Under the pieces are notes generated by a model that worked only from the letters and a program-made list of their open reading frames with translations, had not been told where the DNA came from and ran no database searches. This document shows positions 1 to 60,841 of a stretch of 60,841 nt of DNA, one piece after another. The translations under genes and the position numbers were made by a program. The stretch is taken from positions 1-60,841 of the forward strand of contig JAZSDT010000083.1 in NCBI GenBank assembly GCA_045531285.1. The letters are read 5' to 3'. The stretch is from Eubacteriales bacterium (GTDB lineage: Bacteria > Bacillota > Clostridia > Oscillospirales > SIG627). Position 1 is the first letter of the stretch; every line of letters starts with the position of its first letter.

Positions 1-303
1 AGTAGCGGCTGTGTAAATACATTCATATGTCACCGCTTATGGCATATTTCAGCATCGGCATATATTGCACCTGAGTTTAGCAGGTTGATGCTACCGCCGG
101 GCTTTTTAAGTCCAAATCGAATAATTGCGGTAATATTACTAACCGGGCAATAAGCCTCATACTTTATGGAGACAGAGATTAAAAAAGCACCCGAAAGTGC
201 TGTAAATACGCTGTTTTCCATTAAGTTAAACAAGGAAATACACAGGTAACAGATACAAAAACTCAGTGCCATAGCTATGCCCTTGCGAAAGAAAGGAATT
301 AAA

Positions 304-1170
304 ATGAAAACTACAATATACAAAAATTTAGAAGTGCAGTACACAAAGTTGTTCCGCCATTTGAAGGTTGGTAGCTTCAAGACAAGAGAACGTTATGGCA
401 AAGCATTCAAACGCTTTATGGTATTTTTAGCACGAGAGTACCGTTTGCAAAAGCTTTGCAACATTTCAGAAAAGCATATACTTGCTTACGTTTCGTATAT
501 GCAAAGTAAAGGCTTGTCGGCTTCAACGATTAAGACCGAGCTTGCCGCCATTCGCTTCTTCCACGACAATATGCCGTACACAAGATGCGAACTGCCAACT
601 AATGAGGACTTAGACCTCAAAAAGCGAACCTTTGGCGGTGTGGACAGAACCTGGACTACTCCGGAATTTAACCATATGCTCATTGCCGCAATTGATAACA
701 AAGATTATCAGGCGATTCTGTGTCTTGCACGATATGCAGGTCTTCGCTTGGAGGAATGCTTCCGCATCGACACCAATGACGCAAAAAATGCCATTGATAC
801 AGGCAAGCTGCTTGTCAAGGGCAAGGGTGGACTTTGGAGATATGTACCTATCAATGAGTCTATAAGAATTACATTCCGTGATATGTTGAAAATCACTCCC
901 ATTGGAGAAAAGCTGTTTGTGCGACCTTACGATAAGACGCATCTTGCGATGAAGAGACTACAGTGCTTTATTGCATATCATCGAAAGAGATTTACCGAGA
1001 ACACCATAACCTTTCACGGGCTGCGACATACCTTTGCACACGAGCAGTATAACAAGTTCATTGAACAAGGTTATTCCGATTTTGTTGCTCGCAAAAAGGT
1101 GTCTGAGTTGCTTGGACATCATCGTGATGACGTAACACGAATCTATCTGTCGGGCGGTGATGATGTATGA
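304..1170 (+). CDS. Tyrosine site-specific recombinase (phage-integrase family)
   Basis: ORF 277..1170. Catalytic-domain signature HGLRHTFAHEQY ... LLGHHRDDVTRIYL (HxxR and terminal Tyr). The ATG at 304 follows an AAAGGA RBS and is preferred over 277. Confidence 0.85.
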   Translation: MKTTIYKNLEVQYTKLFRHLKVGSFKTRERYGKAFKRFMVFLAREYRLQKLCNISEKHILAYVSYMQSKGLSASTIKTELAAIRFFHDNMPYTRCELPTNEDLDLKKRTFGGVDRTWTTPEFNHMLIAAIDNKDYQAILCLARYAGLRLEECFRIDTNDAKNAIDTGKLLVKGKGGLWRYVPINESIRITFRDMLKITPIGEKLFVRPYDKTHLAMKRLQCFIAYHRKRFTENTITFHGLRHTFAHEQYNKFIEQGYSDFVARKKVSELLGHHRDDVTRIYLSGGDDV

Positions 1171-1451
1171 CCAAGAAGAAAAATACCATTGTAAACACCA
1201 GAGCCAACTCGAAGAAAGCCAACCACTTATTGAATAATAACAAAACGGAGAAAGCTGAATGCAAAGTCCCAATTCACCTTAAAATGACCTTGACCATTAA
1301 GGAAGCAGCGGAGTATAGCAATATCGGCATTAACAAAATCGATAGTATGCTTCGTGCCCCTAATTGTCCGTTTGTGCTCTTTGTCGGCACTAAAAAGCTT
1401 GTGAAACGCAAAGAATTTGAAGAATATATCAGCGATAAAATAATAATTTAA
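1167..1451 (+). CDS. Excisionase-type helix-turn-helix DNA-binding protein (Xis-like)
   Basis: ATGA overlap with the stop of the upstream recombinase. The C-terminal part, MTLTIKEAAEYSNIGINKIDSMLR...LVKRKEFEEYI, resembles the small excisionase/MerR-type HTH of Tn916-like elements. An internal start at 1284 is possible. Confidence 0.6.
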   Translation: MTKKKNTIVNTRANSKKANHLLNNNKTEKAECKVPIHLKMTLTIKEAAEYSNIGINKIDSMLRAPNCPFVLFVGTKKLVKRKEFEEYISDKIII

Positions 1452-1504
1452 GCAACAAAGTTAAAAATTTACAAAAAAGCCTAAGATTTTTTTGTAAAGT
1501 CACT

Positions 1505-1532
1505 TGAGGAAAAGGGCATCTTATGATATAAT
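1505..1532 (+). promoter_or_regulatory. Putative sigma-A promoter for the integrase gene
   Basis: TTGAGG (1505-1510), 16-nt spacer, TATAAT (1527-1532), preceded by TG-like extended context. Lies about 50 nt upstream of the ATG at 1582. Confidence 0.3.
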
Positions 1533-1581
1533 CTATATGTAGCAGTATGCTCTTTTTCTCTCTGTGAGAAAGGAGTTAACA

Positions 1582-2763
1582 ATGGGAAAGAATCTCAAAG
1601 GTAAAGACTGCGGTAAGGGTATCTACCAAAGGAAGGACGGATTATACAGCGCACGCTTTGTTGATAAGGCAGGCAAAAGGCACGAAAAATACTTCGGGAC
1701 AGTTCCCGAAGCGCGTAATTGGATAGAAGAAGCAAAATTCGCTGACATGCACGATGGTGTTTTCGTAGCTACGGAAACTACGGTTGATGAATGGTTTGAT
1801 TTTTGGATTGAAAATATCGTTGGAGATTTAGCTCCTAATACACTTCGCAACTACCGAGAACGATACACATTCAACATTCAGCCCGTTATGGGGAAAATGT
1901 TAATAGCAAATGTAAAACCGATGCATTGTAAAAAGGTGTTCATTCAGATGGATGCCGACTATGCCGGCTCGACCATACGCCAAACATTCATTACTATGGG
2001 AACAATGTTCAAAGCGGCAAAGATGAATGACCTCATTGCAAAGCACCCTATGGACGGCGTTCGCTTTACAAAACCCGTTCGTGCAACAGATGATATTAAG
2101 TTTCTCACCCGTGAAGAACAGCGTACTTTCCTTGAAACTGCGAGGCGTTCTCACAACTACAATCAATACGCCCTCATCCTCGAAACAGGGCTACGAACAG
2201 GTGAAATGATTGGTCTAACATGGGATGCTATTGATTTTGAGAAAAGGACGCTTACAGTGAATAAAACATTGGAGTACCGACACGCACAGCAGTTTTGGCG
2301 TGCAGGACCACCCAAGACACAGCAAAGCTATCGCACCATTCCTCTGACAGACAAGGCATATGGTATTCTCAAAGACATTTGGGATAATCGAAAAGGGAGA
2401 AAGGAATCACCTCTGCTCGATGAAACATTAGAGTATGTTGATAGAAGAACGGGCGTAACCTCGACACTCGTTTTGCGTGACCTTGTTTTTATCAACTATC
2501 GCACCGGTGAACCGGCCAAAAACAGTTCTTATGATACCCACCTTTACAAGCTCTGCGACGAAGCAGGGATTACACGCTTTTGTATGCACGCTTTACGCCA
2601 CACATACGCCACTCGTGCTATCGAAAGCGGGATGCAGCCAAAGGTACTGCAAAAGCTACTGGGACACGCCAGTATAAAAACAACAATGGATAGGTATGTT
2701 CACGTGACTACCGATTCATTAGACCAAGCTGTAAGGCAATTTGAGTTAAATGGGGTTTTCTGA
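1582..2763 (+). CDS. int: Tyrosine integrase, Tn916-Int-like (N-terminal arm-binding domain plus catalytic domain)
   Basis: ORF 1564..2763. AGGAG RBS at 1571-1575, then ATG at 1582. N-terminus [28 protein letters not shown]; catalytic motifs [38 protein letters not shown]. Confidence 0.9.
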
Positions 2764-2811
2764 TATATAAATCTATATAAATCAATGCGAAAATGGCGTA
2801 AAAATGGCGTA
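2764..2811. repeat. Two perfect tandem direct repeats immediately after the integrase stop (candidate att/arm-site region)
   Basis: TATATAAATC occurs twice (2764-2773, 2774-2783) and AAAATGGCGTA occurs twice (2790-2800, 2801-2811). The stretch is AT-rich and lies between int and ychF. Confidence 0.8.
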
Positions 2812-2865
2812 GTAGCCAAAACGCAAATCGCGAAACCCTTGAAAATAAAGGAGATGTAAATAAAT

Positions 2866-3969
2866 ATGAAACTCGGTATAGTAGGACTTCCAAACGTTGG
2901 AAAGAGTACACTTTTTAATGCAATCACCGGTGCAGGAGCAGAAGCGGCAAACTACCCTTTCTGTACCATCGACCCTAACGTAGGTGTGGTTACGGTTCCT
3001 GACGAGAGACTTGACGTATTGGCAAAAATGTATTCTCCGGAAAAAATAACACACGCTATAATCGAATTCGTGGACATTGCAGGACTTGTAAAAGGTGCTG
3101 CAAACGGTGAAGGACTTGGAAACAAATTTCTGTCGCACATCCGTGAGGTTGATGCCATTGTTCACGTTGTTCGTTGCTTTGAGAACGCAGACGTTATACA
3201 CGTCAACTCAAAAATTGACCCTCTTGACGACATTCAAACCATTAACACCGAGCTGATTCTGTCCGATATTGAAATTCTCGACAGAAGAATAGACAGAGCT
3301 ATGAAGGCTTTGAAAGGTGACAAGAGTGTACAGACTGAAATAGACTTTTTGACAAAGCTTAAAGCGCACCTTGATGCAGGATTGAGTGCCAGAAGCCTTG
3401 AGAGGACGGATGACGAGGCAAAATTCCTCGAGGACATTCCCCTGCTTTCCGAAAAGCCCATTATATATGCAGCTAACATCGGTGAGGATGATATTCCCGA
3501 CATTGATGATCTTGAAAATAAAAATGAGCATTTCAAGGCTGTGGCAGACTTTGCAAGAAGCGAAAACTCAGGTGTGCTTCCCATTTGTGCCAACATCGAA
3601 GCAGAGATAGCAGAGCTTGACGATGACGAAAAAGCAATGTTCCTTGAGGACCTGGGACTTTCCTGCTCGGGACTTGACAGACTCATTAAGGAAAGTTATT
3701 CACTACTCGGTCTCATCAGCTTCCTTACCGCAGGTCAGCCCGAGGTAAGAGCCTGGACTATCAAAAACGGCACCAAAGCACCTCAAGCCGCAGGTAAGAT
3801 TCACAGCGACATAGAGCGTGGCTTTATCAGAGCGGAGATAATTTCCTTTGAGGACCTTGTAGCACAGGGCTCAATGAATGCCGCAAAGGAAAAAGGTCTT
3901 GTAAGAAGCGAAGGCAAAGACTATATTATGAAGGATGGAGACATAACCTTATTCAGGTTTAACGTGTAA
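2866..3969 (+). CDS. ychF: Redox-regulated ribosome-binding ATPase YchF
   Basis: MKLGIVGLPNVGKSTLFNAIT P-loop, an OBG-type G domain and a C-terminal TGS-like DGDITLFRFNV. Length is 367 aa. RBS AAGGAG lies upstream. Confidence 0.95.
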   Translation: MKLGIVGLPNVGKSTLFNAITGAGAEAANYPFCTIDPNVGVVTVPDERLDVLAKMYSPEKITHAIIEFVDIAGLVKGAANGEGLGNKFLSHIREVDAIVHVVRCFENADVIHVNSKIDPLDDIQTINTELILSDIEILDRRIDRAMKALKGDKSVQTEIDFLTKLKAHLDAGLSARSLERTDDEAKFLEDIPLLSEKPIIYAANIGEDDIPDIDDLENKNEHFKAVADFARSENSGVLPICANIEAEIAELDDDEKAMFLEDLGLSCSGLDRLIKESYSLLGLISFLTAGQPEVRAWTIKNGTKAPQAAGKIHSDIERGFIRAEIISFEDLVAQGSMNAAKEKGLVRSEGKDYIMKDGDITLFRFNV

Positions 3970-3971
3970 TT

Positions 3972-4754
3972 ATGGATTTGTTAAGAGAAAAAAAGCTGTT
4001 CGTCATGGATATGGACGGCACTATATACCTTGGTGAAAAAGTAATAAAGGGTGCACCTGAATTTATTCAAAGAGTGCGTGATAACGGCGCCAAGGTAATG
4101 TACTTTACCAACAACGCATCAAAAAACCCTGACATTTATATTGATAAGCTGACCAGACTCGGATTTTCCGCAACAAGAGAAGAAATCGTTACGTCGGGCG
4201 ACGTAACCGTAGGCTTTCTCAACAAGCACAGAGCAGGAAAGAGTGTCTACCTTGTAGGTACTCCTGCACTTCACGACACCTTTGAAAAGGCTGGTATCAA
4301 GCCTGTAAAAGAAGGCGAAAAGGCAGATATCGTAGTAGTGAGTTTTGACACTACCGTAACCTATGCAAAGCTTGAAAACGCCTGTACGCTCATACGAAAC
4401 GGCGCTGAATTTCTTTCCACACATCCGGATATCAACTGTCCTACCGAGGATGGATTTATTCCGGACAGCGGTGCTATTTGCGCTCTTGTAACTCTGTCCA
4501 CAGGTGTTGAGCCCAGATATTTTGGAAAGCCAAATGCCGAAACAGCCGAGTACATAGAGGACCTTTCAGGCATTGCCAGAAAGGACACGGTCATTATCGG
4601 CGACAGACTCTATACAGACATTGCAACAGGCAAGCTTCACGGCATTACAGCTTGCTTCGTGCTCTCGGGTGAGGGTACTATGGAGGACGTTGAAAAGCTG
4701 GATAACTCCATGAAGCCCGACGTTATTTTCAACTCCGTTGACGACATAAGATAA
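3972..4754 (+). CDS. HAD-superfamily subfamily IIA hydrolase (NagD/sugar-phosphatase-like)
   Basis: DMDGTIY motif I, FTNNAS motif, and GDRLYTDI motif IV. Length is 260 aa. Confidence 0.8.
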   Translation: MDLLREKKLFVMDMDGTIYLGEKVIKGAPEFIQRVRDNGAKVMYFTNNASKNPDIYIDKLTRLGFSATREEIVTSGDVTVGFLNKHRAGKSVYLVGTPALHDTFEKAGIKPVKEGEKADIVVVSFDTTVTYAKLENACTLIRNGAEFLSTHPDINCPTEDGFIPDSGAICALVTLSTGVEPRYFGKPNAETAEYIEDLSGIARKDTVIIGDRLYTDIATGKLHGITACFVLSGEGTMEDVEKLDNSMKPDVIFNSVDDIR

Positions 4755-4848
4755 AAGACCAAGTATATAAAAATCCCGATTTTTTTCGGGATTTTTCTTG
4801 ACAAATAATACTATGTGTTGTATAGTATTATGTGAAGGGAGGTATTGT

Positions 4849-5184
4849 ATGGACATTCAAATGAAAAGAGGTCTGCTTGACGTTTGTGTTCTTGCGGCAA
4901 TAAAGAACGGAGAATCCTACGGGTATCAGATAATCAAGGACATAAAGCCATACGCCGAAATATCGGAATCGACGCTATATCCTATTTTGCGGCGTCTGGA
5001 GGGAGCGGAGCTGTTGAACGTACGCACAGCCGAGCACAACGGAAGGCTGAGAAAATACTACAGTATCACCGAAGCAGGATTAAAAAGACTGCACGAATTT
5101 GAAGCAGAGTGGAAAGAGATCATGTCCATTTATAAATTTGTAACAAGGGAGGACAGAACAGATGAACAAGAAGCAATTTCTTGA
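4849..5184 (+). CDS. PadR-family transcriptional regulator
   Basis: LLDVCVLAAIKNGESYGYQIIKDI...STLYPILRRLE winged-helix signature. GAAGGGAGG RBS precedes the ATG at 4849 (the ORF track starts at 4798). Confidence 0.85.
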   Translation: MDIQMKRGLLDVCVLAAIKNGESYGYQIIKDIKPYAEISESTLYPILRRLEGAELLNVRTAEHNGRLRKYYSITEAGLKRLHEFEAEWKEIMSIYKFVTREDRTDEQEAIS

Positions 5185-5758
5185 CAGTCTCAGTGAAAAG
5201 CTTCGCGGATTTCCCGAAGAGGACGCAAAAAAATCACTTGAGTATTACAGCGAAATTATAGATGACAGAATAGAAAACGGAGAAAACGAAGAGGAAGCTG
5301 TTGCCGGTCTGGGTAACATTGACGATATTTTAGCACAGATACTTGCAGACACTCCCCTCCCGCGCATTGTAAAAGAGAAGGTAAAGCCGAAAAGGAATCT
5401 GATAGGATGGGAAATAGCACTTATCCTTTTGGGCGCTCCCTTGTGGATACCCTTGGCAATTGCTATTCTGGCAGTAATTCTATCACTTTACGTAATTCTG
5501 TGGTCTGTAGTAATTTCGGTATGTGCCACAGCTGCTGTACTGATTTTCTCTGCCGTTGCGCTGTTGGGTGCAGGAGCGGTTATGCTGTTTACAGGCCATG
5601 CAGTACAAGGAATTCTTATTTTAGGAACAGTATTTATATGCACAGGCTCGTTCATACTGGTATTTATCATTTGCAAAGCCTTGGTTCGCGGAGCTGTTGC
5701 ACTTTGCAAGGCAATAGTTTTTGGAATTAAGTCCATATTCGTCAGAAAGGGGAAATAA
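5162..5758 (+). CDS. DUF1700-type membrane protein (PadR-associated)
   Basis: N-terminus MNKKQFLDSLSEKLRGFPEEDAKKSLEYYSEIIDDRIENGENEEEAV is typical of DUF1700. C-terminal TM helices. Overlaps the end of padR. Confidence 0.7.
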   Translation: MNKKQFLDSLSEKLRGFPEEDAKKSLEYYSEIIDDRIENGENEEEAVAGLGNIDDILAQILADTPLPRIVKEKVKPKRNLIGWEIALILLGAPLWIPLAIAILAVILSLYVILWSVVISVCATAAVLIFSAVALLGAGAVMLFTGHAVQGILILGTVFICTGSFILVFIICKALVRGAVALCKAIVFGIKSIFVRKGK

Positions 5759-5761
5759 AGA

Positions 5762-6598
5762 ATGAAAAAAGCATTAATAATCGCAATACTGTTTATTGTA
5801 GTCGGTGTTGTAATTTGCATTGGTGCTCTTTACAGCATAGGCTTTGATTTCTCCAAGCTTCAAACAGTGGAAATGACAGAGAGAACACAGTATATCAGCG
5901 GTTCCTTTGAGGATATATCGATACAAACAGTTGAGTCTGACCTTATAATTCGCAAATCAAACGACGGAGAATGCCGACTTGTTAGTACTGCAAGAAAAGG
6001 AACTGTTTTCTCTGCCGAGATAACCAACGAAGCATTGATGATTGAAGAGAAAAACGCACCGGGAAGTAAGTGGTGGGACAACGTAGGGATACAGTACCGA
6101 GAGTCCAAGGTTATACTCTATCTGCCCGAGACGGCGTACGAAAGCATAGCTGTCAACACTGTAAGCGGTGACGTTGTACTACCGAGGGATTTTTACTTCG
6201 GGTTCATCGGGGTACAAAGTACCAGCGGTGACATAAAAGTCAATGCCGACACAGACGGTCAGGTAGGACTCAAATCGTCCAGCGGCGACGTATACTTAAG
6301 CAAAAGACAATGTGCTGACGTAACAGTTATGACCGTAAGCGGTGATATTGAGCTTTCAGGCGTAGAATCAAACGGTTCACTGGTGCTCAAAAGCACCTCG
6401 GGAGATATTGAATTTAAAGCCTGCGACGGAAAGAACGTAAAAATAAACACTGTGAGCGGTGACGTTGAGGGAAGCTTCATAAGCGGAAAAGATTTCTCTG
6501 TTGATACCACAAGCGGTAACGTGGAAATACCGCTAAACAGCTCGGGCGCCCCCTGTGTAATAAACACTGTAAGCGGTGACATTGAAATAGAAATATAA
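5762..6598 (+). CDS. DUF4097-type beta-strand repeat protein (putative adhesin fold), N-terminal TM anchor
   Basis: Iterated SGD(I/V) strand repeats (VSGDVV, TSGDIKV, SSGDVYL, VSGDIEL ...). Third gene of the PadR operon. Confidence 0.7.
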   Translation: MKKALIIAILFIVVGVVICIGALYSIGFDFSKLQTVEMTERTQYISGSFEDISIQTVESDLIIRKSNDGECRLVSTARKGTVFSAEITNEALMIEEKNAPGSKWWDNVGIQYRESKVILYLPETAYESIAVNTVSGDVVLPRDFYFGFIGVQSTSGDIKVNADTDGQVGLKSSSGDVYLSKRQCADVTVMTVSGDIELSGVESNGSLVLKSTSGDIEFKACDGKNVKINTVSGDVEGSFISGKDFSVDTTSGNVEIPLNSSGAPCVINTVSGDIEIEI

Positions 6599-6604
6599 TA
6601 TAAA

Positions 6605-6640
6605 ATCAGCGTAGATAAAAAACATCTACGCTGATTTTAT
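6605..6640. terminator. Bidirectional intrinsic terminator between convergent genes
   Basis: 12-bp stem ATCAGCGTAGAT/ATCTACGCTGAT, A-run on the 5' side, T-run at 6636-6639. Confidence 0.7.
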
Positions 6641-6648
6641 ATATTTCA

Positions 6649-7470
6649 CTATTTTATATCCTCATACCACTGAAGCCAATCCTCTACGTGCCAGCCATTC
6701 TCCACTCTCCAGAGAACCTCCGAACTGCCCTGACGCAAAAGCTCTAAAGCTACGTCTACGTATTCCCTTGCAGGCAAGGTCTTAAAAACTGCGTTACCGC
6801 AAACAGACTCACCTGTAAGTCCTTTTTCCTTCAATTTTTCAAAGACTGTGGGGCTGTATACGTGAGGCCAAGCCTCTAGGTCGAAGTACCGCTCGAAGCA
6901 ATGTAGTCTGCCCTTCATCTCCTCGTAATCTTCTCTTCCCTCAATCCTTTTCAAGCACTCTTCAATAAAAAGATATTCAGCAAAATGACGGAAGGTAACG
7001 TATATAGGACCTACACCGAGAAGAAGGACCTTTGCCCCCTCATCATACATTTTCTGCCAGGGGGAATCGGGGGCAAACGGAGTATCGCCCATATTTCCCC
7101 ATCTTTTTGAGGTGTGTCCGTGGGTTTCGGTAAGCCATTTTGCTTTTCTGCCGCAGGCGGCTACAGAGTGTGTTGCCTGGTCGCTTCTGTATGAACCCTC
7201 CCGACATCTGAAATAATTGGTAAGATAGCCCACATCAGATTTTTTATCCATGTGCCATGTCTTATATGAATTGAGAAAATCCTCCTGACAGAGTGTGGGA
7301 AATACAAGTGTCCCCTCCTCGCCTATTGCATCCAGAAAGCCTGATATTACTGACTCAGCGCCTCCGTCTACCTTACCCATACTCTTAAAAGAAGAATGTA
7401 CCAGAAGAATATCGCCCTTCTTTATTCCCGCATCTATTGCAGCATTTTTTACAGTTTCTTTCGTTACCAT
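6649..7470 (-). CDS. Aminoglycoside N3-acetyltransferase family protein (AAC(3)/YokD-like)
   Basis: GDILLVHSSFKSMGKVDGGAESVISGFLDAIGEEGTLVFPT matches the AAC(3)-family N-terminal signature. Length is 273 aa. Confidence 0.7.
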   Translation of the reverse strand: MVTKETVKNAAIDAGIKKGDILLVHSSFKSMGKVDGGAESVISGFLDAIGEEGTLVFPTLCQEDFLNSYKTWHMDKKSDVGYLTNYFRCREGSYRSDQATHSVAACGRKAKWLTETHGHTSKRWGNMGDTPFAPDSPWQKMYDEGAKVLLLGVGPIYVTFRHFAEYLFIEECLKRIEGREDYEEMKGRLHCFERYFDLEAWPHVYSPTVFEKLKEKGLTGESVCGNAVFKTLPAREYVDVALELLRQGSSEVLWRVENGWHVEDWLQWYEDIK

Positions 7471-7503
7471 AGCGTATTCCCTTCAAAACATCCACCAAAG
7501 ATA

Positions 7504-8742
7504 TTATTTGCAGGACTTTTTCTTTGAAAAATATATTCTTATGCTCAAAAGTATCAAAACAGTACATATTGCAAATATGTCCGAGGACAAAAGACCCGCA
7601 CGCATTGATACCTGCTCGGCTGTGATAGAAAATCTATCGGCAATCCTTTGAGCAACGGGCATAGCGGAAACCTTATCTGCTATAACGCCCACAAGCTGAG
7701 GCGCAAGTGCTGTGCCGAGGTCTCCGCCTGATGCCATAAGAGCATATATGGCAACGCTTGCACCGGGGTATTTATCTCCAACTATAATGAGTGTTCCGGG
7801 CCATAGCATTGAAACGCAAAGACCTGTAAGTCCGCACGCAACAAGCGACAAAACCGGATTGAGCGAAAGCGCGGCAACGGTATAGGTCACGACTGCACCG
7901 ACTGCAATAGTGAGCATAACGCTCATTATATTCTTTCCGTATTTTGCGTACAGGCTTCTGCCAAGTCCCAGAGTAGCGGCAAAAAATGCCGTACCGAATA
8001 TGTCCCCCACGACCTTCGGCAAGCTTACAGCCGATTCAAGATAGCTTGAAGCCCATTGAGTCATAACGCTTTCGGTTGCACCGCCAAAGAAGATACAAAG
8101 AAAGCAAAGGACGATTCCCGCCGAGAGAAGTCCTGTACCGGTTCCCTTTTCACCGCTTATGTTCATTTCGGGAAATTCAGCTTTGCAGAAAAGGAGCATT
8201 GCCAAAAGAGGAATGGCACACAGAATAATAGGAAGAACAAACCACATATTCTCGCCCACGATTCTTAAAAACAAAGTGCTGAATATTACTACTGCAACAG
8301 CACCCCAGGCGTAGCAGGAATGAAGCTTTGACATATCGCGTTCGGGGTTTTCTGAGGGGAGTGCGGCAATGATCGGGCTGAGCAGCACCTCACACAATCC
8401 GCCGGATGCTGAAAATATCACCGTCCCCAACGCCATCCACAAATATGCCGCCGACGGTACTGCAAGGGGCATCAGTGAATAAATGAGAAAGCCCGAAGCC
8501 GTCAAAAACGGAGTGAGCTTAACAGCCTTTTGTACGTTGAATATTGACGGAAAGAACGTAAAAAGGAGGTCCATACCCAACTGAGTAACGAAATTTATAA
8601 CTACCAGCGTACCAAGGAGAGTATAAGATATCCCGTACATTTCACGGAAGGTCTCGAAAAGCAGTGCAGGTACAATAATTATTATAGCCATTGACACGCC
8701 TGAAACGTAACAGGCATATTTGGTAAACGTATAGTTTTTCAC
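7504..8742 (-). CDS. MFS transporter
   Basis: About 12 predicted TM helices. The GTG at 8742 is preceded by a GGAGG RBS and overlaps the MATE stop (GTGA). The ORF-track start at 8805 is probably an artefactual extension. Confidence 0.75.
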   Translation of the reverse strand: MKNYTFTKYACYVSGVSMAIIIIVPALLFETFREMYGISYTLLGTLVVINFVTQLGMDLLFTFFPSIFNVQKAVKLTPFLTASGFLIYSLMPLAVPSAAYLWMALGTVIFSASGGLCEVLLSPIIAALPSENPERDMSKLHSCYAWGAVAVVIFSTLFLRIVGENMWFVLPIILCAIPLLAMLLFCKAEFPEMNISGEKGTGTGLLSAGIVLCFLCIFFGGATESVMTQWASSYLESAVSLPKVVGDIFGTAFFAATLGLGRSLYAKYGKNIMSVMLTIAVGAVVTYTVAALSLNPVLSLVACGLTGLCVSMLWPGTLIIVGDKYPGASVAIYALMASGGDLGTALAPQLVGVIADKVSAMPVAQRIADRFSITAEQVSMRAGLLSSDIFAICTVLILLSIRIYFSKKKSCK

Positions 8743-10109
8743 GATAATTCCTCCAAGGATCTTATTTTCTTTATCCACTTTCCGCTTCTGAGTCTTATTA
8801 CGCACCAGAACGCCTTAAGCACCTGGTCTACCTTTAAAAAGAAATATATCCAGAACGCAGGAAGGTGTAATACAAGTCCTGCGATTATACCCAGCGGTAC
8901 AGAAGCGATCCAAAGAAAAATATTATCTGCAAGCATAAGCATTTTCGTATCTCCGCCGCCTCGGAGAACTCCCTTGGTCATAATACTGTTTGTTGCCTGG
9001 AAAAAGATTATAATGCTTATTGCCAGCATTAACTGACGTGTAAGCTCCTGGGTCTCTTTGGAAAGGTCATAAGCCCTTATCATAGGCTCACTGATGAGCA
9101 AAGCAATAAGTGCGGCAACAGCTCCAAAAACGATTCCCAATCCGAGAAAGGCATAGCCTTGTCTTGATGCCTTTTCCCTGTCGCCTTCTCCCAGTGTTCT
9201 CCCTGTAACTATAGAGCCCGATTGGGAAAATCCCTGAATCATAACCGAGCTGAGCTGTTGTGTTACAGCGGTAACCGCATTGGCGGCAACAAAATTTTCA
9301 CCCAATCTGCCGATAACCATAGCAACCGAATTATTTCCCAGAGCAAGTATTCCGTCGCTGACGAGTACGGGAATGCTCATTCTGATATATTCCTTCCAAA
9401 GATTGCCCACAGGCTCGAAAAGGTGCTTTATTCTGAAGCCTATTTCTTTATCTTTTAAAAACATATATCCGCAAATAACGGCAAATTCAAATACGCGGGC
9501 AATGAGAGTACCCAGTGCGGCACCCGCTACGTCCATTTTAGGTGCGCCGAATTTTCCAAAGATGAATATATAGTTTGCACCTACGTTAATAAAGAATGCG
9601 GCAATTGACGTATATAAAGGCAATCTGACCTGACCTACGTTTCTCAAAACGATGGTACAGGTAAGCGAAAGCCCCAACAAAAAATATGTAACTACCGAAT
9701 ATTCAAGGTATCTGACGCCGTAATTTATAATTGGGACTTCCGTGGTGTATATTTTCATTATCAAAGTGGGAGCAATGGCTGTAGCAACTGCAAAAAGCAC
9801 AGACATCCCAAGACAAAGACGAAGCATAATAGACACTGTCTTTTTCAGTGCAGCTCTGTCCTTCATTCCGTAGTACCGCGCAACAAGTACAGAAGCGCCC
9901 ATACCTATACCCATACAAAAGATGTGAAAAATATTAATAAACTGGTTGGCTAGAGACACAGCAGAAAGCTGTGTTTCGCCCACCTTTCCAATCATTATGG
10001 TATCCATCATATTGACACCTGTGGTTATAAATCCCTGTAAGGCAACGGGAATGGCTATCATTGCCACTGTTTTATAAAAAGACTTATCTTTTATAAATAA
10101 ACTGAACAT
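8739..10109 (-). CDS. MATE-family efflux transporter
   Basis: FYKTVAMIAIPVALQGFITTGVNMMDTIMIGKVGETQLSAVSLANQ is a typical MATE N-terminus. 12 TM helices. ATG at 10109 with an AGAGG RBS (the ORF-track GTG is at 10127). Confidence 0.85.
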   Translation of the reverse strand: MFSLFIKDKSFYKTVAMIAIPVALQGFITTGVNMMDTIMIGKVGETQLSAVSLANQFINIFHIFCMGIGMGASVLVARYYGMKDRAALKKTVSIMLRLCLGMSVLFAVATAIAPTLIMKIYTTEVPIINYGVRYLEYSVVTYFLLGLSLTCTIVLRNVGQVRLPLYTSIAAFFINVGANYIFIFGKFGAPKMDVAGAALGTLIARVFEFAVICGYMFLKDKEIGFRIKHLFEPVGNLWKEYIRMSIPVLVSDGILALGNNSVAMVIGRLGENFVAANAVTAVTQQLSSVMIQGFSQSGSIVTGRTLGEGDREKASRQGYAFLGLGIVFGAVAALIALLISEPMIRAYDLSKETQELTRQLMLAISIIIFFQATNSIMTKGVLRGGGDTKMLMLADNIFLWIASVPLGIIAGLVLHLPAFWIYFFLKVDQVLKAFWCVIRLRSGKWIKKIRSLEELS

Positions 10110-10193
10110 ATTCTTACCTCTTTTCACTAAAGAATCATTGTATCATACGTTCTTCAATTTGTCAAAGGATATTGCACTGACAATATACAAAAA

Positions 10194-10471
10194 GCGGCTA
10201 GCAGCCGCCGGCAAATCTCGCCTATCGTAACCTTTAAGTATGGCTCTACAACGTAAAACGGCGAGGTTGATTTAATGCAATTTCCTAGTAAACAAAAATG
10301 CAGCTAGCAGCCGCTGGCAATTCTCGCCTATCGTAACCTTTAAGTATGGCTCTACAACGTAAAACGGCGAGGTTGATTTAATGCAATTTCCTAGTAAACA
10401 AAAATGCGGCTAGCAGCCGCTGACAATTCTCGCCTATCGTAACCTTTGAGTATGGCTCTACAACGTAAAAC
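10194..10471 (+). repeat. 106-bp structured intergenic repeat, 2.6 tandem units (locus A)
   Basis: Units start at 10194, 10300 and 10406 (exact 106-bp period). Unit sequence is GCGGCTAGCAGCCGC..TCTCGCCTATCGTAACCTTTAAGTATGGCTCTACAACGTAAAACGGCGAGGTTGATTTAATGCAATTTCCTAG... Confidence 0.95.
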
Positions 10472-10524
10472 AGTTATGGCATAATAATTGAGAAATTTAC
10501 CATAAAGCGAAAAAGGCTGATTTT

Positions 10525-11646
10525 TCAATCAGCCTTTTTTGCAATTCTTTCTATTACTGCCGCCGCTTCCGCACGCGTTGCAAAATTTTTGGGGAGAAAA
10601 CTGCTTCCGCTACCTGTCATTATGCCGTTTTCGGTTGTCCAGGCAATGTTGTCCTTTGCCCAATCTGAAATATTATCCTTATCCGAGTAATTGAGCTTTA
10701 CAGAAGATGCCACGTTCTTACCCTTAAATTTCGCCCAACGGCAAAGCATTGTAGCCATCTGCTCACGGGTTATATTGCTGTCGGGAGCAAATTCGGTATC
10801 ACTTACCCCAAAAACAATTCCTTTTTCATTTGCCCAAGCAACCGCCTTTTCGTACCAGCTTCCTTTTTGTACGTCGGTAAATTTGCATTCAACCGTGTCG
10901 GGCTGTTTTTCAAGCCTGTAAAGAAGTGTGACAAACATAGCTCTTGTAACGTTTAATTTAGGAGCAAATTCGGTTGGACTTACACCGTTGATTATTCCGT
11001 TTTCGTTAGCATATTTCACCGAGCCGTAGTACCAGTCTGATTCCTCAACGTCGTTAAAGGGATTCTTCCATTCCACCGGCTTATCGGGAACGGTTGGTGT
11101 AGTAGGAGTTGTAGGTGTAGTTGGTACAGTTGGTACAGTTGGTACGGTAGGTGTAGTTGGTGTAGTGGGTACGGTAGGTTCGGGTGGTTCTTTACCGTTG
11201 ATTTTAACAGTACCGGAAGCAAAGCTGGACTCTACCGGGGTAGAATTATTTTTGGCAACGGTGGATGCACTTATTTCATAAGAGCCTGAGAATGCATCGT
11301 CCTTTACAACAAATTCAACTGTGCAAAGCTCTCCTTCAAACTTCTGTGAATCCGTCAATCCAATTACGATAACGCCCTTGTCGCTATCAAAGGTAGGCGG
11401 AAGAATAGTTAGGTCGGAAATGGCGCTATTTTCCGTAAAGCCTGTAAACTCAAGCACAGAAGTGTCAAAGTTAAGCTTGGAAACAGCAAAAGAATTTGCT
11501 TCCTCTGTACACTTAAGTGAAAGAGTCAGCTTTACACTGTCGCCTGCATCAGCCTCAGCGCTTGACAAACTAAACACTGCCGAGCCTGCAAAAGCCGTAA
11601 GTGACAGCACAAATATCAATAAAAAAGTAATAATTAATTTTTTCAT
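10525..11646 (-). CDS. Cell-surface protein: signal peptide, cohesin-like domain, Pro/Thr linker, three SLH repeats
   Basis: MKKLIITFLLIFVLSLTAFA signal peptide. Cohesin-like GDSVKLTLSLK...LEFTGF...GELCTVEFVV. PTTPTTPTVPTVPTVPTTPTTPTTPTVP linker encoded by short tandem DNA repeats at about 11090-11170. SLH-type repeats (WYYGSVKYANENGIINGVSPTEFAP, WYEKAVAWANEKGIVFGVSDTEFAP, WAKDNIAWTTENGIMTG). Confidence 0.75.
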   Translation of the reverse strand: MKKLIITFLLIFVLSLTAFAGSAVFSLSSAEADAGDSVKLTLSLKCTEEANSFAVSKLNFDTSVLEFTGFTENSAISDLTILPPTFDSDKGVIVIGLTDSQKFEGELCTVEFVVKDDAFSGSYEISASTVAKNNSTPVESSFASGTVKINGKEPPEPTVPTTPTTPTVPTVPTVPTTPTTPTTPTVPDKPVEWKNPFNDVEESDWYYGSVKYANENGIINGVSPTEFAPKLNVTRAMFVTLLYRLEKQPDTVECKFTDVQKGSWYEKAVAWANEKGIVFGVSDTEFAPDSNITREQMATMLCRWAKFKGKNVASSVKLNYSDKDNISDWAKDNIAWTTENGIMTGSGSSFLPKNFATRAEAAAVIERIAKKAD

Positions 11647-11730
11647 AGCAATAGCCCCCATTTCGGCTCTATTATAGCAAACAATACGGAATTTTGCAAC
11701 ATCTTTTTATACTCGACTGTATGTTTTTAA

Positions 11731-11757
11731 ACAAAGTCGGCACTTTTGCATATTATA
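11731..11757 (+). promoter_or_regulatory. Sigma-K-like (late mother-cell) promoter candidate
   Basis: AC (11731-11732), 16-nt spacer, CATATTATA (11749-11757) fits the AC-N16/17-CATAnnnTA sigma-K pattern. Lies 35 nt upstream of the ATG at 11792. Confidence 0.35.
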
Positions 11758-11791
11758 CATTGACCGAATAATTTTAACAGGAGGAACAAAA

Positions 11792-12604
11792 ATGATTCAA
11801 AACAGTTGTACAACTAGCGGTCAGGGGTGCTGCTGCAACGATGACGTTTGTTGCATCGACACCTGCCGCATATACGATACAAGCAGAACGCAAGACTGTA
11901 TTGAGGGCTTGAGAGTCGTTCTCACACCCGAGGGCACACAGGTTCTTCAGAACTGCAGAAGTCCCAGGGCAAAAGAGGTTCGTGTCATATGGACACAGTT
12001 GAATGCAGACGAGCTGCCCTTCAACAGCGGTTATTATCAGGTAAGCATCCGTTATTATTTTTACGTAGTTCTTACTTGCTGCGTTAACGGTGTAAGTCAG
12101 GATATTGAAGGCCTTGCCATAAGCGAGAAAACGGTCGTTCTCTACGGAGGTGAGGGCAACGTAAGTGTGTTCACCTCGGACACGGATTCGGATCCTTGCT
12201 TCACACCCAATCTCAGCAACGTTATTCCCGGAAACAACCGTCCTAAAGTTGTTCTTGAAGTAGCAACTCCCATTCCCCTTTCGGTAAGTATTGTGGAAAA
12301 CTGCAACGGTATTCCTCTGCCTCCCGAATATGACAATATTCCCCAGCAGATAATCAATCTTTTCGACGGAGGACTGGACCTCAATCCCTGTAATACCATT
12401 GCAGTATGTCTCACTCTCGGAATCTTTGCGCTGGTAAGAATCGAAAGACCTTCACAGCTCATAATCCCCGCGTGCGAATACTGTATTCCCGATGCAGATA
12501 AAACTCCCGTTTCGGTAACGGATCCCTGTTCGATGTTCTGCTCCACGCCCTTCCCAATTGAAGAGTTTTATCCCAGCACCTGCGCTCAAAACAGAAACTC
12601 TTAA
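11792..12604 (+). CDS. Cysteine-rich hypothetical protein (possible spore coat/exosporium component)
   Basis: 270-aa ORF with an AGGAGG RBS. N-terminus SGQGCCCNDDVCCIDTCRIYDTSRTQDC. About 20 Cys in total. No TM helix or signal peptide. I recognise no named family. Confidence 0.6.
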   Translation: MIQNSCTTSGQGCCCNDDVCCIDTCRIYDTSRTQDCIEGLRVVLTPEGTQVLQNCRSPRAKEVRVIWTQLNADELPFNSGYYQVSIRYYFYVVLTCCVNGVSQDIEGLAISEKTVVLYGGEGNVSVFTSDTDSDPCFTPNLSNVIPGNNRPKVVLEVATPIPLSVSIVENCNGIPLPPEYDNIPQQIINLFDGGLDLNPCNTIAVCLTLGIFALVRIERPSQLIIPACEYCIPDADKTPVSVTDPCSMFCSTPFPIEEFYPSTCAQNRNS

Positions 12605-12623
12605 AATTTTTTCAAAAAAGGTA

Positions 12624-12652
12624 TTGACATTTACGCCGATTTATGATATCAT
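12624..12652 (+). promoter_or_regulatory. Putative sigma-A promoter of tRNA-Val
   Basis: TTGACA (12624-12629), 17-nt spacer, TATCAT (12647-12652). The tRNA starts about 10 nt downstream. Confidence 0.45.
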
Positions 12653-12662
12653 AAACGGCGTC

Positions 12663-12738
12663 GGGGGTTTAGCTCAGCTGGGAGAGCATCTGCCTTACAA
12701 GCAGAGGGTCACAGGTTCGAGCCCTGTAGTCCCCACCA
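12663..12738 (+). tRNA. tRNA-Val (anticodon UAC), CCA encoded
   Basis: Cloverleaf read by hand: acceptor GGGGGTT/AGTCCCC, D arm GCTCAGCTGGGAGAGC, anticodon loop CTTACAA, T arm ACAGGTTCGAGCCCTGT, 3' ACCA. Confidence 0.95.
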
Positions 12739-12742
12739 AAAC

Positions 12743-12780
12743 AAAAAAGAACACCTTTTGGTGTTCTTTTTTTGTTTTTA
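12743..12780 (+). terminator. Intrinsic terminator after tRNA-Val
   Basis: Stem AGAACACC/GGTGTTCT, loop TTTT, then TTTTTT. Flanking A-run. Confidence 0.85.
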
Positions 12781-12794
12781 CACTATTGGCTGTT

Positions 12795-13592
12795 TTATTC
12801 CAGGCCTTCTCGGTTTTGCTTTCTGAATTCTGTGGGAGGGATGCCGAATCTTTTTCTGAACTGTCCCGAAAAATAAACTCTGTCGCAAAAGCCAAGCTGT
12901 GTACTTATATCGGTTACCGTATTGTTGTCCCTTGAAAGCATTTGTCTTGCCTTCATAAACACCATATCGTCAACGTATCTGCCGATAGTGATACCCATTT
13001 CCTTCTTAAAGCAATTTCTCAGCTTACTTTCCGACACAAAAAGGTGATTTGCTATTTCGGAAACGCTTATTTTAACGTTCAGATTATCGTGAATATAATT
13101 TATCGCTTCTTCAACAAGCTGGCTGTAAAGCTTTACCGGCTTATCCTCTTCGGTATTGATGAATTCCATTACCGTCTGAGACAGCATTGTTCTGAGCTTT
13201 ATCATATCGGCATAACTGTCTGAGCACAAGCACTTCTCCAACGTCTTCATATACTCGGCAGAGCAAGGCAAAGACTTTACTGTATCAAGCTTTGAAAGCA
13301 GATCGTATCTTTCGGCATCGGAAAATGTTATGTGGAAATATATTTTTTCAAGATGCGTACAGCCATAACTAAAGGTATGCTCGGAGGGTACTATATAAAC
13401 GTTACCGCCTGTCATACGGACCATGGTACCGTCGGTATCTATATGTCCCTCTCCTTCCTTTACGTAATACAGGCGGGTAAACGGACTGCACACTCCTTCA
13501 CGCTTCCAACTGCTGTCCAAGGAGCAAACCTCTCCCATATGCAACGTAAGGTCTATTTTATTAAAAGCATTTACAAACTGTTTAATATTCAT
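12795..13592 (-). CDS. AraC-family transcriptional regulator (cupin sensor plus HTH)
   Basis: C-terminal double HTH ISVSEIANHLFVSESKLRNCFKKEMG...VTDISTQLGFCDRVYFSGQFRKRFGIPPTEFR. Confidence 0.85.
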   Translation of the reverse strand: MNIKQFVNAFNKIDLTLHMGEVCSLDSSWKREGVCSPFTRLYYVKEGEGHIDTDGTMVRMTGGNVYIVPSEHTFSYGCTHLEKIYFHITFSDAERYDLLSKLDTVKSLPCSAEYMKTLEKCLCSDSYADMIKLRTMLSQTVMEFINTEEDKPVKLYSQLVEEAINYIHDNLNVKISVSEIANHLFVSESKLRNCFKKEMGITIGRYVDDMVFMKARQMLSRDNNTVTDISTQLGFCDRVYFSGQFRKRFGIPPTEFRKQNREGLE

Positions 13593-13639
13593 TTGAACCC
13601 CTTGCCTCCGGTGACAGTTCTTGCGTATGTCATATAAAC

Positions 13640-13678
13640 GAGCTGTTTAAAAACTCTGTTTGGGTTTTTAAACAGCTC
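13640..13678. terminator. Long palindromic hairpin (terminator-like), GCTGTTTAAAA family
   Basis: Arms GAGCTGTTTAAAAAC (13640-13654) and GTTTTTAAACAGCTC (13664-13678). Lies between two minus-strand genes. Confidence 0.5.
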
Positions 13679-13685
13679 TCGGTTT

Positions 13686-14534
13686 TTATACGTTCTTTTT
13701 GAGGAAGTCGAATCCTGCACGAATAGCGGGCACACAGTCCTCCATACCTTCAAACTCTACGGAAACAAATCCGTCGTATCCTACTCTCTTGAGAGCCGCA
13801 ATACAGTTCTTAACAGGTACAACGCCGTGACCTACAATTGTTCCTCTTATATGGTTGCCGCCAAGAGTAGTGAAAAATCCTGAGGGACAATCAACGTTAC
13901 CTGCTTTGAAAAGGAAATCCTTTGCATGAACGTGGAACGTATAGGGTGCCGCAATTCCAACCGCAAGAACAGGGTCAGCGTCTGCGCAAAGGAAGTTTCC
14001 TATATCGCAAAGCCAACCGTAGTTATCACTTCCTACAGCGAGAATAAGTTCCTCGACTCTGTTGGGGCTCTGGAAAATGTAGCCGTGATTTTCCGTACAT
14101 GTCTTAATACCCTTTGTCTTTGCATACTCTGTTACCCTTCTGATACGGGGTGCCATGTCCTTGATAGCGTCCCTGTATGAATAAAGATGGTCCTTGGGAA
14201 GTGCATAGCAAACGTCATGTCTCATAACCGGTGCACCAAGCGCTGCGGCAATGTCAACACATTTGCAAACCTTTGCAATTTCCGCCTCAGCATCCTCTGC
14301 CAAGAAGTTTGCTCCAACGGTGTAAGCAGCTATCTCCAAGCCAATTTTTGCACAGTATTCCTTTATCTCTCCTGCAAGCTCGATAAGGTCAGTGCGTGTT
14401 GTGTAGCCCTCAAGTCCTACAAATTCGATACCGTCAAAGCCTATTTCCTTTGCGATATCGCACACCTTGAAGTAATCACAGCCTGTTTCTTTTATGTATT
14501 TTGAAAAGCTGTAGCTAGATACTCCTATTTTCAT
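13686..14534 (-). CDS. Sugar phosphate isomerase/epimerase (xylose-isomerase-like TIM barrel)
   Basis: 282 aa. Pattern IGFDGIEF...CTENH...HAKD...VSVEFEG is typical of the AP-endonuclease-2/XylA-like TIM-barrel family. Confidence 0.8.
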   Translation of the reverse strand: MKIGVSSYSFSKYIKETGCDYFKVCDIAKEIGFDGIEFVGLEGYTTRTDLIELAGEIKEYCAKIGLEIAAYTVGANFLAEDAEAEIAKVCKCVDIAAALGAPVMRHDVCYALPKDHLYSYRDAIKDMAPRIRRVTEYAKTKGIKTCTENHGYIFQSPNRVEELILAVGSDNYGWLCDIGNFLCADADPVLAVGIAAPYTFHVHAKDFLFKAGNVDCPSGFFTTLGGNHIRGTIVGHGVVPVKNCIAALKRVGYDGFVSVEFEGMEDCVPAIRAGFDFLKKNV

Positions 14535-14573
14535 AATGTTTTTTCCTCCGTATAATATTGTGATTTGATTCTA

Positions 14574-15407
14574 TCACAATTTTTTCTTTTTTTCAATAGT
14601 TTTTCTGTGTTTTTGTCTGAATTTCAACGGAGACATGCCGTGAGCTTTCTTGAATCTGTCCGAAAAATAATTACTGTCGTTAAAGCCGCAGGCATATGCA
14701 ATTTGGGAAACGGTTTTCAGCTCCCCTTCCTCCAGAAATTGCTCTGCCTTTTGAAGTCTTACAAGTGTGAGATACTCATTGAAGCCAAAGCCTGTTTCCT
14801 TTTTAAAGGTGCGTGACAAATGCTCCGGGCTGACCGAATGGGATTCTGCCATATCGTTCAGCGTTACGTCGGATTGATAATGCTCGGAAATATATTTTAC
14901 GGTATCTGCCACAAAAAGCGAATTGCCTCCGTTTTGTGCAGCCTTGTTTTTATTTCTTGCAAGGAGTATGAACAAATCCTCCACCAGATTTGTAATAACG
15001 GTTTCGGAGTGCTCGTCCATTGAGGAATATTCCTTCCCTATTGCATCGAAAATTTCCTTTATATCCTTTGACACGTTCTGATTTCTGTACAGATAGAGCA
15101 TTGAATCAAGTTTTACACCAACGCTTTGGGGAATGAAGTTCTGAGTGAAATTCAAAAGCTTGCGCTCGTAGGTTGACGTGTACAGTGTACGGTGAATAAC
15201 GTTTTCGGGAATAAGGATAACGTCTCCCGGCATAAGAGAATAGGTGCGGTCATCTATGAAATATTTGCATTCGCCCTTTATGAAGTAGTATATTTCAAAG
15301 TAGCTGTGATAGTGGTGCTTGCCCATTATGGGAGAAGGAGATACGTCGGTGTTTCTGTGCTCATAAAAAAATTCTTTTCCATCTGAGAATTTTATCGTCG
15401 GTATCAT
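14574..15407 (-). CDS. AraC-family transcriptional regulator (cupin N-terminus)
   Basis: HHYHSYFEIYYFIKGE cupin. C-terminal LNDMAESHSVSPEHLSRTFKKETG...VSQIAYACGFNDSNYFSDRFKKAHGMSPLKFR. Confidence 0.85.
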   Translation of the reverse strand: MIPTIKFSDGKEFFYEHRNTDVSPSPIMGKHHYHSYFEIYYFIKGECKYFIDDRTYSLMPGDVILIPENVIHRTLYTSTYERKLLNFTQNFIPQSVGVKLDSMLYLYRNQNVSKDIKEIFDAIGKEYSSMDEHSETVITNLVEDLFILLARNKNKAAQNGGNSLFVADTVKYISEHYQSDVTLNDMAESHSVSPEHLSRTFKKETGFGFNEYLTLVRLQKAEQFLEEGELKTVSQIAYACGFNDSNYFSDRFKKAHGMSPLKFRQKHRKTIEKKKKL

Positions 15408-15430
15408 TTTTATACCCCCTTTCCAAAAAA

Positions 15431-15639
15431 GCGGCTAGCAGCCGCTCGCAATTCTCGCCTATCGTAACCATTGGGTATAACCCTACAATGTAAAACGGCG
15501 AGGTTGATTTAATGCAAATTCCTTGCATATAAAAAAGCGGCTAGCAGCAGCCGGCATGCTCGCCTATCATAAATTTTGAGTAAAACATACAATGTAAACG
15601 GCGAGGTTGATTTAATGAAATTTCCTAGCATATAAAAAA
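15431..15639 (+). repeat. 106-bp repeat family, 2 tandem units (locus B)
   Basis: Units start at 15431 and 15537 (106-bp period). The second unit is more diverged. Lies in the divergent araC/GH4 intergenic region. Confidence 0.9.
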
Positions 15640-15757
15640 TTATATACCAATACATCAAAAAAATCAAGATTTGGACAAAAACTCGTCAAAAATATAAAGG
15701 ATTTTTTTAGAATCTTGATGTATAATATTCTTAAATCAATATAAAAGGAGAAATAAT

Positions 15758-17149
15758 ATGAAATACACAGACAAGGGTGTAGAAGGCGTAAAGATAGCAT
15801 ACGTGGGCGGAGGCTCAAGAGGCTGGGCATGGGGACTTATGAGTGACCTTGTATCAGCCGAGGATATGAACGGCGAAGTAGCACTTTACGACATCGACTT
15901 TGAAGCGGCAAAGCACAACGAAATAATCGGCAACAAATACAATGATGCCAAGGGTGCAAAGTCCCATTGGGATTACACGGCATACGAGAACGTCGGAGAT
16001 GCTCTCACAGGTGCAGACTTCGTTGTTATTTCAATTCTTCCCGGAACCTTTGACGAAATGGAAAGCGACGTACATACTCCCGAGAAATACGGAATCTATC
16101 AGGCGGTAGGCGACACAGTAGGTCCCGGCGGACTTATTCGTGCACTCCGTACTATTCCTATGTTCGAGGAAATTGCGCACAACGTTGAAAAATACTGTCC
16201 TGATGCGTGGGTTATCAACTATACCAACCCTATGACCATCTGTACAAAGGCGCTTTATAAGGCATTCCCCAAGATAAAGGCATTCGGCTGCTGTCACGAG
16301 GTATTCGGAACACAGGGACTTCTTGCTCAGATGATAACCGAAATGCACGGCATCGAGAAGCCCGACAGAAAGGATATCAAGGTTGAGGTTACGGGTCTTA
16401 ACCACTTCACATGGATAACAAAAGCTAAATATCGTGACATTGACATTTTTGAGGACTACAAGGTATTTGCTAAAAAATATGCAGAAACCGGCTACCTCAA
16501 GGGCAAGGATGAAAACTGGATGAACAATGTGTTCGACTGTTCCAACAAGGTTAAGTTCGACCTTTTCAACCGTTTCGGATACATTGCAGCGGCAGGTGAC
16601 AGACACCTTGCAGAAGACTGTGAGGGCAAGTGGTATCTTGAATCACCCGAGAAGGTAAAGGAATGGGGCTTCGGTCTCACACCTGTTTCCTGGAGAAAGG
16701 AAAACCTGAAGGAGCGTCTTGAAAAAAGCGAAAAGCTCCGCAACGGTGAGGAAGAGATAACGATAAATAACACAGGTGAAGAAGGTGTAAGCCAGATGAG
16801 AGCACTTTTGGGTCTTCACGATCTGGTTACAAACGTAAACCTTCCCAACATGGGACAGATACCCAATCTTCCTATCGGTGCGGTAGTTGAAACAAATGCG
16901 GCATTCAGAAACAACAGTGTACAGCCCATTTGCGCAGGTCCTCTTCCTTCAAGCATCTATCCTCTCGTTTCAAGAATATGCGGTCAGCAGGAGCTTATCA
17001 TTGAAGCGGCATTTGAAAGAGATCTTGAAAAGGCATTCACTGCCTTTACAAACGACCAGCTTGTAACCATCAACACAGAGGATGCAAGAAAGCTCTTTGA
17101 CGAGATGATAGAAAACACTAAAGACTACCTTAAGATGTACAATATTTAA
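15758..17149 (+). CDS. Glycoside hydrolase family 4 (LplD-like alpha-galacturonidase/alpha-glycosidase, NAD/Mn-dependent)
   Basis: KIAYVGGGSRGWAWGLMSDL...VALYDIDFEAAKHNEIIGN closely resembles the GH4 N-terminal Rossmann region. Also CHEV and INYTNPM motifs. Confidence 0.85.
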   Translation: MKYTDKGVEGVKIAYVGGGSRGWAWGLMSDLVSAEDMNGEVALYDIDFEAAKHNEIIGNKYNDAKGAKSHWDYTAYENVGDALTGADFVVISILPGTFDEMESDVHTPEKYGIYQAVGDTVGPGGLIRALRTIPMFEEIAHNVEKYCPDAWVINYTNPMTICTKALYKAFPKIKAFGCCHEVFGTQGLLAQMITEMHGIEKPDRKDIKVEVTGLNHFTWITKAKYRDIDIFEDYKVFAKKYAETGYLKGKDENWMNNVFDCSNKVKFDLFNRFGYIAAAGDRHLAEDCEGKWYLESPEKVKEWGFGLTPVSWRKENLKERLEKSEKLRNGEEEITINNTGEEGVSQMRALLGLHDLVTNVNLPNMGQIPNLPIGAVVETNAAFRNNSVQPICAGPLPSSIYPLVSRICGQQELIIEAAFERDLEKAFTAFTNDQLVTINTEDARKLFDEMIENTKDYLKMYNI

Positions 17150-17156
17150 GTATTTT

Positions 17157-17186
17157 TAAAACGGCGGATTTTTCCGCCGTTTTTGT
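17157..17186 (+). terminator. Intrinsic terminator after GH4 gene
   Basis: ACGGCGGA-TTTT-TCCGCCGT followed by TTTTT. Confidence 0.85.
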
Positions 17187-17201
17187 TTATACTAACTCAA
17201 A

Positions 17202-17300
17202 GCGGTCAGCGACCGCCGGCAATTCTCGCCTATTGCAATCTGTATATGTGCCAAACAAATCAGAACGGCGAGATTGGTTTAATGCAATTTCCCGGTATAT
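17202..17300 (+). repeat. 106-bp repeat family, single unit (locus C), abutting the brnQ start
   Basis: GCGGTCAGCGACCGC hairpin variant, CTCGCC...GGCGAG, GATTGGTTTAATGCAATTTCCCGGTATAT tail. Ends 20 nt before the brnQ ATG. Confidence 0.9.
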
Positions 17301-17319
17301 CCGAAGGGAAGGGTGTAAT

Positions 17320-18597
17320 ATGAACAGAAAAATAACAGTAGATTCACTTATAATAGGAGCGGCGCTTTTTGCCTCCTTCTTCGGTGCAGGGAATATGATA
17401 TTTCCTCCGTATCTGGGTCTTGAATCGGGCACGGATTGGTTTTGGGGATTTTTAGGCTTCTATATAGCCGACGTAGGACTTGCTATAACGGCAATTGCGG
17501 CGTTGGCAAGCAGAGGCTCGTTCAACAAAATTCTTGAGCCAATAGGAAAAACACCCCGTACTTTGCTAACTCTTGCCGTAGTTCTGTGTCTCGGTCCGCT
17601 AATCAGTATTCCGCGTACCTGTGCAACTACCTTTGAACTGAGCATACTTCCGTTATTCAAGGATGCACAGCTATACGTATTCAGCCCTGTGTTTTTTACA
17701 GTCACACTCCTTTTGTCCCTTAACGAAGCAAAAATCGTGGACGTTGTTGGAAAGGTGCTTACCCCATTGCTTGTGGCAGGGCTGTTATTTTTGATAATAA
17801 AGGGAATTCTTTTTCCGATATCCACCGACGTTGACGTTGTAAAAACGCCGTCTCCCGTTGCTTCGGGAATAAGCGCAGGATATCAGTCCATGGACGTGCT
17901 GGGTGCCGCAATACTTGACTCTCTCATTATCGGCAGTGCCGTCAAGCGCGGATATACTCAAAAAAAAGAAATACAACAGGTTGTGCTCGGTGCAGGTGCC
18001 GTTTCGGGAATAGGGCTTTTTGTCATATATCTCGGGCTGACGTACCTGGGTGCTACAGCCTCGACGGTCTTTAATATGCACACGTCACGCACACAGCTTC
18101 TCACAGGAATCGTCAATTTCATAATGCCGGGAAAATGGGGGCTTATTATTTTCGGAACAGTGGCAGGACTTGCCTGTCTCACCACTTCGGTGGCGCTCAC
18201 GGGTGCGGCGGCAAAATACTTTGAAAATATGTCACGCGGTAAAATCAGCTACAGGCTGTCAGCTGTTGTCATATCCATTGTGTCCTGCCTTTTGTCAATG
18301 CTTGGAGTGGAAAGAATTGTCGCCGTTGCCTCTCCTGTTCTTACGGTCATATATCCGCCGATACTGGTAATGATACTGCTCAGCTTTCTTCACAGATATC
18401 TCACGCCGCTATCCTACCGTCTGGCAGTCATCGCCTCAACGGCATACGGTATGGCAGAGGTGTTTTCCGATACAGCCGCACATAGCTTGCTTGGGTATCT
18501 TCCTCTTTCAAGCGTTGGGCTCGGATGGATACTTCCCTGTGCCCTGTTAGCGTTTACAGGCAGCAAATATGGACTTTTTAACGAAAAGAAAAAATAA
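17320..18597 (+). CDS. brnQ: Branched-chain amino acid transport system II carrier (LIVCS family)
   Basis: MNRKITVDSLIIGAALFASFFGAGNMIFPPYLG is the canonical BrnQ N-terminus. About 12 TM helices. ATG at 17320 after a GGGAAGGG RBS (the ORF-track extension from 17233 runs through the repeat). Confidence 0.9.
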   Translation: MNRKITVDSLIIGAALFASFFGAGNMIFPPYLGLESGTDWFWGFLGFYIADVGLAITAIAALASRGSFNKILEPIGKTPRTLLTLAVVLCLGPLISIPRTCATTFELSILPLFKDAQLYVFSPVFFTVTLLLSLNEAKIVDVVGKVLTPLLVAGLLFLIIKGILFPISTDVDVVKTPSPVASGISAGYQSMDVLGAAILDSLIIGSAVKRGYTQKKEIQQVVLGAGAVSGIGLFVIYLGLTYLGATASTVFNMHTSRTQLLTGIVNFIMPGKWGLIIFGTVAGLACLTTSVALTGAAAKYFENMSRGKISYRLSAVVISIVSCLLSMLGVERIVAVASPVLTVIYPPILVMILLSFLHRYLTPLSYRLAVIASTAYGMAEVFSDTAAHSLLGYLPLSSVGLGWILPCALLAFTGSKYGLFNEKKK

Positions 18598-18645
18598 GGT
18601 TTACATTTTTTAAAAAGTGCTCTATAATGAACTTGTAATATATAT

Positions 18646-18738
18646 GGTCAATGCTCGCCTATACCAAGCTTTGAGTATAAACCTACAACGTAAAACGGCG
18701 AGGTTGATTTACCACAATTTCGCGGCATATAAAAAAGC
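18646..18738 (+). repeat. 106-bp repeat family, single unit lacking the 5' hairpin (locus D)
   Basis: GCTCGCCTATACCAAGCTTTGAGTATAAACCTACAACGTAAAACGGCGAGGTTGATTTACCACAATTTCGCGGCATATAAAAAAGC. Confidence 0.85.
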
Positions 18739-18781
18739 TGTCTAAATATCTTGACAGTATCGAATAAAACGAGGTGACGTT

Positions 18782-21370
18782 ATGGCTATTAAAGAAACAA
18801 AAAGTGCAATTATTATTGAAAGCAAATTCGCAAGCATTACTATTTCAAAAACCGACTCAACCGTAACGAGCGTGAAATTTGAAAACAGAGAAATAATATC
18901 CGATGAACAGGTGCATTTCTTCTCGTTTTTTGACAATGACAAGACGGAATCCTTCCCGACGTCACTGAGTCTTAACGGTAACGTCATTACGGTGAAAGGT
19001 GAGCTTGGTGCCTTTGACGTAAAGGTTGAATGTGGGGATTGGTTTACCCTTGAAGTTATTTCTCCCCTTCCCGAGACAGTTTACAAGGTTTTTGTGGGAC
19101 ACGCTAAATACACCGAGCCTGTTGCAGTAAACGTTGCAATGACTATCGGCTCTATACCGAAATTCTACCCCGATGCAAAGAGCTGTGAAACACTGTGTCA
19201 CACAACGCGCCGTCTCAGCGACGTGGGGGCAAAGTGCGCTCTTCTCATTGCACCTCCGGAGCTTCACCGTGAGCTTCTCAAGGAGATATGTCTGCAAATA
19301 GACATAAAGAAGGGTATTGTCAATCCAAACGGCGGTGTATGGGCGCAGGAGAAAAAGATAAACTACAGCAACTATATGATAATCACCGACTGCCGCAGAG
19401 AAAATATTGCAAAATTCATCGACAATTATGAGAAAATAGGCATCGACCAAATCGACATACACAGAGGTCAGCTTTCCTTCCGTCAGGGCGATATGAAGTA
19501 TATGCAGTACGAGGATGACGAGGAATTCAAAAAGTACGTTCAACAGCCCCTCAAAGAGAGAGGAATGAGCATATCTCTCCATACATATTCCTTCTACGTG
19601 GACTATTACTGTGACACCATTCTTTCAGACCCCGAATGCCAAAAAGACCTGCGTGTTATGCACACCTTTACTCTTTCCGAGGATATTGACGAAAATACAA
19701 TGCTTATCAAGACCGACGAGCCAAGCGACGTTGTAAAGGTGGAGCACCTGTTCTTTACCAAGCACTCTCCATATCTCCTTATCGACAACGAGCTTATGTA
19801 TTTTAACAATACCAAGGAAGGCTTTAAGATAGCAAAGAGAGGAGACTGCGGTACAAAGGCAGTTTCTCACAAGAAGGGTGCTGTTGTAAAGCACATTGAG
19901 GGTTACTACTACGGACTTGCTCCCCAGCTTGGTTCTGAGCTGTTCTTCAAGATTGCCAGATACACAGCAGAGCGCTACAACAAGGGCGGCTTTGAAATGA
20001 TATACCTGGATGCCCTTGACGGCGTGTGGAAGAACATCGACGAGCGCGAGGAGTACGTTTACTACGGTGCGGCATTTATCCGTGAGGTTCTTGCAAACTG
20101 TAAAGTGCCTCCAATTATAGAGTTTTCGTTCATGGAGCCTGCTTTTTGGGCAGGCAGAGGTAGACTCGGTGCATGGGACAGCTGCGGAGTGGACTACAAA
20201 GCCTTCAATAAGGCACACGAAAAGAGTAACCGTCAGTTCCTTGACCGTTACGCAGCCTGCACACTTGGATGGTACAATTATTATTCGGATGCGGGAAACA
20301 ACACGGTAACACGCTATCAGCACCGTGACGATATGGACCATATGGGCACAGTTGCTCTTGTGAACAATTTCAGCACGGCATTCCAATCAAGAACAGCCAT
20401 GGATATGGACAGAGTAGCGGCAATGAGACGAAATCTCGCCATCTACAAAAAATACGACGATTTGAGAAAGAGCGGATACTTCTCATCGGAATATCTTGCA
20501 AAAATAAATACCGACAGCTGTGAATACGCACTTGTTGAGGAAAAGGGCAAATATTGGTTTCAGGAAAGAAACTATTGCTCGAAACGTATTCGTGACATGG
20601 CAAACGAGGATATGAATACAGCAGTATTCACAAACCCATTTTCAAAGCAAAAGCCTTTTGTGAGAATTGAAATTGCTATGGGCGCAGACAAGAACGAGGG
20701 CTTCTTCCTGTTGCCCGGCAATGAAAAAACAGGTAAGGAATTGACCGAATGCAACGTTGAATTCAAGGACCCCATCGACCTTTCCGAGTACGCGGGAAAA
20801 TACGTTAGGGTGAAGGGCAACGGCAAAAAAGGCGTAGTTTGTATCAGAATATGGGGCAGAGCAAGCGGAGAAGGCGGCGTGGCAAAATACATAATCGACA
20901 CCGACTTTACAGGCTGGCGTGAATTCCTTATGGTAGAGGACAACAGTACCGAGAGAAAAGAGCTTCATCTCAATGACAAGGAGCATTTCCGTCAGATCTA
21001 TGCAAATGCCTACGTTGCAAAAGAAACAAGAAGCGTGGGAATTCAGCTTGAGGGCGATACCGAGGGGGTTGTGATGTCCGACGTATACGCAGTACCTGCA
21101 GTGTACGACGTTATCAAGAACCCAACCGTCGAGATAAACGGACAAACGTTGACGTTTGAGTGCGAGGTACCAAGCTCCGAGTTCATAGAGTTTGACGGTG
21201 AAAAGGCTGTAGTTATCGACCGTCACGGCAACGAAAAGCCCGTATGGTTCAGCGGTGAGCTAACCATACCAAAGGGTAATTTCAAGGCAAAGCTGACAGG
21301 ACGTTCACTGAACAGACTTGTTCCCGGCGCATATCTCACCTTTGGCTTTAAAGGCAAAACAATAAAGTAA
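18782..21370 (+). CDS. Large cytoplasmic hypothetical protein (862 aa), possibly a novel glycan-active enzyme
   Basis: Long uninterrupted ORF with a GAGGTG RBS. No signal peptide or TM helix. I recognise no named family. Context: AraC regulator and GH127-like gene downstream. Confidence 0.6.
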   Translation: MAIKETKSAIIIESKFASITISKTDSTVTSVKFENREIISDEQVHFFSFFDNDKTESFPTSLSLNGNVITVKGELGAFDVKVECGDWFTLEVISPLPETVYKVFVGHAKYTEPVAVNVAMTIGSIPKFYPDAKSCETLCHTTRRLSDVGAKCALLIAPPELHRELLKEICLQIDIKKGIVNPNGGVWAQEKKINYSNYMIITDCRRENIAKFIDNYEKIGIDQIDIHRGQLSFRQGDMKYMQYEDDEEFKKYVQQPLKERGMSISLHTYSFYVDYYCDTILSDPECQKDLRVMHTFTLSEDIDENTMLIKTDEPSDVVKVEHLFFTKHSPYLLIDNELMYFNNTKEGFKIAKRGDCGTKAVSHKKGAVVKHIEGYYYGLAPQLGSELFFKIARYTAERYNKGGFEMIYLDALDGVWKNIDEREEYVYYGAAFIREVLANCKVPPIIEFSFMEPAFWAGRGRLGAWDSCGVDYKAFNKAHEKSNRQFLDRYAACTLGWYNYYSDAGNNTVTRYQHRDDMDHMGTVALVNNFSTAFQSRTAMDMDRVAAMRRNLAIYKKYDDLRKSGYFSSEYLAKINTDSCEYALVEEKGKYWFQERNYCSKRIRDMANEDMNTAVFTNPFSKQKPFVRIEIAMGADKNEGFFLLPGNEKTGKELTECNVEFKDPIDLSEYAGKYVRVKGNGKKGVVCIRIWGRASGEGGVAKYIIDTDFTGWREFLMVEDNSTERKELHLNDKEHFRQIYANAYVAKETRSVGIQLEGDTEGVVMSDVYAVPAVYDVIKNPTVEINGQTLTFECEVPSSEFIEFDGEKAVVIDRHGNEKPVWFSGELTIPKGNFKAKLTGRSLNRLVPGAYLTFGFKGKTIK

Positions 21371-21377
21371 GCAAATA

Positions 21378-21411
21378 GGCTGTTTAAAACTCAAAAGAGT
21401 TTTAAACAGCC
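21378..21411. terminator. Bidirectional terminator, GCTGTTTAAAA palindrome family
   Basis: GGCTGTTTAAAACTC-AAAA-GAGTTTTAAACAGCC, then TTTATCTTT. Lies between convergent genes. Confidence 0.75.
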
Positions 21412-21426
21412 TTTATCTTTATGTGA

Positions 21427-22299
21427 CTACGGCCTCGCCGTTTTGCATTTTTTTCGGTACTCCCCAGGTGACGTCTTGTATATTCGCATAAAGCATCTGT
21501 AGAAGGTGGAATTGTCATCAAAACCACATTGAGTATATATTTCGGGAATTGTCAGGTCTGTTGAAGCAAGCAGAGATACGGCGGCTTGTATCTGCATTCT
21601 GGTAATATAGCTTTTAGGGCTCTCCCCTGTTGCACAGGTAAATATTTTTCTGAAATAGGACTCACTCATATAGCAAGACTCTGCCATAAGTCTTGTCAAG
21701 GGACGCACTCCGTTTTTCAGCGAAGCCGAAACGTAATTAAGCGCAGGAAGAATGCTCTTGTTCTTTTTATAGTCTACGCTCACACTGTCGTTTTCTCTCT
21801 TATCAAAAGCAAGTCTTTCAAGAAGTTCGGCTGTCTTAAGTACGAGTAAGTCAGCAAGTCTTGTACTTTCGGAGGCTTCCCTAAGAAAAAGCTCGGCAAT
21901 CTCACTTATATTTCTGTGTACAGCTTCATCCTTTGAAAAAACACGGCAGGTATCAAGCTTTTGTGAAAGCTCTATAAAGTATGCACGGTCCAGGCTTACT
22001 CGCAGAGATGACATTGCCGAAACGTCAATGCTGATGAACATCCACAGTGCGTTATCCTTAAGAGCTATATCGTAATGGGGGCAAAAAGGCGGAATGAGCT
22101 GTACGTCGCCTGCGCAATACGGTATCTCTCCCCTGTCCGTATAGCAAATGCCCTCACCCTCCAGACACACGCCAAGCTCCAGTACCTCGTGATAATGGAG
22201 AAATTTCAGCTCTTGCCTCGGCATAGAATACATTGATACCGAATAAAATCCGTTATCAAATCCGCCTACGCCCTCATACAAAACGTTTATATTTTTCAT
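21427..22299 (-). CDS. AraC-family transcriptional regulator
   Basis: C-terminal HTH pair LMAESCYMSESYFRKIFTCATGESPKSY...IPEIYTQCGFDDNSTFYRCFMRIYKTSPGEYR. ATG at 22299 after a GAGGTG RBS (the ORF-track GTG is at 22308). Confidence 0.85.
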   Translation of the reverse strand: MKNINVLYEGVGGFDNGFYSVSMYSMPRQELKFLHYHEVLELGVCLEGEGICYTDRGEIPYCAGDVQLIPPFCPHYDIALKDNALWMFISIDVSAMSSLRVSLDRAYFIELSQKLDTCRVFSKDEAVHRNISEIAELFLREASESTRLADLLVLKTAELLERLAFDKRENDSVSVDYKKNKSILPALNYVSASLKNGVRPLTRLMAESCYMSESYFRKIFTCATGESPKSYITRMQIQAAVSLLASTDLTIPEIYTQCGFDDNSTFYRCFMRIYKTSPGEYRKKCKTARP

Positions 22300-22442
22300 T
22301 CCTACCACCTCTGTAACATACTATACTGTCTTGTAACAAAAAAATCAAGATAAAAAATCAAAAATGCAATATTTTCATCCTTTATGCAATAGACATACGG
22401 TGATATTTTTGATATCATTAAACTTAAAGGAGATGATTTTAA

Positions 22443-24314
22443 ATGGTAAAAAACGTTATAAAAGACATAGAAAACTCACGTATATTCACAAAAGACGAAC
22501 AGCTTTCAATGAAGCTAGAGGGTTCGTTTGAAAAGGCTGTCCGTTTCATCGAGCGTAATCAAATATGCGATGTTGGACTGTGGCAGAAATTTGTAGAGCT
22601 GTTTCGCTGGCACGAGGACGGCTGCGGAGATGCATGGGTCAGCTGGAGAAGTGAATACTGGGGCAAGATGATGCGCAGTGCGGCAATGGTGGTAAAGTAT
22701 ACCAACGATGACGGCATGTACAAAATATTGGAAAACAGCGTAAGAGACCTTTTGACCACTGCCGACAAACACGGCAGAATTTCGGGTTACTCTGTAGAGC
22801 AGGAATTCACACACTGGGATATCTGGGGCAGAAAGTACGTAATGCTCGGTATGTTCTACTTTATGGAGATATGCCGTGACGAAAAGCTCAAAGATGAAAT
22901 GACCTATGCAATCAAGCGTCAGGCTGATTATATGATAGAGCGTATCGGACACGGTAAGCTCGACATAAGAGAGTGCAGTTCAAACTGGGAGGGACTCAAC
23001 TCCTGCTCGGTGTTGGAGCCCATTGTCAGACTGTACAAGCTGACGGGTGAGCAAAAATATTTTGAATTTGCCGAGTATATTATCTCTACAGGCTTTATAC
23101 AGTCTGCGAACATAATAGAGCTTGCATTTGAAGACAAGGTTTCACCTCACGAATATCCCGTCGTAAAGGCATACGAAATGATGTCCTGCTTCGAGGGACT
23201 TTTGCAGTTTTACTACGTTACGGGTATTGAAAAATACAAAACGGCTATTCTCAATTTCGGAAAACGCATTATCAACGGTGAGCTTAGTATAATCGGATGC
23301 AGCGGATGTACTCACGAGCTATTTGACCACACTGCCGTAAGACAGACTCAGACGGACTACGAGGGAGTTATTCAAGAGACCTGTGTAACGGTTACCTGGA
23401 TGAAATTTGCCGCAGCCGTTTTGGAGCTGTCAGGAGACGTAAGCTTTGCCGACTGTATAGAACAGTCCTTCTATAACGCATACGCGGGAAGCTTTAATAC
23501 ACAGAGAATTCCTTCCGTAAGATACCGCGTACCCGACAGGGAGCACATAGTACCTCAGGTACTTCCCTTCGACGCCTACTCACCTCTTGTATCAAACGTA
23601 AGAGGACGTGCTACAGGAGGCTTCAACTACTTCCCTGACGGTACCTTCTACGGATGCTGTGCTTGTATCGGTGGTGCGGGCGCCGGAGTTATTCCTCAGA
23701 TTGCCGTTATGAAAAGCCAAAACGGAATTGTGCTGAATTTCTACGAAAAGGGTATAATAGAAACTAGCGGAATAAAGCTTTGTGTGGATACCGATTATCC
23801 CTACGACGGAAAAATCACCATTGAACTTGAAACGGCTGCGAAAGCCTTTGATATAACTCTGAGAGTGCCTCAATGGTGCGACGGTGCAAGTATCACAGTA
23901 AACGGTCAGTCACAGCCCTGTCACAAGGGATACGTAACTCTTAGCCGTCAGTGGACCGACAAGGACGTCATAGTACTCAATCTGCCAATGGCAGTAAAGC
24001 GTGTTCTTCCTCCCAAAGAAGCTGTAAACTGTGATATCTTTGCAGGGTACACCTACGGACCGCTAGTGCTTGCTGCCGACAAGAGAATAACCGATCCCGA
24101 CGCAATACTGGACGTTGTGGAAGGCACGCAAAAGGCAGTATACTGTCCCGAAATAAGAGAGGCTGAGCTTTGCCTTGAGGTGACACTTGCAAACGGTGAA
24201 AAGGCTCGTCTCATCGACTACGCCTCAGCGGGCAAGACCTGGTCTGAAGAATCCCGTTGCGCTGCTTGGTTAAAAAGGCGGAGAGTCTCCGCAGACAATT
24301 CTCGCCTATCGTAA
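22443..24314 (+). CDS. DUF1680 / GH127-GH146-like glycoside hydrolase (beta-L-arabinofuranosidase-like)
   Basis: 623 aa. QETCVTVTW (E-T-C) and FYGCCACIGG (C-C) resemble the Glu/Cys3 zinc-site and Cys-nucleophile motifs of GH127 HypBA1-type enzymes. The last 12 codons and the stop lie inside a repeat unit. Confidence 0.6.
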   Translation: MVKNVIKDIENSRIFTKDEQLSMKLEGSFEKAVRFIERNQICDVGLWQKFVELFRWHEDGCGDAWVSWRSEYWGKMMRSAAMVVKYTNDDGMYKILENSVRDLLTTADKHGRISGYSVEQEFTHWDIWGRKYVMLGMFYFMEICRDEKLKDEMTYAIKRQADYMIERIGHGKLDIRECSSNWEGLNSCSVLEPIVRLYKLTGEQKYFEFAEYIISTGFIQSANIIELAFEDKVSPHEYPVVKAYEMMSCFEGLLQFYYVTGIEKYKTAILNFGKRIINGELSIIGCSGCTHELFDHTAVRQTQTDYEGVIQETCVTVTWMKFAAAVLELSGDVSFADCIEQSFYNAYAGSFNTQRIPSVRYRVPDREHIVPQVLPFDAYSPLVSNVRGRATGGFNYFPDGTFYGCCACIGGAGAGVIPQIAVMKSQNGIVLNFYEKGIIETSGIKLCVDTDYPYDGKITIELETAAKAFDITLRVPQWCDGASITVNGQSQPCHKGYVTLSRQWTDKDVIVLNLPMAVKRVLPPKEAVNCDIFAGYTYGPLVLAADKRITDPDAILDVVEGTQKAVYCPEIREAELCLEVTLANGEKARLIDYASAGKTWSEESRCAAWLKRRRVSADNSRLS

Positions 24315-24378
24315 CCTTTAAGTACGCCCACACAAGATAAGACGGCGAGGTTGGTTTAATGTGATTTTTCGGTATTAA
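24278..24378 (+). repeat. 106-bp repeat family, single unit (locus E) overlapping the 3' end of the GH127-like CDS
   Basis: GCGGAGAGTCTCCGC hairpin variant, CTCGCCTATCGTAACC...GACGGCGAGGTTGGTTTAATGTGATTTTTCGGTATTA. Confidence 0.9.
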
Positions 24379-24394
24379 TTTTTTTAAAAAACTA

Positions 24395-24423
24395 TTGACA
24401 AAATCAAAAAACGATGCTATAGT
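24395..24423 (+). promoter_or_regulatory. Sigma-A promoter of T-box leader 1
   Basis: TTGACA (24395-24400), 17-nt spacer, TATAGT (24418-24423). Confidence 0.7.
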
Positions 24424-24429
24424 GTATTC

Positions 24430-24705
24430 ATCGAAATATTTAAAGGCTGTGACGAAGACGGTTTTGTCAGGCATTTTACAGAGAGTTGACGTTTGGTGCG
24501 AGTCAATATTTGACCTACAAGGTAACCTATCACTTCCGAGCCGGAATGCTGAACGTATTCAAGTAAGTGTTCCCGTGATTGCTGCGTAAATGCATAGGAA
24601 TTGTTTGATTCCAAGAGTGGCAGGTCTCCTGCAATTTGAGTGGTACCGCGGATGAGTTAATTTCACCCGTCTCAAAGAAAAAGCTTTGAGACGGGTTTAT
24701 TTTTT
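24430..24705 (+). promoter_or_regulatory. T-box riboswitch leader 1, specifier read as AUC (Ile)
   Basis: Stem I with AGAGA bulge and GUUUGGUG distal loop. Specifier loop ...CCU AUC A|CUUC (24529-24531). T-box sequence UUGAGUGGUACCGCGG (about 24636-24651). Terminator CCCGTCTCAAAG/CTTTGAGACGGG (24666-24695) plus T-run. Confidence 0.85.
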
Positions 24706-24722
24706 ACAAGGAGGAACAGAAA

Positions 24723-26987
24723 ATGTCAACAACTTCAAAAACAAAACTTCTGGAGGTAGCGCGCCGAATTCGTGAAATGCGTGAAATCGAAGGAATAAGC
24801 ATTGAAGAAATGGCAGAAAAGACAGAAGTATCTGTCCAGGATTATCTCGAATACGAAGCAGGAAATGCGGATTTCCCCTTCTCCTTTATACACAAATGCT
24901 CACTTGTTTTCGATATTGAAATTACAGATATTCTCGAAGGTAAGAGTGCTAACCTCCGTTCCTATACCATCACACGTAAGGGCGAAGGACAGGACACGGC
25001 AAAGGAAAACGGCATACAGATTCAGAGTCTTGCTCCCAAGTTCAAGGATAAAATAGCTGAGCCGTATTGGGTAAAGTACGAATACGACTCCGAGCTCCAG
25101 GACAAGCCAATAAACGTTACGACACACTCGGGACAGGAATTTGACTACGTGGTGAGCGGACGCCTCAAGATCCAGGTAGGCGACAACATCGAATATCTCA
25201 GCGAAGGCGACAGCATTTACTACAACAGCTCGGAGCCTCACGGCATGATTGCGGTTGACGGTAAGGAGTGTCTCTTTGTCGCAGTAGTACTTCCCGGTGA
25301 AGCAACCGAGGAAACGACTGTCAGAAAGACAATTTCGGCATCGAGTGCAAAATCAGGTCTTGTCAGTGAAAAATTCATCAAATGCGTTGAGGACGAAAAC
25401 GGTTCTCTTGTTTCCATTGACTTTGAAAACGAGGATAAATTCAATTTCGGCTTTGACGTTGTTGATGCAATTGCCAAGAAGGATCCCGGCAAGCTGGCAA
25501 TGATACACATAGACAAAAACAAGGTTGAAAGAAAGTTCACCTTCAACGATATAAAGCGTCATTCAGCTCAGGCGGCAAACTACTTCAAGTCACTTGGCAT
25601 CAAGAAGGGTGACAGAGTAATGCTGGTGCTCAAGCGCCACTATCAGTTCTGGTTTGCCATTGTGGCTCTCCACAAGCTTGGTGCTGTAGCTATCCCTGCT
25701 ACGAATCTGCTTGTAGCTCACGACTTTGATTACCGCTTTAACGCGGCGGGAGTTTCCGCAATCGTCTGCAGCGCCGACGGTCAGATAGCAGAACAGGTAG
25801 ATATTGCTCAGGCGGCAAGCCCCACTCTCAAGACAAAGATACTCGTAGGCGGCAAGAGAGACGGCTGGCACGACTTTGACGAGGAATATTCACTCTTCTC
25901 AACTCACTACTACAGGACCGAAGAAACCGCTTGCGGAGACGATATGATGCTGATGTTCTTCACATCCGGTACAACGGGTTATCCCAAAATTGCGGCTCAT
26001 TCCTACAAATACGCGCTTGGTCACTATCCCACGGCAAAATACTGGCATATGGTAGAGCCTGACGGACTCCACTTTACCATTTCGGACACAGGCTGGGGCA
26101 AGGCTCTCTGGGGCAAGCTCTACGGCCAGTGGCTGTGTGAGGGTGCTGTATTTACATATGACTTCGACCGCTTTGATGCATCGGAGATACTTCCCATGTT
26201 TGCAAAGTACAACATCAAGACCTTCTGTGCTCCGCCCACTATGCTCCGTATGATGATAAAGGAGGACATCTCAAAGTACGACCTTTCATCCGTAAAGCAT
26301 ATGACAACTGCAGGCGAAGCGCTTAATCCCGAGGTTTACTATCAGTTTGAAAAGCTCACGGGACTTCAGATAATGGAGGGCTTTGGTCAGACAGAGCTTA
26401 CTCTCGCCATCGCAAACCTTGTAGGACGTGACCACAAGGTAGGCTCTATGGGACGTCCCGTACCCCTTTATGACGTTGAGATACTTGACTCCGACGGAAA
26501 GCCGGTGCCCAACGGTGAAAACGGAGAAATCTGTGTAAAGATAGGCGACAAGGTTCCTTGCGGTCTCTTCCTTGGTTACTACGGAAACGAGGAAAAGACA
26601 AAGGAGGTCATGCACGACGGTTACTATCATACAGGCGACGTTGCATGGCGCGACGAGGACGGCTTCTTCTGGTACGTTGGAAGAACGGATGACGTTATCA
26701 AATCATCCGGCTACCGTATCGGTCCATTCGAGATAGAAAGCGTAATTATGGAGCTTCCCTACGTTCTGGAGTGCGGTGTATCTGCCGCTCCCGACGAGGT
26801 AAGAGGACAGGTTGTTAAGGCCAGCATCGTGCTTGTCAAGGGCACCGAGCCAACCGAAGAGCTTAAAAAGGAAATTCAGGAGTACGTAAAGAAACACACT
26901 GCTCCCTACAAATATCCCCGTATAGTCGTATTTAAAGATGAGCTTCCCAAGACAATAAGCGGAAAAATTCAAAGAAATAAGCTATAA
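24723..26987 (+). CDS. Fusion protein: XRE-type HTH + cupin domain + AMP-forming medium/short-chain acyl-CoA synthetase
   Basis: 754 aa. N-terminal HTH REIEGISIEEMAEKTEVSVQDYLEYEAG. Cupin HSGQEFDYVVSGRLKIQVGD...GDSIYYNSSEPHGM. Ligase motifs FFTSGTTGYPK, YHTGD, GRTDDVIKSSGYRIGPFEIE, SGKIQR. Confidence 0.85.
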   Translation: MSTTSKTKLLEVARRIREMREIEGISIEEMAEKTEVSVQDYLEYEAGNADFPFSFIHKCSLVFDIEITDILEGKSANLRSYTITRKGEGQDTAKENGIQIQSLAPKFKDKIAEPYWVKYEYDSELQDKPINVTTHSGQEFDYVVSGRLKIQVGDNIEYLSEGDSIYYNSSEPHGMIAVDGKECLFVAVVLPGEATEETTVRKTISASSAKSGLVSEKFIKCVEDENGSLVSIDFENEDKFNFGFDVVDAIAKKDPGKLAMIHIDKNKVERKFTFNDIKRHSAQAANYFKSLGIKKGDRVMLVLKRHYQFWFAIVALHKLGAVAIPATNLLVAHDFDYRFNAAGVSAIVCSADGQIAEQVDIAQAASPTLKTKILVGGKRDGWHDFDEEYSLFSTHYYRTEETACGDDMMLMFFTSGTTGYPKIAAHSYKYALGHYPTAKYWHMVEPDGLHFTISDTGWGKALWGKLYGQWLCEGAVFTYDFDRFDASEILPMFAKYNIKTFCAPPTMLRMMIKEDISKYDLSSVKHMTTAGEALNPEVYYQFEKLTGLQIMEGFGQTELTLAIANLVGRDHKVGSMGRPVPLYDVEILDSDGKPVPNGENGEICVKIGDKVPCGLFLGYYGNEEKTKEVMHDGYYHTGDVAWRDEDGFFWYVGRTDDVIKSSGYRIGPFEIESVIMELPYVLECGVSAAPDEVRGQVVKASIVLVKGTEPTEELKKEIQEYVKKHTAPYKYPRIVVFKDELPKTISGKIQRNKL

Positions 26988-27001
26988 TTTGCAAAAAAAT
27001 A

Positions 27002-27030
27002 TTGACAAACCTCATCTGATATGATATACT
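27002..27030 (+). promoter_or_regulatory. Sigma-A promoter of T-box leader 2
   Basis: TTGACA (27002-27007), 17-nt spacer, TATACT (27025-27030). Confidence 0.7.
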
Positions 27031-27034
27031 TCTT

Positions 27035-27307
27035 ATATTCAAGGAAAGGCTTTGACGAAGAGTATACCAGCACATCTATGCTCAGAGAAACGGCGTTTGG
27101 TGTAAGCCGTAGATAGACGTTGGTGTTTGTAGCTTCCGAGCCGAGAGGAAGAAAACGTTTGCCAGTAGACCCTCTCCGTGATTGCTGCGTAAATGCATAG
27201 GAATTGATTGATTCCAAGAGAGGCGGTTAGTCCGCAACTTGAGTGGTACCGCGGGCGTTGTTATTATGCTCGTCTCAAGGATCATATCTTTGGGACGAGC
27301 TTTTATT
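27035..27307 (+). promoter_or_regulatory. T-box riboswitch leader 2, specifier read as GUA (Val)
   Basis: Stem I with CAGAGA bulge and GUUUGGUG distal loop. Specifier loop ...GUUU GUA G|CUUC (27129-27131). T-box CUUGAGUGGUACCGCGG. Terminator GCTCGTCTCAA../..TTGGGACGAGC (27268-27300) plus TTTTATT. Confidence 0.85.
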
Positions 27308-27333
27308 GTCCCGATACAAAACCGGAGGAAATA

Positions 27334-29616
27334 ATGCAACAGATTACAGGTCTTGATTTTAAAATCAAGGAAATGGCAGGGCGTATACGAGAGCTTCGTG
27401 AAATCGTAGGACTTACTACCGAAGAAATGTCAAAGAAAACGGACGTATCCGTACAGGAGTACATAAGCTGTGAAAAGGGAGAAAGCGACCTTACCTTCGC
27501 TTTTATCTACCGTTGCGCTCTTGCACTCAACGTTGACGTTACGGATATTATCGAAGGTCACAGCCCTAAGCTTAAAACCTATACCGTAACAAGAAACGGG
27601 CTTGGTCAGAAAATCGAGCAGGCTCACGGTATGACGTATTACAGTCTTGCTTCCGAGTTCAAAAACAGAATTGCGGAGCCTCTTTACGTACGTGCCGCAT
27701 ACAATGACGATAACAGCGATATTGAGCTTACCACACACGCCGGTCAGGAATGTGACATTATCATTGAAGGTCACCTCAAGGTACAGGTTGGTGAGCACAC
27801 CGAGGTTCTCGGCCCGGGTGACAGTATCTACTATAACAGCTCGGAACCTCACGGTATGATTGCCGTAAACGGTCACGACTGTCTTTTCTACGCAATAGTT
27901 CTTAATCCCACAGGTGAATCCATTCCCGAGCTCATCCCCCATCCCACTGTCACTACCGAAAGACAGCTTCCCCGTGACACAGAGGATAGAGTATACCGCA
28001 ATTTCATTGATACCGAAGAGGATGAAAACGGCACACCTACTTCCATAAAATTCAAGAATACCGAAAAATTCAACTTTGCATTCGACATTGTTGATGCCAT
28101 TGCCGACAAGTCGCCCGACAAACTGGCAATGCTTCACATAGATGTAAACAAGAACGAAAGACGCTTCACTTTCAAGGATATGAAGAAGATGTCTGCTCAG
28201 GCGGCAAACTACTTCAAGTCACTTGGTATCAAGAAGGGCGACAGAGTTATGCTCGTTCTCAAGCGTCACTATCAGTTCTGGATAGCAATGCTTGGTCTTC
28301 ACAAGCTGGGTGCTATTGCGGTGCTTGCGACAAATCAGCTTCAGGAGCATGATTTTGAATATCGCTTTAATGCCGCGGGAATTTCTGCAATCCTCTGCAC
28401 AGCAGACGGAGATACAGCGCATCAGGTTGAGCTGGCAATTGAAAACTCCCCCACAATGAAAACCAAGATAATAGTTGGAAAGGACCGTGAAGGATGGCGC
28501 AACTTTGACGAGGAGCGTTCACTCTTCTCCACACATTTCAACAGAACAGAGGATACTCCCTGCGGAGACGACCTGATGTTGATGTTCTTCACGTCGGGAA
28601 CAACGGGTTATCCCAAGATTGCGGCACACTCCTGCAAGTATGCACTCGGTCATTTCCATACGGCGAAATACTGGCACACAGTTGACCCCGACGGACTTCA
28701 CTTTACCATTTCCGACACGGGATGGGCTAAGTCCATGTGGGGCAAGTTCTACGGACAGTGGGTATGCGAGGCGGCAACCTTCGTTTATGACTTTGACCGC
28801 TTTGACGCTGCCGATATTCTGCCAATGTTTGCAAAATATCAGATAACAACCTTCTGTGCTCCTCCCACAATGCTTCGTATGATGATAAAAGAGGACATTT
28901 CAAAATACGACCTCTCTTCCGTTAAGCATATGACAACAGCAGGTGAAGCACTGAACCCCGAAGTATATAACCAATTTGAAAGGCTGACAGGACTTCAGAT
29001 ACTTGAAGGCTTCGGTCAGACAGAAAGCACTATGATAATAGGCAACCTTGTAGGAACGTCACACAAGGTCGGCTCTATGGGTAAGCCTGCTCCCATTTAC
29101 GACGTGGAGCTTCTTGATGCAGACGGTAATCCCGTCAAGGACGGTGAAAACGGAGAAATCTGCGTAAACGTTAAGAACGGCGCTCCTTGCGGTCTGTTCA
29201 CGGGTTATTATCTCAACGAGGAAAAAACACGCGAGGTATGGCACGACGGATATTACCACACAGGTGACGTTGCATGGCGTGATGAGGACGGCTTCTACTG
29301 GTACGTCAGCCGTGTTGACGACGTTATCAAGTCATCGGGCTACCGTATCGGTCCTTTCGAAATAGAAAGCGTAATAATGGAGCTTCCCTACGTTCTGGAG
29401 TGCGGTGTATCTGCGGCTCCCGACGAGGTAAGAGGACAGGTAGTCAAGGCGGGCATCGTGCTTGTTAGGGGAACCGAGCCTACTGAAGAGCTTAAAAAGG
29501 AGATACAGAACTACGTTAAGAGCAGAACTGCTCCCTACAAGTATCCCAGAATCGTAGTGTTCAAGGATTCTCTTCCCAAGACTGTCAGCGGAAAGATCCA
29601 GAGGAACAAATTATAA
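27334..29616 (+). CDS. Fusion protein paralog: XRE-type HTH + cupin + AMP-forming acyl-CoA synthetase
   Basis: 760 aa from the ATG at 27334 (GGAGG RBS; the ORF-track start at 27208 lies inside the riboswitch). Same architecture and motifs as 24723..26987. The ligase part is highly similar. Confidence 0.85.
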   Translation: MQQITGLDFKIKEMAGRIRELREIVGLTTEEMSKKTDVSVQEYISCEKGESDLTFAFIYRCALALNVDVTDIIEGHSPKLKTYTVTRNGLGQKIEQAHGMTYYSLASEFKNRIAEPLYVRAAYNDDNSDIELTTHAGQECDIIIEGHLKVQVGEHTEVLGPGDSIYYNSSEPHGMIAVNGHDCLFYAIVLNPTGESIPELIPHPTVTTERQLPRDTEDRVYRNFIDTEEDENGTPTSIKFKNTEKFNFAFDIVDAIADKSPDKLAMLHIDVNKNERRFTFKDMKKMSAQAANYFKSLGIKKGDRVMLVLKRHYQFWIAMLGLHKLGAIAVLATNQLQEHDFEYRFNAAGISAILCTADGDTAHQVELAIENSPTMKTKIIVGKDREGWRNFDEERSLFSTHFNRTEDTPCGDDLMLMFFTSGTTGYPKIAAHSCKYALGHFHTAKYWHTVDPDGLHFTISDTGWAKSMWGKFYGQWVCEAATFVYDFDRFDAADILPMFAKYQITTFCAPPTMLRMMIKEDISKYDLSSVKHMTTAGEALNPEVYNQFERLTGLQILEGFGQTESTMIIGNLVGTSHKVGSMGKPAPIYDVELLDADGNPVKDGENGEICVNVKNGAPCGLFTGYYLNEEKTREVWHDGYYHTGDVAWRDEDGFYWYVSRVDDVIKSSGYRIGPFEIESVIMELPYVLECGVSAAPDEVRGQVVKAGIVLVRGTEPTEELKKEIQNYVKSRTAPYKYPRIVVFKDSLPKTVSGKIQRNKL

Positions 29617-30278
29617 TGAAATATAAAAGAATAACGCTTCTTTCAGGTCATTACGGAAGCGGAAAGACAAATATAGCGGTCAACATGGCATTTGAGCTGA
29701 AGCAACAGGTTGAAAGCGTTGTGGTTGCCGATATGGATATAGTCAATCCCTATTTTCGTACAAAGGACAGTCAAAAGGAGTTTGATGAGGCAGGAATAAA
29801 GCTTATTGCATCCGCCTTTGCAGGCTCTAACGTAGACCTGCCCTCTCTTCCCCAAGAGATGTACTCACTGACAGATGACCGCACAAGCCACTGCATACTT
29901 GATATAGGTGGTGATGAACGCGGAGCGTTGGTGCTTGGAAGATATGCGCCTATGATAAAGGAAGAAAACGATTACGAAATGCTTTTCGTTTTCAATGCCT
30001 GCCGTCCCTTGACACCGGATGCCGACTCGGCACTGGAGGTTATGAGAGAAATTGAATGGGCAGGAAAGATACCCTTCACAGGTATCATAAACAACTCAAA
30101 CATCGGAGAGGAAACAACTCCCGAGACAGTTTTGTCATCAATGGAAAAAGCAAACCAGCTGAGTCAAAAAGCCGGTATTCCATTGGTTATGACCTCGGTT
30201 CATTGGAAGATATTTCCCTCCCTTGAAAATAAAATACCAAATCTATTCCCATTAAAACTTCAAACAAAAATCATGTAA
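29616..30278 (+). CDS. P-loop NTPase (SIMIBI class; CooC/MinD/G3E-like ATP/GTP-binding protein)
   Basis: Walker A LLSGHYGSGKTN, Walker-B-like ILDIGGD. 220 aa. Start overlaps the ligase stop (TAATG). Confidence 0.6.
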   Translation: MKYKRITLLSGHYGSGKTNIAVNMAFELKQQVESVVVADMDIVNPYFRTKDSQKEFDEAGIKLIASAFAGSNVDLPSLPQEMYSLTDDRTSHCILDIGGDERGALVLGRYAPMIKEENDYEMLFVFNACRPLTPDADSALEVMREIEWAGKIPFTGIINNSNIGEETTPETVLSSMEKANQLSQKAGIPLVMTSVHWKIFPSLENKIPNLFPLKLQTKIM

Positions 30279-30290
30279 GGAGTGTAAAAA

Positions 30291-30497
30291 ATGCCTAAGC
30301 TTACTTTTAAAACAGACAACTGTAAGGGCTGTGGACTTTGCGTAGATGCTTGTCCCAAGGGCGTTCTTGCAATTGCCAAGGAAAAAATCAACAAAAAAGG
30401 TCATCACCCTGTTGAAGCGGTGAAAGAGGACGCTTGTATCGGTTGTACCTTCTGTGCTACCATGTGTCCCGACTGTATAATCAAGATTGAGAAATAG
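30291..30497 (+). CDS. 2-oxoacid:ferredoxin oxidoreductase delta subunit (2x[4Fe-4S] ferredoxin)
   Basis: CKGCGLCVDACP and CIGCTFCATMCP cluster motifs. 68 aa. Confidence 0.85.
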   Translation: MPKLTFKTDNCKGCGLCVDACPKGVLAIAKEKINKKGHHPVEAVKEDACIGCTFCATMCPDCIIKIEK

Positions 30498-30512
30498 AAA
30501 GGTCGTGAAATA

Positions 30513-31580
30513 ATGGCAGATAAAGTATTGATGAAAGGTAACGAAGCCATTGCCGAAGCCGCAATCGTTGCAGGCTGCCGCCACTACTTCGGTTACCCTA
30601 TTACTCCCCAAACTGAAATTGCCGCTTACATGGCTAAGAGAATGCCTAAAATCGGCGGTTGCTTCCTTCAGGCTGAAAGCGAAATTGCCGCTATCAACAT
30701 GGTATACGGCGTTGCTTCCTGCGGTAAGCGTGTTATGACATCATCCTCAAGCCCCGGAATCTCACTTAAGGGCGAAGGACTTTCCTACCTTGCAGGTGCG
30801 GACCTTCCCTCCCTTGTTGTAAACGTACAGAGAGGCGGCCCCGGTCTGGGCGGTATTCAGCCCTCGCAGTCAGACTACTTCCAGGCTACAAAGGGCGGAG
30901 CACACGGTGATTTCCACATGATAGTTCTTGCTCCCGCTTCCGTTCAGGAAATGGCTGACCTCACAGTTCACGGCTTTGACCTTGCAGACAAGTACCGTAT
31001 GACTTCCATGATACTTGCCGACGGTACAATGGGTCAGATGATGGAGCCTGTTTCTCTTGACCTTGACGTTAAGCCCATGCCCGAAAAGCCTTGGGCTACA
31101 GTGGGAACAAAGCTCGAAAGATTCCACAATATCACAAACTCACTTTCTCTTGTTCCCGAAGAGCTTGAACAGCTCAACTTCAAGAGATACGAGCGTTATG
31201 CTGAAATAGAAAAGAATGAAGTTATGTACGAAGAGTATATGATGGAGGATGCAGAGATCTGTATCGCCGCATTCGGCATTGCTTCACGTGTTGCCAAGAA
31301 CGCTATCGTTGAGGCTCGTGCTCAGGGTATCAAGGTAGGTCTTATACGTCCTATCACCCTTTGGCCCTTCCCCAAGGCTCCCTTCCTCAAGGCGACCGAA
31401 AAGGTACATTCATTTATTTCTGTTGAGCTTTCTATGGGTCAGATGATAGAGGACGTACGTCTTGCTACAGAGTGCCGCCGTCCCGTGACACTTGTAAACC
31501 GTGCAGGCGGTATGATCCCCTCACCCGAACAGATCCTCGAAGCAATTAAAACTGCTCACAAAAACGGAGGTGCAAAATAA
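30513..31580 (+). CDS. 2-oxoacid:ferredoxin oxidoreductase alpha subunit (VorB-like, ketoisovalerate-type)
   Basis: KVLMKGNEAIAEAAIVAGCRHYFGYPITPQTEI is the N-terminal signature of the POR/VOR/KOR alpha family. 355 aa. Confidence 0.85.
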   Translation: MADKVLMKGNEAIAEAAIVAGCRHYFGYPITPQTEIAAYMAKRMPKIGGCFLQAESEIAAINMVYGVASCGKRVMTSSSSPGISLKGEGLSYLAGADLPSLVVNVQRGGPGLGGIQPSQSDYFQATKGGAHGDFHMIVLAPASVQEMADLTVHGFDLADKYRMTSMILADGTMGQMMEPVSLDLDVKPMPEKPWATVGTKLERFHNITNSLSLVPEELEQLNFKRYERYAEIEKNEVMYEEYMMEDAEICIAAFGIASRVAKNAIVEARAQGIKVGLIRPITLWPFPKAPFLKATEKVHSFISVELSMGQMIEDVRLATECRRPVTLVNRAGGMIPSPEQILEAIKTAHKNGGAK

Positions 31581-32347
31581 TGGTAGTATTTGACAAACCC
31601 CATGCACTTGCCGACCTTCCCATGCACTACTGCCCCGGCTGTACACACGGTATTATTCACCGTCTTGTTGCCGAGTGTCTTGATGAACTTGGAATTGAAG
31701 GAAGAACCATCGGTATCGCACCCGTTGGTTGCTCGGTTATGGCATATAATTATTTCAACTGCGATATGATTGAAGCGGCTCACGGACGTGCTCCTGCCAT
31801 TGCTACAGGTGTTAAGCGTGCTGACCCCGAAAATCACATAGTATTTACATATCAGGGCGACGGTGACCTTGCCTCTATTGGTATGGCAGAAACCGTACAC
31901 GCAGCAGCGCGTAACGAGAACATCACCGTTATCTTTGTAAACAATGCAATCTACGGTATGACTGGCGGTCAGATGGCTCCTACCTCACTTCCCGGTCAGG
32001 TTACTCAGACCTCTCCCTACGGACGTGACACCAACCACTGCGGATTCCCAATCAAGGTATGCGAAATGCTCTCTGAGCTTGACGGACCTGAATATCTGGA
32101 AAGAGTTGCCGTGAACAACGTGAAGAATGTTAAGGCTGCTAAGAAGGCTATTAAGAAGGCGTTTGAAAACCAGATAAACAATAAGGGCTTCTCACTCATC
32201 GAGGTTATTTCAAGCTGTCCTACAAACTGGGGTATGACACCTCAAAAGGCACTTGAATGGGTTGCAGATAAAATGATTCCCTACTATCCTCTCGGTGTAT
32301 ATAAGGATAGAACAGCGGGCATTGTAAAGGGGGATAAAAATGACTAA
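31580..32347 (+). CDS. 2-oxoacid:ferredoxin oxidoreductase beta subunit (TPP-binding)
   Basis: YCPGCTHG, GDGD...NNAIYGMTGGQ TPP/Mg motif. Start overlaps the alpha stop. Confidence 0.85.
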   Translation: MVVFDKPHALADLPMHYCPGCTHGIIHRLVAECLDELGIEGRTIGIAPVGCSVMAYNYFNCDMIEAAHGRAPAIATGVKRADPENHIVFTYQGDGDLASIGMAETVHAAARNENITVIFVNNAIYGMTGGQMAPTSLPGQVTQTSPYGRDTNHCGFPIKVCEMLSELDGPEYLERVAVNNVKNVKAAKKAIKKAFENQINNKGFSLIEVISSCPTNWGMTPQKALEWVADKMIPYYPLGVYKDRTAGIVKGDKND

Positions 32348-32870
32348 TCAGTACGTTTTTGCAGGATTTGGCGGTCAGGGTATCCTTTTCGCAGGTAAGC
32401 TCCTTGCATACAAGGGTCTGACAGAGGACAAGCAGGTTTCATGGCTTCCCTCCTACGGTCCCGAAATGAGAGGCGGTACGGCAAGCTGTTCCGTTATCAT
32501 CAGCGACACACCTGTAGGTTCTCCCATTGTTTCCAATCCCGACATACTCATCGCTATGAACCTTCCTTCTCTTGACAAGTACGAGAATCTTGTAAAGGCA
32601 GGCGGTATGATATTCTACGATTCTTCTCTCATTGAAAGAGAAGTTAAAAGAGATGACGTAAAGGCGTTCCCCATTCCCGCAACAAAGCTTGCAGACGAGA
32701 ACGGAACTCCCACACTTGCAAACATGATAATCATGGGTAAGGTGCTCAAGGAGACAGGCGACTTCACAGACGAAGGCGTTCTTGCAGCTCTCAAGAAGGT
32801 AATTTCCGCTAAGCGTGCGGATATGCTTGACGTAAACCTTAACGCTATGAAACTTGGACGCGATTATTAA
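32340..32870 (+). CDS. 2-oxoacid:ferredoxin oxidoreductase gamma subunit
   Basis: [17 protein letters not shown]...[11 protein letters not shown] is typical of gamma subunits. 8-nt overlap with beta. Confidence 0.85.
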
Positions 32871-32886
32871 TTGGAGGCGAATTTAA

Positions 32887-33951
32887 ATGGAAATTTCAAT
32901 CACTCGCGCAAAGGAGCTCAAGGCTAAGCCTGACAGTTCCACACTTGGCTTCGGTAAAATATTCACCGACCATATGTTCATAATGGACTATTCGCAGGAG
33001 AAAGGCTGGCACGATGCAAGAATCGTTCCCTTCGGCCCCTTCCCCATTCATCCCGCATCAACCGTTCTTCACTACGGCTCGGAAATCTTTGAAGGACTCA
33101 AGGCATACAGAATCGCCGACGGCTCGGTACAGCTCTTCAGACCTATGGAGAACATCCGCCGTCTTAACAGCTCGGCTGAGCGTCTGTGTCTCCCCGAGAT
33201 TCCCGAGGACCTTGCTCTTGAGGTACTCACAAAGTTCGTTGAATTTGAAAAGGACTGGACACCTGCTGCAGAGGGTACTTCTCTCTACATCCGTCCCTTC
33301 CTCTTCGGTAACGACGAGACACTTGGTGTACACGCAGTACACAATGCAACCTTTATGATAATCCTCTCTCCTGTAGGAAGCTACTATAAGGAAGGTATTA
33401 ACCCTGTTAAGATCATGATTGAAGCTGATGACGTAAGAGCTGTAAGAGGCGGTACAGGTTACACCAAGTGCGGCGGTAACTATGCGGCAAGTAACAGAGC
33501 AGGTCAGAAGGCTGAAGCTCAGGGATACGCTCAGGTACTCTGGCTTGACGGTGTTGAAAGAAAGTATATTGAAGAAGTTGGCGCCATGAACGTTATGTTC
33601 AAAATCAACGGCGAGATCGTTACTCCCATGCTTTCAGGCTCTATCCTTCCCGGTATCACAAGAAAGTCTTGCATTGAAGTTCTCAAGTCCGAGGGCTACA
33701 AGGTAAGCGAGAGACTTCTCAGCGTTGATGAGCTTGCAGAGGCTCTTGAAAACGGAACTCTTGAAGAGGCTTGGGGAACAGGTACAGCAGCAGTTGTATC
33801 GCCCATTGGCGAGCTTGCTTACAAGGGCAAGAAGTTCATCATCAACGAAGGTAAGATCGGCGAGGTCACTCAGCATCTTTACGATACTCTCACAGGCATC
33901 CAGTGGGGTAAGATCGAAGACAAGTTCAACTGGACCTACAAGCTTAATTAA
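32887..33951 (+). CDS. ilvE: Branched-chain amino acid aminotransferase (fold type IV)
   Basis: 354 aa. FGKIFTDHMF, LHYGSEIFEGLKAYR, GGTGYTKCGGNYAAS, ILPGITR and GTAAVVSPI motifs of IlvE type II. Confidence 0.9.
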   Translation: MEISITRAKELKAKPDSSTLGFGKIFTDHMFIMDYSQEKGWHDARIVPFGPFPIHPASTVLHYGSEIFEGLKAYRIADGSVQLFRPMENIRRLNSSAERLCLPEIPEDLALEVLTKFVEFEKDWTPAAEGTSLYIRPFLFGNDETLGVHAVHNATFMIILSPVGSYYKEGINPVKIMIEADDVRAVRGGTGYTKCGGNYAASNRAGQKAEAQGYAQVLWLDGVERKYIEEVGAMNVMFKINGEIVTPMLSGSILPGITRKSCIEVLKSEGYKVSERLLSVDELAEALENGTLEEAWGTGTAAVVSPIGELAYKGKKFIINEGKIGEVTQHLYDTLTGIQWGKIEDKFNWTYKLN

Positions 33952-33968
33952 TTTATAAGCGTTTTAAA

Positions 33969-34004
33969 GGGGAGCATTCTTTTGAAATCAAAAGAATGCT
34001 CCCC
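33969..34004. terminator. Bidirectional hairpin terminator between ilvE and the convergent amidohydrolase gene
   Basis: 15-bp stem GGGGAGCATTCTTTT/AAAAGAATGCTCCCC. Confidence 0.7.
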
Positions 34005-34038
34005 CTCTACCGTTCAAGAAAGCTTGTCAGGTCATATT

Positions 34039-35148
34039 TTATAAAAATATACCTTTTTCTTTACAATCGTTAAAAATGGAAAAGCGATTTATTTCATTTG
34101 TCAACAGGCTATCATATTTCTTTATATAGGCTGAAAGCGCCTCTGTATCTATTTGACGAGGTCTTTGTCCTACACGTTTCAAAAAATTCCCGTAAAAGAT
34201 TTTATCAAGAGTGTCCTCGTCCAACGCCATTCCTTGCACATCCATTCCTGCCATTTTGAAGGAATCATCTGTCAAAAGGAATCGATAAACACAAGGTATC
34301 GAATAACCTCCTCCTCTTGTCGAATAATCGGAACCAAACATTATTCTGTCAGAATATTTGAGGAAAAACTCTCTCCAATCCGTTATGTTTTCACTCATAT
34401 AGTGAAAATTACTCGGGCCTGGTGTAATATCTATGCACACGTTAGGATAATCGTCAAGAAGCTTTTCAAGGCGTTCGCGCTGCGTTGTCATATAGAACAT
34501 ATGTGCAAACGTTACCTTAAGTCTCGGATATCGTCTTAATATTTCATAAACCTCACCGTAAACCTCTTCTCTGTCGGGATTCTCGGAATTTGCAAATTTC
34601 ACGTCATTCCAATGCTCAATCGGGTCATTTACGTGCCACAGAATATGTATTTGCTCTTCTTCGATCCTTTTAAACAGCGGTGCAAATCCCTTGTCAGTAA
34701 AAATAGCTTTCAACTCCATTTTTGCCTTTGGATGAGTTTCAAGCATTTTTACTCCGTCAAAGCCGATTTTCATCAATTCGTCAAGCTGTGTATCAGGCTC
34801 AAATCCTTTTTTAAACGGAAAGCTCACAGGTCTGTCGGGATATACAAGCCCACCATGTGCAAAAACCTTTTTGTTTTCCTCCTTCAACAGTGCAGCCATA
34901 ATATTTTGTGCAGCATCTCTGCCTATATACGGAATACACGCAATGTTGACATACTCATAGTTGCGGGAATCAATAAAAGCGTTTACCGATTCTTTATAGT
35001 TATGGGATACGGGTGCATCCTTCCAACCGAATCGTTCTATTTCCTTGAATGGAGTTATAAACTGTCGGTAGTCCTCGTGATTCAAATCCGTCGAATCCAT
35101 CCAATTTGAAATATGAATATGTGAATCTATGACCTTAATTGTCTTCAT
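34039..35148 (-). CDS. Amidohydrolase-family (metal-dependent TIM-barrel hydrolase) protein
   Basis: VIDSHIHISNW N-terminal HxH, WHVNDP, and FGSDYS near the C-terminus. 369 aa. Confidence 0.65.
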   Translation of the reverse strand: MKTIKVIDSHIHISNWMDSTDLNHEDYRQFITPFKEIERFGWKDAPVSHNYKESVNAFIDSRNYEYVNIACIPYIGRDAAQNIMAALLKEENKKVFAHGGLVYPDRPVSFPFKKGFEPDTQLDELMKIGFDGVKMLETHPKAKMELKAIFTDKGFAPLFKRIEEEQIHILWHVNDPIEHWNDVKFANSENPDREEVYGEVYEILRRYPRLKVTFAHMFYMTTQRERLEKLLDDYPNVCIDITPGPSNFHYMSENITDWREFFLKYSDRIMFGSDYSTRGGGYSIPCVYRFLLTDDSFKMAGMDVQGMALDEDTLDKIFYGNFLKRVGQRPRQIDTEALSAYIKKYDSLLTNEINRFSIFNDCKEKGIFL

Positions 35149-35373
35149 ACTTCCTCCGTATAAATCTGTTTGCAGTTATTATAACCGTATTTTGCTCATT
35201 TGTCAACTTGACAAATTCTGTAAACCGTGTTAAAATACAACCATTAATGGAGGCTCAAGCGATAAAACTTGCTCTGGCTACTAATATGTGCGACTCATGT
35301 GGGGCTATTGCCGTACGTGTGTTGTTTTGTACGTATGGCACTTGCTGTACGATTTTTATTTTGGAGAACCGAT

Positions 35374-35958
35374 ATGAATTTAAGTATTTCTTTTTTTATA
35401 ACAAGTATAATGCTGGGTGTAGGTCTTGCTATGGATGCTTTTTCGGTCTCACTTGTAGCAGGGCTAAGCGAACCTTGTATGCAACGCCGTAAAATGACGG
35501 GGGTTGCAGGAACCTTCGCCTTCTTCCAGGCACTGATGCCCATGATAGGATGGCTGTTGGTACACACGTTATTGGAATTCTTTCATTCATTTGAAAAATT
35601 CATACCTGCTATAGCATTGGTGCTTCTTGCTTACATAGGAATCAAAATGATAATTGAAGGTAAGCACTGTGAGGGAGAAGAATGTAACTGCCGTAAGCTG
35701 ACCTTATCTGCACTGTTGATACAGGGAATTGCCACGTCAATCGATGCTCTGTCGGTAGGACTTGAAATTGCAGCCTATTCCGTGCTTCAGGCACTTATAG
35801 TTGCACTTATTATCGCCGCAATTACGTTTGTTATCTGCTATGCGGGGATCATGATTGGCAAAAAGACAGGTACCTTACTTTCGGGCAAGGCAAGTATTTT
35901 CGGCGGTGTGATACTCGTTCTAATCGGAATCTATATATTCGCAAAAAGCTTTTTGTGA
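35374..35958 (+). CDS. mntP: Manganese efflux pump MntP
   Basis: Two DUF204 repeats: LGVGLAMDAFSVSLVAGL...MPMIGW and GIATSIDALSVGLEIA...IFGGVILVLIGIYIF. ATG at 35374 after a GGAGA RBS. Confidence 0.85.
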   Translation: MNLSISFFITSIMLGVGLAMDAFSVSLVAGLSEPCMQRRKMTGVAGTFAFFQALMPMIGWLLVHTLLEFFHSFEKFIPAIALVLLAYIGIKMIIEGKHCEGEECNCRKLTLSALLIQGIATSIDALSVGLEIAAYSVLQALIVALIIAAITFVICYAGIMIGKKTGTLLSGKASIFGGVILVLIGIYIFAKSFL

Positions 35959-36008
35959 TTCTGTGGCAAGGCTGATTGAAGAATTTTAGGGACAGTAGAA
36001 AAAAGTAC

Positions 36009-36037
36009 TTGACAAATCAATTTCATCGTGGTATAAT
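36009..36037 (+). promoter_or_regulatory. Sigma-A promoter of T-box leader 3
   Basis: TTGACA (36009-36014), 17-nt spacer, TATAAT (36032-36037). Confidence 0.75.
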
Positions 36038-36043
36038 CTATCA

Positions 36044-36324
36044 TCATCAAAAATAGAACGAAATGCATTGAAGGAATTATCGCTTTTCCCTATTCCGTCA
36101 AAGAGAGCCGAGTTTGGTGTGAGTCGGTACGGTAAGCTAAAGTGAGTCTCGTTCCGGAGCAGGGTCGCCCAACGTGCTATGCACTGCGTAAGCGATCACG
36201 GTTTGTCCCGTTACCTTGACAGAAAGCTTGATTGAGCTTTACAGAGTGACTGCATAAGCAGTAATTCGGGGTGGTACCGCGAAGTATTTTCGTCCCCTTA
36301 GCCGAAAGGCTGAGGGGTTTTTTG
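36044..36324 (+). promoter_or_regulatory. T-box riboswitch leader 3, specifier read as CUC (Leu)
   Basis: Stem I with AAGAGAG bulge and GUUUGGUG distal loop. Specifier loop ...GAGU CUC G|UUCC (36148-36150). T-box AUUCGGGGUGGUACCGCGAAG. Terminator CCCCTTAGCC-GAAA-GGCTGAGGGG (36294-36317) plus TTTTTT. Confidence 0.85.
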
Positions 36325-36354
36325 TTGCATAAATTCAGAAAGGGAAAAAGAAAA

Positions 36355-37743
36355 ATGAAAAAAATCCAAATCACAGACATCACACTTAAAAAACTGGCGC
36401 AAGAGCGTAGCGTTAACCTTCTTTTCCGTGACAAGACCGCTATCGCCGCATGTGCTGACAGGCTTGGAGTTGATGCTATTGAACTTGCACCCATAAAGAA
36501 CGTGCGTGAGGACACTATCATTTATAAGACAATATCCCAAAATATCACCAACTGTACCGTAGCTATCCCCGTAGGATTTACTGCTCAGGACGTTGCGACA
36601 GCATGGGAATGCGTAAAGGACGCCATTCACCCCAGACTTCAAATAGAGCTTCCCATATCCACTGTTCAAATGGAATATACCTATCATCTTAAGGCTGACA
36701 AAATGATTGCCAAGATAGGTGAGCTGGTAGAGGAAGCAGTAAAATACTGCAATGACGTTGAATTCGTTGCTCTTGACGCTACAAGAGCGGACACAGACTT
36801 CCTTGTTGCCGCAGTAAAAGAAGCAGAAACAAAGGGCGCAAATATCATAACGGTTTGCGATGATGCGGGAGTTTCTCTTCCGGAAGAAATTGCAGCACTT
36901 GTAAAGCTTGTAAAAGATGCTGTTGATATCTACGTATACGCTCAGGTATCCGACAAGCTCAGTATGGCTGTTTCCTCTGCAGTATCCGCAATCAACGCAG
37001 GTGCAGAAGGTCTCAAGTGTGCTATGGCAGGCAATGAAGCTCTTTTGGTAGGTGCTTTCTCTGACACTGTAAGAGCAAGAGGAGATGCTATCGACGTTTC
37101 TACGTCTCTTAAGGACACCAAAATTCACGCAAGCATCGATGACCTGCTTACTTCTATAAAGCACGAAGCTTATACCTCGGAAGAACAGGTAAGCGAAAAG
37201 AAAAACATTCTTCTCGATAAGGACAGCACCATATCACAGGTATCTCAGGCGGCTCAGGTATTGGGCTATGACCTTTCGGACAGCGACTGCGGAAACGTGC
37301 ACAAGGCACTTCTTCAGGTATGCGAAAAGAAGGGCTCTGTAGGATCAAAGGAGTTTGAAGCACTTATTGCAAGCTCTGCAATGCAGGCTCCCTCCACATA
37401 TCACCTTGAGGGCTACACTACAAATTCTTCAAATCTTACACCCTCTATGTCTCAAGTAACCCTCAGATGCGGTGACGAGATACTTTCAGGCGTAAGCACA
37501 GGTGACGGTCCCATCGATTCAGCCTTCCGCGCTATCGAGCAGAGTATAGGTTATCACTACGAGCTTGACGACTTCCAGGTACAGGCGGTTACAGAGGGCA
37601 AGGAGGCTCTCGGCTCTGCACTGGTAAGACTCCGTAACAACGGCAAGCTCTATTCAGGTAACGGCATCTCCACAGATATTGTTGCCGCAAGTATAAGAGC
37701 ATACATCAACGCACTTAACAAGATCGTATTCGAGGAGGAATAA
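36355..37743 (+). CDS. 2-isopropylmalate/citramalate-synthase-like protein with degenerate active site but intact LeuA-type C-terminal regulatory domain
   Basis: Collinear with LeuA over the whole length, but DTTLRDGEQ is DITLKKLAQ and the HxH metal motif (H-C-H-D-D) is AQVSD. The C-terminal STGDGPIDSAFRAIEQSI...ALVRLRNNGKLYSGNGISTDIVAASIRAYINALNK is well conserved. ATG at 36355 lies downstream of the riboswitch terminator. Confidence 0.75.
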   Translation: MKKIQITDITLKKLAQERSVNLLFRDKTAIAACADRLGVDAIELAPIKNVREDTIIYKTISQNITNCTVAIPVGFTAQDVATAWECVKDAIHPRLQIELPISTVQMEYTYHLKADKMIAKIGELVEEAVKYCNDVEFVALDATRADTDFLVAAVKEAETKGANIITVCDDAGVSLPEEIAALVKLVKDAVDIYVYAQVSDKLSMAVSSAVSAINAGAEGLKCAMAGNEALLVGAFSDTVRARGDAIDVSTSLKDTKIHASIDDLLTSIKHEAYTSEEQVSEKKNILLDKDSTISQVSQAAQVLGYDLSDSDCGNVHKALLQVCEKKGSVGSKEFEALIASSAMQAPSTYHLEGYTTNSSNLTPSMSQVTLRCGDEILSGVSTGDGPIDSAFRAIEQSIGYHYELDDFQVQAVTEGKEALGSALVRLRNNGKLYSGNGISTDIVAASIRAYINALNKIVFEEE

Positions 37744-37744
37744 A

Positions 37745-40198
37745 ATGAAGCTGGTATTTTCCACCGAAAACGTAAGCAGAGCATCCTTTATTGACCTTTG
37801 CCGCTACGCTTACGATTACGGTTATTCGGGATTTGAGATATACGATGCCATAAAGGAAAGAAAACAGCATTATGACAGCATTCTCAGAAGCGGAAACACT
37901 TCGGATGCCAAACGAAAGCTGTTAAACCGTAATCTCACAGTTCCCGCTCTCACTTTCCCCTCCCCTATAGACAGTAGCGAAGTATCCTCCGAGGATATAA
38001 CAAAATATATCGACATGGCTGCAACGGCAGGTGTGGAAAACGTTATTGTATGCGTAAAAGAAGATATTTCTCACGATACCCTTTCTGCCAAGCTTAGCGA
38101 TGCACTCAAGGCTGCTGCAAAATCCGATATACAGATTTTGTTTGAAACGTGGGGCATTCTTGCTGACACGGAAAAGGTACTTGAGGTAATCAATTTCCTG
38201 TCATCCGCCTCGGTAGGCGTAGCATGGAACGTACGTGAAACCTTTTTCAAAGCAAGCGAAAGTGCCGAAACGACCATAAAAAATCTTGGCGCTTATATAA
38301 AATACACCCGTTTGGGCGATATGAAGGACAATAAGACGGTTCTCATCGGAGAAGGTGAGCTTCCTGTTGGCAATTTCATAAACGCGCTGTCATCACTGAA
38401 CTTTGACGGATGTATCTGCGTTGCATGGAACGAGGAAATAAACGATGCTGACATCGTATTAACTCATTTTTCAAACTATATTGCAAATCTCAACCGTAAG
38501 AAATTAAAAGCCGACAGCTCTTATTACAACAGAGCAAAAACAGGTACTTTCCCTTGGAAGAAATATGATATTCTCGATTATACCTTCTCGGACGTACTTG
38601 ATGCAATGGTAAAGAATTACCCCGACCAGTATGCCTTCAAGTATACGACTCTTGATTATACGAGAACCTACACCGAATTCCGCAGAGACGTTGACGAGTG
38701 TGCGGCGGCACTGATATCACTGGGCGTAAAGGCAGGCGATCACGTTGCTATTTGGGCGACAAACGTTCCTGCATGGTATATCACCTTCTGGGCAACAACA
38801 AAGATCGGCGCAGTACTTGTTACTGTCAACACAGCGTACAAAATACACGAAATAGAGTATCTGCTCAAGCAGTCTGACACTCATACTCTTGTAATGATAG
38901 AGGACTGCAAGGACATAAACTACAAGGAAATAATTGAGGAGCTCTGTCCCGAGCTTCAGCACCTTGAACCGGGTCAGCCTATTTATTCAAAGAGTCTTCC
39001 CTTCCTCCGAAACGTTGTTACCGTAGGCTTTTCAATGAAGGGCTGTCTCACTTGGGAGGAAATGCTCAAGCGTTCTGAGCTTGTTCCAAAAGAAGAGGTA
39101 CGCAGACGTGCATCTCTGGTAAATCCCGACGACGTATGCAATATGCAGTACACCTCGGGTACTACAGGCTTCCCCAAGGGAGTTATGCTTACCCATCGCA
39201 ATATCGTAAACAACGGTAAGACGATCGGAGACAGAATGGACTTGTCCACTGCCGACAGAATGATGATTCAAGTACCTATGTTCCATTGCTTCGGAATGGT
39301 GCTTTCTATGACATCTATGATGACACACGGCGGTACTCTTTGTCCTATGCCTTATTTCTCCCCCAAATCATCTCTTGCTTGTATAAACGATGAGCACATC
39401 ACCTGCTTCAACGGTGTGCCTACAATGTTTATCGCGCTGTTCAATCATTCGGATTTTGCAAAAACCGACTTCTCTTATATGAGAACGGGCATTATGGCAG
39501 GTGCCAACTGTCCTGCAGATCTTATGCGCCGTGCGGCAGACGAAATGAATATGCGTGAAATAATATCCGTTTACGGTCAGACCGAGGCATCTCCGGGATG
39601 TACGATGGGCGAAGTAAACGAGGATATCGACCACAGAGTTGAGACAGTAGGAAGCGCCTTCCCCGGAGTTGAGTGTAAAATTATTGACCCTGAGACAGGC
39701 GACGAGCTTCCCGACGGTGAATCCGGTGAGTTTGTGGCACGCGGCTTTAACATTATGAAGGGTTACTATAAGATGCCCGAGGCTACTGCACAGACTATTG
39801 ACGCAGACGGATGGCTTCATTCAGGTGACATTTGCTGCCGTACGCCCGACGGCTACTACAAGGTAACAGGACGTCTTAAGGATATGATAATCCGAGGCGG
39901 TGAAAACCTTTATCCCCGTGAAATTGAGGAGTTCTATCTTACCAATCCCAAGGTACGTGACGTACAGGTGGTAGGTGTTCCCGACGAAAGATACGGTGAA
40001 GAATGCTGTGCGTGGATAATTCTTCACAAGGGCGAGACTGCCGACGAAAACGAAATGAAGGAATACGGAAACGCTTCTATCGCACGTCACAAGGTTCCCC
40101 GTTACTTCCTGTTCGTAGATGAGTTCCCCATGAATGCGGCAGGAAAAATTCTTAAATATAAAATGAGAGATATTTCAAAAGAAAAATTAGGTCTTTAA
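37745..40198 (+). CDS. Fusion protein: xylose-isomerase-like TIM-barrel domain + AMP-forming acyl-CoA synthetase (FadD/YngI-like)
   Basis: 817 aa. The first ~260 aa have the TIM-barrel pattern (GFEIY...ILFETWG...VAWNVRE...CVAWNEE). The remainder carries YTSGTTGFPKGVMLTHRN, GQTE, HSGD, GRLKDMIIRGGENLYPREIE, AGKILK. Starts 1 nt after the upstream stop. Confidence 0.8.
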   Translation: MKLVFSTENVSRASFIDLCRYAYDYGYSGFEIYDAIKERKQHYDSILRSGNTSDAKRKLLNRNLTVPALTFPSPIDSSEVSSEDITKYIDMAATAGVENVIVCVKEDISHDTLSAKLSDALKAAAKSDIQILFETWGILADTEKVLEVINFLSSASVGVAWNVRETFFKASESAETTIKNLGAYIKYTRLGDMKDNKTVLIGEGELPVGNFINALSSLNFDGCICVAWNEEINDADIVLTHFSNYIANLNRKKLKADSSYYNRAKTGTFPWKKYDILDYTFSDVLDAMVKNYPDQYAFKYTTLDYTRTYTEFRRDVDECAAALISLGVKAGDHVAIWATNVPAWYITFWATTKIGAVLVTVNTAYKIHEIEYLLKQSDTHTLVMIEDCKDINYKEIIEELCPELQHLEPGQPIYSKSLPFLRNVVTVGFSMKGCLTWEEMLKRSELVPKEEVRRRASLVNPDDVCNMQYTSGTTGFPKGVMLTHRNIVNNGKTIGDRMDLSTADRMMIQVPMFHCFGMVLSMTSMMTHGGTLCPMPYFSPKSSLACINDEHITCFNGVPTMFIALFNHSDFAKTDFSYMRTGIMAGANCPADLMRRAADEMNMREIISVYGQTEASPGCTMGEVNEDIDHRVETVGSAFPGVECKIIDPETGDELPDGESGEFVARGFNIMKGYYKMPEATAQTIDADGWLHSGDICCRTPDGYYKVTGRLKDMIIRGGENLYPREIEEFYLTNPKVRDVQVVGVPDERYGEECCAWIILHKGETADENEMKEYGNASIARHKVPRYFLFVDEFPMNAAGKILKYKMRDISKEKLGL

Positions 40199-40210
40199 GA
40201 GGGATCGACA

Positions 40211-40240
40211 AACGGCGAGAGCAATTAAATGCAATTTCCA
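40211..40240 (+). repeat. 106-bp repeat family, 3' fragment (locus F)
   Basis: AACGGCGAGAGCAATTAAATGCAATTTCC matches the repeat tail. Confidence 0.6.
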
Positions 40241-40245
40241 ACAAC

Positions 40246-40275
40246 AAAAAGCACTTCATTAATGAAGTGCTTTTT
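40246..40275. terminator. Bidirectional intrinsic terminator
   Basis: AAAAA-GCACTTCATT/AATGAAGTGC-TTTTT between convergent genes. Confidence 0.85.
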
Positions 40276-40279
40276 GTTA

Positions 40280-41875
40280 TTACTTTGTTATTCTGATATA
40301 ATTGAAGTTTGTTATTGCGTTACCGAAATAGCGTGACTGGTAAACAAGATTGTTTATTATCTCATCGGCTCTTTCGTCGAACACAAGCTGAGGGAGATAA
40401 AGATTTTCCTGTGTGGTATTTACAATGGGTATAATGCGGTATGACAGTGACCTGATGCCGGTTGTATCCTTTACAAAGGTCTGGCGGAAAAGGAACGCAT
40501 AATTTGTATTCTTCATTTCCTCATCAACGCTTCCGCTGTAGCTGAGGTCACCTGTTTCGTACACTATCATTTTGTTATTGTACGATTCGATACCCTGTGC
40601 CACTCTGGAGCCGTATCCCACAACAAGATCTGCACCCGATACTCCGTCGCCTATAGCGGCACGTGCAATTTCCTTGTTGTATGCATCAAAATGAGCTTCG
40701 TATTCACTAATCGTACTTCCAAGATAATCCGAGGAAAGAGTATCAGCCTTTCTTTGTCTGGTGTTCCAGTGAATAAGAACGATCACAAGGTCTGCTCCGT
40801 TTTCTCTTTCGGCTGAAACGGCATTCTTTATAACCTCTTTATTTCTATCCTTCTGCTCGTCTGTAATGGGAGTTTCGGTCAAGTCAAAGGTTATATAAAC
40901 TACCTTTCCAAAGTCGTCGGCAATACTCTGTGAGCTTGTATGTACAGAGTAGGAAATTCCGTTATCCTTCAACGCCTTGGCTGTTTCGTTAAGTCCGTCT
41001 TCTCCGTATTCCATTACGTTATAGGATGCAAGAGAAACTGCGTCGATACCAACAAGTCTCTTTGCGTAATCGGGTGAGCCCTTTGCAGGATTTGTGGACT
41101 GAGAGTCAGCCGCTGTTGTAAGGGGAGCCTCCAGTGCAATTACCGTCATATCATCACTTGCAGTAACCGAAGATATTGCAAAGAAGGGATAGGTGTGCTT
41201 GTATTTTTCAATCTGGCTTGAAAACTTATGGGATTCGGTTGTTCCCAGCTTATCGCCTAACAAAGCTCCTCCTCCTACTGTCACACTAAAGGTTGTGCCG
41301 TCCTGAGACATGGACTTGTTTTCATAAAGCGAGAGCATTGCAAGAGTAACCCCTCCGCCGATTTCGGTATCAACAGTGGGATAATAGTCTATTCTTTCGT
41401 TTCCAAGCTTGGATGAGGCACTGTCTATGCTTGCAAGCATATTGGAAACCTTTGTTGAAAAGTCGCTATCACTTGCAAATCCGTTCTTGGCTGTCTTGAA
41501 GGCTGCAGAAAGTGTTGCCAGATAGTCAGAGCCGGGCTTATCTCCCACCTCTGTTGTTGCAAGGTACTCGGAAATTCTGTCAAGATTGCCTATTACGTAA
41601 TCAAGGTCAGAGAAGTTTTTTACGTCTCCGTACGCAAGGTTATCAATGAACGCCTCTACCTTGTCTGCAAAGGAGGATATTGCGTTTGCGTTAAGCTCCA
41701 CCTCCTGAGGAACGTTGATTTGTGTATCCGGAGAAGGATTTACAGGCGTTTCGTCATCTCCTGTAGACACAACGGGAGGTACGTACTCTTCTGAATTTAT
41801 AAGCTTTACTGTCATCAGCATAGATACACCCAGTGCAGCTATACACAGACACAGACAAATTATTCTGCTTTTCAT
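40280..41875 (-). CDS. Membrane-anchored CapA/PGA_cap-family (metallophosphatase-fold) protein, catalytic His motifs substituted
   Basis: N-terminal TM helix. DDMTVIALEAPLT, ADLVIVLIHWNTRQ and GADLVVGYGSRVAQGIE align with the CapA motifs (D..NLE.P, HWG.E, GHHPHV.Q), but with His replaced. ATG at 41875 chosen by RBS spacing. Confidence 0.55.
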   Translation of the reverse strand: MKSRIICLCLCIAALGVSMLMTVKLINSEEYVPPVVSTGDDETPVNPSPDTQINVPQEVELNANAISSFADKVEAFIDNLAYGDVKNFSDLDYVIGNLDRISEYLATTEVGDKPGSDYLATLSAAFKTAKNGFASDSDFSTKVSNMLASIDSASSKLGNERIDYYPTVDTEIGGGVTLAMLSLYENKSMSQDGTTFSVTVGGGALLGDKLGTTESHKFSSQIEKYKHTYPFFAISSVTASDDMTVIALEAPLTTAADSQSTNPAKGSPDYAKRLVGIDAVSLASYNVMEYGEDGLNETAKALKDNGISYSVHTSSQSIADDFGKVVYITFDLTETPITDEQKDRNKEVIKNAVSAERENGADLVIVLIHWNTRQRKADTLSSDYLGSTISEYEAHFDAYNKEIARAAIGDGVSGADLVVGYGSRVAQGIESYNNKMIVYETGDLSYSGSVDEEMKNTNYAFLFRQTFVKDTTGIRSLSYRIIPIVNTTQENLYLPQLVFDERADEIINNLVYQSRYFGNAITNFNYIRITK

Positions 41876-41996
41876 TATTTTCATCCTTTTCGTGTTTTTA
41901 TATATCATAACATATTTTTCGTAAATTGAAAAGAGTTTTTTTAGTTTTTACAGTATTTTTTTATATATTGACAATTTGGATGATGACAGCATAAAA

Positions 41997-42132
41997 ATAG
42001 GCGAGATTTGCCAGCGGAGGCTCTTCGCTTTTTACGTACCCAAAAAAGTATTTACTACAGCCTCGCCGTTTTGCGTTGTAGGGTTATATTTAAGGTTACG
42101 ATAGGCGAGATTTGCCAGCGGTCGCTGACCGC
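41997..42132 (-). repeat. 106-bp repeat family, about 1.3 units in reverse orientation (locus G)
   Basis: CCTCGCCGTTTTGCGTTGTAGGGTTATATTTAAGGTTACGATAGGCGAGATTTGCCAGCGGTCGCTGACCGC plus an upstream partial copy ATAGGCGAGATTTGCCAGCGGAGGCTCTTCGC. Ends 1 nt from the yunB stop. Confidence 0.9.
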
Positions 42133-42133
42133 A

Positions 42134-42808
42134 TTATCCTGCTTTAAAATCTATTATTTCGCCTACCGTTTCATCGTCCAGATTTTCAATGGAAGTATAG
42201 GCATCCGGTACACGTCCTACTATGACGGTATCTGCAATAACCATACTGTCCGAAACCTTTACGCTATTGTGCTCACCGAGTACGATAACCCCCAATATGA
42301 TCTCCACCTTCAAGGTTATTCTGTGCCACGATTGGTTTATTCCCACCTCGGAAAAACTGCTTTCCACAGAAGTAATAACACTATCGGTTGGTATCAGCTT
42401 TATAGAAAGATTAAAGCCTCTGCCCGACAGCAAATACATTCCCGTAAGATTACCTATGGGTATCTGAAGAACACGCTTACTGTCGTTTGCCAAGATTTCA
42501 AGTATCTTTAGAGAAACATCGTTTTTTAAACGGTTTATGTTTACAATGTCCGAGGAAAGAGATAGCACATTTCCCTCGGAATCGCAATTAAGAGCAACAA
42601 GGTCGCTGTACGAAACGCTGTTTTCTTCAAGCACCGACTTCACTGCACTGTTTATCACCTGAGTGGCGTGGGAACGTGAGTACTGTACGGCTCTTGCGTT
42701 GATTATGGGAAGCAATTGATTAAAGGAGTAAATAAACAAAAGCACTAAAAACAGCAGAGTAATCAGAATTATAATAGCTCTCCGCCTGACTTTTTTCACT
42801 TTTTTCAC
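42134..42808 (-). CDS. yunB: Sporulation protein YunB
   Basis: N-terminal TM helix, then the pattern ...AVQYSRSHATQVINSAVKSVL...IPIGNLTG...LSGRGFNLSIKLIP..., typical of YunB. 224 aa. Confidence 0.75.
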   Translation of the reverse strand: MKKVKKVRRRAIIILITLLFLVLLFIYSFNQLLPIINARAVQYSRSHATQVINSAVKSVLEENSVSYSDLVALNCDSEGNVLSLSSDIVNINRLKNDVSLKILEILANDSKRVLQIPIGNLTGMYLLSGRGFNLSIKLIPTDSVITSVESSFSEVGINQSWHRITLKVEIILGVIVLGEHNSVKVSDSMVIADTVIVGRVPDAYTSIENLDDETVGEIIDFKAG

Positions 42809-43007
42809 CTCATTAAAGTTTATTCAACGACATATAATCAAGACAAAAGCACAAACGCCGTATTTTTGATATTTGGCGGAATTTCGTTTCTTTCATTCGG
42901 ATACAGGGAGATAAAACGCAGCAAAGAGCCAAAACGAAAAAAACTGTAGACAATTCACTTTTTTTGTGATAAAATAAATTATCACAATGAATAACGGAGG
43001 TAATAAT

Positions 43008-44744
43008 ATGACTTGTAAAAATTGTGGAAAAGAGCTTTTGCAGGATGCTAAATTCTGTGAAAACTGTGGAGCGGCTGTTGAAGAAGCTATACCCGTAGAG
43101 CAAGAACAAGCTCCCAAGAAAAAGAATAACAAAGGGCTTATTATCGGAATAGCAATTGCAGTGGTACTTGTTGCCGCTATAGCCATAGCATTTCCGTATA
43201 TAAAAAATGCTTTTTCAAAGACTGTCACTCCCAATGACGTCTATTACAAAAACGTAGAAAGAGCATCCGTTGAAAAAGCTGTGGACACCATTGCGCTGGC
43301 ACTTGACGAATATGACAAAATGGTAATAAAAGACACCCAGAGCCTTGCTGATTTCTATGACTCAAAAGAAATGAAGATGAACGTTTCGCTGGACTTTGGT
43401 GACGGTGTTATAAACTATCTGTCTAAGTCTGCCGAGATGGATCTCTCATTTTTGAAAAATGTTGATTTGGGCTTAGATTTTGCACTCAAGGGCGACAATG
43501 CAGGCTTGGGGCTTGCACTGGGACTTGAAAATAAAACTCTTATTTCCGCAGATGCTTTGATCGGTCTGAAGGACTTCGTCACATACGTTACAGTTCCCGA
43601 GCTTAGCCAGACTGCAATGAAGCTGGACCTTGAAGCTATGACAGGCGAGGACTTAAGCGGATTATTTGAAAGCGAAGACTTTACGTCTTCTTTGGAAAAA
43701 GCACTATCCATGTACAGTGCTTTACCCAAAAGCGAGACCTTGAAGAGCGTTGTTATGCGCTATCTTGATTTGGTTCTTGAACAGGTTAAGACCGTTGAAA
43801 AGAGCGATGCCGAAATATTGATCGGAAGCACCAAAAATAATTGCACGGCACTTACAATAACGTTTACCCCCGATGACCTTGAAGCGTTGAACGTAGCGCT
43901 GCTCACCGAGCTCAAGGACGATGAAGAAATATGGGGAGTATATGAAAAGCTTGTTACGGCAATTGCTTTGGACAGCGAAGAAGCTTCCCAGCATTTAGAA
44001 GCAAGAAAAGAGCTTAACGAAAACTTCGACAGTATCATTGCAGATATTGACGGTACGTTTGATGAAATCGGAAACGTAACGTACACAGCTTACGTTGATT
44101 CTACAGGCAATATTGTGGGACGTAATCTGGCATACGGTGACGGTAGTGTATGCGAATTTAATTGCACAGCCGACGGCAGTGCGATGGAATTTGAAGTCAT
44201 AGATGCAGGCTTTGAAATAGTGAAGCTTGTTATGGAAGGCACTGTGAAAAACGGTGTTGGCAGCGGTAATGCGGTACTGTCTGTAGAAGGCAAGGACGTA
44301 TTGAACGCGGCATACGAAAACGTGAAGGCAGACGGAACAACTGCAAAGATAACGCTTACTCCCTCAGAAGAATTTACAGCAAATCTCAACGCCGGGGAGT
44401 TTGAAGCCGAAACAGGAATAGACCTTGCGGCAATGGGTATTGACCCAGCAAAGCTTTCATTTGTGCTTAGCTTTGAAACCGATTTGGATGCAGAGAAGCT
44501 TATCGGCAACGTTAAGTACACTATGGACATTCTTTCCAACGGCGAAAGCGTACTCTGTATAGGTGTGGATGCCGACTACAATGAAGCAAACGAGCTTGTT
44601 GCTCCCGAAAATTTTGAAATTGTTGCCGACGAAAACGGAATTATGAACTGGCTGTCCACAGCCGATATTTTCGGATTCTTATCCACCCTCCCCGAGAGTA
44701 TCTCGCAAATTCTCACCAACTCATTACTGTCAGGTGTTTCATAA
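43008..44744 (+). CDS. Zinc-ribbon (CxxC..CxxC) N-terminal, single-pass membrane protein with large acidic extracytoplasmic domain
   Basis: MTCKNCGKELLQDAKFCENCGA, TM helix GLIIGIAIAVVLVAAIAIAF. ATG at 43008 after a GGAGG RBS. Confidence 0.6.
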   Translation: MTCKNCGKELLQDAKFCENCGAAVEEAIPVEQEQAPKKKNNKGLIIGIAIAVVLVAAIAIAFPYIKNAFSKTVTPNDVYYKNVERASVEKAVDTIALALDEYDKMVIKDTQSLADFYDSKEMKMNVSLDFGDGVINYLSKSAEMDLSFLKNVDLGLDFALKGDNAGLGLALGLENKTLISADALIGLKDFVTYVTVPELSQTAMKLDLEAMTGEDLSGLFESEDFTSSLEKALSMYSALPKSETLKSVVMRYLDLVLEQVKTVEKSDAEILIGSTKNNCTALTITFTPDDLEALNVALLTELKDDEEIWGVYEKLVTAIALDSEEASQHLEARKELNENFDSIIADIDGTFDEIGNVTYTAYVDSTGNIVGRNLAYGDGSVCEFNCTADGSAMEFEVIDAGFEIVKLVMEGTVKNGVGSGNAVLSVEGKDVLNAAYENVKADGTTAKITLTPSEEFTANLNAGEFEAETGIDLAAMGIDPAKLSFVLSFETDLDAEKLIGNVKYTMDILSNGESVLCIGVDADYNEANELVAPENFEIVADENGIMNWLSTADIFGFLSTLPESISQILTNSLLSGVS

Positions 44745-44771
44745 TAGAGTACCATAATCAAAAATAAAAAA

Positions 44772-45089
44772 GCGGTCAGCGACCGCTGGCAAAGCTCGCC
44801 TATCGTAACCTTTGAATATATCCCGACAATGCAAAACGGCGAGGTTGATTTAATGCAATTTCCTAGCATATAAAAAAGCGGCTAGCAGCCGCTGGCAAAG
44901 CTCGCCTATCGCAACCTTTAAATATACCCCTGCAATGAAAAACGGCGAGGTTGATTTAATGCAATTTCCTAGTATACAAAAAAGCGGCTAGCAGCCGCTG
45001 GCAAAGCTCGCCTATCGCAACCTTTAAATATACCCCTGCAATGAAAAATGGCGAGGTTGATTTAATGCAATTTCCTAGTATACAAAAAA
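44772..45089 (+). repeat. 106-bp repeat family, 3 complete tandem units (locus H)
   Basis: Units start at 44772, 44878 and 44984 (exact 106-bp period). Units 2 and 3 are nearly identical. Confidence 0.95.
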
Positions 45090-45115
45090 AACTGCAACAT
45101 AGTTGCAGTTTTTTT
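45084..45115. terminator. Bidirectional intrinsic terminator
   Basis: AAAAAAA-ACTGCAAC-ATA-GTTGCAGT-TTTTTT. Confidence 0.85.
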
Positions 45116-45118
45116 ATG

Positions 45119-46090
45119 TTAAGCAATAAATATCAAATACATCAAGGGAATCGTAACAACAGACAACGTGTGAGATATCATAGCCATTGACGCGCCTGTT
45201 TTCGGGTCTCCGCCGTATGCCGCCGGATAAACGATGGTATTCAGTCCCAAGGGTGTGGCAAAGGTGATCAACGCCAGTGTCATTATTTCCTTATTTGTGT
45301 TGAGCGCTCCCAATACAAGCATAATTAATGACGGAATAACAACTAGCCTCAGGAGAGTAGCCACGTACACCTTTTTGTTAAGTATAAGCTCCTTAAAGTT
45401 ATAACCTCCTATAACGAAACCTGCAAGAAGCATAGCTATTGGTCCCTGACAGTTACCTGCACTCTGAAACGCACTCACCATAAAATTAGGAACATAATTA
45501 CTTAATCCTACAAGTCCCAAAACAATACCCAAAAGCAAAGCAATGGTAGGCGGTGTTATCAAACCTTTTTTTAGGTTGGCAACCAGACCTGCACTTCTTT
45601 CCTTCGGTATGAGGATATACAGTCCCCAGCTGTTACAGATGATATTTACAAACAGGGTAAAAAGCGAATACTTGTAAAAGAAGTCGTTGCCCCAGACACC
45701 CAGAATTATGAAATTTCCCATAAACCCGAAGTTTCCAAAGGTCATAGCATACTTGTAAATATTTCTTTGATATTCTAGCTCGGGGGAATCCTTATAATTT
45801 CTGATAAAAAGTCTCGACAAAGGATATGAAAGCAACACAGCCGATACGATCATTATGAGACCGTACAGTATCAAGGTCCAGTTTTCCGAAAAAGTGCGCA
45901 CGTTACACTTTGTCATCATATTATAAAGCGACAAAGCGGGTGTCAAGGCAAAGGTCTCCAGCTTTGACATAACGGTATGTGAGTTGTCGGGCAAAGGACT
46001 TTTCTTTCTCAAGATGTAGCCAACAAGAATGAGAAAGAACATCATCAGCATTTGATTGAGCGTTAATTTAAATATTACCATCTGTTTCAC
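45119..46090 (-). CDS. AEC-family (auxin efflux carrier-type) transporter
   Basis: 323 aa, about 10 TM helices. N-terminal FFLILVGYILRK pattern is typical of the AEC/membrane transport family. Confidence 0.7.
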   Translation of the reverse strand: MKQMVIFKLTLNQMLMMFFLILVGYILRKKSPLPDNSHTVMSKLETFALTPALSLYNMMTKCNVRTFSENWTLILYGLIMIVSAVLLSYPLSRLFIRNYKDSPELEYQRNIYKYAMTFGNFGFMGNFIILGVWGNDFFYKYSLFTLFVNIICNSWGLYILIPKERSAGLVANLKKGLITPPTIALLLGIVLGLVGLSNYVPNFMVSAFQSAGNCQGPIAMLLAGFVIGGYNFKELILNKKVYVATLLRLVVIPSLIMLVLGALNTNKEIMTLALITFATPLGLNTIVYPAAYGGDPKTGASMAMISHTLSVVTIPLMYLIFIA

Positions 46091-46125
46091 CTAACATTTA
46101 TATTCGTACCAAAGTTTTTGGTCTG

Positions 46126-46218
46126 TAGCGACTAGCAGCCACCGACAAAGCTCGCCTATCGTAACCTTTGAGCATACAGCGAGATTGATTTAATGCAATT
46201 CCCTAGCATATAAAAAAT
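46126..46218 (+). repeat. 106-bp repeat family, single degenerate unit with internal deletion (locus I)
   Basis: ..GCGACTAGCAGCCACCGACAAAGCTCGCCTATCGTAACCTTTGAGCATACAGCGAGATTGATTTAATGCAATTCCCTAGCATATAAAAAAT. Confidence 0.85.
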
Positions 46219-46240
46219 GCATTTCCATAGCAAAAGGCTT

Positions 46241-47080
46241 TCATTTTTTCATATCCGATACAATTGCCGCACCAAGTATCATAACAGCTCCAACCGTTTC
46301 GGGCAGGCTGAGTACAGTGTGGGTAAGTACCGATGAGAGAATAATTGCAAAAACAGGGTCAATGTAGCTGTATACTGCCACAGTCTGAGGAGCGAGCTTA
46401 TTGGCTGCTCCAAAATAAAGAAGATAGGCAATACCTGTGTGAACAATACCCAATATAAGTAATATTATAATGCTTTTCGTGTCAAAGTCAAGTGTTGTAA
46501 GGTCATATTTATAAAGAACGTACGGAAGCAGTACAAGTGCCGAAACGCCAAGCTCAAAAACCGTTGTTTCAACGGAGGTTACGTTCTTTAAGCGTGAACT
46601 CATAAGGACGATAAGGGCATAGAGCAACGCCGCTGTCAATCCAAATAAAAGTCCCTTCCAATGACCGAAGGACTGCACTCCCGACAGCAGCACCATACCT
46701 GCTACGGCAACTGCTGCACAGGCATTCTTAAAGGCGCTTGACTTTCTTTTGAGGAACAAAGGAGACAAGAAAATCACAAACACAGGTGCCATATAATAGC
46801 AAAGTGTAGCAAAGGAAACGCCGGTATATCTGTATGCTTCAAAAAGCAATACCCAATTTAAGCCCAGGAAAATTCCCGACGGCAAAAGTAACAGGAAATT
46901 TGAAGCAATACTCTTGAAGCTCAGCCTTTTACGGCATACGGCGGCATACAATAACAGTATAAAGAATCCGCAAGCGGCACGGAACAGGGCGATAAACGCA
47001 GAAGGATAAGTCAGCCTGTCCACGAAAATTCCCAGCGTACCGAATATAAGCATGGAGATTATAATACGCAGCTTATTCAT
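46241..47080 (-). CDS. DMT-superfamily (EamA-type) transporter
   Basis: 10 TM helices and two EamA-like halves. ATG at 47080 overlaps the upstream stop (ATGA). The ORF-track start is 47149. Confidence 0.75.
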   Translation of the reverse strand: MNKLRIIISMLIFGTLGIFVDRLTYPSAFIALFRAACGFFILLLYAAVCRKRLSFKSIASNFLLLLPSGIFLGLNWVLLFEAYRYTGVSFATLCYYMAPVFVIFLSPLFLKRKSSAFKNACAAVAVAGMVLLSGVQSFGHWKGLLFGLTAALLYALIVLMSSRLKNVTSVETTVFELGVSALVLLPYVLYKYDLTTLDFDTKSIIILLILGIVHTGIAYLLYFGAANKLAPQTVAVYSYIDPVFAIILSSVLTHTVLSLPETVGAVMILGAAIVSDMKK

Positions 47081-47970
47081 TTTTCCTCCACAGGTAAATA
47101 GTGCTTCATAGTCTTTTCTATCCAATACTCGAATCTTGTGTCGGGGCAAAGATGCTCCAGTGCTTTGAATCGCAAATACATATCAACGCCGTCGGAAGGG
47201 TCGTGCCAGGTGTCAGCGTAAATATAATCGAATTTTTCCAGCGGAGCCACCTTTTCGGCATACTCAAAGGCATCGGCATGGACTATTTTCACTTTTTCTT
47301 TGTTGGGAAACTGAGGAAGGATAAAACGCTTGAATATATCGATAACGCTTTGGTCACGTTCAACTACGGTAACACTGTCAACACAGTCCATAATCGATGT
47401 CATATACGGGAAATATCCCAAGCCCAGACCGTAGGTTGCAACCTTTCCCTTCGCAATCTCGATAGCCTCCCGCATGGTCTCAACCTCATTGGGAGTTACA
47501 AGCATCCACTCCACTCCGTTTTCCAGTATTACGGGATAGGGAAACTCACAGTCGAAGAAGGCGACCTGCGGAATTATTCTGCCGTCCTCCATCTCCTTTA
47601 GGTCATCAAGGGGAATGAGCTCATAGGGCTTGATAACAGCCGTGTGGAAGTCCCAGTTCTTTTCCTTGATGGGAGTGACCTTGATATTTTTATAGTAGGG
47701 GTCACAATCGTAATCCTCTTTTTTTACGTAGTGTATCATTTCGGGGAAATAGTATTCAAACATTTCCCTGTCCTCTTCGTCACTGTCAATGTGCATATAG
47801 CAAGCTGAGGCAAGGACTACGGAGAATGCATATTTTGTATCGACACCGCACTCGTTGACAAGCTCGTCTATTATATCCGAGGTGATGAAATCGGAATTGT
47901 AGTTCATAAAAGCACTGATGCGTGCCAGTACCTCGGCATTGTATTTTTTTATCTTTTCTTTTGTAAGCAT
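47077..47970 (-). CDS. Hypothetical protein with class-I SAM-methyltransferase/spermidine-synthase-like C-terminal fold
   Basis: VATYGLGLGYF (motif-I-like), VTVVERD (motif II), IVHADAF, IYADTWH. The N-terminal ~150 aa are unassigned. Confidence 0.4.
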   Translation of the reverse strand: MLTKEKIKKYNAEVLARISAFMNYNSDFITSDIIDELVNECGVDTKYAFSVVLASACYMHIDSDEEDREMFEYYFPEMIHYVKKEDYDCDPYYKNIKVTPIKEKNWDFHTAVIKPYELIPLDDLKEMEDGRIIPQVAFFDCEFPYPVILENGVEWMLVTPNEVETMREAIEIAKGKVATYGLGLGYFPYMTSIMDCVDSVTVVERDQSVIDIFKRFILPQFPNKEKVKIVHADAFEYAEKVAPLEKFDYIYADTWHDPSDGVDMYLRFKALEHLCPDTRFEYWIEKTMKHYLPVEEK

Positions 47971-48011
47971 AAAATATGATAGACTGCCCGAAGGCAGTCT
48001 ATTCTCCTTAT

Positions 48012-49730
48012 TTATTTCACTTCTGCCTTTATTTTTCCAAGCTCCTCTTCCTCAAGCTGACGATACGCCACCTTTCCGACAAGGGTCTTGGGCAGTGACT
48101 CACGGAACTCAATATCGTAGGGTACGGCATACCTTGCAATATTCTTTCGGCAGTGGTCGAGAAGTATCTTTTTGTTTTCTTCGCTGGGTTTAACACCGGG
48201 CTTGAGCATTACAAATGCCTTTACCTTCTGTATCTTCAGGGAATCGGGAACGCCTATTATACAGCTCATTTGTACAAGCTCGTGGGCATCGAGAATGTTC
48301 TCAAGCTGTGAAGGATAAACGTTGTATCCGCTTGTTACTATCATTCTCTTTATTCTCTGCTTGAAATAAACGAAGCCGTCCTCGTCCATATATCCAAGGT
48401 CACCTGTATGTACCCATATTTTTCCATCCTCGTGCCGGCGGAGAGTAGAGGCGGTCTCGTCGGGATGATTTACGTATTCCATCATAACGGTAGGACCTGA
48501 AATACATATTTCACCCTCTGTTCCGTAATCAACCTCATTGACCGTTCCGTGTTCAACGATAGTGTAGTAGGTATCGGGGAAGGGCTGACCTATGCTGCCC
48601 TCCTTAGCAAGATGCAAGGGAGTCAAACAGCTGGCTGTAACACATTCTGTAGTGCCGTAGCCCTCTCGTATCTGAACCTTGGAATTATGCTCTGCAAGGA
48701 ATTTATCAAACTTCTTTTTAAGCTCTATCGACAGCGAATCGCCGCCGCTGAACACACCCTTAAGATATGACAGGTCGGCGCCGTCCATACAATTCTGACG
48801 GAGAAGCGCCTCGTAGAGTGTGGGTACTCCCGCGATAAAATTACACTGACACTTGATAACAAGCTTTGCATAGCTTTCGGGAGTAAATCTGGGAACAAGA
48901 ATGCATCTTCCTCCGTTGCCCAGCATCGAGTGTATGCTTACACCTAGGCCGAAGCCGTGGAAAATGGGCATTGCGGCAAGCATCTTATCACCGGGTGAAA
49001 AGATTGGATTTGTAGCGATGATCTGAGATGCAAGGGCATTGAAATTAAGGTTTGAAAGAAGGATTCCCTTGTTTGTGCCCGTTGTTCCTCCGCTGTAGAG
49101 TATAACGGCAGGGTCGGATGCCTTCTTGACACTCTTATAGTTACCCTTCCACTCACTGCCCTTTTTCATAAAGTCATTCCATTTGATGATGGGAGCGTCC
49201 TTGGGAATCTTGGGTATCTTTCTGCCCTGTGTAAGAGCATAGCCAAGCTTTAGTCTCGAGGGGAGCGCATCGTAAATACGTGCAATAATAAGATTGGGGA
49301 GGTCTACCCTCTCTCGTATATTCTCGAATTTTTTATAAAACTGGTCTAAAGTTATAGCAAACAGACTGTTTGAGTCCTTGAGATAAAATTCAATTTCATT
49401 CTCACTTGACAGCGGATGTATCATATTCGCTATACCACCTGCCAGGTTTACTGCATAAAACATTATAATACCCTGAGGGCAATTGGGCATACAGATAGTT
49501 ACCTTGTCGCCCTCTCTGAGCCCCTGTGCCTTGAGAGCCTTTGCACACGTATCAACACTGTTAATAAATCTCTTGTAGGTTGTAGGCTCACTCATAAAGT
49601 CATAGGCTACGTAGTCGGGATACTTTGTGGCAACGTCACTGACGAGATCGTACATTGAACCGCTGTGATATTCAAGATGTGCGGGTACGTCTCCGTAATT
49701 GTCAAGCCAAGGGGTTCTGGTTTCTTTCAT
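48012..49730 (-). CDS. AMP-forming long/medium-chain fatty-acid--CoA ligase
   Basis: LYSGGTTGTNKGILLSN, GYGTTE, HTGDLGYMDEDGFVYFKQRIKRMIVTSGYNVYPSQLE, VGKVAYR. 572 aa. Confidence 0.85.
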   Translation of the reverse strand: MKETRTPWLDNYGDVPAHLEYHSGSMYDLVSDVATKYPDYVAYDFMSEPTTYKRFINSVDTCAKALKAQGLREGDKVTICMPNCPQGIIMFYAVNLAGGIANMIHPLSSENEIEFYLKDSNSLFAITLDQFYKKFENIRERVDLPNLIIARIYDALPSRLKLGYALTQGRKIPKIPKDAPIIKWNDFMKKGSEWKGNYKSVKKASDPAVILYSGGTTGTNKGILLSNLNFNALASQIIATNPIFSPGDKMLAAMPIFHGFGLGVSIHSMLGNGGRCILVPRFTPESYAKLVIKCQCNFIAGVPTLYEALLRQNCMDGADLSYLKGVFSGGDSLSIELKKKFDKFLAEHNSKVQIREGYGTTECVTASCLTPLHLAKEGSIGQPFPDTYYTIVEHGTVNEVDYGTEGEICISGPTVMMEYVNHPDETASTLRRHEDGKIWVHTGDLGYMDEDGFVYFKQRIKRMIVTSGYNVYPSQLENILDAHELVQMSCIIGVPDSLKIQKVKAFVMLKPGVKPSEENKKILLDHCRKNIARYAVPYDIEFRESLPKTLVGKVAYRQLEEEELGKIKAEVK

Positions 49731-49745
49731 AAATCGTCCTTTCGT

Positions 49746-50633
49746 TCACACTTCCACCGGAGTATCAATTGGAAGGTCTAAAAGCTCTGGGTTTTCAAGA
49801 AGCTTATGCAAAATCTTTATACTCTTTGCAAAGTATACGCCGTCTGCAATACGCTCATCTATTGTAAGTCCAAGGTCAATGGAGTCGCGAAGCTCATATG
49901 AGCCGTCTTCTTTAAAGAACGGACGCAGTTTTTTTTCGCCGACAATGGCAAAAAACGAGTTTGTTCCCCAATTTGCAAGATGATGGTAGGAAGCGTGCAT
50001 CTTGATGCTTCCCAGATTTGAAACGAACACAGATGAAAAATAGGGGTCGTCGTTCATAAGGGCTGTAGGATACAGACCGTGATAGTCAAGCCATCCCAAT
50101 GTCCTCATAACGACTCTCAAAATCGGTATGGGCAAGCTTGTGACAAGCTTATCGATTATTTCTGTAGTACCGTCCTTTTTATTTTCACGTCTGACAGAGT
50201 ACACTATCTTTTTAGTCTTGGAATATATCTGCTCAACGGGAGATACTTTTGAATCCTCGTCTATCTTTATGATAGCAAGTGCTTCGTAGGCATCGTCCTG
50301 GAACTGTTTTTTTACAACGAAAGAAAACGTAATATCCTTTCTGTCAAACAGCTTAGAGCCTTGATAAAATCTGTTAAGTCTTGGTCTAAGAACTATAGTT
50401 TTGGCAATTGCCGCCAGTATAACGTGAAAAAAAGTATATTTAAACTCAGGTGAGTCTGCATTCTTCTTTTCGAGATAGTCCTTGAGTGCCGTAATGTCGA
50501 ACACTTCGTTCATCACCGCTTCGTTGTCGGTTCTTTGCGGCATAATAAGCGGTGCTATAGCGTGCATAGAGTCAAGGTTTCTGACACGGTAACCGTCTTT
50601 TCTGTCACCGAATCTTCGCTTTTGCTCCTTCAT
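49746..50633 (-). CDS. 2-oxoacid-dehydrogenase E2-type acyltransferase catalytic domain protein (no lipoyl domain)
   Basis: About 295 aa. N-terminus RRFGDRKDGYRVRNLDSMH and C-terminal LGLTIDERIADGVYF, which aligns with the E2/CAT DHRxxDG motif with Glu in place of His. ATG at 50633 after a GGAGGA RBS. Confidence 0.6.
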   Translation of the reverse strand: MKEQKRRFGDRKDGYRVRNLDSMHAIAPLIMPQRTDNEAVMNEVFDITALKDYLEKKNADSPEFKYTFFHVILAAIAKTIVLRPRLNRFYQGSKLFDRKDITFSFVVKKQFQDDAYEALAIIKIDEDSKVSPVEQIYSKTKKIVYSVRRENKKDGTTEIIDKLVTSLPIPILRVVMRTLGWLDYHGLYPTALMNDDPYFSSVFVSNLGSIKMHASYHHLANWGTNSFFAIVGEKKLRPFFKEDGSYELRDSIDLGLTIDERIADGVYFAKSIKILHKLLENPELLDLPIDTPVEV

Positions 50634-50723
50634 AAAATCCTCCCAATAAAAAACATTCACGTGTATTTTACTCCATAGTGCAAAAAAAGTCAAGTACCCT
50701 TAAAGAATTTAGTTAGCAAAACT

Positions 50724-50792
50724 ACGTAACGTGGTATACAAAACCGCAAAGCAGTGAGATTGATCTAATGCAATTTTCCGGTATAAATAAAG
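50724..50792 (+). repeat. 106-bp repeat family, degenerate 3' fragment (locus J)
   Basis: ..AAAGCAGTGAGATTGATCTAATGCAATTTTCCGGTATAAATAAAGC, followed by a GCTGTTTAAAA-type hairpin (about 50791-50828). Confidence 0.55.
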
Positions 50793-50832
50793 CTGTTTAA
50801 AAACTCAAGCAGAGCTTTCAAACAGCTATGAT

Positions 50833-51405
50833 TCATTTTATGATAGGCTGAAGCTGTACACCCTCCATTGCTTTTTCCACGGTATCCTCTATCAGTGTAA
50901 AATCGGCAACCATTGACCGATGCTTACTGTCCGGCATATCCTGTGAAAAGGGTACGAAATAAACGTTTTTCGTATTGAGCAGGAGTCCGATATTCTTTGC
51001 CGTTGCCCCCAGTGCATCATTGGTGGAGGCGGCTATAACAATGGGTATCTCGTTTCTGAGAGCCGCCTTGACAGCCATTGTGACCGAGGTATCAGTTATA
51101 CCCAAGGCAAGCTTTGACATGGTGTTACCGGTGCACGGAGCAACCACTATAACGTCAAAAAGCTTTTTGGGACCTATAGGCTCTGCTTCCGGAATCGTAG
51201 TTATGGGTTTTTTTGGAGTTATCATAGACAGCCTTGAAAAAAGGTCATCCTTTTCCATAAACCTTGTTGAAGAAGAAGCTACTATAGGTGAAAGTATGGG
51301 TGTTATTTCATATTTATCGGGACAGAGCTGCGACATTTCCTCCAGCACTGTCTCGAGTGTACAGAAAGAGCCTGTAAGTGCAAAACCGAGTCTGACTTTG
51401 TCCAT
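50833..51405 (-). CDS. dpaB: Dipicolinate synthase subunit B (flavoprotein)
   Basis: RLGFALTGSFCT...VVAPCTGNTMSKLALGITD...STNDALG...LQPI collinear with SpoVFB. ATG at 51405. Confidence 0.9.
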   Translation of the reverse strand: MDKVRLGFALTGSFCTLETVLEEMSQLCPDKYEITPILSPIVASSSTRFMEKDDLFSRLSMITPKKPITTIPEAEPIGPKKLFDVIVVAPCTGNTMSKLALGITDTSVTMAVKAALRNEIPIVIAASTNDALGATAKNIGLLLNTKNVYFVPFSQDMPDSKHRSMVADFTLIEDTVEKAMEGVQLQPIIK

Positions 51406-51415
51406 AGGTCTCTCC

Positions 51416-52201
51416 TTAGTTAAGATGTCTGAAAATTGCATTTTTAACGGCAAGTGCCGCAGATTTCGGGGATATTCGCTGAGGAAGAGAGTTACCTCTC
51501 TCGCCTTTGAGCGAAAGAGCGTGCATTGTGCTCCAATTTACGTTGTTCTCGCCGCTGGCAAGGTCCAGAATGTACACGTCGGGCGAAAGCTTTTCCAAGG
51601 TTTCTGCATCCACCACGTGACGCAACGGAACAGTATTTACAAGAGTGTTGAATACCTCCATTCTGTCCCTCTGCCAAAGATGACAGGCGGATATACCTCT
51701 TGTGTGGGCAAGGCTGAGCTCTTCCTCTGCCGAGGTAAACACCTTGACTGTAGCCCCCATTGCCAACAGCATTCTGGTAAGTCTCTGCCCTATTCTTCCG
51801 TATCCCAGCACTGCAACACGCATTGAATACAGTGTTGTCGGGGTAGCATTTATAATAAGTGACATTGCTCCCTCGGCTGTAATCAGTGCATTTTCCCGAC
51901 AGAATTGCTCCTCGTTGAGAATGTTTGTGTATACCAGACCTTTTTTGTTTATTACCTGTCTGGTCGCCTGTCCGTCGTGTCCCCCAAAGACGTGGCTTCC
52001 TTCGGGTATCGCCTCAAGCAGAGAGGCTGCTTTGTCATCATCTATAAAAAAAGGAAGTATGACAACAGGTGCTTCTATTCCGCATACGTCGTCGGCTGAA
52101 TTTACGGTGTATACGTTATCTCGCAAGGACAGCATATCCATAAGCTCTCTTGCCCTTCTGTCACACTTCAGGTCATAATTGGGTGTGATAAAATTATACA
52201 T
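51416..52201 (-). CDS. dpaA: Dipicolinate synthase subunit A
   Basis: Rossmann motif VAVLGYGRIGQRLTRMLLAMGATVKVF. Position immediately upstream of dpaB. 261 aa. Confidence 0.85.
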   Translation of the reverse strand: MYNFITPNYDLKCDRRARELMDMLSLRDNVYTVNSADDVCGIEAPVVILPFFIDDDKAASLLEAIPEGSHVFGGHDGQATRQVINKKGLVYTNILNEEQFCRENALITAEGAMSLIINATPTTLYSMRVAVLGYGRIGQRLTRMLLAMGATVKVFTSAEEELSLAHTRGISACHLWQRDRMEVFNTLVNTVPLRHVVDAETLEKLSPDVYILDLASGENNVNWSTMHALSLKGERGNSLPQRISPKSAALAVKNAIFRHLN

Positions 52202-52218
52202 GGCTTTTCCTCCCTTTT

Positions 52219-52227
52219 TATACTATG
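52219..52227 (-). promoter_or_regulatory. Sigma-K-type -10 element candidate upstream of dpaA
   Basis: The minus strand reads CATAGTATA (CATAnnnTA) 17 nt upstream of the dpaA ATG. No convincing AC at -35, so this is weak. Confidence 0.25.
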
Positions 52228-52421
52228 CACACGGCATTGCTTTTGAGAATAAAGAAAGAATTGTATATTGGTAACAATTTACTAGATACCTTAATTATTT
52301 TTGTGAAATATTCTGCCTTTTTGAAGCTATATAACAAAAGACCGGCAAATTGTACTTTACAAAAACTTTGATTTATGATAATATATATGTGTTAAATATA
52401 AGTAAAAGGAGAATCATTTTC

Positions 52422-53894
52422 ATGAAAAGAGTGTTGACACTTTTAATTTTGACTGCTTTTGTTTTCTGTATGCTTTTTGCCGTGACCTCTTGCAGCAAAG
52501 ACACAGAAACCGAAAATCCCCAAAAAGAAAACACCAACTTCAGTGAAGGCGAAAACGTTGAAGGAGATATTTTCGCAGAGCGTGCAGCCATCGACGACGA
52601 GCTTGGTGAATACGATTTTGGCGGAAGACCTCTCAGAATCGTACTTCACAACGAAACGGAAGTATATATTTCCGAAGAGGACCGTAACAAAGGCGACCTT
52701 ATCAAAGATGCTAAATATGCCAGAAACACTAAGGTTGAAAACCGCTTCAACTTTGTAATCGAGCCTGTGTACGTTGCGGGAATAAACGAGGTTTCCAGCT
52801 GGGTACAGAAGAACGTACTCTCGGGTGCAGATGAATTTGACCTTCTTGTAAACCACGTGCTTACAACAGGCGGTATGGTAACAAAGAACCTCTTCATCAA
52901 CTGGTATGACGTTCCCAACGTTGACTTTTCGAAGCCTTGGTGGGCTGCCTCCACGTCAAACGAGCTCACCTATGACGGAAAATGTATACTTGCAATCTCA
53001 GACTTCAACTATTCGTCTATAGCTTGTACGTACTGCATGGTATTCAATAAAAACCTTGCTACCTCGTATGACCTTGGCGACCTTTACAAAATAGCGCTTA
53101 GCGGCAATTGGACCTTTGACACCTTTACAAATCTTGTAAAGGATATATGGGTAGACTCCGACGGTGACGGTGAGAAGTCCGAAAACGACTTCTACGGTAT
53201 GGTTCAGCCCACACACAGCCGTATGAATCAGTGGCTCTGGGCGTTCGACAACCCCATTATGATAAAGGACCAGGAAGGCGTTCCCACAATTTCAATTAAG
53301 ACAGATAAGATAAACAACATCGTTGCAGCACTCTATGACTATTGCTACAACATGAACGGTGTAGGCTTCCAGTTCCCCACAGAAACCGATATGTTCCTGG
53401 AAAAGAAGACTATATTTATGATAGTTCCTCTGGGTGACCTTACATCAGAAGGATTCCGTAACTTCGAGGACGAGTACGGTGTTCTTCCCCTTCCCAAGTG
53501 GAATGAAAACCAGCCCGAGTACAAAACACAGTCATACGGTGAGCATACAGTTTCCGCAATCCCCAAGACTGTTAAGGATATCGAATTTGTAGGCACTTGC
53601 GTTGAAGCGCTCTCGGCTGAATCCTACAAGACAGTTATTCCCACACTTTACGAGATAGCTCTCAAGACCAGATATCTCCGTGACTCAGAATCCAAGGAAG
53701 TCCTTGATATTGTTATCAACTCACGTCTCTTTGACTTTGGATACGTTTATGATAACTGGCAGGGCTTCGGCTATACACTTCAGAATATGATGACCTCGGG
53801 TCAGTCCAACTTTGAATCCTACTACGCAAAGGTATATCCCTCTGCAAGAATCCACTACAAGAAGATTATTAAGGCTTTCGATAAGCTTTCATAA
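52422..53894 (+). CDS. Extracellular solute-binding lipoprotein (ABC-type, carbohydrate class), orphan
   Basis: Lipobox MKRVLTLLILTAFVFCMLFAVTSC, about 490 aa mature. No permease or ATPase genes adjacent. Confidence 0.6.
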   Translation: MKRVLTLLILTAFVFCMLFAVTSCSKDTETENPQKENTNFSEGENVEGDIFAERAAIDDELGEYDFGGRPLRIVLHNETEVYISEEDRNKGDLIKDAKYARNTKVENRFNFVIEPVYVAGINEVSSWVQKNVLSGADEFDLLVNHVLTTGGMVTKNLFINWYDVPNVDFSKPWWAASTSNELTYDGKCILAISDFNYSSIACTYCMVFNKNLATSYDLGDLYKIALSGNWTFDTFTNLVKDIWVDSDGDGEKSENDFYGMVQPTHSRMNQWLWAFDNPIMIKDQEGVPTISIKTDKINNIVAALYDYCYNMNGVGFQFPTETDMFLEKKTIFMIVPLGDLTSEGFRNFEDEYGVLPLPKWNENQPEYKTQSYGEHTVSAIPKTVKDIEFVGTCVEALSAESYKTVIPTLYEIALKTRYLRDSESKEVLDIVINSRLFDFGYVYDNWQGFGYTLQNMMTSGQSNFESYYAKVYPSARIHYKKIIKAFDKLS

Positions 53895-53915
53895 TAAAAA
53901 AATGATAAAGGAGAA

Positions 53916-54719
53916 ATGACTATGACTTGTCCAAAATGCGGCATGGAAATGCCAGAAGGCGCAACAACCTGTCCAAACTGTCCCACTACTCCGGAAAAAC
54001 CTTTGAAGAAGGGTGAATTCATTAAAAAAGAGGCAACAAAGGGTATAAAAGCCGTTTCTAAGCTTACTTGGTTAGCATTTATTGTATGTGCGGCTCTTGT
54101 TATCGGCGGTGCATATCTTGCACTTACCACCCACGTGTTTGATATCCCTGCACTTGACTTTGCAAAGGATATCGTAGGTTCTAACGACGATATAATCGAA
54201 GAGTTTGAAACCTTCCTTAAGGATGACGAGCTTTATCAATATGCAAAGACTTCTTATGAAGAAAACATCGACGATTTGACAGCTGAAGAGCAAAAGATGG
54301 CTGAGAAGGCTCTTGACGAATGCGTTATCTTTATGGACGCTCCAAACCTTCTCAACACAAGATCCTTCTATATATCGGTTCTTGACTGTATTGAGCACGA
54401 TAATCCCGTTTCAAGAGACTATGCGGAAAAATACGATTACGCAGATTCGCTTGGAGAAATCGTTGTACTTGTACTCAACGTAATAATCTGTTCCGTTGCG
54501 GGTATAGCAATTCTTTCGGTCATCTTCCTTCTTATCTCTGCAGCAAATAAATCCGTAGGACTTGTAGTTGTTACAATTTTACTTACGGCAATCGTTAACG
54601 TATTGCTTGTAGGAATCGTTTATGCAATAGTAACAGCTGTACTCCTCATCGTTATGGCGTTCCTTGCAGGTGCCGTTAACAAGGCTTATAAAGCATACCG
54701 TCAAACATTCGTAAAGTAA
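53916..54719 (+). CDS. Zinc-ribbon N-terminal multi-pass membrane protein
   Basis: MTMTCPKCGMEMPEGATTCPNCP, then one TM helix, an acidic domain and 2-3 C-terminal TM helices. The alternative ATG at 53922 has better RBS spacing. Confidence 0.6.
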   Translation: MTMTCPKCGMEMPEGATTCPNCPTTPEKPLKKGEFIKKEATKGIKAVSKLTWLAFIVCAALVIGGAYLALTTHVFDIPALDFAKDIVGSNDDIIEEFETFLKDDELYQYAKTSYEENIDDLTAEEQKMAEKALDECVIFMDAPNLLNTRSFYISVLDCIEHDNPVSRDYAEKYDYADSLGEIVVLVLNVIICSVAGIAILSVIFLLISAANKSVGLVVVTILLTAIVNVLLVGIVYAIVTAVLLIVMAFLAGAVNKAYKAYRQTFVK

Positions 54720-54735
54720 TTATTTATCGGTATAC

Positions 54736-54770
54736 AAAAATACGTCTCACTTTTGTGAGACGTATTTTTG
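54736..54770 (+). terminator. Intrinsic terminator
   Basis: ATACGTCTCAC-TTTT-GTGAGACGTAT followed by TTTT. Confidence 0.85.
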
Positions 54771-54778
54771 TACTTTAT

Positions 54779-54986
54779 GGGAAATTTCTCGATTATTACG
54801 CCCTCGCCGTTTTGCTTTGTTTGGGTAGTATTGTCATAAGGGTAGGCGAGATTTGCCAGCGGCTGCTAGCCGCTTTTTCACTTTATATGAAATTTCTCGA
54901 TTATTACGCTCTCGCCGTTTTGCTTTGTTTGGGTAGTATTGTCATAAGGGTAGGCGAGATTTGCCAGCGGAGGCTCTCCGCTTTTT
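54779..54986 (-). repeat. 106-bp repeat family, variant subfamily, 2 units in reverse orientation (locus K, 110-bp period)
   Basis: GAAATTTCTCGATTATTACGC(C/T)CTCGCCGTTTTGCTTTGTTTGGGTAGTATTGTCATAAGGGTAGGCGAGATTTGCCAGCGG(CTGCTAG/AGGCTCT)CCGC occurs twice. The core between the CTCGCC/GGCGAG arms and the tail differ from the main family. Confidence 0.9.
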
Positions 54987-55001
54987 CACAAGATAGCAAC
55001 T

Positions 55002-55193
55002 TTATTTCACTATAAAGCCAAGCTCTTCAATTGCATTCTTTACCTCTGCATCGTCAATAGATGCCTTTGATACCTTTACTTCACCGCTTTCAAGGTTGAT
55101 GCTCACCGAGTATCCCAACTCTGTCAACGCTTTTTCAACCCTTGACGAACAATGATTACAATGCATACCTTCTACCTTAACAATCTTTTCCAT
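55002..55193 (-). CDS. copZ: Copper chaperone CopZ (heavy-metal-associated domain)
   Basis: VEGMHCNHCSSRVEKAL MxCxxC motif. 63 aa. Confidence 0.9.
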   Translation of the reverse strand: MEKIVKVEGMHCNHCSSRVEKALTELGYSVSINLESGEVKVSKASIDDAEVKNAIEELGFIVK

Positions 55194-55205
55194 AACAGTT
55201 CTCCT

Positions 55206-57431
55206 TTATTTTTTTAATAATCTTAATGAATTACTTACAACAAACACCGAGCTGAAGCTCATAGCGGCAGCACCTATCATAGGATTAAGCACTAGCCCAA
55301 ATGTGCTGAACACACCTGCGGCGAGGGGAATTCCCAAAACGTTGTAGAAAAACGCCCAAAACAAATTTTGCTTAATAATACGCAACGTGGTTTTGGCATA
55401 CTTTACAACACGCACGACCTGTCGGATATCCTCTCCCATAAGCACAACGTCGGATGCGTCAATTGCAATATCCGTACCGCTTCCAAGGGATACTCCAATA
55501 TCTGCCGATGCAAGCGAAGGACTGTCGTTTACTCCGTCTCCAATCATTGCCACCTTGCCGCTTTGCTGATACTTCTTTATGTGAGCTTCCTTGTCGGCAG
55601 GCATAACCTGAGCAATAACCTCGTCAACACCTATCTCTTTTGCCACGGCATCTGCTGTAGCTTTGTTGTCACCCGTGAGCAATACCGTTTTTATGCCCAT
55701 TTCTTTAAGAGCGGCGAAGGTCTCTTTTGCTCCGTCCTTGACTCTGTCGCTGATTGCAATAATACCTATCACACGGTCATCAACGGCAAAATACATAGAG
55801 GTCTTGCCTTCCAAGGATAGAGCGTTTGCTCTTTCTTCATAAGCCGTTATATCAACTCCGTTTTCCTGCATATAGGAGCTGTTTCCGCCAAGCAGACGGT
55901 GACCTTCGTAATTTGCTTCTACACCACGTCCCAAAACAGAACGGAAATCCGTAACCGAAAAGGCTTCTACGTCGCGTGTATACTCCACGATTGCCTTTGC
56001 CAACGGGTGCTCACTTGACAGCTCAAGAGAGCGTGCAAGCCGTAAAAGAGCCTCTTGGCTGTCTGATACCACGTCGCTGACCTGCATCTTTCCTGTGGTT
56101 ACTGTACCTGTTTTATCAAAAACCGCAACAGAAATACTCGACGTAAGCTCAGCCCATGATGCATTTTTTACAAGTATTCCTTCACTTGCCAGTCTTCCCA
56201 CAGATACGGTTATCGCAACAGGTGTGGCTAGTCCCAGTGCACAGGGACATGAAATTACCAGCACAGACAGAGCTCTGGACAAAGCGTATTCAAAGCCGCT
56301 TCCAATAAGCATCCATATTATAAACGTCACCAAGGATATTGCCATAACTGTAGGCACAAATATACGGCTTATTTTGTCGGCTAGCTTAGCAACAGGTGCC
56401 TTTGTTGCGGCGGCATTTTCCACCAGTGATATTATTTGTGACAGTGTAGTATCCTTTCCCACACTGACAGCACGGAATTTAACGTAAGAATCTACAACGA
56501 GGCTTGCCGAAGTTATCTCATCACCCACTCCCTTTTCCACCGGGACACTTTCTCCCGTAAGGCTTGACATATCAAAGGTTGCGTGGCCCTCGGTTATGAT
56601 GCCGTCATGTGCCACTCTGGAGCCCGGACGAAGTACTACTATATCACCTACGACAACATCGTCGGTAGGTATTTGTACTTCTCTGCCCTCTCTTTCCACA
56701 GTAACGGTTTCGGGACGCAGCTTTTCCAGTCCTCTGAGAGCGTCACCTGTTTTGTCCTTTGAGCGCTCTTCAAAGAATTTTCCCAGCGTTACAAGAGTGA
56801 GTATCATTGCCGATGACTCGAAGTACAGGTTATGACGGTAGAGGTCAACCGTGTGGGTGTTCCCCGTACCAAGTCCCCATCCTATCATATATATGGCAAA
56901 AATGCCGTACACAACGCCTGCCAAAGAGCCTGTGGCAACAAGCGTATCCATATTGGGAGCTTTATTTTTCAACGCCTTCCATCCCGAAACAAAAAACTTT
57001 CGGTTTACGTAGAGAACAGGAAGTGTCAGAATAAACTGGCTAAAGGAAAATACAAGTGCCATTTCTCTGCCCTTGAAGAAAAAGGGCTGAGGAAGAGACA
57101 GCATATGTCCCATTGAAATATACATCAAAACCGCCAAAAAAACAAAAGATACAACAAGTCGTGTCTTGACAGGGGTAAATGGCTCAACCTTCGTGTCGGG
57201 CTGTTTTTCCTTTTTTTCGTCTGTTATTTCACTTGCCTCAAATCCTGCCTTGGATACGGCACGGATTATATCCTCTGTGCTTACCTTGGTTTCGTCAAAG
57301 TCGCACACCATTGTTTTGGCAAGCAGGTTTACAGGGGCAGACACAACACCGTCCAGCCTTGACACTGCACGTTCAACGGCAGCCGAACAGGCAGAGCAGC
57401 TCATACCCTCTACAGTAAAGCGTTTTTTCAT
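55206..57431 (-). CDS. copA: Copper-translocating P1B-type ATPase
   Basis: N-terminal GMSCSACSAAVE HMA domain, TM CPC motif (SCPCALGLATP), DKTGTVT, GDGVNDSP. 741 aa. Confidence 0.95.
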   Translation of the reverse strand: MKKRFTVEGMSCSACSAAVERAVSRLDGVVSAPVNLLAKTMVCDFDETKVSTEDIIRAVSKAGFEASEITDEKKEKQPDTKVEPFTPVKTRLVVSFVFLAVLMYISMGHMLSLPQPFFFKGREMALVFSFSQFILTLPVLYVNRKFFVSGWKALKNKAPNMDTLVATGSLAGVVYGIFAIYMIGWGLGTGNTHTVDLYRHNLYFESSAMILTLVTLGKFFEERSKDKTGDALRGLEKLRPETVTVEREGREVQIPTDDVVVGDIVVLRPGSRVAHDGIITEGHATFDMSSLTGESVPVEKGVGDEITSASLVVDSYVKFRAVSVGKDTTLSQIISLVENAAATKAPVAKLADKISRIFVPTVMAISLVTFIIWMLIGSGFEYALSRALSVLVISCPCALGLATPVAITVSVGRLASEGILVKNASWAELTSSISVAVFDKTGTVTTGKMQVSDVVSDSQEALLRLARSLELSSEHPLAKAIVEYTRDVEAFSVTDFRSVLGRGVEANYEGHRLLGGNSSYMQENGVDITAYEERANALSLEGKTSMYFAVDDRVIGIIAISDRVKDGAKETFAALKEMGIKTVLLTGDNKATADAVAKEIGVDEVIAQVMPADKEAHIKKYQQSGKVAMIGDGVNDSPSLASADIGVSLGSGTDIAIDASDVVLMGEDIRQVVRVVKYAKTTLRIIKQNLFWAFFYNVLGIPLAAGVFSTFGLVLNPMIGAAAMSFSSVFVVSNSLRLLKK

Positions 57432-57561
57432 TGTTTCACCTCAGTTTGTCATTGCTAACTTTGTATTATCATAACACATTTTCATAAATTTTACAAGTAT
57501 TAATTTAGGGGTTGTCAAAAAAGAATTTATATGGTAAAATATAAAGGTGACAGTTTGCTTT

Positions 57562-57640
57562 GAGAATCTCGCCTATCGCAACGTTGTGCATACTCTCAAA
57601 AAAGCAAAACAGCGAGGTTGTATTAGATTTAATTTTCTTT
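57562..57640 (+). repeat. 106-bp repeat family, degenerate unit (locus L)
   Basis: GAGAATCTCGCCTATCGCAACGTTGTGCATACTCTCAAAAAAGCAAAACAGCGAGGTTGTATTAGATTTAATTTTC. Confidence 0.7.
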
Positions 57641-57707
57641 TATAAAAATTTTTCAAAAAAATGTGACCTTACCGCACGCTTATGCGTGTTAAGGATAGGA
57701 GGTACAA

Positions 57708-58172
57708 ATGAGCCGTTCCGTTACGGAGCAGTTTGACGAGGTTTACGGCAAGTATTCAAATATGCTGTACCGACTGGCACTCTCACATCTTTTATCAAAG
57801 GAAGACGCAGAGGATGCGGTACACGACGTATTTATGAAATATATAAACTCCACACCCCACTTTTTCGGTGAAGAGCACGAAAAGGCTTGGTTCATACGGG
57901 TGACCGTAAACCAGTGCCACGATGCCGCCAGACGCAGAAGTGTACGCACCCACTCCCCTCTTGAAGATGCCGCTGAAATATGCGCAGAAATGGGAGCAGG
58001 CGAGGTTACGGAAGCTGTGCTGGGGCTGGAGGATACCTACAAAACTCCCATACTACTCCACTATTATGAAGGATACAGCGTCGAAGAGTGTGCAAGAATA
58101 CTCAGAATATCGGTTTCCGCTGTCAAAATGCGTTTGGCAAGGGCAAGAGAAAAGCTGAAAATTGATTTATAA
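57708..58172 (+). CDS. ECF-subfamily RNA polymerase sigma-70 factor
   Basis: Region 2 DAEDAVHDVFMKYI...AWFIRVTVNQCHD. Region 4 YYEGYSVEECARILRISVSAVKMRLARAREKL. Confidence 0.85.
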   Translation: MSRSVTEQFDEVYGKYSNMLYRLALSHLLSKEDAEDAVHDVFMKYINSTPHFFGEEHEKAWFIRVTVNQCHDAARRRSVRTHSPLEDAAEICAEMGAGEVTEAVLGLEDTYKTPILLHYYEGYSVEECARILRISVSAVKMRLARAREKLKIDL

Positions 58173-58188
58173 TTGGAGGTGTTGCCCG

Positions 58189-58728
58189 ATGATAGACAAA
58201 AAAGATATAGATGCTTACATGAGTATCACAGCTCCCGATTCCATCAAAGAAAAAGTGATGGCGGAGCAGGCAAAGAACAACAGCCGAATTTCCTCGAAGG
58301 TCCGTATGTGCTATGCACTTGCGGCGGCATTATTGGTAATAGTCGCAGTTTTTGCTTTCCTCCCCGATACAAAAACTCAACTCTATTACTCCGATATGCC
58401 GCTTGACAAAAATGCCGTAGTTTTAAACACGGCAGATAATTCAAACGCAAGGATAGCTCTTCTTTCCGCAAGAGACGTTGAAGAGATACCACTGACCATA
58501 AAGACCGATAAAAAAACAGACGTAACAGTTTCTCACGGAAGTATTATAATTCTGGGAGAAGACAAGGCGACAAACGCCGGTAACAGTGTCAAAATAGACA
58601 GTGACACCTACATTCTGTGGTCTGTAGAGCTTGTTTCCTACAATGACGGTTACACAATTACCGTAGGCGATGACTCATACTGTATTTCAAAAAATAACAA
58701 AGCCCAATGGGTTTTGTCAAAAAAATAA
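58189..58728 (+). CDS. Putative anti-sigma factor (single-pass membrane protein)
   Basis: Immediately downstream of, and overlapping, the ECF sigma gene. One TM helix (CYALAAALLVIVAVFAFL). ATG at 58189 after a GGAGGTG RBS. Confidence 0.45.
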   Translation: MIDKKDIDAYMSITAPDSIKEKVMAEQAKNNSRISSKVRMCYALAAALLVIVAVFAFLPDTKTQLYYSDMPLDKNAVVLNTADNSNARIALLSARDVEEIPLTIKTDKKTDVTVSHGSIIILGEDKATNAGNSVKIDSDTYILWSVELVSYNDGYTITVGDDSYCISKNNKAQWVLSKK

Positions 58729-58753
58729 TTTTCTAAACGAAAGGAAAAACAAA

Positions 58754-59383
58754 ATGAAAAAGCTTAGCATCATCCTCGCGGCTCTTCTTGCCGCAAGCGT
58801 ACTCCTCGTATCCTGCGCAAAGGACGAGACAGTATCCCCCAACAACCAGGAAGTTGAAAACCAGGAAACAGTTACTCCCGACGAGCTCCCCGAAACTCCC
58901 GTTGAAGACGAGACTCCTGTTGAAGATGAGACTCCTGTTGAGCCCGAAGTTCCCGCAGCATCCGGCCTTCAGGCTACAGTAGACGCTATCTACGAAAAGT
59001 ACCCCGTTCCCTTCATGGCAGGTACAATCCCCGCAGAAATGATTACAGCAGATTCATATGCATACTACACAGGTATGGCTGATGACTCCAAGGTTGCTGA
59101 CCTTCTTGTTTCAGAGTCTATGATAGGCGCTCAGGCATACTCTCTTGTTCTTGTTACCGTTAAGGACGGCGAGGACGTAAATGCAGTTGCTGACGCTATG
59201 ATGAACGGCATCGACCAGAGAAAGTGGATGTGCGTTGAAGCAGACCTTATCAGAACAGTTACCCATGGCAACACAGTAATGCTTGTTATGATCGATTCTT
59301 CAATGGAGATCCCCGTTGACGGCTTTGTAACCGCATTTGAAGAGGTTGTAGGAGCAGTTGAATACGAGTCTGTAAAGGGCTAA
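58754..59383 (+). CDS. Lipoprotein, DUF4358-like
   Basis: Lipobox MKKLSIILAALLAASVLLVSC, acidic Pro/Glu linker (TPVEDETPVEDETPVEPEVP), then GAQAYSLVLVTVKDGEDVNAV..., typical of DUF4358. Confidence 0.5.
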   Translation: MKKLSIILAALLAASVLLVSCAKDETVSPNNQEVENQETVTPDELPETPVEDETPVEDETPVEPEVPAASGLQATVDAIYEKYPVPFMAGTIPAEMITADSYAYYTGMADDSKVADLLVSESMIGAQAYSLVLVTVKDGEDVNAVADAMMNGIDQRKWMCVEADLIRTVTHGNTVMLVMIDSSMEIPVDGFVTAFEEVVGAVEYESVKG

Positions 59384-59398
59384 TTTATACATTATCAA

Positions 59399-59430
59399 GG
59401 GGAGCTGTTAATACAGCTCCCTCTTTTTTT
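59399..59430 (+). terminator. Intrinsic terminator (possibly leaky)
   Basis: GGGAGCTG-TTAATA-CAGCTCCC followed by TCTTTTTTT. Confidence 0.75.
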
Positions 59431-59444
59431 AAGGCGGTGACATA

Positions 59445-60841
59445 ATGCTTTTTTCGGGTATTCCCTTTCTGTTTTATTTTTTGCCCATTGTATTAATTGT
59501 TTATTTTTGCGTACCCAAATTTTTAAAAAATGCAGTTCTTCTCGTAGCCAGTCTTATTTTCTACGGCTGGGGTGAGCCTGTATATTTGTTTTTAATGGCG
59601 GCTTCCATCCTTTTGGGCTTCTTTATCGGTATGTTTATCGATAAATCCAAAACCAAGGCTATGAAGAAGCTGTGGCTTACCGTTTCGGTTATATCAAGCG
59701 TTTTGCTTCTTGGCTTCTTTAAGTATGCCGATTTCTTCATTGACAATTTCAATGCGGTTACAGGACTCTCTGTGCCTCTCTTGAGAATTGCTCTTCCCAT
59801 CGGTATAAGCTTCTATACCTTCCAGATACTCAGCTACACGATTGACGTATACCGCGGTAACGTTCCCTATCAGAAAAACATAATCAATTTCGGCACCTAC
59901 GTAGCTCTTTTTCCTCAGCTCATTGCAGGTCCTATCGTACGTTACGTAGACATTGCCCGTGAGCTTGAATCAAGGGAGCATTCCTTTGAAAAGTTCTACC
60001 TTGGTATGAGACGCTTTATAGTAGGCCTCTCCAAAAAAGTACTCATTGCAAATCAGATGGGTGCTGTGTGTGACCTTTTCCGCGAGACCTCAGAAAAGTC
60101 AACTCTCTTCTTCTGGGTATACGCCATAGCCTTCGCTATACACGTTTATTTCGACTTTTCGGGATATTCGGATATGGCAATAGGTCTTGGTAAAATATTC
60201 GGATTCAATTTCATCGAAAACTTCAATTATCCATATATATCCAAGAGCATCAGCGAATTCTGGCGCAGATGGCATATGTCCCTTGGCTCTTGGTTCAGAG
60301 ACTACGTTTACATTCCCCTTGGCGGCAACCGTGTAAATATCGGCAGATGGCTCTTCAACACCCTCGTGGTATGGATGCTGACAGGCTTATGGCACGGCGC
60401 GGCATGGAACTTTGTAATGTGGGGACTGTTATATGCAGTGCTTCTCATCACAGAAAAGTTCTTTGTAAGAAAGCTCATTGAGAAGAATGCCGTTATTGCT
60501 CACGTATACACCATGCTCTTTGTAACAATAGGCTTTGTAATCTTCAATGCGCCTGATATGGCTGTTGCCGGTCAGGACCTTTTAGGCATGATAGGTATTG
60601 GAGGATACGCTTTCTCAAACAGCTTCACCCTTTATCACCTATCCAGCAATGCCCTTATATTTATTCTTGGAATTTTAGGCTCTACGCCTCTTCCCAAGAT
60701 GCTTCACTCAAAGCTTGCCGACGGCAAGGCAAAAAACGTTGTGGCTGTAATCGAGCCTGCAGTATGCATTATACTTCTTCTGGTGTGCACAGCATACCTT
60801 GTAGACGGCTCTTACAATCCGTTCCTGTATTTCAGATTTTA
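59445..60841 (+). CDS. MBOAT-family membrane O-acyltransferase (AlgI/DltB-like), 3' end outside the window
   Basis: Not in the ORF track (no stop in the window). My own translation from the ATG at 59445 gives MLFSGIPFLFYFLPI...LPIGISFYTFQ...FWRRWHMSLGSWFRDYVYIPLGGNR...LWHGAAWNF, which contains the MBOAT His motif. Open to the window end. Confidence 0.85.
   Translation, partial: MLFSGIPFLFYFLPIVLIVYFCVPKFLKNAVLLVASLIFYGWGEPVYLFLMAASILLGFFIGMFIDKSKTKAMKKLWLTVSVISSVLLLGFFKYADFFIDNFNAVTGLSVPLLRIALPIGISFYTFQILSYTIDVYRGNVPYQKNIINFGTYVALFPQLIAGPIVRYVDIARELESREHSFEKFYLGMRRFIVGLSKKVLIANQMGAVCDLFRETSEKSTLFFWVYAIAFAIHVYFDFSGYSDMAIGLGKIFGFNFIENFNYPYISKSISEFWRRWHMSLGSWFRDYVYIPLGGNRVNIGRWLFNTLVVWMLTGLWHGAAWNFVMWGLLYAVLLITEKFFVRKLIEKNAVIAHVYTMLFVTIGFVIFNAPDMAVAGQDLLGMIGIGGYAFSNSFTLYHLSSNALIFILGILGSTPLPKMLHSKLADGKAKNVVAVIEPAVCIILLLVCTAYLVDGSYNPFLYFRF

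Follow-up and report, generated by a model that had tools for sequence, protein, structure and literature searches.

Physiological work long ago found that rumen and gut anaerobes make Ile, Val and Leu from branched short-chain fatty acids by reductive carboxylation, and the genes and control of this route have so far been poorly described. Among the ANL-superfamily ligases, MacS of Methanosarcina acetivorans (PDB 3ETC) prefers 2-methylbutyrate. BirA, which also forms an acyl-adenylate, has a class II aaRS-like (biotin-protein-ligase) fold and a winged HTH that binds the defined bio operator; like PutA and NadR, it holds an enzyme and an HTH-type domain in one chain. Proteins of the XRE-HTH plus cupin family are otherwise known as DNA-binding repressors, and cupin and XRE domains are both common dimerisation units. 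The fosfomycin epoxidases HppE and Psf4 also combine an HTH-like alpha domain with a cupin bearing a 2-His-1-Glu site, and Higgins et al. are said to have described HppE in 2005 as an XRE-like HTH and cupin working without DNA binding. Those stand-alone XRE-cupin proteins that have been characterised are local repressors of adjacent enzyme genes, acting as dimers on palindromes (PMC7901475). The ANL ligase FadD1 of P. aeruginosa has a reported fatty-acid-responsive regulatory role, with DNA binding ascribed to an internal leucine-zipper-like motif (PMC12754631). MbcS of Staphylococcus aureus is described as active on short branched acids (PMC10026030, PMC11167679).

The window analysed here, the whole stretch of 60,841 nt of contig JAZSDT010000083.1 from an Eubacteriales bacterium, contains two adjacent ligase genes, A and B, which have all the ANL core motifs of MacS and MbcS. 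Whereas those two proteins are about 525-580 aa long and have no HTH-cupin module, A and B carry one:

24723-26987, + strand: ORF A (754 aa), putative branched short-chain acyl-CoA synthetase with an N-terminal HTH-cupin module
24747-24941, + strand: XRE-type five-helix HTH of A, aa 9-73 (Pfam HTH_19/HTH_3)
25014-25292, + strand: beta-barrel of the cupin in A, aa 98-190; H135, E139 and H173 are invariant (Pfam Cupin_2)
25293-25367, + strand: linker of A, aa 191-215, with variable alignment columns and low pLDDT
25368-26984, + strand: ANL-superfamily ligase domain of A, aa 216-754 (Pfam, 3etc match)
27334-29616, + strand: ORF B, paralogue of A, 760 aa, same four domains

The fused ligases

ORF A is an unbroken frame of 754 codons with an ATG start and AAGGAGG ahead of it, as read from the sequence, and ORF B, 70% identical to A, has GGAGG as its ribosome-binding site. 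A longer version of ORF B starting from TTG at 27208 was dismissed, as it begins inside the T-box leader. In both proteins Pfam gave the order XRE-HTH, Cupin_2, AMP-binding, AMP-binding_C. The matches in A were HTH_19 at aa 14-74 (2.9e-8), Cupin_2 at aa 134-188 (7.8e-11), AMP-binding at aa 250-620 (5.2e-63) and AMP-binding_C at aa 670-748 (1.1e-20), and the last two gave 1.5e-66 and 2.8e-19 in B. The initial annotation, which proposed such a domain scan, had read an HTH, a cupin and a ligase in one continuous ORF with a paralogue at 27334-29616; the scan, the open frame and the relatives described below bear this out.

By their sequences A and B are members of the ANL superfamily, of the MacS/MbcS/ACSM type of short/medium-chain acyl-CoA synthetases. 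The ligase domain of A is 49% identical to MacS (E=1.3e-182), and Foldseek matched it to 3etc with E=6e-60 and a TM-score of 0.80 normalised to the target. The P-loop TSGTTGxPK, YxTGD and the GYRxG hinge region were all found in both proteins, as was the C-terminal catalytic Lys in SGK; in A the motifs are intact as FTSGTTGYPK, YHTGD, GYRIGPFEIES and SGKIQR. Catalytic motifs are undamaged in 116 of the 123 ligase domains of fused orthologues. The best NCBIfam model was MbcS (NF047394), with 437 bits for A and 431 bits for B, below its equivalog cut-off of 850 bits, which makes them related to MbcS and a different equivalog. Both are probably active AMP-forming enzymes for branched short-chain fatty acids. 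Since MacS and MbcS, its nearest relatives with a structure or a name, and most of the homologues of about 550 aa are without the module, catalysis by the ligase is likely to be independent of it.

T-box control and the proposed pathway

The two genes stand at the head of an operon whose order (ligase(s), P-loop, ferredoxin, VorBAC, IlvE) is conserved across relatives:

24395-24423, + strand: promoter of ligase A, TTGACA 24395-24400, 17-nt spacer, TATAGT 24418-24423 (sequence reading)
24440-24706, + strand: T-box leader A, leader 24440-24677 plus terminator hairpin and T-run (Rfam RF00230)
27002-27030, + strand: promoter of ligase B, TTGACA 27002-27007, 17-nt spacer, TATACT 27025-27030 (sequence reading)
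27043-27310, + strand: T-box leader B, leader 27043-27280 plus terminator (RF00230)
29616-30278, + strand: P-loop CbiA/Mrp-like NTPase, a conserved operon member
30291-30497, + strand: 2x[4Fe-4S] ferredoxin, VorD-like, 68 aa
30513-32870, + strand: subunits of 2-oxoisovalerate:ferredoxin oxidoreductase (VorB model and Pfam)
30513-31580, + strand: VorB (VorB model 536 bits, cut-off 399)
31580-32347, + strand: TPP beta subunit of the oxidoreductase (Pfam)
32340-32870, + strand: gamma subunit of the oxidoreductase (Pfam)
32887-33951, + strand: branched-chain amino acid aminotransferase IlvE (NCBIfam PRK13357, 482 bits, cut-off 307)

A and B each have a separate strong promoter, that of A with an A/T-rich UP-like tract on its upstream side, and a T-box leader, and both are under T-box control. 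Leader A scored 94.6 bits with RF00230, exceeding the gathering score; leader B scored 81.2 bits (E=2.6e-17), under the gathering score of 93. A T-box motif was found upstream of 113 of 125 orthologous genes. The specifier of leader A is probably AUC (Ile), and its context, AUC-A-CUUCCGAGC, was found again in 27 orthologous leaders; that of leader B is probably GUA (Val), with a GUA/GUC-purine-CUUC context present in 33 second-copy leaders. A would thus be turned on by uncharged tRNA-Ile and B by uncharged tRNA-Val.

On the grounds of the Ile and Val specifiers, the VorBAC and IlvE context and the homologues, 2-methylbutyrate is the most likely substrate of A and isobutyrate that of B. Salvage would start with the ligases, which would spend ATP to turn the fatty acid into acyl-CoA; VorABCD would then convert the acyl-CoA to the 2-oxo acid by reductive carboxylation, and IlvE would transaminate the latter to Ile or Val. 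The P-loop NTPase may carry Fe-S clusters to the oxidoreductase. Whereas MbcS serves branched-chain fatty-acid synthesis, A and B would belong to amino-acid synthesis. The route presumably runs in the anabolic direction; a catabolic operon was dismissed since AMP-forming ligases push the reaction toward acyl-CoA and T-boxes induce when the amino acid is scarce. All genes of the proposed route are present and conserved at this locus, together with T-box switches specific for the amino acid, and the entry enzyme of the pathway is nearly always paired with a dedicated sensor-like module.

Pairing with the ligase and the question of DNA binding

The length and the domains of A recur in more than 120 protein clusters (80% identity or above). 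In a species-level genome survey with full-length alignment, the best 80 loci, one genome per species, were all N-terminal fusions (80/80) aligned over essentially the whole 754 aa. An assembly or frameshift artefact as the source of the fusion was ruled out by the continuous frame, the clusters and the 80 species loci; the N-terminal part is not a separate gene joined by sequencing error, an outcome that the initial annotation had named as fatal to its idea. The cross-genome survey that it had proposed also qualifies its description of the fusion as unusual. This stands biochemically, as no characterised example is known and full-text searches of the literature on the fusion and its pathway found no paper describing the HTH-cupin-ligase fusion, but not genomically, the architecture being common in gut Oscillospirales.

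In related Oscillospirales the module is a separate gene of 170-203 aa upstream of the ligase on the same strand, and it lies at most 48 nt from the ligase gene, or overlaps it, in 76 of the 77 loci with readable downstream sequence. Fused forms of 757 aa also occur among the matches to the split-type protein (L165, L173, L174), and in a small clade the module is at the C-terminal end of the ligase (P0390, P0398, P0244). Whether fused at the N-terminus, fused at the C-terminus or encoded by the gene just upstream, the module thus pairs obligately one to one with the ligase. We regard it as the dedicated partner of these ligases and propose that it acts at the protein level.

The initial annotation had compared the fusion with BirA, which is both an adenylating enzyme and a repressor. 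In such a trigger enzyme the ligase would double as a transcription factor; ligand occupancy of the cupin, or the catalytic state of the ligase, would change how the HTH binds operators, either in front of its own operon or at other genes, e.g. de novo ilv or fatty-acid uptake genes. BirA is not homologous to A and B, which differ from it in fold (ANL), in HTH type (XRE, acidic) and in having no detectable operator, so that the likeness is an analogy at most. FadD1 offers a precedent of an acyl-CoA ligase reported as a transcription factor (PMC12754631); it belongs to another ligase subfamily and context and has no added domain, whereas A and B carry the module. The module itself speaks for DNA binding in several respects. 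Pfam places its HTH in XRE families, the AF2 secondary structure (pLDDT 88.8) agrees with Pfam on an XRE HTH followed by a cupin barrel, and among the fold matches the XRE-cupin regulator 1y9q ranks first. In their two-domain layout and size the XRE-cupin factors (PuuR, ErfA, PsdR, PauR; 1Y9Q) resemble the module, and they too sit beside an enzyme gene, which they repress locally (PMC7901475); a repressor gene would likewise adjoin its target, and this precedent tells against reading the pairing as protein-level action. Those factors are encoded by separate regulator genes, whereas the module shares a chain with the enzyme or comes from a gene just upstream on the same strand. Tight same-strand or fused expression would produce the supposed repressor at enzyme-level amounts, and fusion at the other end of the ligase also argues against a repressor.

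The search for an operator covered 103 orthologous promoters anchored on their -35 and -10 elements, using 4- and 5-mer dyads with spacers of 0-14 nt and positional information. These promoters share a near-consensus architecture in which the informative positions are UP-like A/T tracts, TTGACA, TGnTATAAT and the +1 region. Beyond sigma-A elements and UP tracts, no extra conserved positions were observed in the 103 promoters, and the spacer was uninformative. No palindromic operator was found in them either, and dyad enrichment came only from pairs of T-tracts and A-tracts. The initial annotation had reported no operator, and there is still none after this search. Some split loci without a T-box have inverted repeats of 5-9 bp over the promoter (GGTTC-TG-GAACC in L001, others in L136, L171 and L164/L172), which would suit a DNA-binding module and count against a purely protein-level one. 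The repeats differ from locus to locus, with no motif shared among these T-box-less loci, and are short enough to arise by chance, so we keep them as a weak lead. Several split pairs lie inside larger operons without a promoter of their own, a further point against a promoter-bound repressor.

The HTH of A is predicted to be a canonical five-helix XRE domain, with AF2 helices at aa 6-23, 27-33, 38-45, 53-62 and 67-72 (pLDDT 80-98) and a putative recognition helix at aa 37-45 (SVQDYLEYE). The polar or basic DNA-contact residues expected of XRE-cupin factors in helix 2, helix 3 and the following loop were not observed; in an alignment of 125 sequences these positions are 52-94% acidic and at most 6% basic. 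Position by position, the acidic and basic fractions are 0.52 and 0.04 (position 28), 0.69 and 0.06 (29), 0.70 and 0.00 (39), 0.71 and 0.02 (40), and 0.94 and 0.00 (50). In 118 sequences the segment from helix 2 to the loop after helix 3 has a net charge of -2 to -8, while that of E. coli PuuR is neutral (0). These acidic faces with almost no basic residues occur in both fused and split forms, and an HTH of this kind is unlikely to bind DNA. Its fold must have some role, because it is strongly conserved, and we count this among the points against the protein-level reading; helix 3 and the DFxFxFxxKC surface at positions 50-59 are candidate contact sites. Taken with the promoters and the three gene arrangements, the acidic HTH leaves the BirA-like repressor poorly supported, and we consider a trigger enzyme unlikely. 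If the module binds DNA after all, it would make the ligase a new trigger enzyme.

The cupin pocket and proposed regulation at the protein level

Invariant in the 125 sequences, which include Ile and Val paralogues, are H135, G137, Q138, E139, G146, G162, D163, S169, H173 and G174. The family profile aligned with HppE (1zz6) at E=2e-6, aa 8-184 on HppE 11-196, across both subdomains, and H135, E139 and H173 of A align with the His/Glu/His of its 2-His-1-Glu metal site. HppE, Psf4, HEPD and MPnS rank among the best fold matches of the module, those to HppE and Psf4 with probability 1.0. The end-to-end alignment, the retained triad and the many invariant polar residues near the site are what one would expect if the cupin were itself a mononuclear-metal enzyme of the HppE/Psf4 type, carrying out an extra step on the fatty acid, acyl-adenylate or acyl-CoA. 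We regard this as very improbable. Identity to HppE is just 17-19%, and the His/Glu/His pattern is shared by PuuR, a bona fide regulator 14-19% identical to the module, which means that catalysis does not follow from the triad. No further reaction is needed between fatty acid and amino acid, and O2- or H2O2-dependent cupin chemistry would be unlikely in hosts that are gut anaerobes. HppE is also a stand-alone tetrameric enzyme of oxidative chemistry in a phosphonate antibiotic context; the operon here, which encodes ligase, Vor and IlvE, has no phosphonate genes and calls for no such reaction.

The AF2 model of A, built from an alignment of 22 sequences, has good domains, yet a pTM of 0.60 and a linker in which aa 193-207 fall under pLDDT 50, and it does not dock the module confidently on the ligase. 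The structure prediction suggested by the initial annotation thus succeeded for the domains and gave no firm contacts between them. The predicted flexible linker would suit tethering, and the module could be a scaffold that dimerises the ligase or docks it to the oxidoreductase or P-loop proteins for acyl-CoA channelling, or a structural leftover of a repressor, with no ligand-dependent regulation. The dimerising habit of cupins and XRE domains fits, as does the strict synteny of ligase, P-loop, ferredoxin and Vor genes in many loci, and in L093 a module gene adjoins divergent P-loop/ferredoxin/Vor genes. On the other side, vor genes are missing from the surroundings of many ligase loci, split and fused, and the His/Glu/His triad has stayed invariant over deep divergence together with Q138, D141, D163 and S169, which suggests selection for binding and not just for a scaffold. 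A purely structural role therefore seems improbable to us.

Obligate pairing, the lack of a conserved operator, the acidic HTH, the end-to-end profile match with the HTH-cupin enzyme HppE and the conserved metal-site residues favour protein-level regulation, as do the likely independence of catalysis from the module and the control of transcription by a T-box downstream of a textbook constitutive promoter. We give about an even chance to the module being a regulator that senses a metal or ligand and controls the ligase protein itself, and this is the form in which we favour the second control layer on top of the T-box, possibly allosteric, that the initial annotation had raised. A narrower version, in which the XRE-HTH and cupin form a metal-dependent metabolite sensor allosterically gating the ligase as a fused domain or small subunit, is tentative and falls somewhat short of an even chance. 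In the broader reading the ligand of the 2-His-1-Glu site would be a metal, a small metabolite or both, the HTH would have been recruited as a dimerisation or docking surface that does not read DNA, and the module would tune or gate the ligase quickly and post-translationally, beneath the slower control by the T-box. We propose a functional analogy with feedback modules of amino-acid biosynthesis, IlvN/ACT and the C-terminal domain of LeuA, where the enzyme of the first committed, energy-consuming step has a small-molecule-binding domain or neighbouring subunit; the fold there is ACT, as against cupin plus HTH here, where allostery is a proposal. The missing docking in the AF2 model weighs against protein-level regulation. 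So does the paralogue P0157, which has degenerate catalytic motifs and retains the module; this is easier to square with a sensor or regulator protein than with a module that only modulates an enzyme, and it lends support to the trigger enzyme. The pocket invariant in both Ile and Val types is another contrary point; positions specific to either paralogue fall outside it, which weakened the cupin as a sensor of the end product (Ile vs Val).

If the module regulates the ligase, this would be a new mode of control for adenylate-forming enzymes, with a previously undescribed dedicated allosteric domain for an ANL ligase (to our knowledge, none of this type is on record) and a non-DNA regulatory use of XRE-cupin. 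Gut anaerobes would gain fast feedback on fatty-acid-to-amino-acid salvage atop T-box attenuation, which would help to understand how scavenging of fatty acids is weighed against de novo synthesis in the abundant Oscillospirales of the gut. Members of the subfamily are annotated as transcriptional regulators or as 'AMP-binding protein', and either label may mislead.

The HTH-cupin-ligase fusion and its distribution

The initial annotation described two adenylate-forming ligases, each carrying an N-terminal XRE helix-turn-helix (HTH) and cupin part (the module). ORF reading and a Pfam scan confirmed its coordinates and domain description, since the frame of A is continuous and both ORFs carry the same four Pfam domains. 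A and B are 70% identical. A TTG at 27208, the start of a longer listed ORF for B, was rejected as it falls inside the T-box leader.

Fused ORFs
24723-26987, + strand: ORF A, 754 codons in a single open frame, ATG start with AAGGAGG in front; HTH_19/HTH_3 (aa 14-74), Cupin_2 (aa 134-188), AMP-binding (aa 250-620), AMP-binding_C (aa 670-748)
27334-29616: ORF B, 760 aa, same four Pfam domains as A

The best 120 protein clusters found in a protein search were all 754-756 aa long, with the same domains as A and 80-100% identical; they came from MAGs of Clostridia, Ruminococcaceae or Acutalibacteraceae and their most specific names were 'AMP-binding protein', 'acyl-CoA synthetase' and 'cupin domain-containing protein'. 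The survey of the architecture across genomes that the initial annotation had proposed was run with one genome per species, and among the best 80 of at least 600 matches the fusion recurred in 80/80, the alignment spanning essentially the whole 754 aa. The hosts were MAGs of Acutalibacteraceae, Ruminococcaceae, Oscillospiraceae and Christensenellaceae, mostly from the guts of ruminants or other animals and some from the human gut. An assembly error as the origin of the fusion is excluded by the same length and domains across clusters and species loci. Of 123 ligase domains, 116 retain intact catalytic motifs, and proteins with the fused architecture are frequent in this clade.

Each of the three building blocks (ligase, T-box and XRE-cupin fold) belongs to a known kind. 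No publication on the HTH-cupin-ligase fusion was found in full-text literature searches, and no solved structure covering it in the PDB fold comparison. Neither their obligate combination nor a DNA-independent role for the module, which we consider likely, was found described in the searched literature. The claim for the architecture is solid; the regulatory mechanism of the module is a proposal, as yet unproven, and both outcomes, protein-level or DNA-binding, are readily testable.

Ligase identity, operon and T-boxes

The ligase part matched Methanosarcina acetivorans MacS (PDB 3etc; E=1.3e-182, 49% identity), and its top NCBIfam model was Staphylococcus aureus MbcS, with a score under the equivalog cut-off. 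The genes 3' of the ligases encode, in order, a P-loop CbiA/Mrp-like protein, a ferredoxin, VorB, a TPP beta subunit, a gamma subunit and IlvE. Dozens of species keep this order, led by either one or two genes for fused ligases.

Other genes of the window
29616-30278: P-loop CbiA/Mrp-like NTPase
30291-30497: 2x[4Fe-4S] ferredoxin, 68 aa, below the 80-aa size of the ORF list
36271-37743: LeuA-like gene behind a probable Leu T-box, HMGL-like + LeuA_dimer, below the IPMS cut-offs
37745-40198: 817-aa fusion of a xylose-isomerase-like TIM barrel and another acyl-CoA ligase, of PRK12583 type

A and B are each preceded by their own near-consensus promoter and T-box leader, and the T-box core motif lies 5' of 113 of 125 testable genes. 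The specifier context is AUC-A (Ile) in A and 27 first-copy orthologues, and GUA/GUC-purine (Val) in B and 33 second-copy orthologues. We infer, for substrates and direction alike, that A activates 2-methylbutyrate and B isobutyrate, toward Ile and Val; the acyl-CoA would then pass through reductive carboxylation and transamination to yield Ile (A) or Val (B).

Nearly every locus keeps the P-loop NTPase and ferredoxin genes in the interval from the ligases to vorB; the NTPase may take part in maturation of the oxidoreductase or otherwise serve it. A third T-box in the window (36059-40198 region) scored 102.8 bits, with CUC (Leu) as its probable specifier; with the TIM-barrel fusion at this locus, a ligase bearing an extra N-terminal domain stands behind each of the T-boxes for Ile, Val and Leu. 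More than 20 of the 80 species loci also have, at a distance of 1-3 kb from the HTH-cupin ligase, a ligase gene of ~25% identity. A homologous ligase from a Methanosarcinales MAG (P0465, 632 aa) bears Fer4 ferredoxin domains, a further gene-fusion link of this family to ferredoxin-dependent 2-oxoacid chemistry. The operon is directly preceded (21427-24314) by genes that appear unrelated to it: on the minus strand an AraC-family regulator that itself contains a cupin domain, and a GH127 beta-L-arabinofuranosidase-like gene.

Pairing of the module with the ligase

Residues 1-215 of A were searched against 1.84 billion representative proteins. The 77 matches below 1e-30 comprised fused proteins and many stand-alone proteins of 183-196 aa, the latter 33-46% identical. 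In Anaerotruncus, Ligaoa and elsewhere, the stand-alone homologue is 0-5 nt 5' of a 551-552 aa ligase with 54-58% identity to the ligase domain of A, and a 39% identical homologue from another lineage is likewise directly 5' of a ligase gene. A metagenome scan recovered 82 stand-alone module genes; at 76 of the 77 loci with readable 3' sequence, counted without species de-replication, the module gene overlaps a co-directional ligase gene or has one at most ~48 nt 3' of it. Loci L135 and L092 are exceptions to the module-then-ligase arrangement. Because three loci of the metagenome scan carry a fused form (757 aa), the two parts have joined or split on more than one occasion. The order is reversed (AMP-binding, AMP-binding_C, HTH, cupin) in a small clade of 745-755 aa proteins from three independent assemblies (P0390, of 755 aa, P0398 and P0244; locus L087, GCA_031550185.1, 965-3232), where a second, unfused ligase comes next. 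The module is absent from most other ligase homologues (~550 aa) and from MacS and MbcS, and is therefore accessory and dispensable for catalysis.

At locus L088 (GCA_024712465.1, 2111-6769), tandem fused genes of 769 and 758 aa are followed by a class I/II aminotransferase. In the second protein, P0157, the motifs are degenerate (TSGTTG to QSYSYG, TGD to TGT, SGK to NGV). Since it retains the HTH-cupin and the cupin triad, P0157 may be a pseudo-enzyme sensor or heterodimer partner. A module kept despite degenerate catalytic motifs also speaks for a trigger-enzyme transcription factor, the fused protein binding DNA as well, which we consider unlikely.

DNA binding and the role of the module

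The N-terminal module was modelled with a pLDDT of 88.8, its HTH being well predicted as a five-helix XRE fold. The PDB gave two kinds of top fold match of equal quality: the XRE-cupin regulator 1y9q, and HppE (fosfomycin epoxidase) with its relatives Psf4, HEPD and MPnS. The family sequence profile aligned with both subdomains of HppE (E=2e-6), and the invariant H135, E139 and H173 align with its His/Glu/His. A catalytic cupin is nevertheless highly improbable in our estimate; PuuR has the same His/Glu/His pattern. The HTH-like domain of HppE is structural and is not known to bind DNA, so the two-domain unit has a non-DNA precedent. That the module is a scaffold or a leftover domain seems improbable. 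The full-length model of A, from an alignment of only 22 sequences, has confident domains but a pTM of 0.60 and a linker at aa 193-207 with pLDDT <50; it is equally compatible with a fixed domain interface and with none.

The XRE-cupin proteins characterised so far act as dimers that repress locally, binding palindromes that adjoin their own genes (PMC7901475), so an operator was expected to be visible. In 103 orthologous promoters, aligned on the -35 and -10 boxes, information content was found only in upstream A/T tracts (UP-like), TTGACA, the extended -10 TGnTATAAT and the start region; the spacer of 17 nt had none, and dyad enrichment gave T-tract/A-tract pairs only, with no operator-like dyad. 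The T-box is absent at about two dozen split loci, among which no common motif was found; several are embedded in larger operons without their own promoter. Short, mutually different inverted repeats lie over core promoters at some of these loci: L001 (5940-5985, GGTTC-TG-GAACC right behind the -10), L136, L171 and L164/L172 (AATAAA-N3-TTTATT spanning the -10). As possible operators particular to a lineage, or chance repeats, they are a weak lead.

The HTH is acidic at the start of helix 2, in the putative recognition helix and in the loop after it. In 125 sequences the acidic fractions at positions 28, 29, 39, 40 and 50 were 0.52, 0.69, 0.70, 0.71 and 0.94, and the basic fractions at most 0.06. 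The net charge of the helix 2-to-loop segment was -2 to -8 in 118 sequences, versus 0 in Escherichia coli PuuR, and the acidity is alike in fused, split, T-box-bearing and T-box-less forms. The operator-free promoters and acidic contact regions go against the DNA-binding, BirA-like enzyme/regulator suggested by the initial annotation. On the side of a transcription factor, K-R-R at positions 94-96 (A numbering, cupin start) is nearly invariant in stand-alone forms and lost in fused ones (K/Q, E/A, H/D); the motif may serve as an interface or contact nucleic acid, a role that fusion would have made dispensable.

With moderate confidence, we propose that the module is a sensing unit and protein-level partner of the ligase, tuning the ATP-consuming entry step. 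This is favoured over a repressor by the obligate pairing in three gene arrangements with enzyme-level expression, the operator-free promoter (transcription being set already by the riboswitch behind it), the acidic HTH and the invariant metal/ligand site. The cupin pocket is invariant in both Ile and Val paralogues, from which one may speculate on a shared ligand or chelating moiety: an alpha-keto-acid or alpha-amino-acid head group, CoA, a nucleotide, or just metal.

Positions 50-59, in HTH helix 4, read D-[FL]-x-F-x-F-[IL]-x-[KR]-C (D50 94%, F53 94%, F55 100%, C59 98%), a conservation far above that usual for XRE domains in our judgement, and this surface is a candidate for protein-protein contact.

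Follow-up and report, generated by a model that had tools for sequence, protein, structure and literature searches.

A catalytically degenerate LeuA paralog as a candidate leucine-sensing partner of a TIM-barrel-acyl-CoA ligase in gut and rumen Clostridia

Introduction

In branched-chain amino acid synthesis, feedback on a catalytic enzyme can be exerted by separate, non-catalytic, amino-acid-binding subunits, namely IlvN and IlvH, the small subunits of acetohydroxyacid synthase. Their fold is that of ACT domains, and their origin does not lie in a pathway enzyme. HisZ, on the other hand, is a catalytically dead histidyl-tRNA synthetase paralog that regulates the ATP phosphoribosyltransferase HisG(S). 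Loss of a whole module is also known among derivatives of 2-isopropylmalate synthase (IPMS, LeuA) itself, such as the plant methylthioalkylmalate and isobutylmalate synthases (e.g., 6E1J), which lost the regulatory domain and kept catalysis.

In LeuA, subdomain I carries the HxxGIHQDG histidine and makes the active site of the partner chain complete. Asp81, His285, and His287 are the metal ligands of the Mycobacterium tuberculosis enzyme (PMC5498780), for which a review tabulates the variants R80A, R80K, K79A, N83A, Y410F, and E218A with outcomes that include destroyed activity, in a table that pairs no particular outcome with R80K (PMC10464499). LeuA requires the accessory domain for activity (PMC9860122), and the carboxylate of the leucine bound by the M. 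tuberculosis enzyme sits between two helix N-termini (PMC11057210). A related regulatory domain, that of citramalate synthase, binds isoleucine (PMC9860122). Finally, rumen microbes are known to make leucine by carboxylating isovalerate (PMC7356843).

Here, we describe a gene from a gut bacterium that lies in a stretch of 60,841 nucleotides (hereafter the window) and encodes a LeuA-like protein. It shares fold and domain order with LeuA (TIGR00973; 3EWB, 3RMJ, 1SR9) and keeps the GDGPID and STDI motifs, but it always precedes a TIM-barrel-acyl-CoA ligase gene instead of lying in a leu operon, and its conservation pattern is inverted. Compared with the plant IPMS derivatives, the family appears as a mirror image, with catalysis lost and the regulatory domain kept. 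The likeness to HisZ is that of a dead, amino-acid-recognizing paralog partnered with another enzyme of the supply route for end-product control (PMC9734150). Fold and partner are nonetheless unrelated, and complex formation and allostery have been demonstrated for HisZ, whereas for the present pair they are proposed from the genes.

The LeuA-like gene and its leader

The gene and the elements that precede it are the following.

36009..36037, + strand: sigma-70-type promoter (TTGACA, 17-nt spacer, TATAAT, extended -10 TG), with 12/12 hexamer matches, the best in the region scanned
36059..36300, + strand: T-box leader (RF00230), 102.8 bits (gathering score 93; E 1e-23), full model matched
36148..36150, + strand: Leu specifier CUC, with the conserved purine G36151 next in sequence, directly before the stem, read from the covariance-model alignment and the sequence
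36294..36325, + strand: T-box terminator hairpin of 10 pairs (7 G-C) with a T run, overlapping the 3' end of the T-box (terminator scan, which also gives the narrower span 36294..36317, and sequence)
36355..37743, + strand: LeuA-like pseudoenzyme coding sequence, 462 aa, ATG at 36355 and TAA at 37741-37743 (open reading frame list and Pfam)
36355..37134, + strand: degenerate DRE-TIM (HMGL-like) barrel, residues 1-260 (alignments, family counts, superposition on 3ewb)
37135..37344, + strand: shortened linker, residues 261-330, with subdomain II only (alignment gap relative to true LeuA)
37345..37725, + strand: LeuA allosteric/dimerization domain, residues 331-457 (Pfam, invariant columns)

A Leu-specifier T-box ahead of the gene had already been proposed in an initial annotation made from the sequence, and it is upheld by the RF00230 match above the gathering score and by the CUC codon, which was read by eye. 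Because the T-box carries this specifier, read-through would occur only with uncharged tRNA-Leu, and the two-gene operon formed with the downstream ligase is most likely switched on by leucine shortage. The motif is present in 68 of the 77 close loci with enough upstream sequence; it is absent before the gene in the remaining nine and in the distant loci L082-L084. The specifier (GAA-CUC-A, at the same place) recurs in at least 50 related loci as well as in the distant locus L081; among the relatives with a Leu T-box is one only 38% identical.

In the 462-aa product, Pfam recognizes an HMGL-like domain (PF00682) at residues 3-227 (E 2e-26) and LeuA_dimer (PF08502) at residues 331-457 (E 1.4e-30; 127 of 131 profile positions spanned). 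The AlphaFold2 (AF2) model has a pLDDT of 91, with low confidence at residues 272-282 of the linker. With Foldseek it matches full-length M. tuberculosis LeuA (E about 1e-22), 6e1j being the best match, and the modeled barrel superposes on the N-domain of Listeria LeuA (3ewb) with an rmsd of 1.7 A and a TMt of 0.91. The protein is about 50 aa shorter than LeuA and falls below every NCBIfam LeuA equivalog cut-off (all at least 517): its best score is 246 bits (NF002086, cut-off 532), and TIGR00973 gives 223 against 599.

Loss of the catalytic apparatus

The protein had been described as collinear with LeuA and citramalate synthases but with its catalytic and metal-binding signatures replaced, and residue-by-residue alignment to the LeuA structures 3ewb and 3rmj bears this out (RD to KK, E to L, HxH to QxS). 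DTTLRDGEQ reads DITLKKLAQ, SHCHDD reads AQVSDK, and FSPEDATR reads FVALDATR. Lys12 and Lys13 thus take the place of the Arg-Asp pair (Arg80/Asp81 in M. tuberculosis LeuA), that is, of the substrate-binding arginine and the metal-ligand aspartate; Leu140 stands at the catalytic glutamate of the xED motif, and Gln197 and Ser199 stand where LeuA has its HxH metal ligands. Alignment with true LeuA sequences further reveals that GERAGN is missing and that about 32 columns are deleted, corresponding to the subdomain I segment with HxxGIHQDG, in every short member of the family.

Judged by its sequence, the protein has lost the capacity to join acetyl-CoA to a 2-oxoacid. The metal site is gone, as are subdomain I and the catalytic Arg, Glu, and His. 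The barrel residues it has in common with LeuA (D8, T10, S102, D141, R144, and D169) are nevertheless nearly invariant; since the barrel is also under purifying selection (see below), it may have a ligand-binding or other role. Most likely, we are dealing with a dead LeuA paralog that has retained its barrel as a scaffold and, above all, its allosteric/dimerization domain.

Conservation across the family

Relatives of the gene occur in 269 species-level genomes, all those listed being metagenome-assembled genomes of gut or rumen Clostridia, and the family forms more than 100 clusters at 50% identity. For the comparison of close relatives, 80 loci were kept. Length is fixed at 461-462 aa in 80 of 81 copies, and dN/dS ranges from 0.02 to 0.13 over the gene, from 0.03 to 0.13 in the barrel, and is 0.06 or less in the regulatory domain. 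The gene is functional and under purifying selection. Among close relatives, even the replacing residues are conserved (K12 99%, L14 99%, Q197 94%, S199 97.5%).

The picture widens when residues are counted over 43 representatives of the wide family. None of the 43 has the second His of HxH, only one has the first, and 6 keep the catalytic Glu. The Arg position is occupied by K, R, C, A, or Q, the Asp position by almost anything, and the first His position by E, Q, S, K, or C. The replaced motifs DITLKKLAQ and A-Q-V-S-D, noted beforehand for the window gene, are confirmed there, and the loss extends to the family as a whole.

The C-terminal domain behaves differently. Over the wide family, pairwise identity averages 55% in the regulatory domain against 32% in the barrel, the reverse of true LeuA, where it is 38% and 51%, respectively. 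That this domain is well conserved had been claimed at the outset; the sequence strings then quoted are found in the translation, the Pfam match is strong, and the domain is the most constrained part of the protein. Its invariant motifs, G383-D-G385-P386 and G437-x-S439-x-D441, directly precede the two helices of the domain (alignment and AF2 secondary structure). A phmmer search with the C-terminal domain alone gave no useful match among PDB sequences, and the family profile gave a weak match in the PDB to the regulatory domain of citramalate synthase (3f6g). We set aside proteins in which LeuA_dimer follows an N-terminal MFS, TGT, or receiver fragment, as these resemble chimeras produced by assembly.

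The adjoining ligase

Immediately downstream lies the second gene of the operon.

37732..37738, + strand: GAGGAGG, made up by the terminal Glu codons of the LeuA-like gene, the likely ribosome-binding site of the ligase (sequence)
37745..40198, + strand: TIM-barrel-acyl-CoA ligase fusion coding sequence, 817 aa (Pfam, NCBIfam, adjacency)
37745..38524, + strand: N-terminal xylose-isomerase-like TIM domain of the ligase (AF2, Foldseek, alignment)
40243..40278, + strand: terminator-like hairpin ending the two-gene operon (terminator scan)

The ligase starts with an ATG at 37745, 1 nt after the stop of the LeuA-like gene (37741-37743), exactly the gap that had been reported between the two. Since its likely ribosome-binding site is located within the stop region of the LeuA-like gene, both genes would be translationally coupled. 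Beyond the operon, the opposite strand carries the next gene (40280..41908).

Pfam divides the ligase into AP_endonuc_2 (residues 20-230), AMP-binding (288-675, E 5e-95), and AMP-binding_C, and it scores 670 bits on NCBIfam PRK12583. Its core motifs are intact (YTSGTTGFPKG, YGQTE, GWLHSGD, and the C-terminal GK). The TIM domain, on the other hand, has seen three of its four canonical metal ligands replaced (N162, R189, A227; also R164 and Y187), according to a profile alignment to MJ1311 with counts over 79 relatives and a comparison with L082. It is modeled by AF2 with a pLDDT of 90.3, and its best Foldseek match is UlaE (3cqj, TM 0.77). A protein search with this domain returned mostly contig-end fragments and no new domain architecture.

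The pairing is strict as well as reciprocal. All 80 related loci examined show the arrangement as a whole, which speaks against chance. Across these loci, the ligase adjoins the LeuA-like gene in every related locus with room for it, usually at a distance of 1-13 nt, and it is adjacent also in relatives only 36-38% identical. Conversely, when divergent TIM-ligases were looked up, the LeuA-like gene was found just upstream in three out of three. A natural fusion of both proteins was sought with a chimeric query (the last 110 aa of one protein joined to the first 110 aa of the other), which gave no hit spanning both halves.

Pathway neighborhood

Further upstream, the window contains additional genes that bear on branched-chain amino acids.

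24440..24677, + strand: T-box leader with the specifier read as AUC (Ile), 94.6 bits, ahead of an HTH-cupin-ligase at 24723..26987 (Pfam domains of the ligase)
27043..27280, + strand: T-box leader with the specifier read as GUA (Val), 81.2 bits and E 4.5e-18, below the Rfam gathering score, ahead of a second HTH-cupin-ligase (real start 27334)
29616..33951, + strand: whole stretch from a CbiA/ParA-like P-loop protein to IlvE (Pfam)
30291..30497, + strand: 2x[4Fe-4S] ferredoxin (open reading frame)
30513..32870, + strand: 2-oxoacid:ferredoxin oxidoreductase, alpha, beta, and gamma subunits (Pfam)
32887..33951, + strand: branched-chain aminotransferase IlvE (NCBIfam equivalog, 482 bits against a cut-off of 307)

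The window thus holds three ligases, which lie behind Ile, Val, and Leu T-boxes, respectively. The oxidoreductase and IlvE follow the Val T-box rather than the Leu T-box. In many other loci, the genes of the 29616..33951 stretch lie directly 3' of the LeuA-like/ligase pair; often, too, the pair forms a two-gene operon of its own at a distance from the oxidoreductase, which is also the case in the window. A true leuA was not detected by tblastn in the 1.34 Mb of fetched flanks, which were the only sequence covered by that search.

This set of ligases, ferredoxin, oxidoreductase, and IlvE fits the carboxylation of isovalerate and the subsequent amination described for reductive carboxylation in the rumen (PMC7356843). 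The salvage route is strongly suggested by this context, that is, by the oxidoreductase, IlvE, and the ligases behind Ile and Val T-boxes. It may bypass LeuA, as the initial annotation had postulated. Our literature search found neither a description of the LeuA-like family nor a gene-level account with a LeuA-like partner or the three-T-box layout. The arrangement may represent a three-branch, T-box-gated system previously undefined at the gene level.

Proposed function and alternative explanations

Taken together, the lost catalysis, the kept sensing domain, the adjoining ligase, and the control by leucine shortage make a leucine sensor the most likely reading. We consider the chances about even that the LeuA-like protein is a non-catalytic, leucine-sensing partner of an isovalerate-activating ligase, a role that would compare with that of HisZ. 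In such a scheme, the dead LeuA would dimerize through its regulatory domains, bind leucine there, and dock on the ligase. The latter would activate isovalerate to isovaleryl-CoA, a substrate suggested by regulation and neighbors only; the ferredoxin-dependent oxidoreductase would convert isovaleryl-CoA to 2-oxoisocaproate by reductive carboxylation, and IlvE would yield leucine by transamination. Fast end-product control would then be exerted on the ATP-consuming first step, adding to a T-box control that is slower. The effect of leucine could run in either direction, as inhibition by leucine or as activation in its absence. Several observations count against this reading: the search for a natural fusion gave no hit, the citramalate synthase relative of the regulatory domain binds isoleucine, the barrel is itself conserved, some loci have no T-box before the gene, and in the window the oxidoreductase and IlvE follow the T-box for Val.

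More specifically, and with somewhat less than an even chance of being right, the pseudo-LeuA dimer would bind leucine and switch off the isovalerate-CoA ligase, whose TIM domain, its metal site lost, would be the part on which docking takes place. The pair would then constitute the leucine branch of a three-branch system by which gut and rumen Clostridia form Ile, Val, and Leu out of 2-methylbutyrate, isobutyrate, and isovalerate, each ligase being gated by its own T-box. The initial annotation had offered a leucine-sensing regulatory subunit or a scaffold for the ligase, conferring feedback inhibition on the salvage route. That interpretation is partly supported, namely by the residue loss, the constraint, the pairing, the Leu T-box, and the route context, while the sensing of leucine, contact with the ligase, and inhibition of the ligase stand as proposals.

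Part of the same evidence could be read without leucine. The strict, translationally coupled pairing would equally suit a structural or activating subunit that stabilizes or activates the ligase or sets its specificity, with the C-terminal domain serving dimerization and docking only. Metal ligands have been lost in the LeuA-type barrel and the ligase TIM domain alike, which points to scaffold roles, and HisZ also activates its partner (PMC9734150). We regard this explanation as unlikely, though worth keeping in mind: the best-conserved motifs are loops at helix N-termini rather than a broad surface, which by analogy with M. tuberculosis LeuA would form an amino acid site, and a Leu-specific T-box links the operon to the state of leucine supply. 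It is less probable again that the ligand sensed or carried is another compound (2-oxoisocaproate, isovalerate, isovaleryl-CoA, or another amino acid), possibly with channeling between ligase and oxidoreductase. The specificity of such domains can change, as the isoleucine-binding relative in citramalate synthase indicates (PMC9860122), and the pair often sits directly upstream of the oxidoreductase and IlvE. However, the specifier is CUC in at least 50 T-box loci and in L081, and the pair frequently forms an operon of its own, apart from the oxidoreductase; of the readings that grant the protein a function, we rate this one lowest.

Only slightly better placed, and improbable all the same, is an enzyme or half-enzyme with new chemistry, for instance via Lys12 or together with the ligase TIM domain, whose substrate would be an intermediate of the leucine route, either an acyl-CoA or a 2-oxoacid. 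The purifying selection on the barrel would agree with it, as would the conservation of K12, L14, Q197, and S199 among close relatives and the near invariance of the six barrel residues shared with LeuA. Yet the old active-site positions vary freely across the wide family, unlike a catalytic site; the deletion has removed subdomain I, without which the LeuA active site is incomplete (PMC9860122); and the route from ligase through oxidoreductase to aminotransferase leaves no missing step for a further enzyme. The loss of every catalytic motif might also be taken as the mark of a decaying leuA pseudogene or an annotation artifact. This we reject as having a negligible probability: it is refuted by the selection analysis, with length fixed in nearly all copies, low dN/dS, and the large number of clusters, and promoter, T-box, and coupled downstream gene are all conserved.

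Implications

If the leucine-sensing reading is true, the family would clearly exemplify the conversion of an enzyme to a sensor subunit, open to direct comparison with HisZ, and its stand-alone, highly conserved leucine-binding module could serve in biosensors. That fiber-degrading bacteria of the rumen need branched short-chain acids has long been known. The locus offers a concrete, testable gene set in this regard, with one ligase per amino acid, each with its own T-box. A practical point concerns annotation. Some proteins of the family are named "2-isopropylmalate synthase" in IMG, and owing to such labels, the isopropylmalate route to leucine may be credited to them wrongly when the metabolism of hundreds of gut and rumen genomes is reconstructed.

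Motifs and fold of the LeuA-like protein

The gene ahead of the TIM-barrel–acyl-CoA ligase fusion (hereafter TIM-ligase) encodes 462 residues carrying two Pfam domains, namely an HMGL-like barrel (residues 3-227, E 2e-26) and a LeuA allosteric/dimerisation domain (residues 331-457, E 1.4e-30). The transcription unit is laid out as follows.

Features of the LeuA-like/TIM-ligase operon
36009-36037, + strand: perfect sigma-70-type promoter (motif scan)
36059-36300, + strand: T-box leader, 102.8 bits (gathering score 93)
36148-36150, + strand: specifier codon, read as CUC (Leu), with a purine next, immediately ahead of the closing stem
36294-36317, + strand: terminator hairpin, overlapping the 3' end of the T-box
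36355 (ATG) to 37741-37743 (TAA), + strand: LeuA-like ORF
37745, + strand: ligase start, 1 nt past the LeuA-like stop
40243-40278, + strand: operon-closing hairpin (terminator scan), so that two genes are enclosed

Aligned to the solved LeuA N-domains 3ewb and 3rmj, the protein reads DITLKKLAQ for DTTLRDGEQ, FVALDATR for FSPEDATR, and AQVSDK for SHCHDD. Against true LeuA sequences, GERAGN is missing and a gap of ~32 columns falls at the HxxGIHQDG site of accessory subdomain I. In Mycobacterium tuberculosis LeuA, the metal ligands are Asp81, His285, and His287, and Arg80 contacts the ligand (PMC5498780); in a review table, the outcomes for R80A, R80K, K79A, N83A, Y410F, and E218A of this enzyme include destroyed activity, R80K standing there unpaired with any one outcome (PMC10464499). 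Catalysis also requires the LeuA accessory domain (PMC9860122). The best NCBIfam LeuA equivalog score is 246 bits, where the cut-offs are at least 517.

Despite these losses, the LeuA fold is intact in the AlphaFold2 model (mean pLDDT 91), which Foldseek matches to full-length M. tuberculosis LeuA (1sr9, 3hps, and 3fig; E about 1e-22) and whose barrel overlays the N-domain of Listeria LeuA at 1.7 A. Together, the motif, domain, score, and fold results confirm in every detail the initial annotation, which had described a protein collinear with LeuA-type synthases, its DTTLRDGEQ and H-x-H-D-D signatures replaced and its C-terminal regulatory domain kept; the alignment with LeuA structures that it had called for indeed finds the metal and catalytic motifs replaced. 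LeuA itself is the closest relative in sequence and fold. As five tests that define LeuA are failed, the protein should not be filed as such. Databases name these proteins 'hypothetical', 'alpha-isopropylmalate synthase regulatory domain-containing protein', or '2-isopropylmalate synthase', the last of these wrongly.

A family with inverted constraint

These genes form a family and are no one-off. When one genome per species was scanned, 269 genomes contained a relative. The best 80 loci all come from Clostridia, in metagenome-assembled genomes of gut or rumen origin (with labels that include Oscillospiraceae, Acutalibacteraceae, and Ructibacterium). In these loci all copies but one (80 of 81) have a length of 461-462 aa, and the substituted residues are conserved in turn (K12 99%, L14 99%, Q197 94%, and S199 97.5%).

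When library sequences are clustered at 50% identity, more than 100 clusters (453-497 aa) outrank the first true LeuA sequences (500-516 aa). We aligned 43 representatives of those clusters with true LeuA. Not one of the 43 carries the second HxH His and a single one carries the first, and the Arg, Asp, Glu, and His positions are free to vary. Averaged over sequence pairs, identity is 32% for the barrel, 27% for the linker, and 55% for the regulatory domain; true LeuA in the same alignment gives 51%, 35%, and 38%, respectively. The constraint is thus inverted, with the regulatory domain as the part preserved, whereas in true 2-isopropylmalate synthases the catalytic domain is the more conserved (preprint, 10.1101/2025.11.05.686735).

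Two full-length LeuA relatives, P0242 (516 aa; DTTLRDGGR, without the HxxGIH segment) and P0266 (503 aa; DSTLCEGER, HSQND), have partly eroded motifs and may link true LeuA to the short dead family as intermediates. In five further proteins (P0243, P0245, P0247, P0261, and P0262), LeuA_dimer is joined to fragments of unrelated families (MFS, TGT, response-regulator receiver, MBOAT, and 7TMR); since all lie on short contigs, these architectures are probably assembly chimeras.

T-box control

The Leu-specifier T-box and the 1-nt spacing to the ligase, both pointed out in the initial annotation, hold up. Specifier codons were read from covariance-model alignments and are backed by recurrence across loci. 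The T-box core motif precedes the LeuA-like gene in 68 of the 77 loci with enough upstream sequence; CUC was recognised in at least 50 of these and CUG in two, and a T-box of 104 bits, again with CUC, is present in the distant locus L081. No T-box was detected ahead of the gene in the nine other close loci (L009, L013, L028, L037, L057, L061, L063, L064, and L076) or in L082, L083, and L084. In several of these carriers, the pair, IlvE, the oxidoreductase, and an HTH-cupin ligase are merged in a single long cluster. The L082 cluster ends with a stand-alone HTH-cupin gene (185 aa), which may be its regulator.

The partner ligase

Wherever the best 80 loci have downstream room, the LeuA-like gene is followed by the TIM-barrel–AMP-binding fusion, usually after 1-13 nt. 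Ahead of the ligase start at 37745, the last Glu codons of the LeuA-like gene form GAGGAGG, the likely ribosome-binding site of the ligase gene. In related loci the ligase is the more conserved partner (81-87% identity versus 71-78%). The pairing is kept in two relatives of 36-38% identity: L082 has a full 835-aa fusion, and in L081 the partner gene overlaps the LeuA-like gene and is truncated at the contig end. In the reverse direction, an HMGL-like plus LeuA_dimer gene precedes each of three divergent TIM-ligase fragments, which carry Lachnospiraceae and Spirochaetales labels. A dedicated search turned up no natural fusion of the pair.

All the adenylate-forming motifs are present in the ligase part, which scores 670 bits against PRK12583-type fatty-acid-CoA ligases. 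Its N-terminal domain (37745..38524) is modelled as a xylose-isomerase-like barrel (pLDDT 90), with UlaE as top Foldseek match (TM 0.77). We compared metal-site residues 134, 162, 164, 187, 189, and 227. The first Glu is the sole survivor among the four canonical metal ligands; N162, R164, Y187, and R189 are invariant in 79/79 close relatives, position 227 is Ala in 72/79, and the distant L082 homologue keeps Asp/His/His/His/Glu. The two arginines in place of the metal might bind a carboxylate. With ligase motifs complete and metal ligands lost, the pair amounts to an intact ligase joined to two metal-site-less barrels.

Branched-chain pathway context

Upstream in the window lies a related gene set.

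Features of the upstream branched-chain set
24440-24677, + strand: T-box, specifier read as AUC (Ile), first of the set
24723-26987, + strand: HTH-cupin–acyl-CoA ligase (Pfam), after the Ile T-box
27043-27280, + strand: T-box, specifier read as GUA (Val); 81.2 bits, E 4.5e-18, under the Rfam gathering score
27334..29616, + strand: second HTH-cupin–acyl-CoA ligase, a 70% identical paralogue of the first; the HTH-cupin module is N-terminal in both
29616..30278: CbiA/ParA-like P-loop protein
30291-30497: 2x[4Fe-4S] ferredoxin, 68 aa

The Val T-box overlaps a mechanically called ORF (27208..29616), the true start of which is ATG 27334, after GGAGGA. The P-loop protein may be a maturation or iron-sulfur factor. 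The ferredoxin is followed by the alpha, beta, and gamma subunits of a 2-oxoacid:ferredoxin oxidoreductase and, last of the set, IlvE, above its NCBIfam equivalog cut-off. The layout therefore comprises three ligases, each with one branched-chain amino-acid T-box, sharing an oxidoreductase and an aminotransferase. Elsewhere, IlvE, the P-loop protein, ferredoxin, and oxidoreductase directly follow the LeuA-like/ligase pair in many genomes.

This set matches a known rumen route in which isovalerate is carboxylated and then aminated to leucine (PMC7356843). The TIM-ligase substrate is accordingly predicted, solely from T-box and regulatory logic, to be isovalerate.

An Amidohydro_2 protein (34039..35148, - strand) and an MntP-like manganese exporter (35269..35958, + strand) split the cluster in the window; in L001 (96% identical), only an MntP match was detected between the halves. 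In L081, two tandem Glu/Leu/Phe/Val-type dehydrogenase genes (4854..7560) lie just upstream of the Leu T-box and LeuA-like gene.

Proposed role

That a LeuA-family member has been repurposed as a pseudoenzyme is well supported at the sequence level, from which we infer the mechanism. The likeliest reading, to which we give about an even chance, is a non-catalytic, dimeric, leucine-binding partner of the ligase, co-made with it during leucine shortage. Shortage would switch on both proteins together, and the leucine-binding partner would then provide rapid end-product control of the step at which ATP is spent to activate isovalerate. In its logic, this proposed pair comes nearest to HisZ, the catalytically dead paralogue regulating HisG(S) (PMC9734150). 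Full-text searches returned no account of a catalytically dead LeuA or of a LeuA-like/TIM-ligase pair. The case is relevant both to how amino acids are metabolised in gut and rumen and to the quality of annotation.

Two metal-site-less barrels suit an assembly for docking or regulation better than they suit additional chemistry, and a new catalytic role for the LeuA-like barrel seems improbable. A leucine-independent scaffold or activator is unlikely. In the regulatory domain, invariant G383, G385 (with P386) and G437, S439, D441 immediately precede two helices (386-398 and 442-461) in the model, and M. tuberculosis LeuA holds the leucine carboxylate between two helix N-termini (PMC11057210). 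These motifs are consistent with a retained amino-acid site, without proving one; that the protein takes a different ligand, or channels intermediates, we regard as quite improbable. A dead gene is refuted, its probability negligible; Nei-Gojobori dN/dS over the best 80 loci is 0.02-0.10 across the full gene, 0.03-0.13 within the barrel, and at most 0.06 within the regulatory domain.

Other features of the window

A fourth AMP-binding enzyme, without any T-box link, adjoins a 2-oxoacid-dehydrogenase-type acyltransferase-domain protein (48012..49730 and 49746..50693, both - strand). Close to the window start are two phage-type integrase genes (277..1170 and 1564..2763), a tRNA-Val(TAC) gene occupies 12663..12738, and a cohesin/SLH protein (10525..11661) fits a fibre-degrading Clostridia host.

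Follow-up and report, generated by a model that had tools for sequence, protein, structure and literature searches.

The window, i.e., the whole stretch of 60,841 nucleotides that was analyzed, contains a gene encoding a protein of 817 amino acids, in which a xylose-isomerase-like TIM barrel (residues 1–250) is joined through a linker to an AMP-forming acyl-CoA ligase of complete length. The gene stands second, behind a LeuA paralog, in a predicted leucine (CUC) T-box operon. The features of the operon and of its surroundings are listed in Table 1.

Table 1. Positions of the operon, the parts of the fused protein, and the context genes in the window.
Feature	Position	Strand	Details
Free-standing barrel, same Pfam family	13686–14534	−	Flanked by AraC-type regulators
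Ile (AUC) T-box	24440–24677		Before the first HTH-cupin::acyl-CoA ligase
Context genes	24723–33951	+	Two HTH-cupin::acyl-CoA ligases, ParA-like gene, VOR alpha/beta/gamma, IlvE
VOR subunits	30513–32870	+	
IlvE	32887–33951	+	
Predicted sigma-70-type promoter	36009–36037	+	TTGACA, 17-nt spacer, TATAAT, TG upstream of the −10 box; from sequence
T-box leader, specifier CUC (Leu)	36059–36300	+	Rfam RF00230
Intrinsic terminator of the leader	36294–36323	+	CCCCTTAGCC-GAAA-GGCTGAGGGG, then TTTTTT; read from sequence
LeuA paralog, predicted catalytically degenerate	36355–37743	+	462 aa, first gene of the operon; HMGL-like and LeuA_dimer matches
RBS of the fusion gene	37732–37738	+	GAGGAGG, within the end of the LeuA-like gene
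Fusion gene	37745–40198	+	ATG 37745 to TAA 40198, 817 aa
Xylose-isomerase-like TIM barrel	37745–38494	+	Residues 1–250; Pfam PF01261, AF2 model, Foldseek
Linker and ligase N-terminal extension	38495–38605	+	Residues 251–287; motif YYNR..TG.F.WKKY...D.TF..VLD
AMP-forming acyl-CoA ligase	38606–40198	+	Residues 288–817; PF00501, PF13193, PRK12583

Leader and first gene of the operon

The leader scored 102.8 bits against the T-box model (gathering score of 93), and its specifier loop reads GAGU-CUC-G, in which CUC followed by a purine corresponds to leucine. In related loci, CUC (rarely CUG) was conserved at the aligned specifier position, and the T-box core was found upstream of the LeuA-like gene in 60 of 72 cases. 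The Rfam match extends at its 3′ end into the terminator, which lies 31 nt ahead of the first start codon and is predicted to compete with the T-box antiterminator. With a score above gathering, a leucine specifier, and a terminator/antiterminator before the first gene, the leader belongs to the leucine class of T-boxes, as the preliminary description had stated. The stop codon of the LeuA-like gene and the ATG of the fusion gene are 1 nt apart, with no terminator between the two genes.

The LeuA-like protein scored 93 bits against the HMGL-like Pfam model and 106 bits against LeuA_dimer, while its scores against all NCBIfam models for isopropylmalate synthase were far below their cut-offs. 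The start at GTG 36271 in the raw list of open reading frames was replaced by ATG 36355. Two motifs were altered throughout the family (RDGxQ to KKLAQ and HxHND to YAQVSD), and the protein is predicted to be catalytically dead; its leucine-binding regulatory domain (LeuA_dimer) was retained and is highly conserved. The pairing of this gene with the fusion, also proposed previously, was found in 75 of the best 80 related loci.

Domains of the fused protein

The gene is a single reading frame uninterrupted by stops or frameshifts. The barrel and the complete ligase previously described for this 817-aa frame were both recovered by Pfam searches, the ligase also by NCBIfam, and PF01261, PF00501, and PF13193 all scored above the Pfam cut-offs. 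The C-terminal half was assigned to the ANL enzymes by AMP-binding (PF00501; residues 288–675, E = 5e-95, 318.9 bits versus 29.9) and AMP-binding_C (PF13193; residues 726–801, E = 1e-15, 58.6 bits versus 24.5). The top NCBIfam model was the YngI-type PRK12583 (NF009233), in which positions 15–555 of 558 aligned with residues 276–816; the score of 670.1 bits did not reach the curated cut-off of 832. This is the nearest model, but by that threshold the protein is not a member. The ANL core motifs were all found: the A3 P-loop (T/S)SGTTGxPKG as YTSGTTGFPKG (469–479), A5 YGxTE as YGQTE (610–614), A7 GD in SGD (693–695), the A8 hinge R..D....GGEN in GRLKDMIIRGGEN (709–721), and the catalytic A10 lysine (GK) in AGKILK (799–804). 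Among 45 homologs, T470–G479, Y610-G611-T613-E614, G694-D695, R710...G718-G719-E720-N721, and G800-K801 were invariant, Q612 and L803 were conserved in at least 90%, and S693 lay outside the conserved columns. Judged by these motifs, the ligase half appears complete, with its core motifs intact.

The barrel matched AP_endonuc_2 (PF01261) at residues 20–230 (E = 1.3e-13, 51.7 bits versus a cut-off of 31.1), and its AF2 model (pLDDT of 94.6, pTM of 0.91) has the (β/α)8 fold of a xylose-isomerase-like TIM barrel. Foldseek searches with this model gave TM-scores of 0.75–0.82, at a probability of 1.0, to UlaE (0.81), ketose 3-epimerases, and AsbF. A profile search retrieved MJ1311 (2.6e-13) and AsbF (2e-11), a sequence search against the PDB retrieved MJ1311 alone at an E-value of 0.004, which is too weak to assign a subfamily, and no curated NCBIfam model matched the barrel. 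The profile and modeled-fold searches confirm the placement of the predicted barrel in the superfamily, not in any specific enzyme family. The whole-protein AF2 model was of lower quality (pTM of 0.51, with a poor ligase half and an unreliable domain interface), and a fold search with it returned ligases only. Residues 251–266 were modeled with a pLDDT below 50; the motif of the linker region was conserved in all fusions.

The preliminary description had asked whether the metal ligands of the barrel are conserved; three of the four are replaced. Of the Glu-Asp-His-Glu metal/catalytic tetrad that marks the barrel strand ends in the metal-dependent sugar isomerases, epimerases, and dehydratases of this fold (UlaE, DPEase, AsbF, IolE, and Hyi), only E134 is kept, with N162 in place of Asp, R189 in place of His, and A227 in place of the second Glu. 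The remodeled site also has Y187 and a second arginine, R164, at a His position. The same columns are E, D, H, and E in the free-standing barrel of the window, type-B fusions, and free relatives. N162, R164, and R189 are almost fixed across approximately 60 loci of the clade, and the barrel is under purifying selection, with a dN/dS of 0.09 compared with 0.03 for the ligase (30 pairs). With only one ligand of four left, a canonical, metal-dependent second catalytic step by the barrel, one of the options considered earlier, is unlikely, and in the present lineage the barrel is probably not an isomerase or epimerase. As purifying selection persists in spite of these replacements, we read the barrel as a module without catalytic function, in which a putative cationic binding site has taken the place of the former active-site pocket.

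The free-standing barrel of the window had been described as a member of the same family. The Pfam family is indeed shared and all four metal ligands are kept, but this protein belongs to a different subfamily and is encoded on the opposite strand. It was rejected as a paralog of the fused barrel based on its identity of 19% and the AraC context, and it is uninformative about the role of the fused barrel.

Spread, genomic context, and evolution of the fusion

The fusion is a real and widely conserved protein of gut bacteria. A search for related loci with fragments of the fusion found it encoded in at least 598 species genomes, many of which were metagenome-assembled genomes (MAGs) from herbivore guts; within the order, roughly one in three of the sampled genomes carried it. 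More than 120 protein clusters at least 83% identical to the fusion were full length. The 80 best loci all encoded this fusion, most at whole length and a few ended by contig edges. Because of its presence in so many genomes, together with the full-length clusters and the low dN/dS, the earlier caveat of a frameshift or assembly artefact is refuted. The searched literature contained no paper on the fusion, in line with the initial remark that no role had been described for this domain combination.

The cluster of VOR and IlvE genes reported upstream of the operon was located as given in Table 1; it ends approximately 2.4 kb before the fusion operon and is transcribed separately. IlvE and VorB of the window scored above their curated cut-offs, and VOR and IlvE represent the steps that follow isovaleryl-CoA on the way to leucine. 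In other genomes, genes for IlvE (355 aa), the ParA-like protein, VOR alpha/beta/gamma, and an HTH-cupin ligase lie immediately downstream of the pair formed by the LeuA-like gene and the fusion. In the assembly containing the window, no canonical LeuA was found, LeuC and LeuD were absent, and the sole aconitase-family gene was of the TCA type; as this MAG is 86% complete, the lack of leuA, leuC, and leuD in it falls short of proof. Among 151 sampled genomes of the order, which are related to each other, 30 of the 34 pair-carrying genomes had no other LeuA-family match. A second Aconitase_C match of LeuD size occurred in one of the 34 pair genomes and in 72 of the 117 others (counts from the same 151 genomes, which are not independent).

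On the ligase tree, basal fusions have no dead LeuA and keep all four metal ligands; four of the eight inspected were located behind Leu T-boxes, with a CUC T-box immediately before the fusion gene. These T-boxes exceeded the gathering score in L102, L103, and L097 and reached 87.6 bits in L100. On this tree, the degenerate state of the barrel is derived. Because the basal fusions have the barrel without the partner, docking the dead LeuA, another role in keeping with the earlier options, cannot be its original role. Since the intact E-D-H-E site stands under the same leucine control in these basal fusions, the barrel once had, and in these lineages may have to this day, a catalytic or metal-dependent role, which our best explanation leaves unexplained. 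In the partner-containing clade, there were at least three patterns of ligand loss (ENR, ENHV, and KDHE). A barrel-less ligase ortholog adjoins a free barrel gene in one locus (L096), and a barrel-less ortholog 55% identical to the ligase lies in a Trp (UGG) T-box operon. Free-standing relatives of the barrel were mostly found beside guaB (IMP dehydrogenase), a context that did not point to an ancestral function.

New in the present analysis are the retention of one of the four barrel ligands, the purifying selection, the derived state, and the basal fusions with an intact site and no partner. The ordered series, in which a ligase with an intact barrel would have recruited a dead LeuA and then repeatedly lost the metal site while selection persisted, would show clearly, in a natural example, how an enzyme domain becomes something else.

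Proposed role and alternative explanations

That anaerobes of the rumen and gut can form leucine from isovalerate has been established since the 1960s. The literature searched assigned no gene to the isovalerate activation step of this route, for which the fusion offers a specific candidate that can readily be tested. Our main reading, to which we give a probability of about 0.55, is that the fusion activates an acid, most likely isovalerate, as the enzyme of an operon that responds to leucine starvation, and that its barrel is non-catalytic. Uncharged tRNA-Leu would cause the CUC T-box to read through the terminator, and both genes would be made together. The C-terminal ANL ligase would then use ATP to turn a branched short acid related to leucine, with isovalerate the likeliest, into its CoA thioester; isovaleryl-CoA would be reductively carboxylated by VOR to 2-oxoisocaproate, which IlvE would transaminate to leucine. 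The putative substrate was assigned from the T-box specifier, synteny, and gene content, and the activation of isovalerate for leucine synthesis is well supported by context because of the T-box, the conserved pairing, the synteny with IlvE and VOR, and the rarity of LeuA and LeuD. The contextual case made in the preliminary description is thereby strengthened; we infer that flux runs in the direction of leucine. If confirmed, isovalerate-dependent leucine synthesis could be read from metagenomes, which bears on the requirement of fiber-degrading bacteria for branched-chain volatile fatty acids.

We infer that the barrel may regulate or organize the ligase, possibly together with the leucine sensor of the dead LeuA. 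A more specific version, which we put forward tentatively and hold to be rather doubtful, is a putative allosteric assembly in which the pseudoenzyme barrel, with an arginine-lined pocket (N162, R164, and R189), and the dead LeuA shut off isovalerate activation in response to leucine (or 2-oxoisocaproate or acyl-CoA). If true, the feedback logic of LeuA would have been transplanted to an unrelated entry enzyme after loss of the isopropylmalate pathway.

Leucine sparing is an unlikely alternative to leucine synthesis, although several observations would fit it. The isovaleryl-CoA from the ligase would chiefly prime the synthesis of iso-odd branched-chain fatty acids, much as MbcS of Staphylococcus aureus supplies fatty-acid priming by activating branched short acids (PMC10026030), and scarce leucine would no longer have to be degraded through IlvE and VOR for membrane lipids. 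Being reversible, IlvE and VOR would work in the catabolic direction as well, T-box induction at leucine shortage fits sparing and synthesis alike, and both uses of the common intermediate isovaleryl-CoA can coexist. However, the pair genomes almost never have LeuA or LeuD and need a source of leucine, the conserved leucine-binding domain of the partner fits feedback on a biosynthetic entry step, and the corresponding T-box ligases for Ile and Val beside VOR and IlvE look like a three-way amino acid supply.

It is less likely still that the barrel of the present fusion is an enzyme, which either performs a metal-independent, arginine-based second step or makes the acid for the ligase. In petrobactin synthesis, the ligase AsbC receives its 3,4-dihydroxybenzoate from AsbF in the latter manner. 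The strong purifying selection on the barrel, the conservation of the replacement residues themselves, and the full site in basal fusions and free-standing relatives are consistent with such an enzyme, and the arrangement in L096 would mean that the link between the two activities arose before the fusion or separately from it. However, we know of no xylose-isomerase-like barrel that functions without its metal site, and three or more patterns of ligand loss look like released catalytic constraint and not like one new chemistry. The route from isovalerate to leucine needs no additional step, and the barrel evolves approximately three times faster than the ligase.

It is quite improbable that the ligase takes another acid (2-hydroxyisocaproate, 4-methylvalerate, 3-methylcrotonate, or a generic medium-chain acid) and that its link to leucine is indirect. 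PRK12583 is named only as a fatty acid CoA ligase family and its cut-off was missed, the nearest solved structures to the ligase are feruloyl-CoA and malonyl-CoA synthetases, and the ortholog in the Trp operon indicates that the subfamily is not confined to leucine. Against this stand the conservation of the CUC T-box across both fusion types, the VOR–IlvE synteny, and the T-box ligases that the other two branched acids already have in the window. That the gene is frameshifted, mis-assembled, or decaying is practically excluded by a continuous frame kept across hundreds of independent assemblies and a dN/dS far below 1 in both halves.

The proposed system shares parts with several known ones. 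The ligase half aligned end to end with YngI/PRK12583 (ACSF2-type ANL enzymes) and shares all ANL motifs with them; the fusion differs in its N-terminal barrel, its Leu T-box, and its anabolic VOR–IlvE setting in place of the catabolic liu/yng one. In Bacillus subtilis, yngI lies in the yng cluster for leucine/isovalerate catabolism, which makes a branched short acid a plausible class of substrate. MbcS and MacS-type synthetases resemble the proposed function in the ATP-dependent activation of exogenous branched short acids, but they belong to a different ANL subfamily and have neither a barrel nor a T-box. Their role is fatty-acid priming, and the CoA primers that they make from these acids are shared with branched-chain amino acid metabolism (PMC10026030, PMC11167679).

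The genes for leucine-feedback-inhibited LeuA behind Leu T-boxes, as in the ilv-leu operon of B. subtilis and in Geobacter (PMC2700814), follow the same control logic, with the entry step of leucine supply placed behind a tRNA-Leu T-box, and they share with the present operon a leucine-binding LeuA regulatory domain at this step. In the present operon, however, the catalytic barrel of LeuA is predicted to be dead, and what the switch controls is a CoA ligase. The fused barrel has the fold of UlaE (3cqj), ketose 3-epimerases, AsbF (3dx5), YcjR, and MJ1311 (3wqo) at identities of 10–20%, but differs from them in the replaced ligands and the attached ligase. QuiC1 (5hmq), a Foldseek match in which the barrel is combined with an HPPD-like domain, is a precedent for a two-domain protein of the barrel family; its barrel is the catalytic half, whereas the barrel of the fusion has a degenerate site and is attached to a domain that is the predicted enzyme.

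Structure and occurrence of the fusion operon

The 817-codon reading frame of the fusion was open throughout and carried three Pfam domains, in agreement with the preliminary description of a single ORF joining a TIM barrel to a complete AMP-forming ligase. The top NCBIfam model, PRK12583 (YngI-type 'fatty acid CoA ligase family'), matched the ligase end to end with a score of 670 bits, below the curated cut-off of 832. The ligase motifs were readable in the sequence (P-loop YTSGTTGFPKG, YGQTE, SGD, and GRLKDMIIRGGEN, with the A10 lysine within AGKILK), and almost all of their positions were invariant in an alignment of 45 homologs.

Features of the operon and its surroundings in the window
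Feature	Position	Evidence or remark
Ile (AUC) T-box	24440-24677	upstream of the operon
Two HTH-cupin::ligase fusions		upstream of the operon
ParA-like gene		upstream of the operon
VOR alpha/beta/gamma	30513-32870	upstream of the operon; alpha vs VorB model, 536 bits (cut-off 399)
Bona fide branched-chain aminotransferase (IlvE)	32887-33951	upstream of the operon; 482 bits (cut-off 307)
Amidohydro_2 gene, 369 aa	34039-35148 (-)	near the operon, opposite strand
Consensus promoter	36009-36037	TTGACA, 17 nt, TATAAT
T-box leader	36059-36300	RF00230, 102.8 bits (cut-off 93)
Leader terminator	36294-36323	
LeuA-like gene, 462 aa	36355-37743 (+)	true start ATG 36355
Fusion	37745-40198 (+)	
Xylose-isomerase-like TIM barrel	fusion residues 20-230	PF01261, E 1.3e-13, 51.7 bits (cut-off 31.1)
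AMP-binding	fusion residues 288-675	Pfam, E 5e-95
AMP-binding_C	fusion residues 726-801	Pfam

The specifier loop of the leader (GAGU-CUC-G) designates Leu, which confirmed the proposed Leu T-box. The start of the LeuA-like gene stands past the terminator and the AAAGGGAAA ribosome-binding site, and GTG 36271, its mechanical ORF start, falls within the leader. Its stop codon ends 1 base ahead of the fusion ATG, the GAGGAGG ribosome-binding site of the fusion lies inside it, and the gene downstream of the fusion is convergent.

The LeuA-like partner is a LeuA paralog, and it directly preceded the fusion in 75 of the 80 best loci, the remaining five being cut by contig ends. It scored far under all isopropylmalate-synthase cut-offs, and both DRE-TIM catalytic motifs (RDGxQ and HxHND) were replaced family-wide; its best-conserved part was the C-terminal leucine-binding regulatory domain. 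This catalytically degenerate gene is referred to here as dead LeuA. Of 72 loci, 60 had a T-box core no more than 320 nt ahead of the partner gene, with an aligned specifier of CUC, rarely CUG. One clade with dead LeuA and an intact barrel (L067-L073 and L082) lacked a T-box over the 320 nt preceding the pair and must therefore have some other regulation; its pair is followed directly by ilvE, the ParA-like gene, and VOR.

Full-length fusions made up over 120 protein clusters at ≥83% identity, annotated merely as 'AMP-binding protein', and at least 598 genomes matched the fusion when each species was represented by a single genome, which excludes a frameshift or assembly artefact. Each of the best 80 loci from these genomes encoded the fusion (most whole-length, a few cut at contig ends), and all came from uncultured Clostridia, many from the guts of ruminants or other animals. 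Of 151 genomes sampled evenly from the same order, 57 carried the fusion and a further 33 only a free-standing barrel relative. The barrel alone, queried against 1.8 billion representative proteins, retrieved only 438 matches, and those inspected were mostly pieces of the same fusion.

The barrel and the order of events

The barrel modelled alone gave a confident fold (pLDDT 94.6, pTM 0.91) matching UlaE, ketose 3-epimerases, AsbF, YcjR, and MJ1311 (TM 0.75-0.82), but identity to these was only 10-20%, and no curated NCBIfam model fitted. Three of the four metal ligands were replaced. In an alignment with the window's free barrel, distant fusions, and free relatives, the reference residues E, D, H, and E corresponded to E134, N162, R189, and A227, so that only the first was kept; two further His positions were occupied by R164 and Y187. 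N162, R164, and R189 were almost fixed across about 60 loci of the clade. Identity across the 80 loci was 72-93% for the ligase and 25-69% for the barrel, and dN/dS in the ligand-less clade was 0.03 and 0.09, respectively (30 pairs, dS <1.5). The dN/dS contrast and the conserved Arg replacements are new here. Judged from sequence, the barrel is a maintained domain and no relic, but in the window's fusion it is no canonical enzyme of the family.

Fusion-bearing genomes without dead LeuA (type B) numbered 23 of 57. At eight type B loci inspected, the ligase was 65-69% and the barrel 26-31% identical to the window's, E-D-H-E was intact in all eight, and a CUC T-box lay directly upstream in four (three above the gathering score, one at 87.6 bits). 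In a maximum-likelihood tree of ligase domains, two barrel-less orthologs fell outside a single clade of all fusions (100/100). Type B was basal, and the partner-containing fusions formed one nested clade (100/99). Within it, barrels with the ligand pattern ENR, the window's included, formed one clade (100/99) amid lineages still EDHE, and other lineages showed different losses (ENHV and KDHE). The likely order of events follows from this tree: a fusion with an intact barrel arose with leucine control already present, dead LeuA was then recruited, and the metal site was lost several times independently. Such an order implies that the barrel did not originate for docking dead LeuA and points to a metal-dependent, ligase-linked role in the basal lineages, which perhaps still have it. 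The type A/type B split and the polarity of ligand loss are likewise new here.

Free-standing barrel relatives in genomes of the same order (about 268 aa, 23-27% identical) retained E-D-H-E and directly adjoined a guaB-like IMP-dehydrogenase gene (about 490-510 aa) in six of eight loci inspected (L089-L093 and L095). At locus L096 (G067:C39:12000-22900; minus strand, 5066-9552), a T-box with a Trp (UGG) specifier leads into a TrpB-like gene (457 aa), which is followed by a barrel-less ligase ortholog (596 aa, 55% identical to the window's ligase) and then by a free-standing barrel (287 aa, E-D-H-E intact); ligase and barrel are associated here too, as separate genes in reversed order under tryptophan control. 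The ligase half of a distant fusion, the 776-aa representative protein P0251, likewise looks degenerate, with a VPTYRFDGDVCA-type sequence in place of the P-loop; its barrel reads LLISDG, WDVRG, and YVALSD.

Leucine-pathway gene content and the proposed route

The VOR-ilvE cluster reported upstream of the operon was verified by model scores above the cut-offs (Table). In some other genomes, the pair of dead LeuA and fusion is followed directly by IlvE, ParA-like, VOR alpha/beta/gamma, and HTH-cupin ligase genes, which in the window precede the pair by a few kilobases.

The window's own genome (86% complete) has three HMGL-like genes: dead LeuA, a homocitrate/Re-citrate-synthase-like gene adjoining aconitase and isocitrate dehydrogenase genes, and an oxaloacetate-decarboxylase-like gene. 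Given this set and the presence of only one aconitase-family gene, LeuA, LeuC, and LeuD were not found in this 86% complete genome. In the order sample, dead LeuA occurred in 34 genomes, adjacent to the fusion every time, and 30 of these had no other LeuA-family match. A second Aconitase_C match (PF00694), LeuD by size only, was present in 1 of the 34 and in 72 of the 117 other genomes. Because related genomes are non-independent samples, this contrast, reported here for the first time, is a pattern and no statistic; it fits a route replacing the isopropylmalate pathway.

Regulation, synteny, and gene content are best read as such a leucine route, in which uncharged tRNA-Leu would open the T-box, the ligase would form isovaleryl-CoA, and VOR and IlvE would convert it to leucine. 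A rival is leucine sparing, with isovaleryl-CoA serving for branched fatty-acid primers as might be expected by analogy with MbcS (PMC10026030); since the product is the same, sparing and leucine synthesis can coexist. Ligand loss and purifying selection suggest, as the best reading of the barrel in the window's lineage, a non-catalytic module with a putative cationic pocket that would regulate or organise the ligase, perhaps in concert and in contact with dead LeuA as leucine sensor. Alternatively, the barrel could perform new chemistry, or the ligase could use another acid. A full-text literature search retrieved no paper on the barrel-ligase fusion or on a gene for the isovalerate activation step of this route.

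Many relatives have, directly behind the pair, an amidohydrolase-like gene of 268 aa (HCHIYP..., e.g., L036:8463-9269), for which NCBIfam gave no name. At locus L100 (G091:C35:5000-22000; minus strand, 5914-12252), a type B fusion comes shortly after two LeuA-family genes of canonical length (525 and 520 aa), and the gap contains a separate CUC T-box for the fusion (87.6 bits); the locus may represent an intermediate stage linking a normal leuA to the dead-LeuA pair.

Follow-up and report, generated by a model that had tools for sequence, protein, structure and literature searches.

Small interspersed repeats are common in bacteria, and the existence of another family is in itself unsurprising. 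REP/REPIN elements are imperfect palindromes of 20-40 nt, commonly arranged as inverted doublets and mobilized by RAYT (TnpA-REP, Y1 HUH). In the pneumococcal BOX element only the internal boxB is reiterated, between boxA and boxC. The ends of IS200/IS605 elements (PATE) carry two similar subterminal hairpins that are bound by one TnpA, and rolling-circle elements form head-to-tail multimers. Group IIC introns are over 600 nt long and have GUGYG...AY ends and ribozyme domains. In the account of insertion sites given by Toor et al. 2006 (PMC1702495), these introns favour sites located directly after the inverted repeat and T-run of a terminator. The term MITE is used here for miniature inverted-repeat transposable element, following the definition of Delihas 2011 (PMC3184786).

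Here we describe an interspersed non-coding repeat of ~106 bp, probably a non-autonomous mobile element of a small clade of uncultured Oscillospiraceae. It was analysed in a complete NCBI contig of 60,841 nt (the whole of which is called the window below) and in a related genome. The repeat is distinctive in its density, in the lack of terminal inverted repeats (TIRs), in its precise placement at the edge of terminator A/T-tracts and in a head that mimics this target.

The repeat resembles MITEs in its small size, its many non-coding intergenic copies, its presence/absence polymorphism between relatives and its lack of a transposase gene, and also in internal-deletion derivatives that keep both ends. 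It differs from MITEs in that it has neither TIRs nor a statistically demonstrable target-site duplication (TSD; p=0.098), carries one terminal hairpin and forms head-to-tail arrays; the lack of TIRs rules out a canonical MITE. With REP/REPIN elements it shares a GC-rich hairpin whose stem shows compensatory changes, an extragenic location near gene ends and terminators, and a high copy number. However, its unit comprises 106 nt with a hairpin of 15 nt, and neighbouring copies stand head-to-tail; the lack of inverted doublets rules out this class, and no conserved GTAG-type tetranucleotide was identified in the repeat. BOX, RUP and bcr1 repeats are similar to it in having a Firmicutes host, a location between genes, a partly tandem arrangement and stem-loop potential. 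BOX was ruled out because the whole unit is reiterated here (period 106 or 108) and not one module. The position directly after a terminator hairpin and T-run is a habit shared with group IIC introns and not evidence of membership, as the repeat is only 106 nt long, has no ribozyme domains and lacks GUGYG...AY ends. No Rfam group II model matched even at E<=10, and a group IIC intron was rejected on this basis. The repeat shares several traits with the substrates of HUH enzymes: TIRs and a clear TSD are lacking, a GC hairpin lies in a subterminal position, the target is short and defined by sequence, and multimers stand head-to-tail. The hairpin located 5-6 nt from an end without TIR recalls IS91/Helitron-like elements, as a resemblance only. 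A difference from HUH substrates is the target, here a homopolymer tract in place of a tetranucleotide; no Y1/Y2 transposase was found in the window. Each repeat unit has one GC hairpin and not two, which rules out an IS200/IS605-derived PATE.

Distribution of the repeat

A dense family of about 17 units at 12 loci had been proposed in the initial annotation of the window. An nhmmer search of the 60,841 nt with a profile from five tandem units recovered 19 units and fragments at the same 12 loci, with E-values of 4e-36 to 3e-3. A broader profile made from 36 copies of two genomes returned the same 19 and no further window match below E=1e-3. The footprint of the repeat was 1,711 nt, or 2.8% of the window, at a density of ~1 unit per 3 kb. 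The hairpin motif GCGGNNAGYNNCCGC occurred 15 times against 0.95 expected, and every occurrence was within a unit. The genes of the window are ordinary chromosomal genes of spore-forming Clostridia.

Tandem Repeats Finder reported a period of 106 at 10187-10471 (2.7 copies, 96% matches) and at 44766-45089 (3.1 copies, 94% matches), a period of 103 with indels at 15425-15639 and a period of 108 at 54772-54989 on the - strand. The exact 106-bp tandem period claimed before is thus true of two arrays, but not of the 15425 array (103-nt unit) or of the variant subfamily (108-nt unit). The two units of this subfamily on the - strand at 54779-54986 were recovered as described and carry a type B tail, and the internal deletion of the unit at 46126-46218 was also seen, with ~16-29 nt missing from the variable region. 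Other loci were redrawn (Table 1). The supposed single unit at 18646-18738 lacks the hairpin, the 2.6 units at 10194-10471 include a third unit which runs on with a variant tail, and the ~1.3 units at 41997-42132 consist of one unit and a head-only remnant. The matches at 40204-40241 and 50743-50786 were tail-only and weak (E=1e-3 and 2e-4).

The copies are intergenic with one gene-end overlap, as had been noticed, the last 43 nt of ORF 22443-24314 being covered by the copy at 24272-24377; another contact with a gene is at 42138, where a unit meets the stop of the YunB ORF. The + strand carries 10 of the 12 loci of the window, as had been stated. However, this bias is not general to the family, since copies in the second genome are mixed in orientation within contigs. 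Replication direction was not readable from the GC skew of the window, which tracks gene orientation.

The exact 22-mer of the tail was present in 1 of 185,579 species genomes, on 14 contigs. The sole carrier was the MAG 'uncultured Oscillospiraceae bacterium SRP315200_co1_260' (GCA_964650465.1), in which 8-kb loci around the 22-mer matches contained 32 copies. The MAG and the window belong to different species; BrnQ is 74% identical between them and the AEC transporter 94%. The comparison with this second genome covers ~170 kb of the MAG, and the family was seen in these two genomes only. No copy was found in three more distant relatives (BrnQ 59-69% identical) in ~31 kb inspected in total. 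No sequence similarity to the repeat was detected in the searched collections of plasmids and phages (BLASTN, distant mode) or viral contigs (gapped-pattern scan), and a gapped-pattern scan of JGI metagenomes gave 11 stretches, none of which was a family member by nhmmer. Rfam contained no relevant family, either in a gathering-threshold scan of the window or in a scan of the main array at E<=10, so that the search suggested in the initial annotation matched no known RNA family. The repeat family is new to the searched resources.

Table 1. Repeat copies in the window, adjoining host terminators and signatures of the element
Feature	Position	Strand	Remarks
Array, 3 units	10188..10508	+	Units 10188-10293, 10294-10399 and 10400 to ~10508
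Third unit of 10188 array	from 10400	+	Variant 'type B' tail ATAATAATTGAGAAATTTACCATAAAGC, as at 54772-54987
Host A-tract and hairpin GAAAAAGGCTGATTTTTCAATCAGCC	10509..10534		Terminator of SLH/cohesin gene, flush with right end of array
Array, 2 units (106 and 103 nt, 84% identical)	15425..15633	+	Divergent AraC/GH4 spacer; MAG site empty
Single full unit	17198..17300	+	Between GH4 terminator and brnQ start (ATG 17320); site empty in MAG and in Logan relative L029
Unit without hairpin (model positions 24-105)	18647..18732	+	Within 5' UTR of 862-aa gene, conserved promoter TTTACA-17-TATAAT upstream; site empty in MAG and L029, where A6G run and hairpin on right are already present
Single full unit	24271..24377	+	Overlaps last 43 nt of GH127 ORF; tail faces A-run upstream of T-box promoter
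Tail-only fragment	40204..40241	+	Flush with T-run of terminator 40242-40275; full unit at equivalent place in MAG
One unit and head-only remnant	41987..42138	-	Unit 42052-42138, remnant 41987-42034; hairpin tops TC/GA in unit, AG/CT in remnant; remnant orthologous to deleted MAG copy
Array, 3 units of exactly 106 nt	44766..45083	+	Locus named in initial annotation; units 2 and 3 99% identical, unit 1 89% to both and with different hairpin top
Host bidirectional terminator A8-CTGCAACATAGTTGCAG-T7	45084..45115		Flush with right end of 44766 array
Unit with ~16-29-nt deletion in variable region	46122..46213	+	Both ends kept
Short derivative, tail and remnant of hairpin 3' half	50743..50792	+	Inserted exactly at distal edge of terminator T-run; MAG site cleanly empty
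Array, 2 units, 108-nt 'type B tail' subfamily	54772..54989	-	Tandem Repeats Finder and profile; units differ mainly by hairpin-top swap (CT/AG vs AG/CT)
Host bidirectional terminator (ACAAAAATACGTCTCACAAAAGTGAGACGTATTTTTG on - strand)	54735..54771		Flush with right end of 54772 array; conserved in MAG
Degenerate copy without hairpin	57565..57646	+	Divergent spacer between P-type ATPase gene and ECF sigma factor gene
Short element signatures			Head A6-GCGGNNAGYNNCCGC-GGCAAT; tail GGCGAGGTTGATTTAATGCAATTTCC

Structure of the unit

The structure of the unit was read on its + strand from an alignment of 29 full copies. The head is composed of A5-6 and a 6-bp GC hairpin, GCGGNN-AGY-NNCCGC, which takes up 15 nt of the 106-nt unit and begins 5-6 nt from the unit end. 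After the hairpin stands the box GGCAAWKCTCGCCTAT, which reads (Y)GGCAAWKCTCGCCTATCG in the 29-copy alignment. It is separated by ~25-30 poorly conserved nt from a second box, AAACGGCGAG, containing GGCGAG, the inverted copy of CTCGCC. The unit ends with a conserved 30-nt tail GTTGATTTAATGCAATTTCCTAGNATAT, and direct GCAATT repeats are located ~65 nt apart in the unit. An inverted-repeat search in two single copies with their flanks revealed no TIRs and found only the internal hairpin and the CTCGCC/GGCGAG pair. The same two helices, the 6-bp hairpin and a 6-bp stem closing a ~38-nt loop, were the only ones returned by RNAalifold.

The top two pairs of the hairpin covary (CG/AU/UA and GC/UA/CG). 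The alignment gave 29 double-change cells versus 10.3+-2.2 in shuffled controls; none of 500 shuffles reached 29, and slid controls collapsed. The covarying pairs are 2 of the 12 predicted. The CTCGCC/GGCGAG pair is uninformative on structure because it is invariant. The folding energy of the whole unit was no better than that of shuffles on either strand (z -0.99 and -0.71).

On the - strand of the unit, the hairpin together with T6 passed the terminator scan in all three units of the 44766 array, and the opposite strand of the head thus reads as a predicted intrinsic terminator. No promoter conserved across units was found upstream of it by a consensus scan. The lone sigma-70-like match, TCGCCA-16-TATATT, was seen in one unit, has its -10 in the poorly conserved region and would give a transcript of only ~60 nt. 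The + strand had no promoter passing the consensus scan and no terminator. A candidate tail promoter TTGATT-18-TATAAA, visible by eye, fails the consensus scan, and its start at 17198 would fall inside the ribosome-binding site of brnQ. In many type-A tails, a mini-ORF (MQFPSI...) is preceded at 8-9 nt by a GAGG ribosome-binding site. A coding role was dismissed since the ATG is missing from type-B and several MAG copies, the length varies from 6 to 13 codons, and the periods (106 and 108) are not in every case divisible by 3.

An alternative on which these features bear is a family of sRNA genes or cis-acting RNA modules that expanded by duplication, as multi-copy sRNAs do; its members would be transcribed on the strand where hairpin and U6 terminate, or within neighbouring UTRs, and would act via the boxes. 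The - strand terminators of the main array and the covariation of the top pairs are in agreement with it, as are the conservation of the boxes across two species and the presence of one copy in a 5' UTR and of many between stop codon and terminator. Copies placed in this way are certainly transcribed in some contexts. However, the missing Rfam match, the folding at the level of shuffles, the missing conserved promoter before the terminator and the covariation of two pairs next to an invariant long-range stem all speak against an RNA function, and copies lie in either orientation with respect to flanking genes. Decay and not maintenance is suggested by half-copies, internal deletions and a fast-evolving orthologue (73% identical). 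We consider such an RNA origin improbable. The structured RNA gene offered as an option in the initial annotation was likewise unsupported, with one short covarying hairpin and no promoter of the unit.

Placement next to A/T-tracts and terminators

Just beyond the tail there is a run of A, with 4.8 of the first 6 bases being A in the orientation of the element; the next feature is in most cases a long hairpin, specific to the locus, that forms a host intrinsic terminator. The mean folding energy of 50-nt flanks was -15.2 kcal/mol on the right versus -6.7 on the left (Mann-Whitney p=8e-5), and 73% of right flanks folded at <=-10 kcal/mol versus 17% of left flanks. With a strict definition of the hairpin, the counts were 17/33 on the right and 5/29 on the left (Fisher p=0.007). 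L007 and L010 each have a bidirectional terminator on which two elements converge, one from either side.

Four clean empty sites were used to read the state without the element (slash, insertion point). The site CAGCC/CATAAAAAAGG plus hairpin in L029 already has the tract. Empty sites in the window include GTAG/AAAAAAGTACTTGACA, which is the A6 run upstream of a T-box promoter, and ATCATTTTTTTATTATG, where the A/T-tract is present without an element. The MAG has the empty site GCCGCTGTTTTATTTT/ACCATG, and the window carries the short derivative exactly after the T-run of this terminator. The tail end is therefore flush against an A-tract that pre-exists in empty sites, mostly the A/T-tract of a terminator. 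From the empty sites, the terminator hairpin is a frequent but not obligatory partner, and what the sites have in common throughout is an A6/T6 tract edge. A-rich 6-mers flank both sides of the element; matching of left and right 6-mers was 98/144 versus 92.8+-3.4 in shuffled pairings (p=0.098). It is possible that the association with terminators comes partly from selection, as insertions there are harmless, rather than from targeting.

The placement of the tail next to an A-tract and terminator is the most informative feature of the repeat, and it was absent from the initial annotation.

Gain, loss and divergence of copies

Two 21-kb blocks of the MAG, L026 and L031, are syntenic with the window. 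In L026, the copies at 10188 (array), 15425 (array), 17198 and 18647 are present in the window only, two copies are present in the MAG only, and one site (GH127/T-box) is shared. L031 lacks the window copies at 46122 and 50743 and has two copies of its own (L031 3108-3214 and 20830-20927). Three of its sites are shared, YunB/PGA_cap, ATPase-HMA/265-aa gene and the one downstream of PGA_cap; the copy at 57565 falls beyond the end of the block compared. At the 44766 locus, the MAG has one unit between the stop codon of the transporter and the terminator, and the window has three units past the terminator in the opposite orientation. By their placement, these elements are to be read as independent insertions. 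The distribution of occupied and empty sites shows that copies have, as far as the two genomes tell, been gained and lost independently at many sites since the divergence of the two species.

Copies differ from one another by 1-40%, and most have their closest matches within the genome that carries them. An identity of 99.1% between two MAG copies from different contigs points to recent spread in the MAG; in the window, the best identity between different loci is 88.7%. The description 'active or recently active' in the initial annotation can be kept for local duplication within arrays, the one kind of recent activity shown by copy identities in the window. It does not extend to movement between window loci, since inter-locus identity there is at most 89%. 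The copy at the shared GH127 site is 73% identical between species, versus 92% for the adjoining T-box leader. Single copies thus decay while the family keeps its boxes, as in selfish elements in which selection for mobilization acts on the active lineages. One MAG copy has a deletion from GCAATT to GCAATT, indicating that recombination acts on the units.

Alternatively, the repeat may be a DNA cassette selected by the host, either an extra terminator or insulator or an array of protein binding sites, that was spread passively by A-tract recombination. The invariant CTCGCC/GGCGAG boxes and direct GCAATT repeats would suit such a role, and the placement at terminators, the arrays formed mostly by local duplication and the GCAATT-GCAATT deletion in the MAG point in the same direction. 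However, insertions are also found in promoter regions, in a 5' UTR and at gene ends, most sites differ between the species, and orthologous copies are poorly conserved. The 99%-identical copies on different MAG contigs need a copy-and-move process and not local recombination. A cassette maintained by the host is thus an unlikely explanation. The mobile element remains the preferred reading. Its initial description as a non-autonomous REP/BOX/MITE-like element is upheld by the dispersal, the presence or absence of copies with clean empty sites and the 99% pair, but the defining features of these named families are not found in it.

Proposed mobilization

A trans-acting enzyme would be expected to mobilize the repeat, probably by recognizing the invariant boxes and the hairpin, whose structure is kept while its top sequence is free, and insertion would be directed to the edge of an A6/T6 tract. 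As to the class of this enzyme, our guess is that an HUH-type single-strand DNA transposase of the IS91/Helitron, IS200/IS605 or RAYT kind may be the most plausible one, by analogy with the substrates of such enzymes. Among the 47 ORFs of the window, a Pfam search found no transposase, reverse transcriptase or other candidate mobilizing gene and no Y1_Tnp match. No mobilizing gene was located between paired half-elements in MAG loci either. A head-half and a tail-half 1.5 kb apart in L014 were tried as an autonomous parent and rejected, because they flank a serpin-like gene and not a transposase. Two tyrosine recombinase genes at the start of the contig have no visible link to the repeats and were also rejected as mobilizers. 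We tentatively put forward, as a possibility that is less probable than the mobile nature of the repeat itself, a DNA element with a previously undescribed mode of homing to T-tracts and terminators, whose own terminal hairpin recreates the target. A mechanistic basis for the targeting would imply that some enzyme reads terminator-like DNA.

A SINE-like retroposon, in which RNA of the unit is reverse-transcribed from a nicked host T-tract annealed to its A-rich 3' end, was also considered. It would explain the structure without TIRs, the pre-existing T/A-tract that abuts the A-rich unit end and the headless copies, which keep the tail and have variable starts at model positions 16-27 and 63-67; the headless 18647 copy lies in an otherwise intact site. 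Group IIC introns, also retroelements, are described as preferring post-terminator sites in the account already cited (PMC1702495). However, no reverse transcriptase gene was found in the window, the A-tract is constant at 5-6 nt and is not a variable tail, and head-only fragments are almost as common as tail-only ones. Derivatives with an internal deletion and both ends intact are frequent, which is more characteristic of DNA elements. An RNA intermediate could not be defined, as no promoter was found on the + strand in the scan and no terminator on that strand. Retroposition is therefore a very doubtful origin. The source genome is represented by one contig, and a regional duplication or assembly artefact limited to it, which the initial annotation had allowed for as confinement to this region, is effectively refuted by the presence of the family in a separately assembled MAG of a second species, on at least 14 contigs, and on a Logan assembly of a different run, with copies 1-40% divergent and in unique flanks between ordinary genes.

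Neighbouring genes are predicted to be affected by the repeat, which would supply them with a terminator for one direction and lengthen their 3' or 5' UTRs, as at 18647-18732. In practice, the repeats break short-read assemblies of this uncultured Oscillospiraceae clade, yield spurious ORF calls and would add terminators or UTR sequence beside genes. They could also act as strain markers.

Formation of arrays

Within an array, units are joined as ...ATAT-AAAAAA-GCGG hairpin; the join to a host terminator, ...ATAT-AAAAAA-host hairpin, is geometrically the same, so that a resident unit looks like a target. As its own head is again an A-tract with a GC hairpin, a resident copy may itself be a target, and self-targeting combined with unequal exchange would result in arrays in register. 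If the targeting is mechanistic, this offers a simple model for the origin of head-to-tail arrays of mobile elements.

Within arrays, a unit is mostly closest in sequence to its neighbour, a sign of local duplication. In the exceptional L005 pair, identity is 0.84 between neighbours, below the 0.93 and 0.88 reached with copies elsewhere. A younger unit at 42138 abuts the head of an older one that is also present in the MAG. Local duplication and insertion next to a resident unit both seem to contribute to the arrays. Two otherwise near-identical neighbour pairs, at 54772-54989 in the window and at 1053-1257 in L010, differ mainly by a compensated swap of four bases at the hairpin top.

Exchange of the hairpin top between neighbouring units

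In two arrays of the 106-bp family, adjacent units differed at the two innermost base pairs of the GC hairpin (the hairpin top, written 5′ side/3′ side). The units of the window array at 54772-54989 were distinguished by a compensated four-base swap, CT/AG versus AG/CT, and those at 1053-1257 of L010, an 8-kb locus of the second carrier species (the MAG, GCA_964650465.1), by CG/CG versus TC/GA. Identity outside the swap was 93-95% in these pairs. Such a compensated swap between near-identical neighbours suggests that the palindrome underwent short-patch conversion or was a site of template switching.

Genes bordering the repeat copies

The cohesin/SLH gene (10525-11661) and the EamA transporter gene (46241-47149) each directly adjoin a 106-bp repeat copy or array, and neither has a counterpart in the syntenic MAG blocks. 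In-frame tandem repeats of 9, 18, 27 and 36 bp within the cohesin/SLH gene (11111-11188) probably encode a Pro/Thr-type linker. A small, copper-chaperone-like HMA-domain ORF (54990-55205, minus strand) sits between a repeat array and the P-type ATPase gene. At about 63 aa it falls under the ORF cut-off of 100 aa; its counterpart in the MAG is annotated (1733-1924 of L031, a 21-kb block syntenic with the window).

Additional palindromic repeats

A second repeat, smaller than the 106-bp element, forms a long terminator-like hairpin with variable outer stems around a conserved inner palindrome, TGTTTAAAAACTC-N4-GAGTTTTTAAACA. The window contains two matches, where 0 were expected. In the MAG, a third palindromic repeat, GGGAATGCTTTTTAGCAAAAAGCATTCCC, lies inside or beside degenerate 106-bp units; this repeat is absent from the window.

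Locations of additional repeats and other features (L008, a locus outside the window)
Feature	Location	Strand	Remark
Second (hairpin) repeat	window 13644-13674	-	
Second (hairpin) repeat	window 50794-50824	+	
Second (hairpin) repeat	L008 about 5295-5330		
Second (hairpin) repeat	L010 about 5335-5385		
Second (hairpin) repeat	L010 about 5935-5975		
Third (palindromic) repeat	L031 about 1955-1990		MAG only
Third (palindromic) repeat	L031 about 2125-2165		MAG only
Third (palindromic) repeat	L031 about 11085-11120		MAG only
T-box leader	window 24440-24677		Rfam, 94.6 bits
T-box leader	window 36059-36300		Rfam, 102.8 bits
Gene cluster	window 24723-33951		
Tyrosine recombinase (phage integrase family) gene	window 277-1170		
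Tyrosine recombinase (phage integrase family) gene	window 1564-2763		
tRNA-Val(TAC) gene	window 12663-12738		solitary

T-box leaders and other features

The two T-box leaders have near-identical promoters. One is located upstream of an HTH-cupin-AMP-binding gene (24723-26987), an unusual T-box client, and the other upstream of a LeuA-like gene, after which comes an AP_endonuc_2/AMP-binding fusion gene. The gene cluster, which is kept in relatives (locus L030), comprises two HTH-cupin-AMP-binding paralogues, a ParA-like ATPase, a class IV aminotransferase and a three-subunit 2-oxoacid:ferredoxin oxidoreductase.

The tyrosine recombinase genes form an adjacent pair at the contig start, beside ychF, and no visible link between them and the repeats was found. 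An 18-bp tandem repeat (58891-58941; 2.8 copies, 90% matches) lies within an ORF that had no Pfam match. The tRNA-Val(TAC) gene is spanned by the ORF-track entry 12558-12935.
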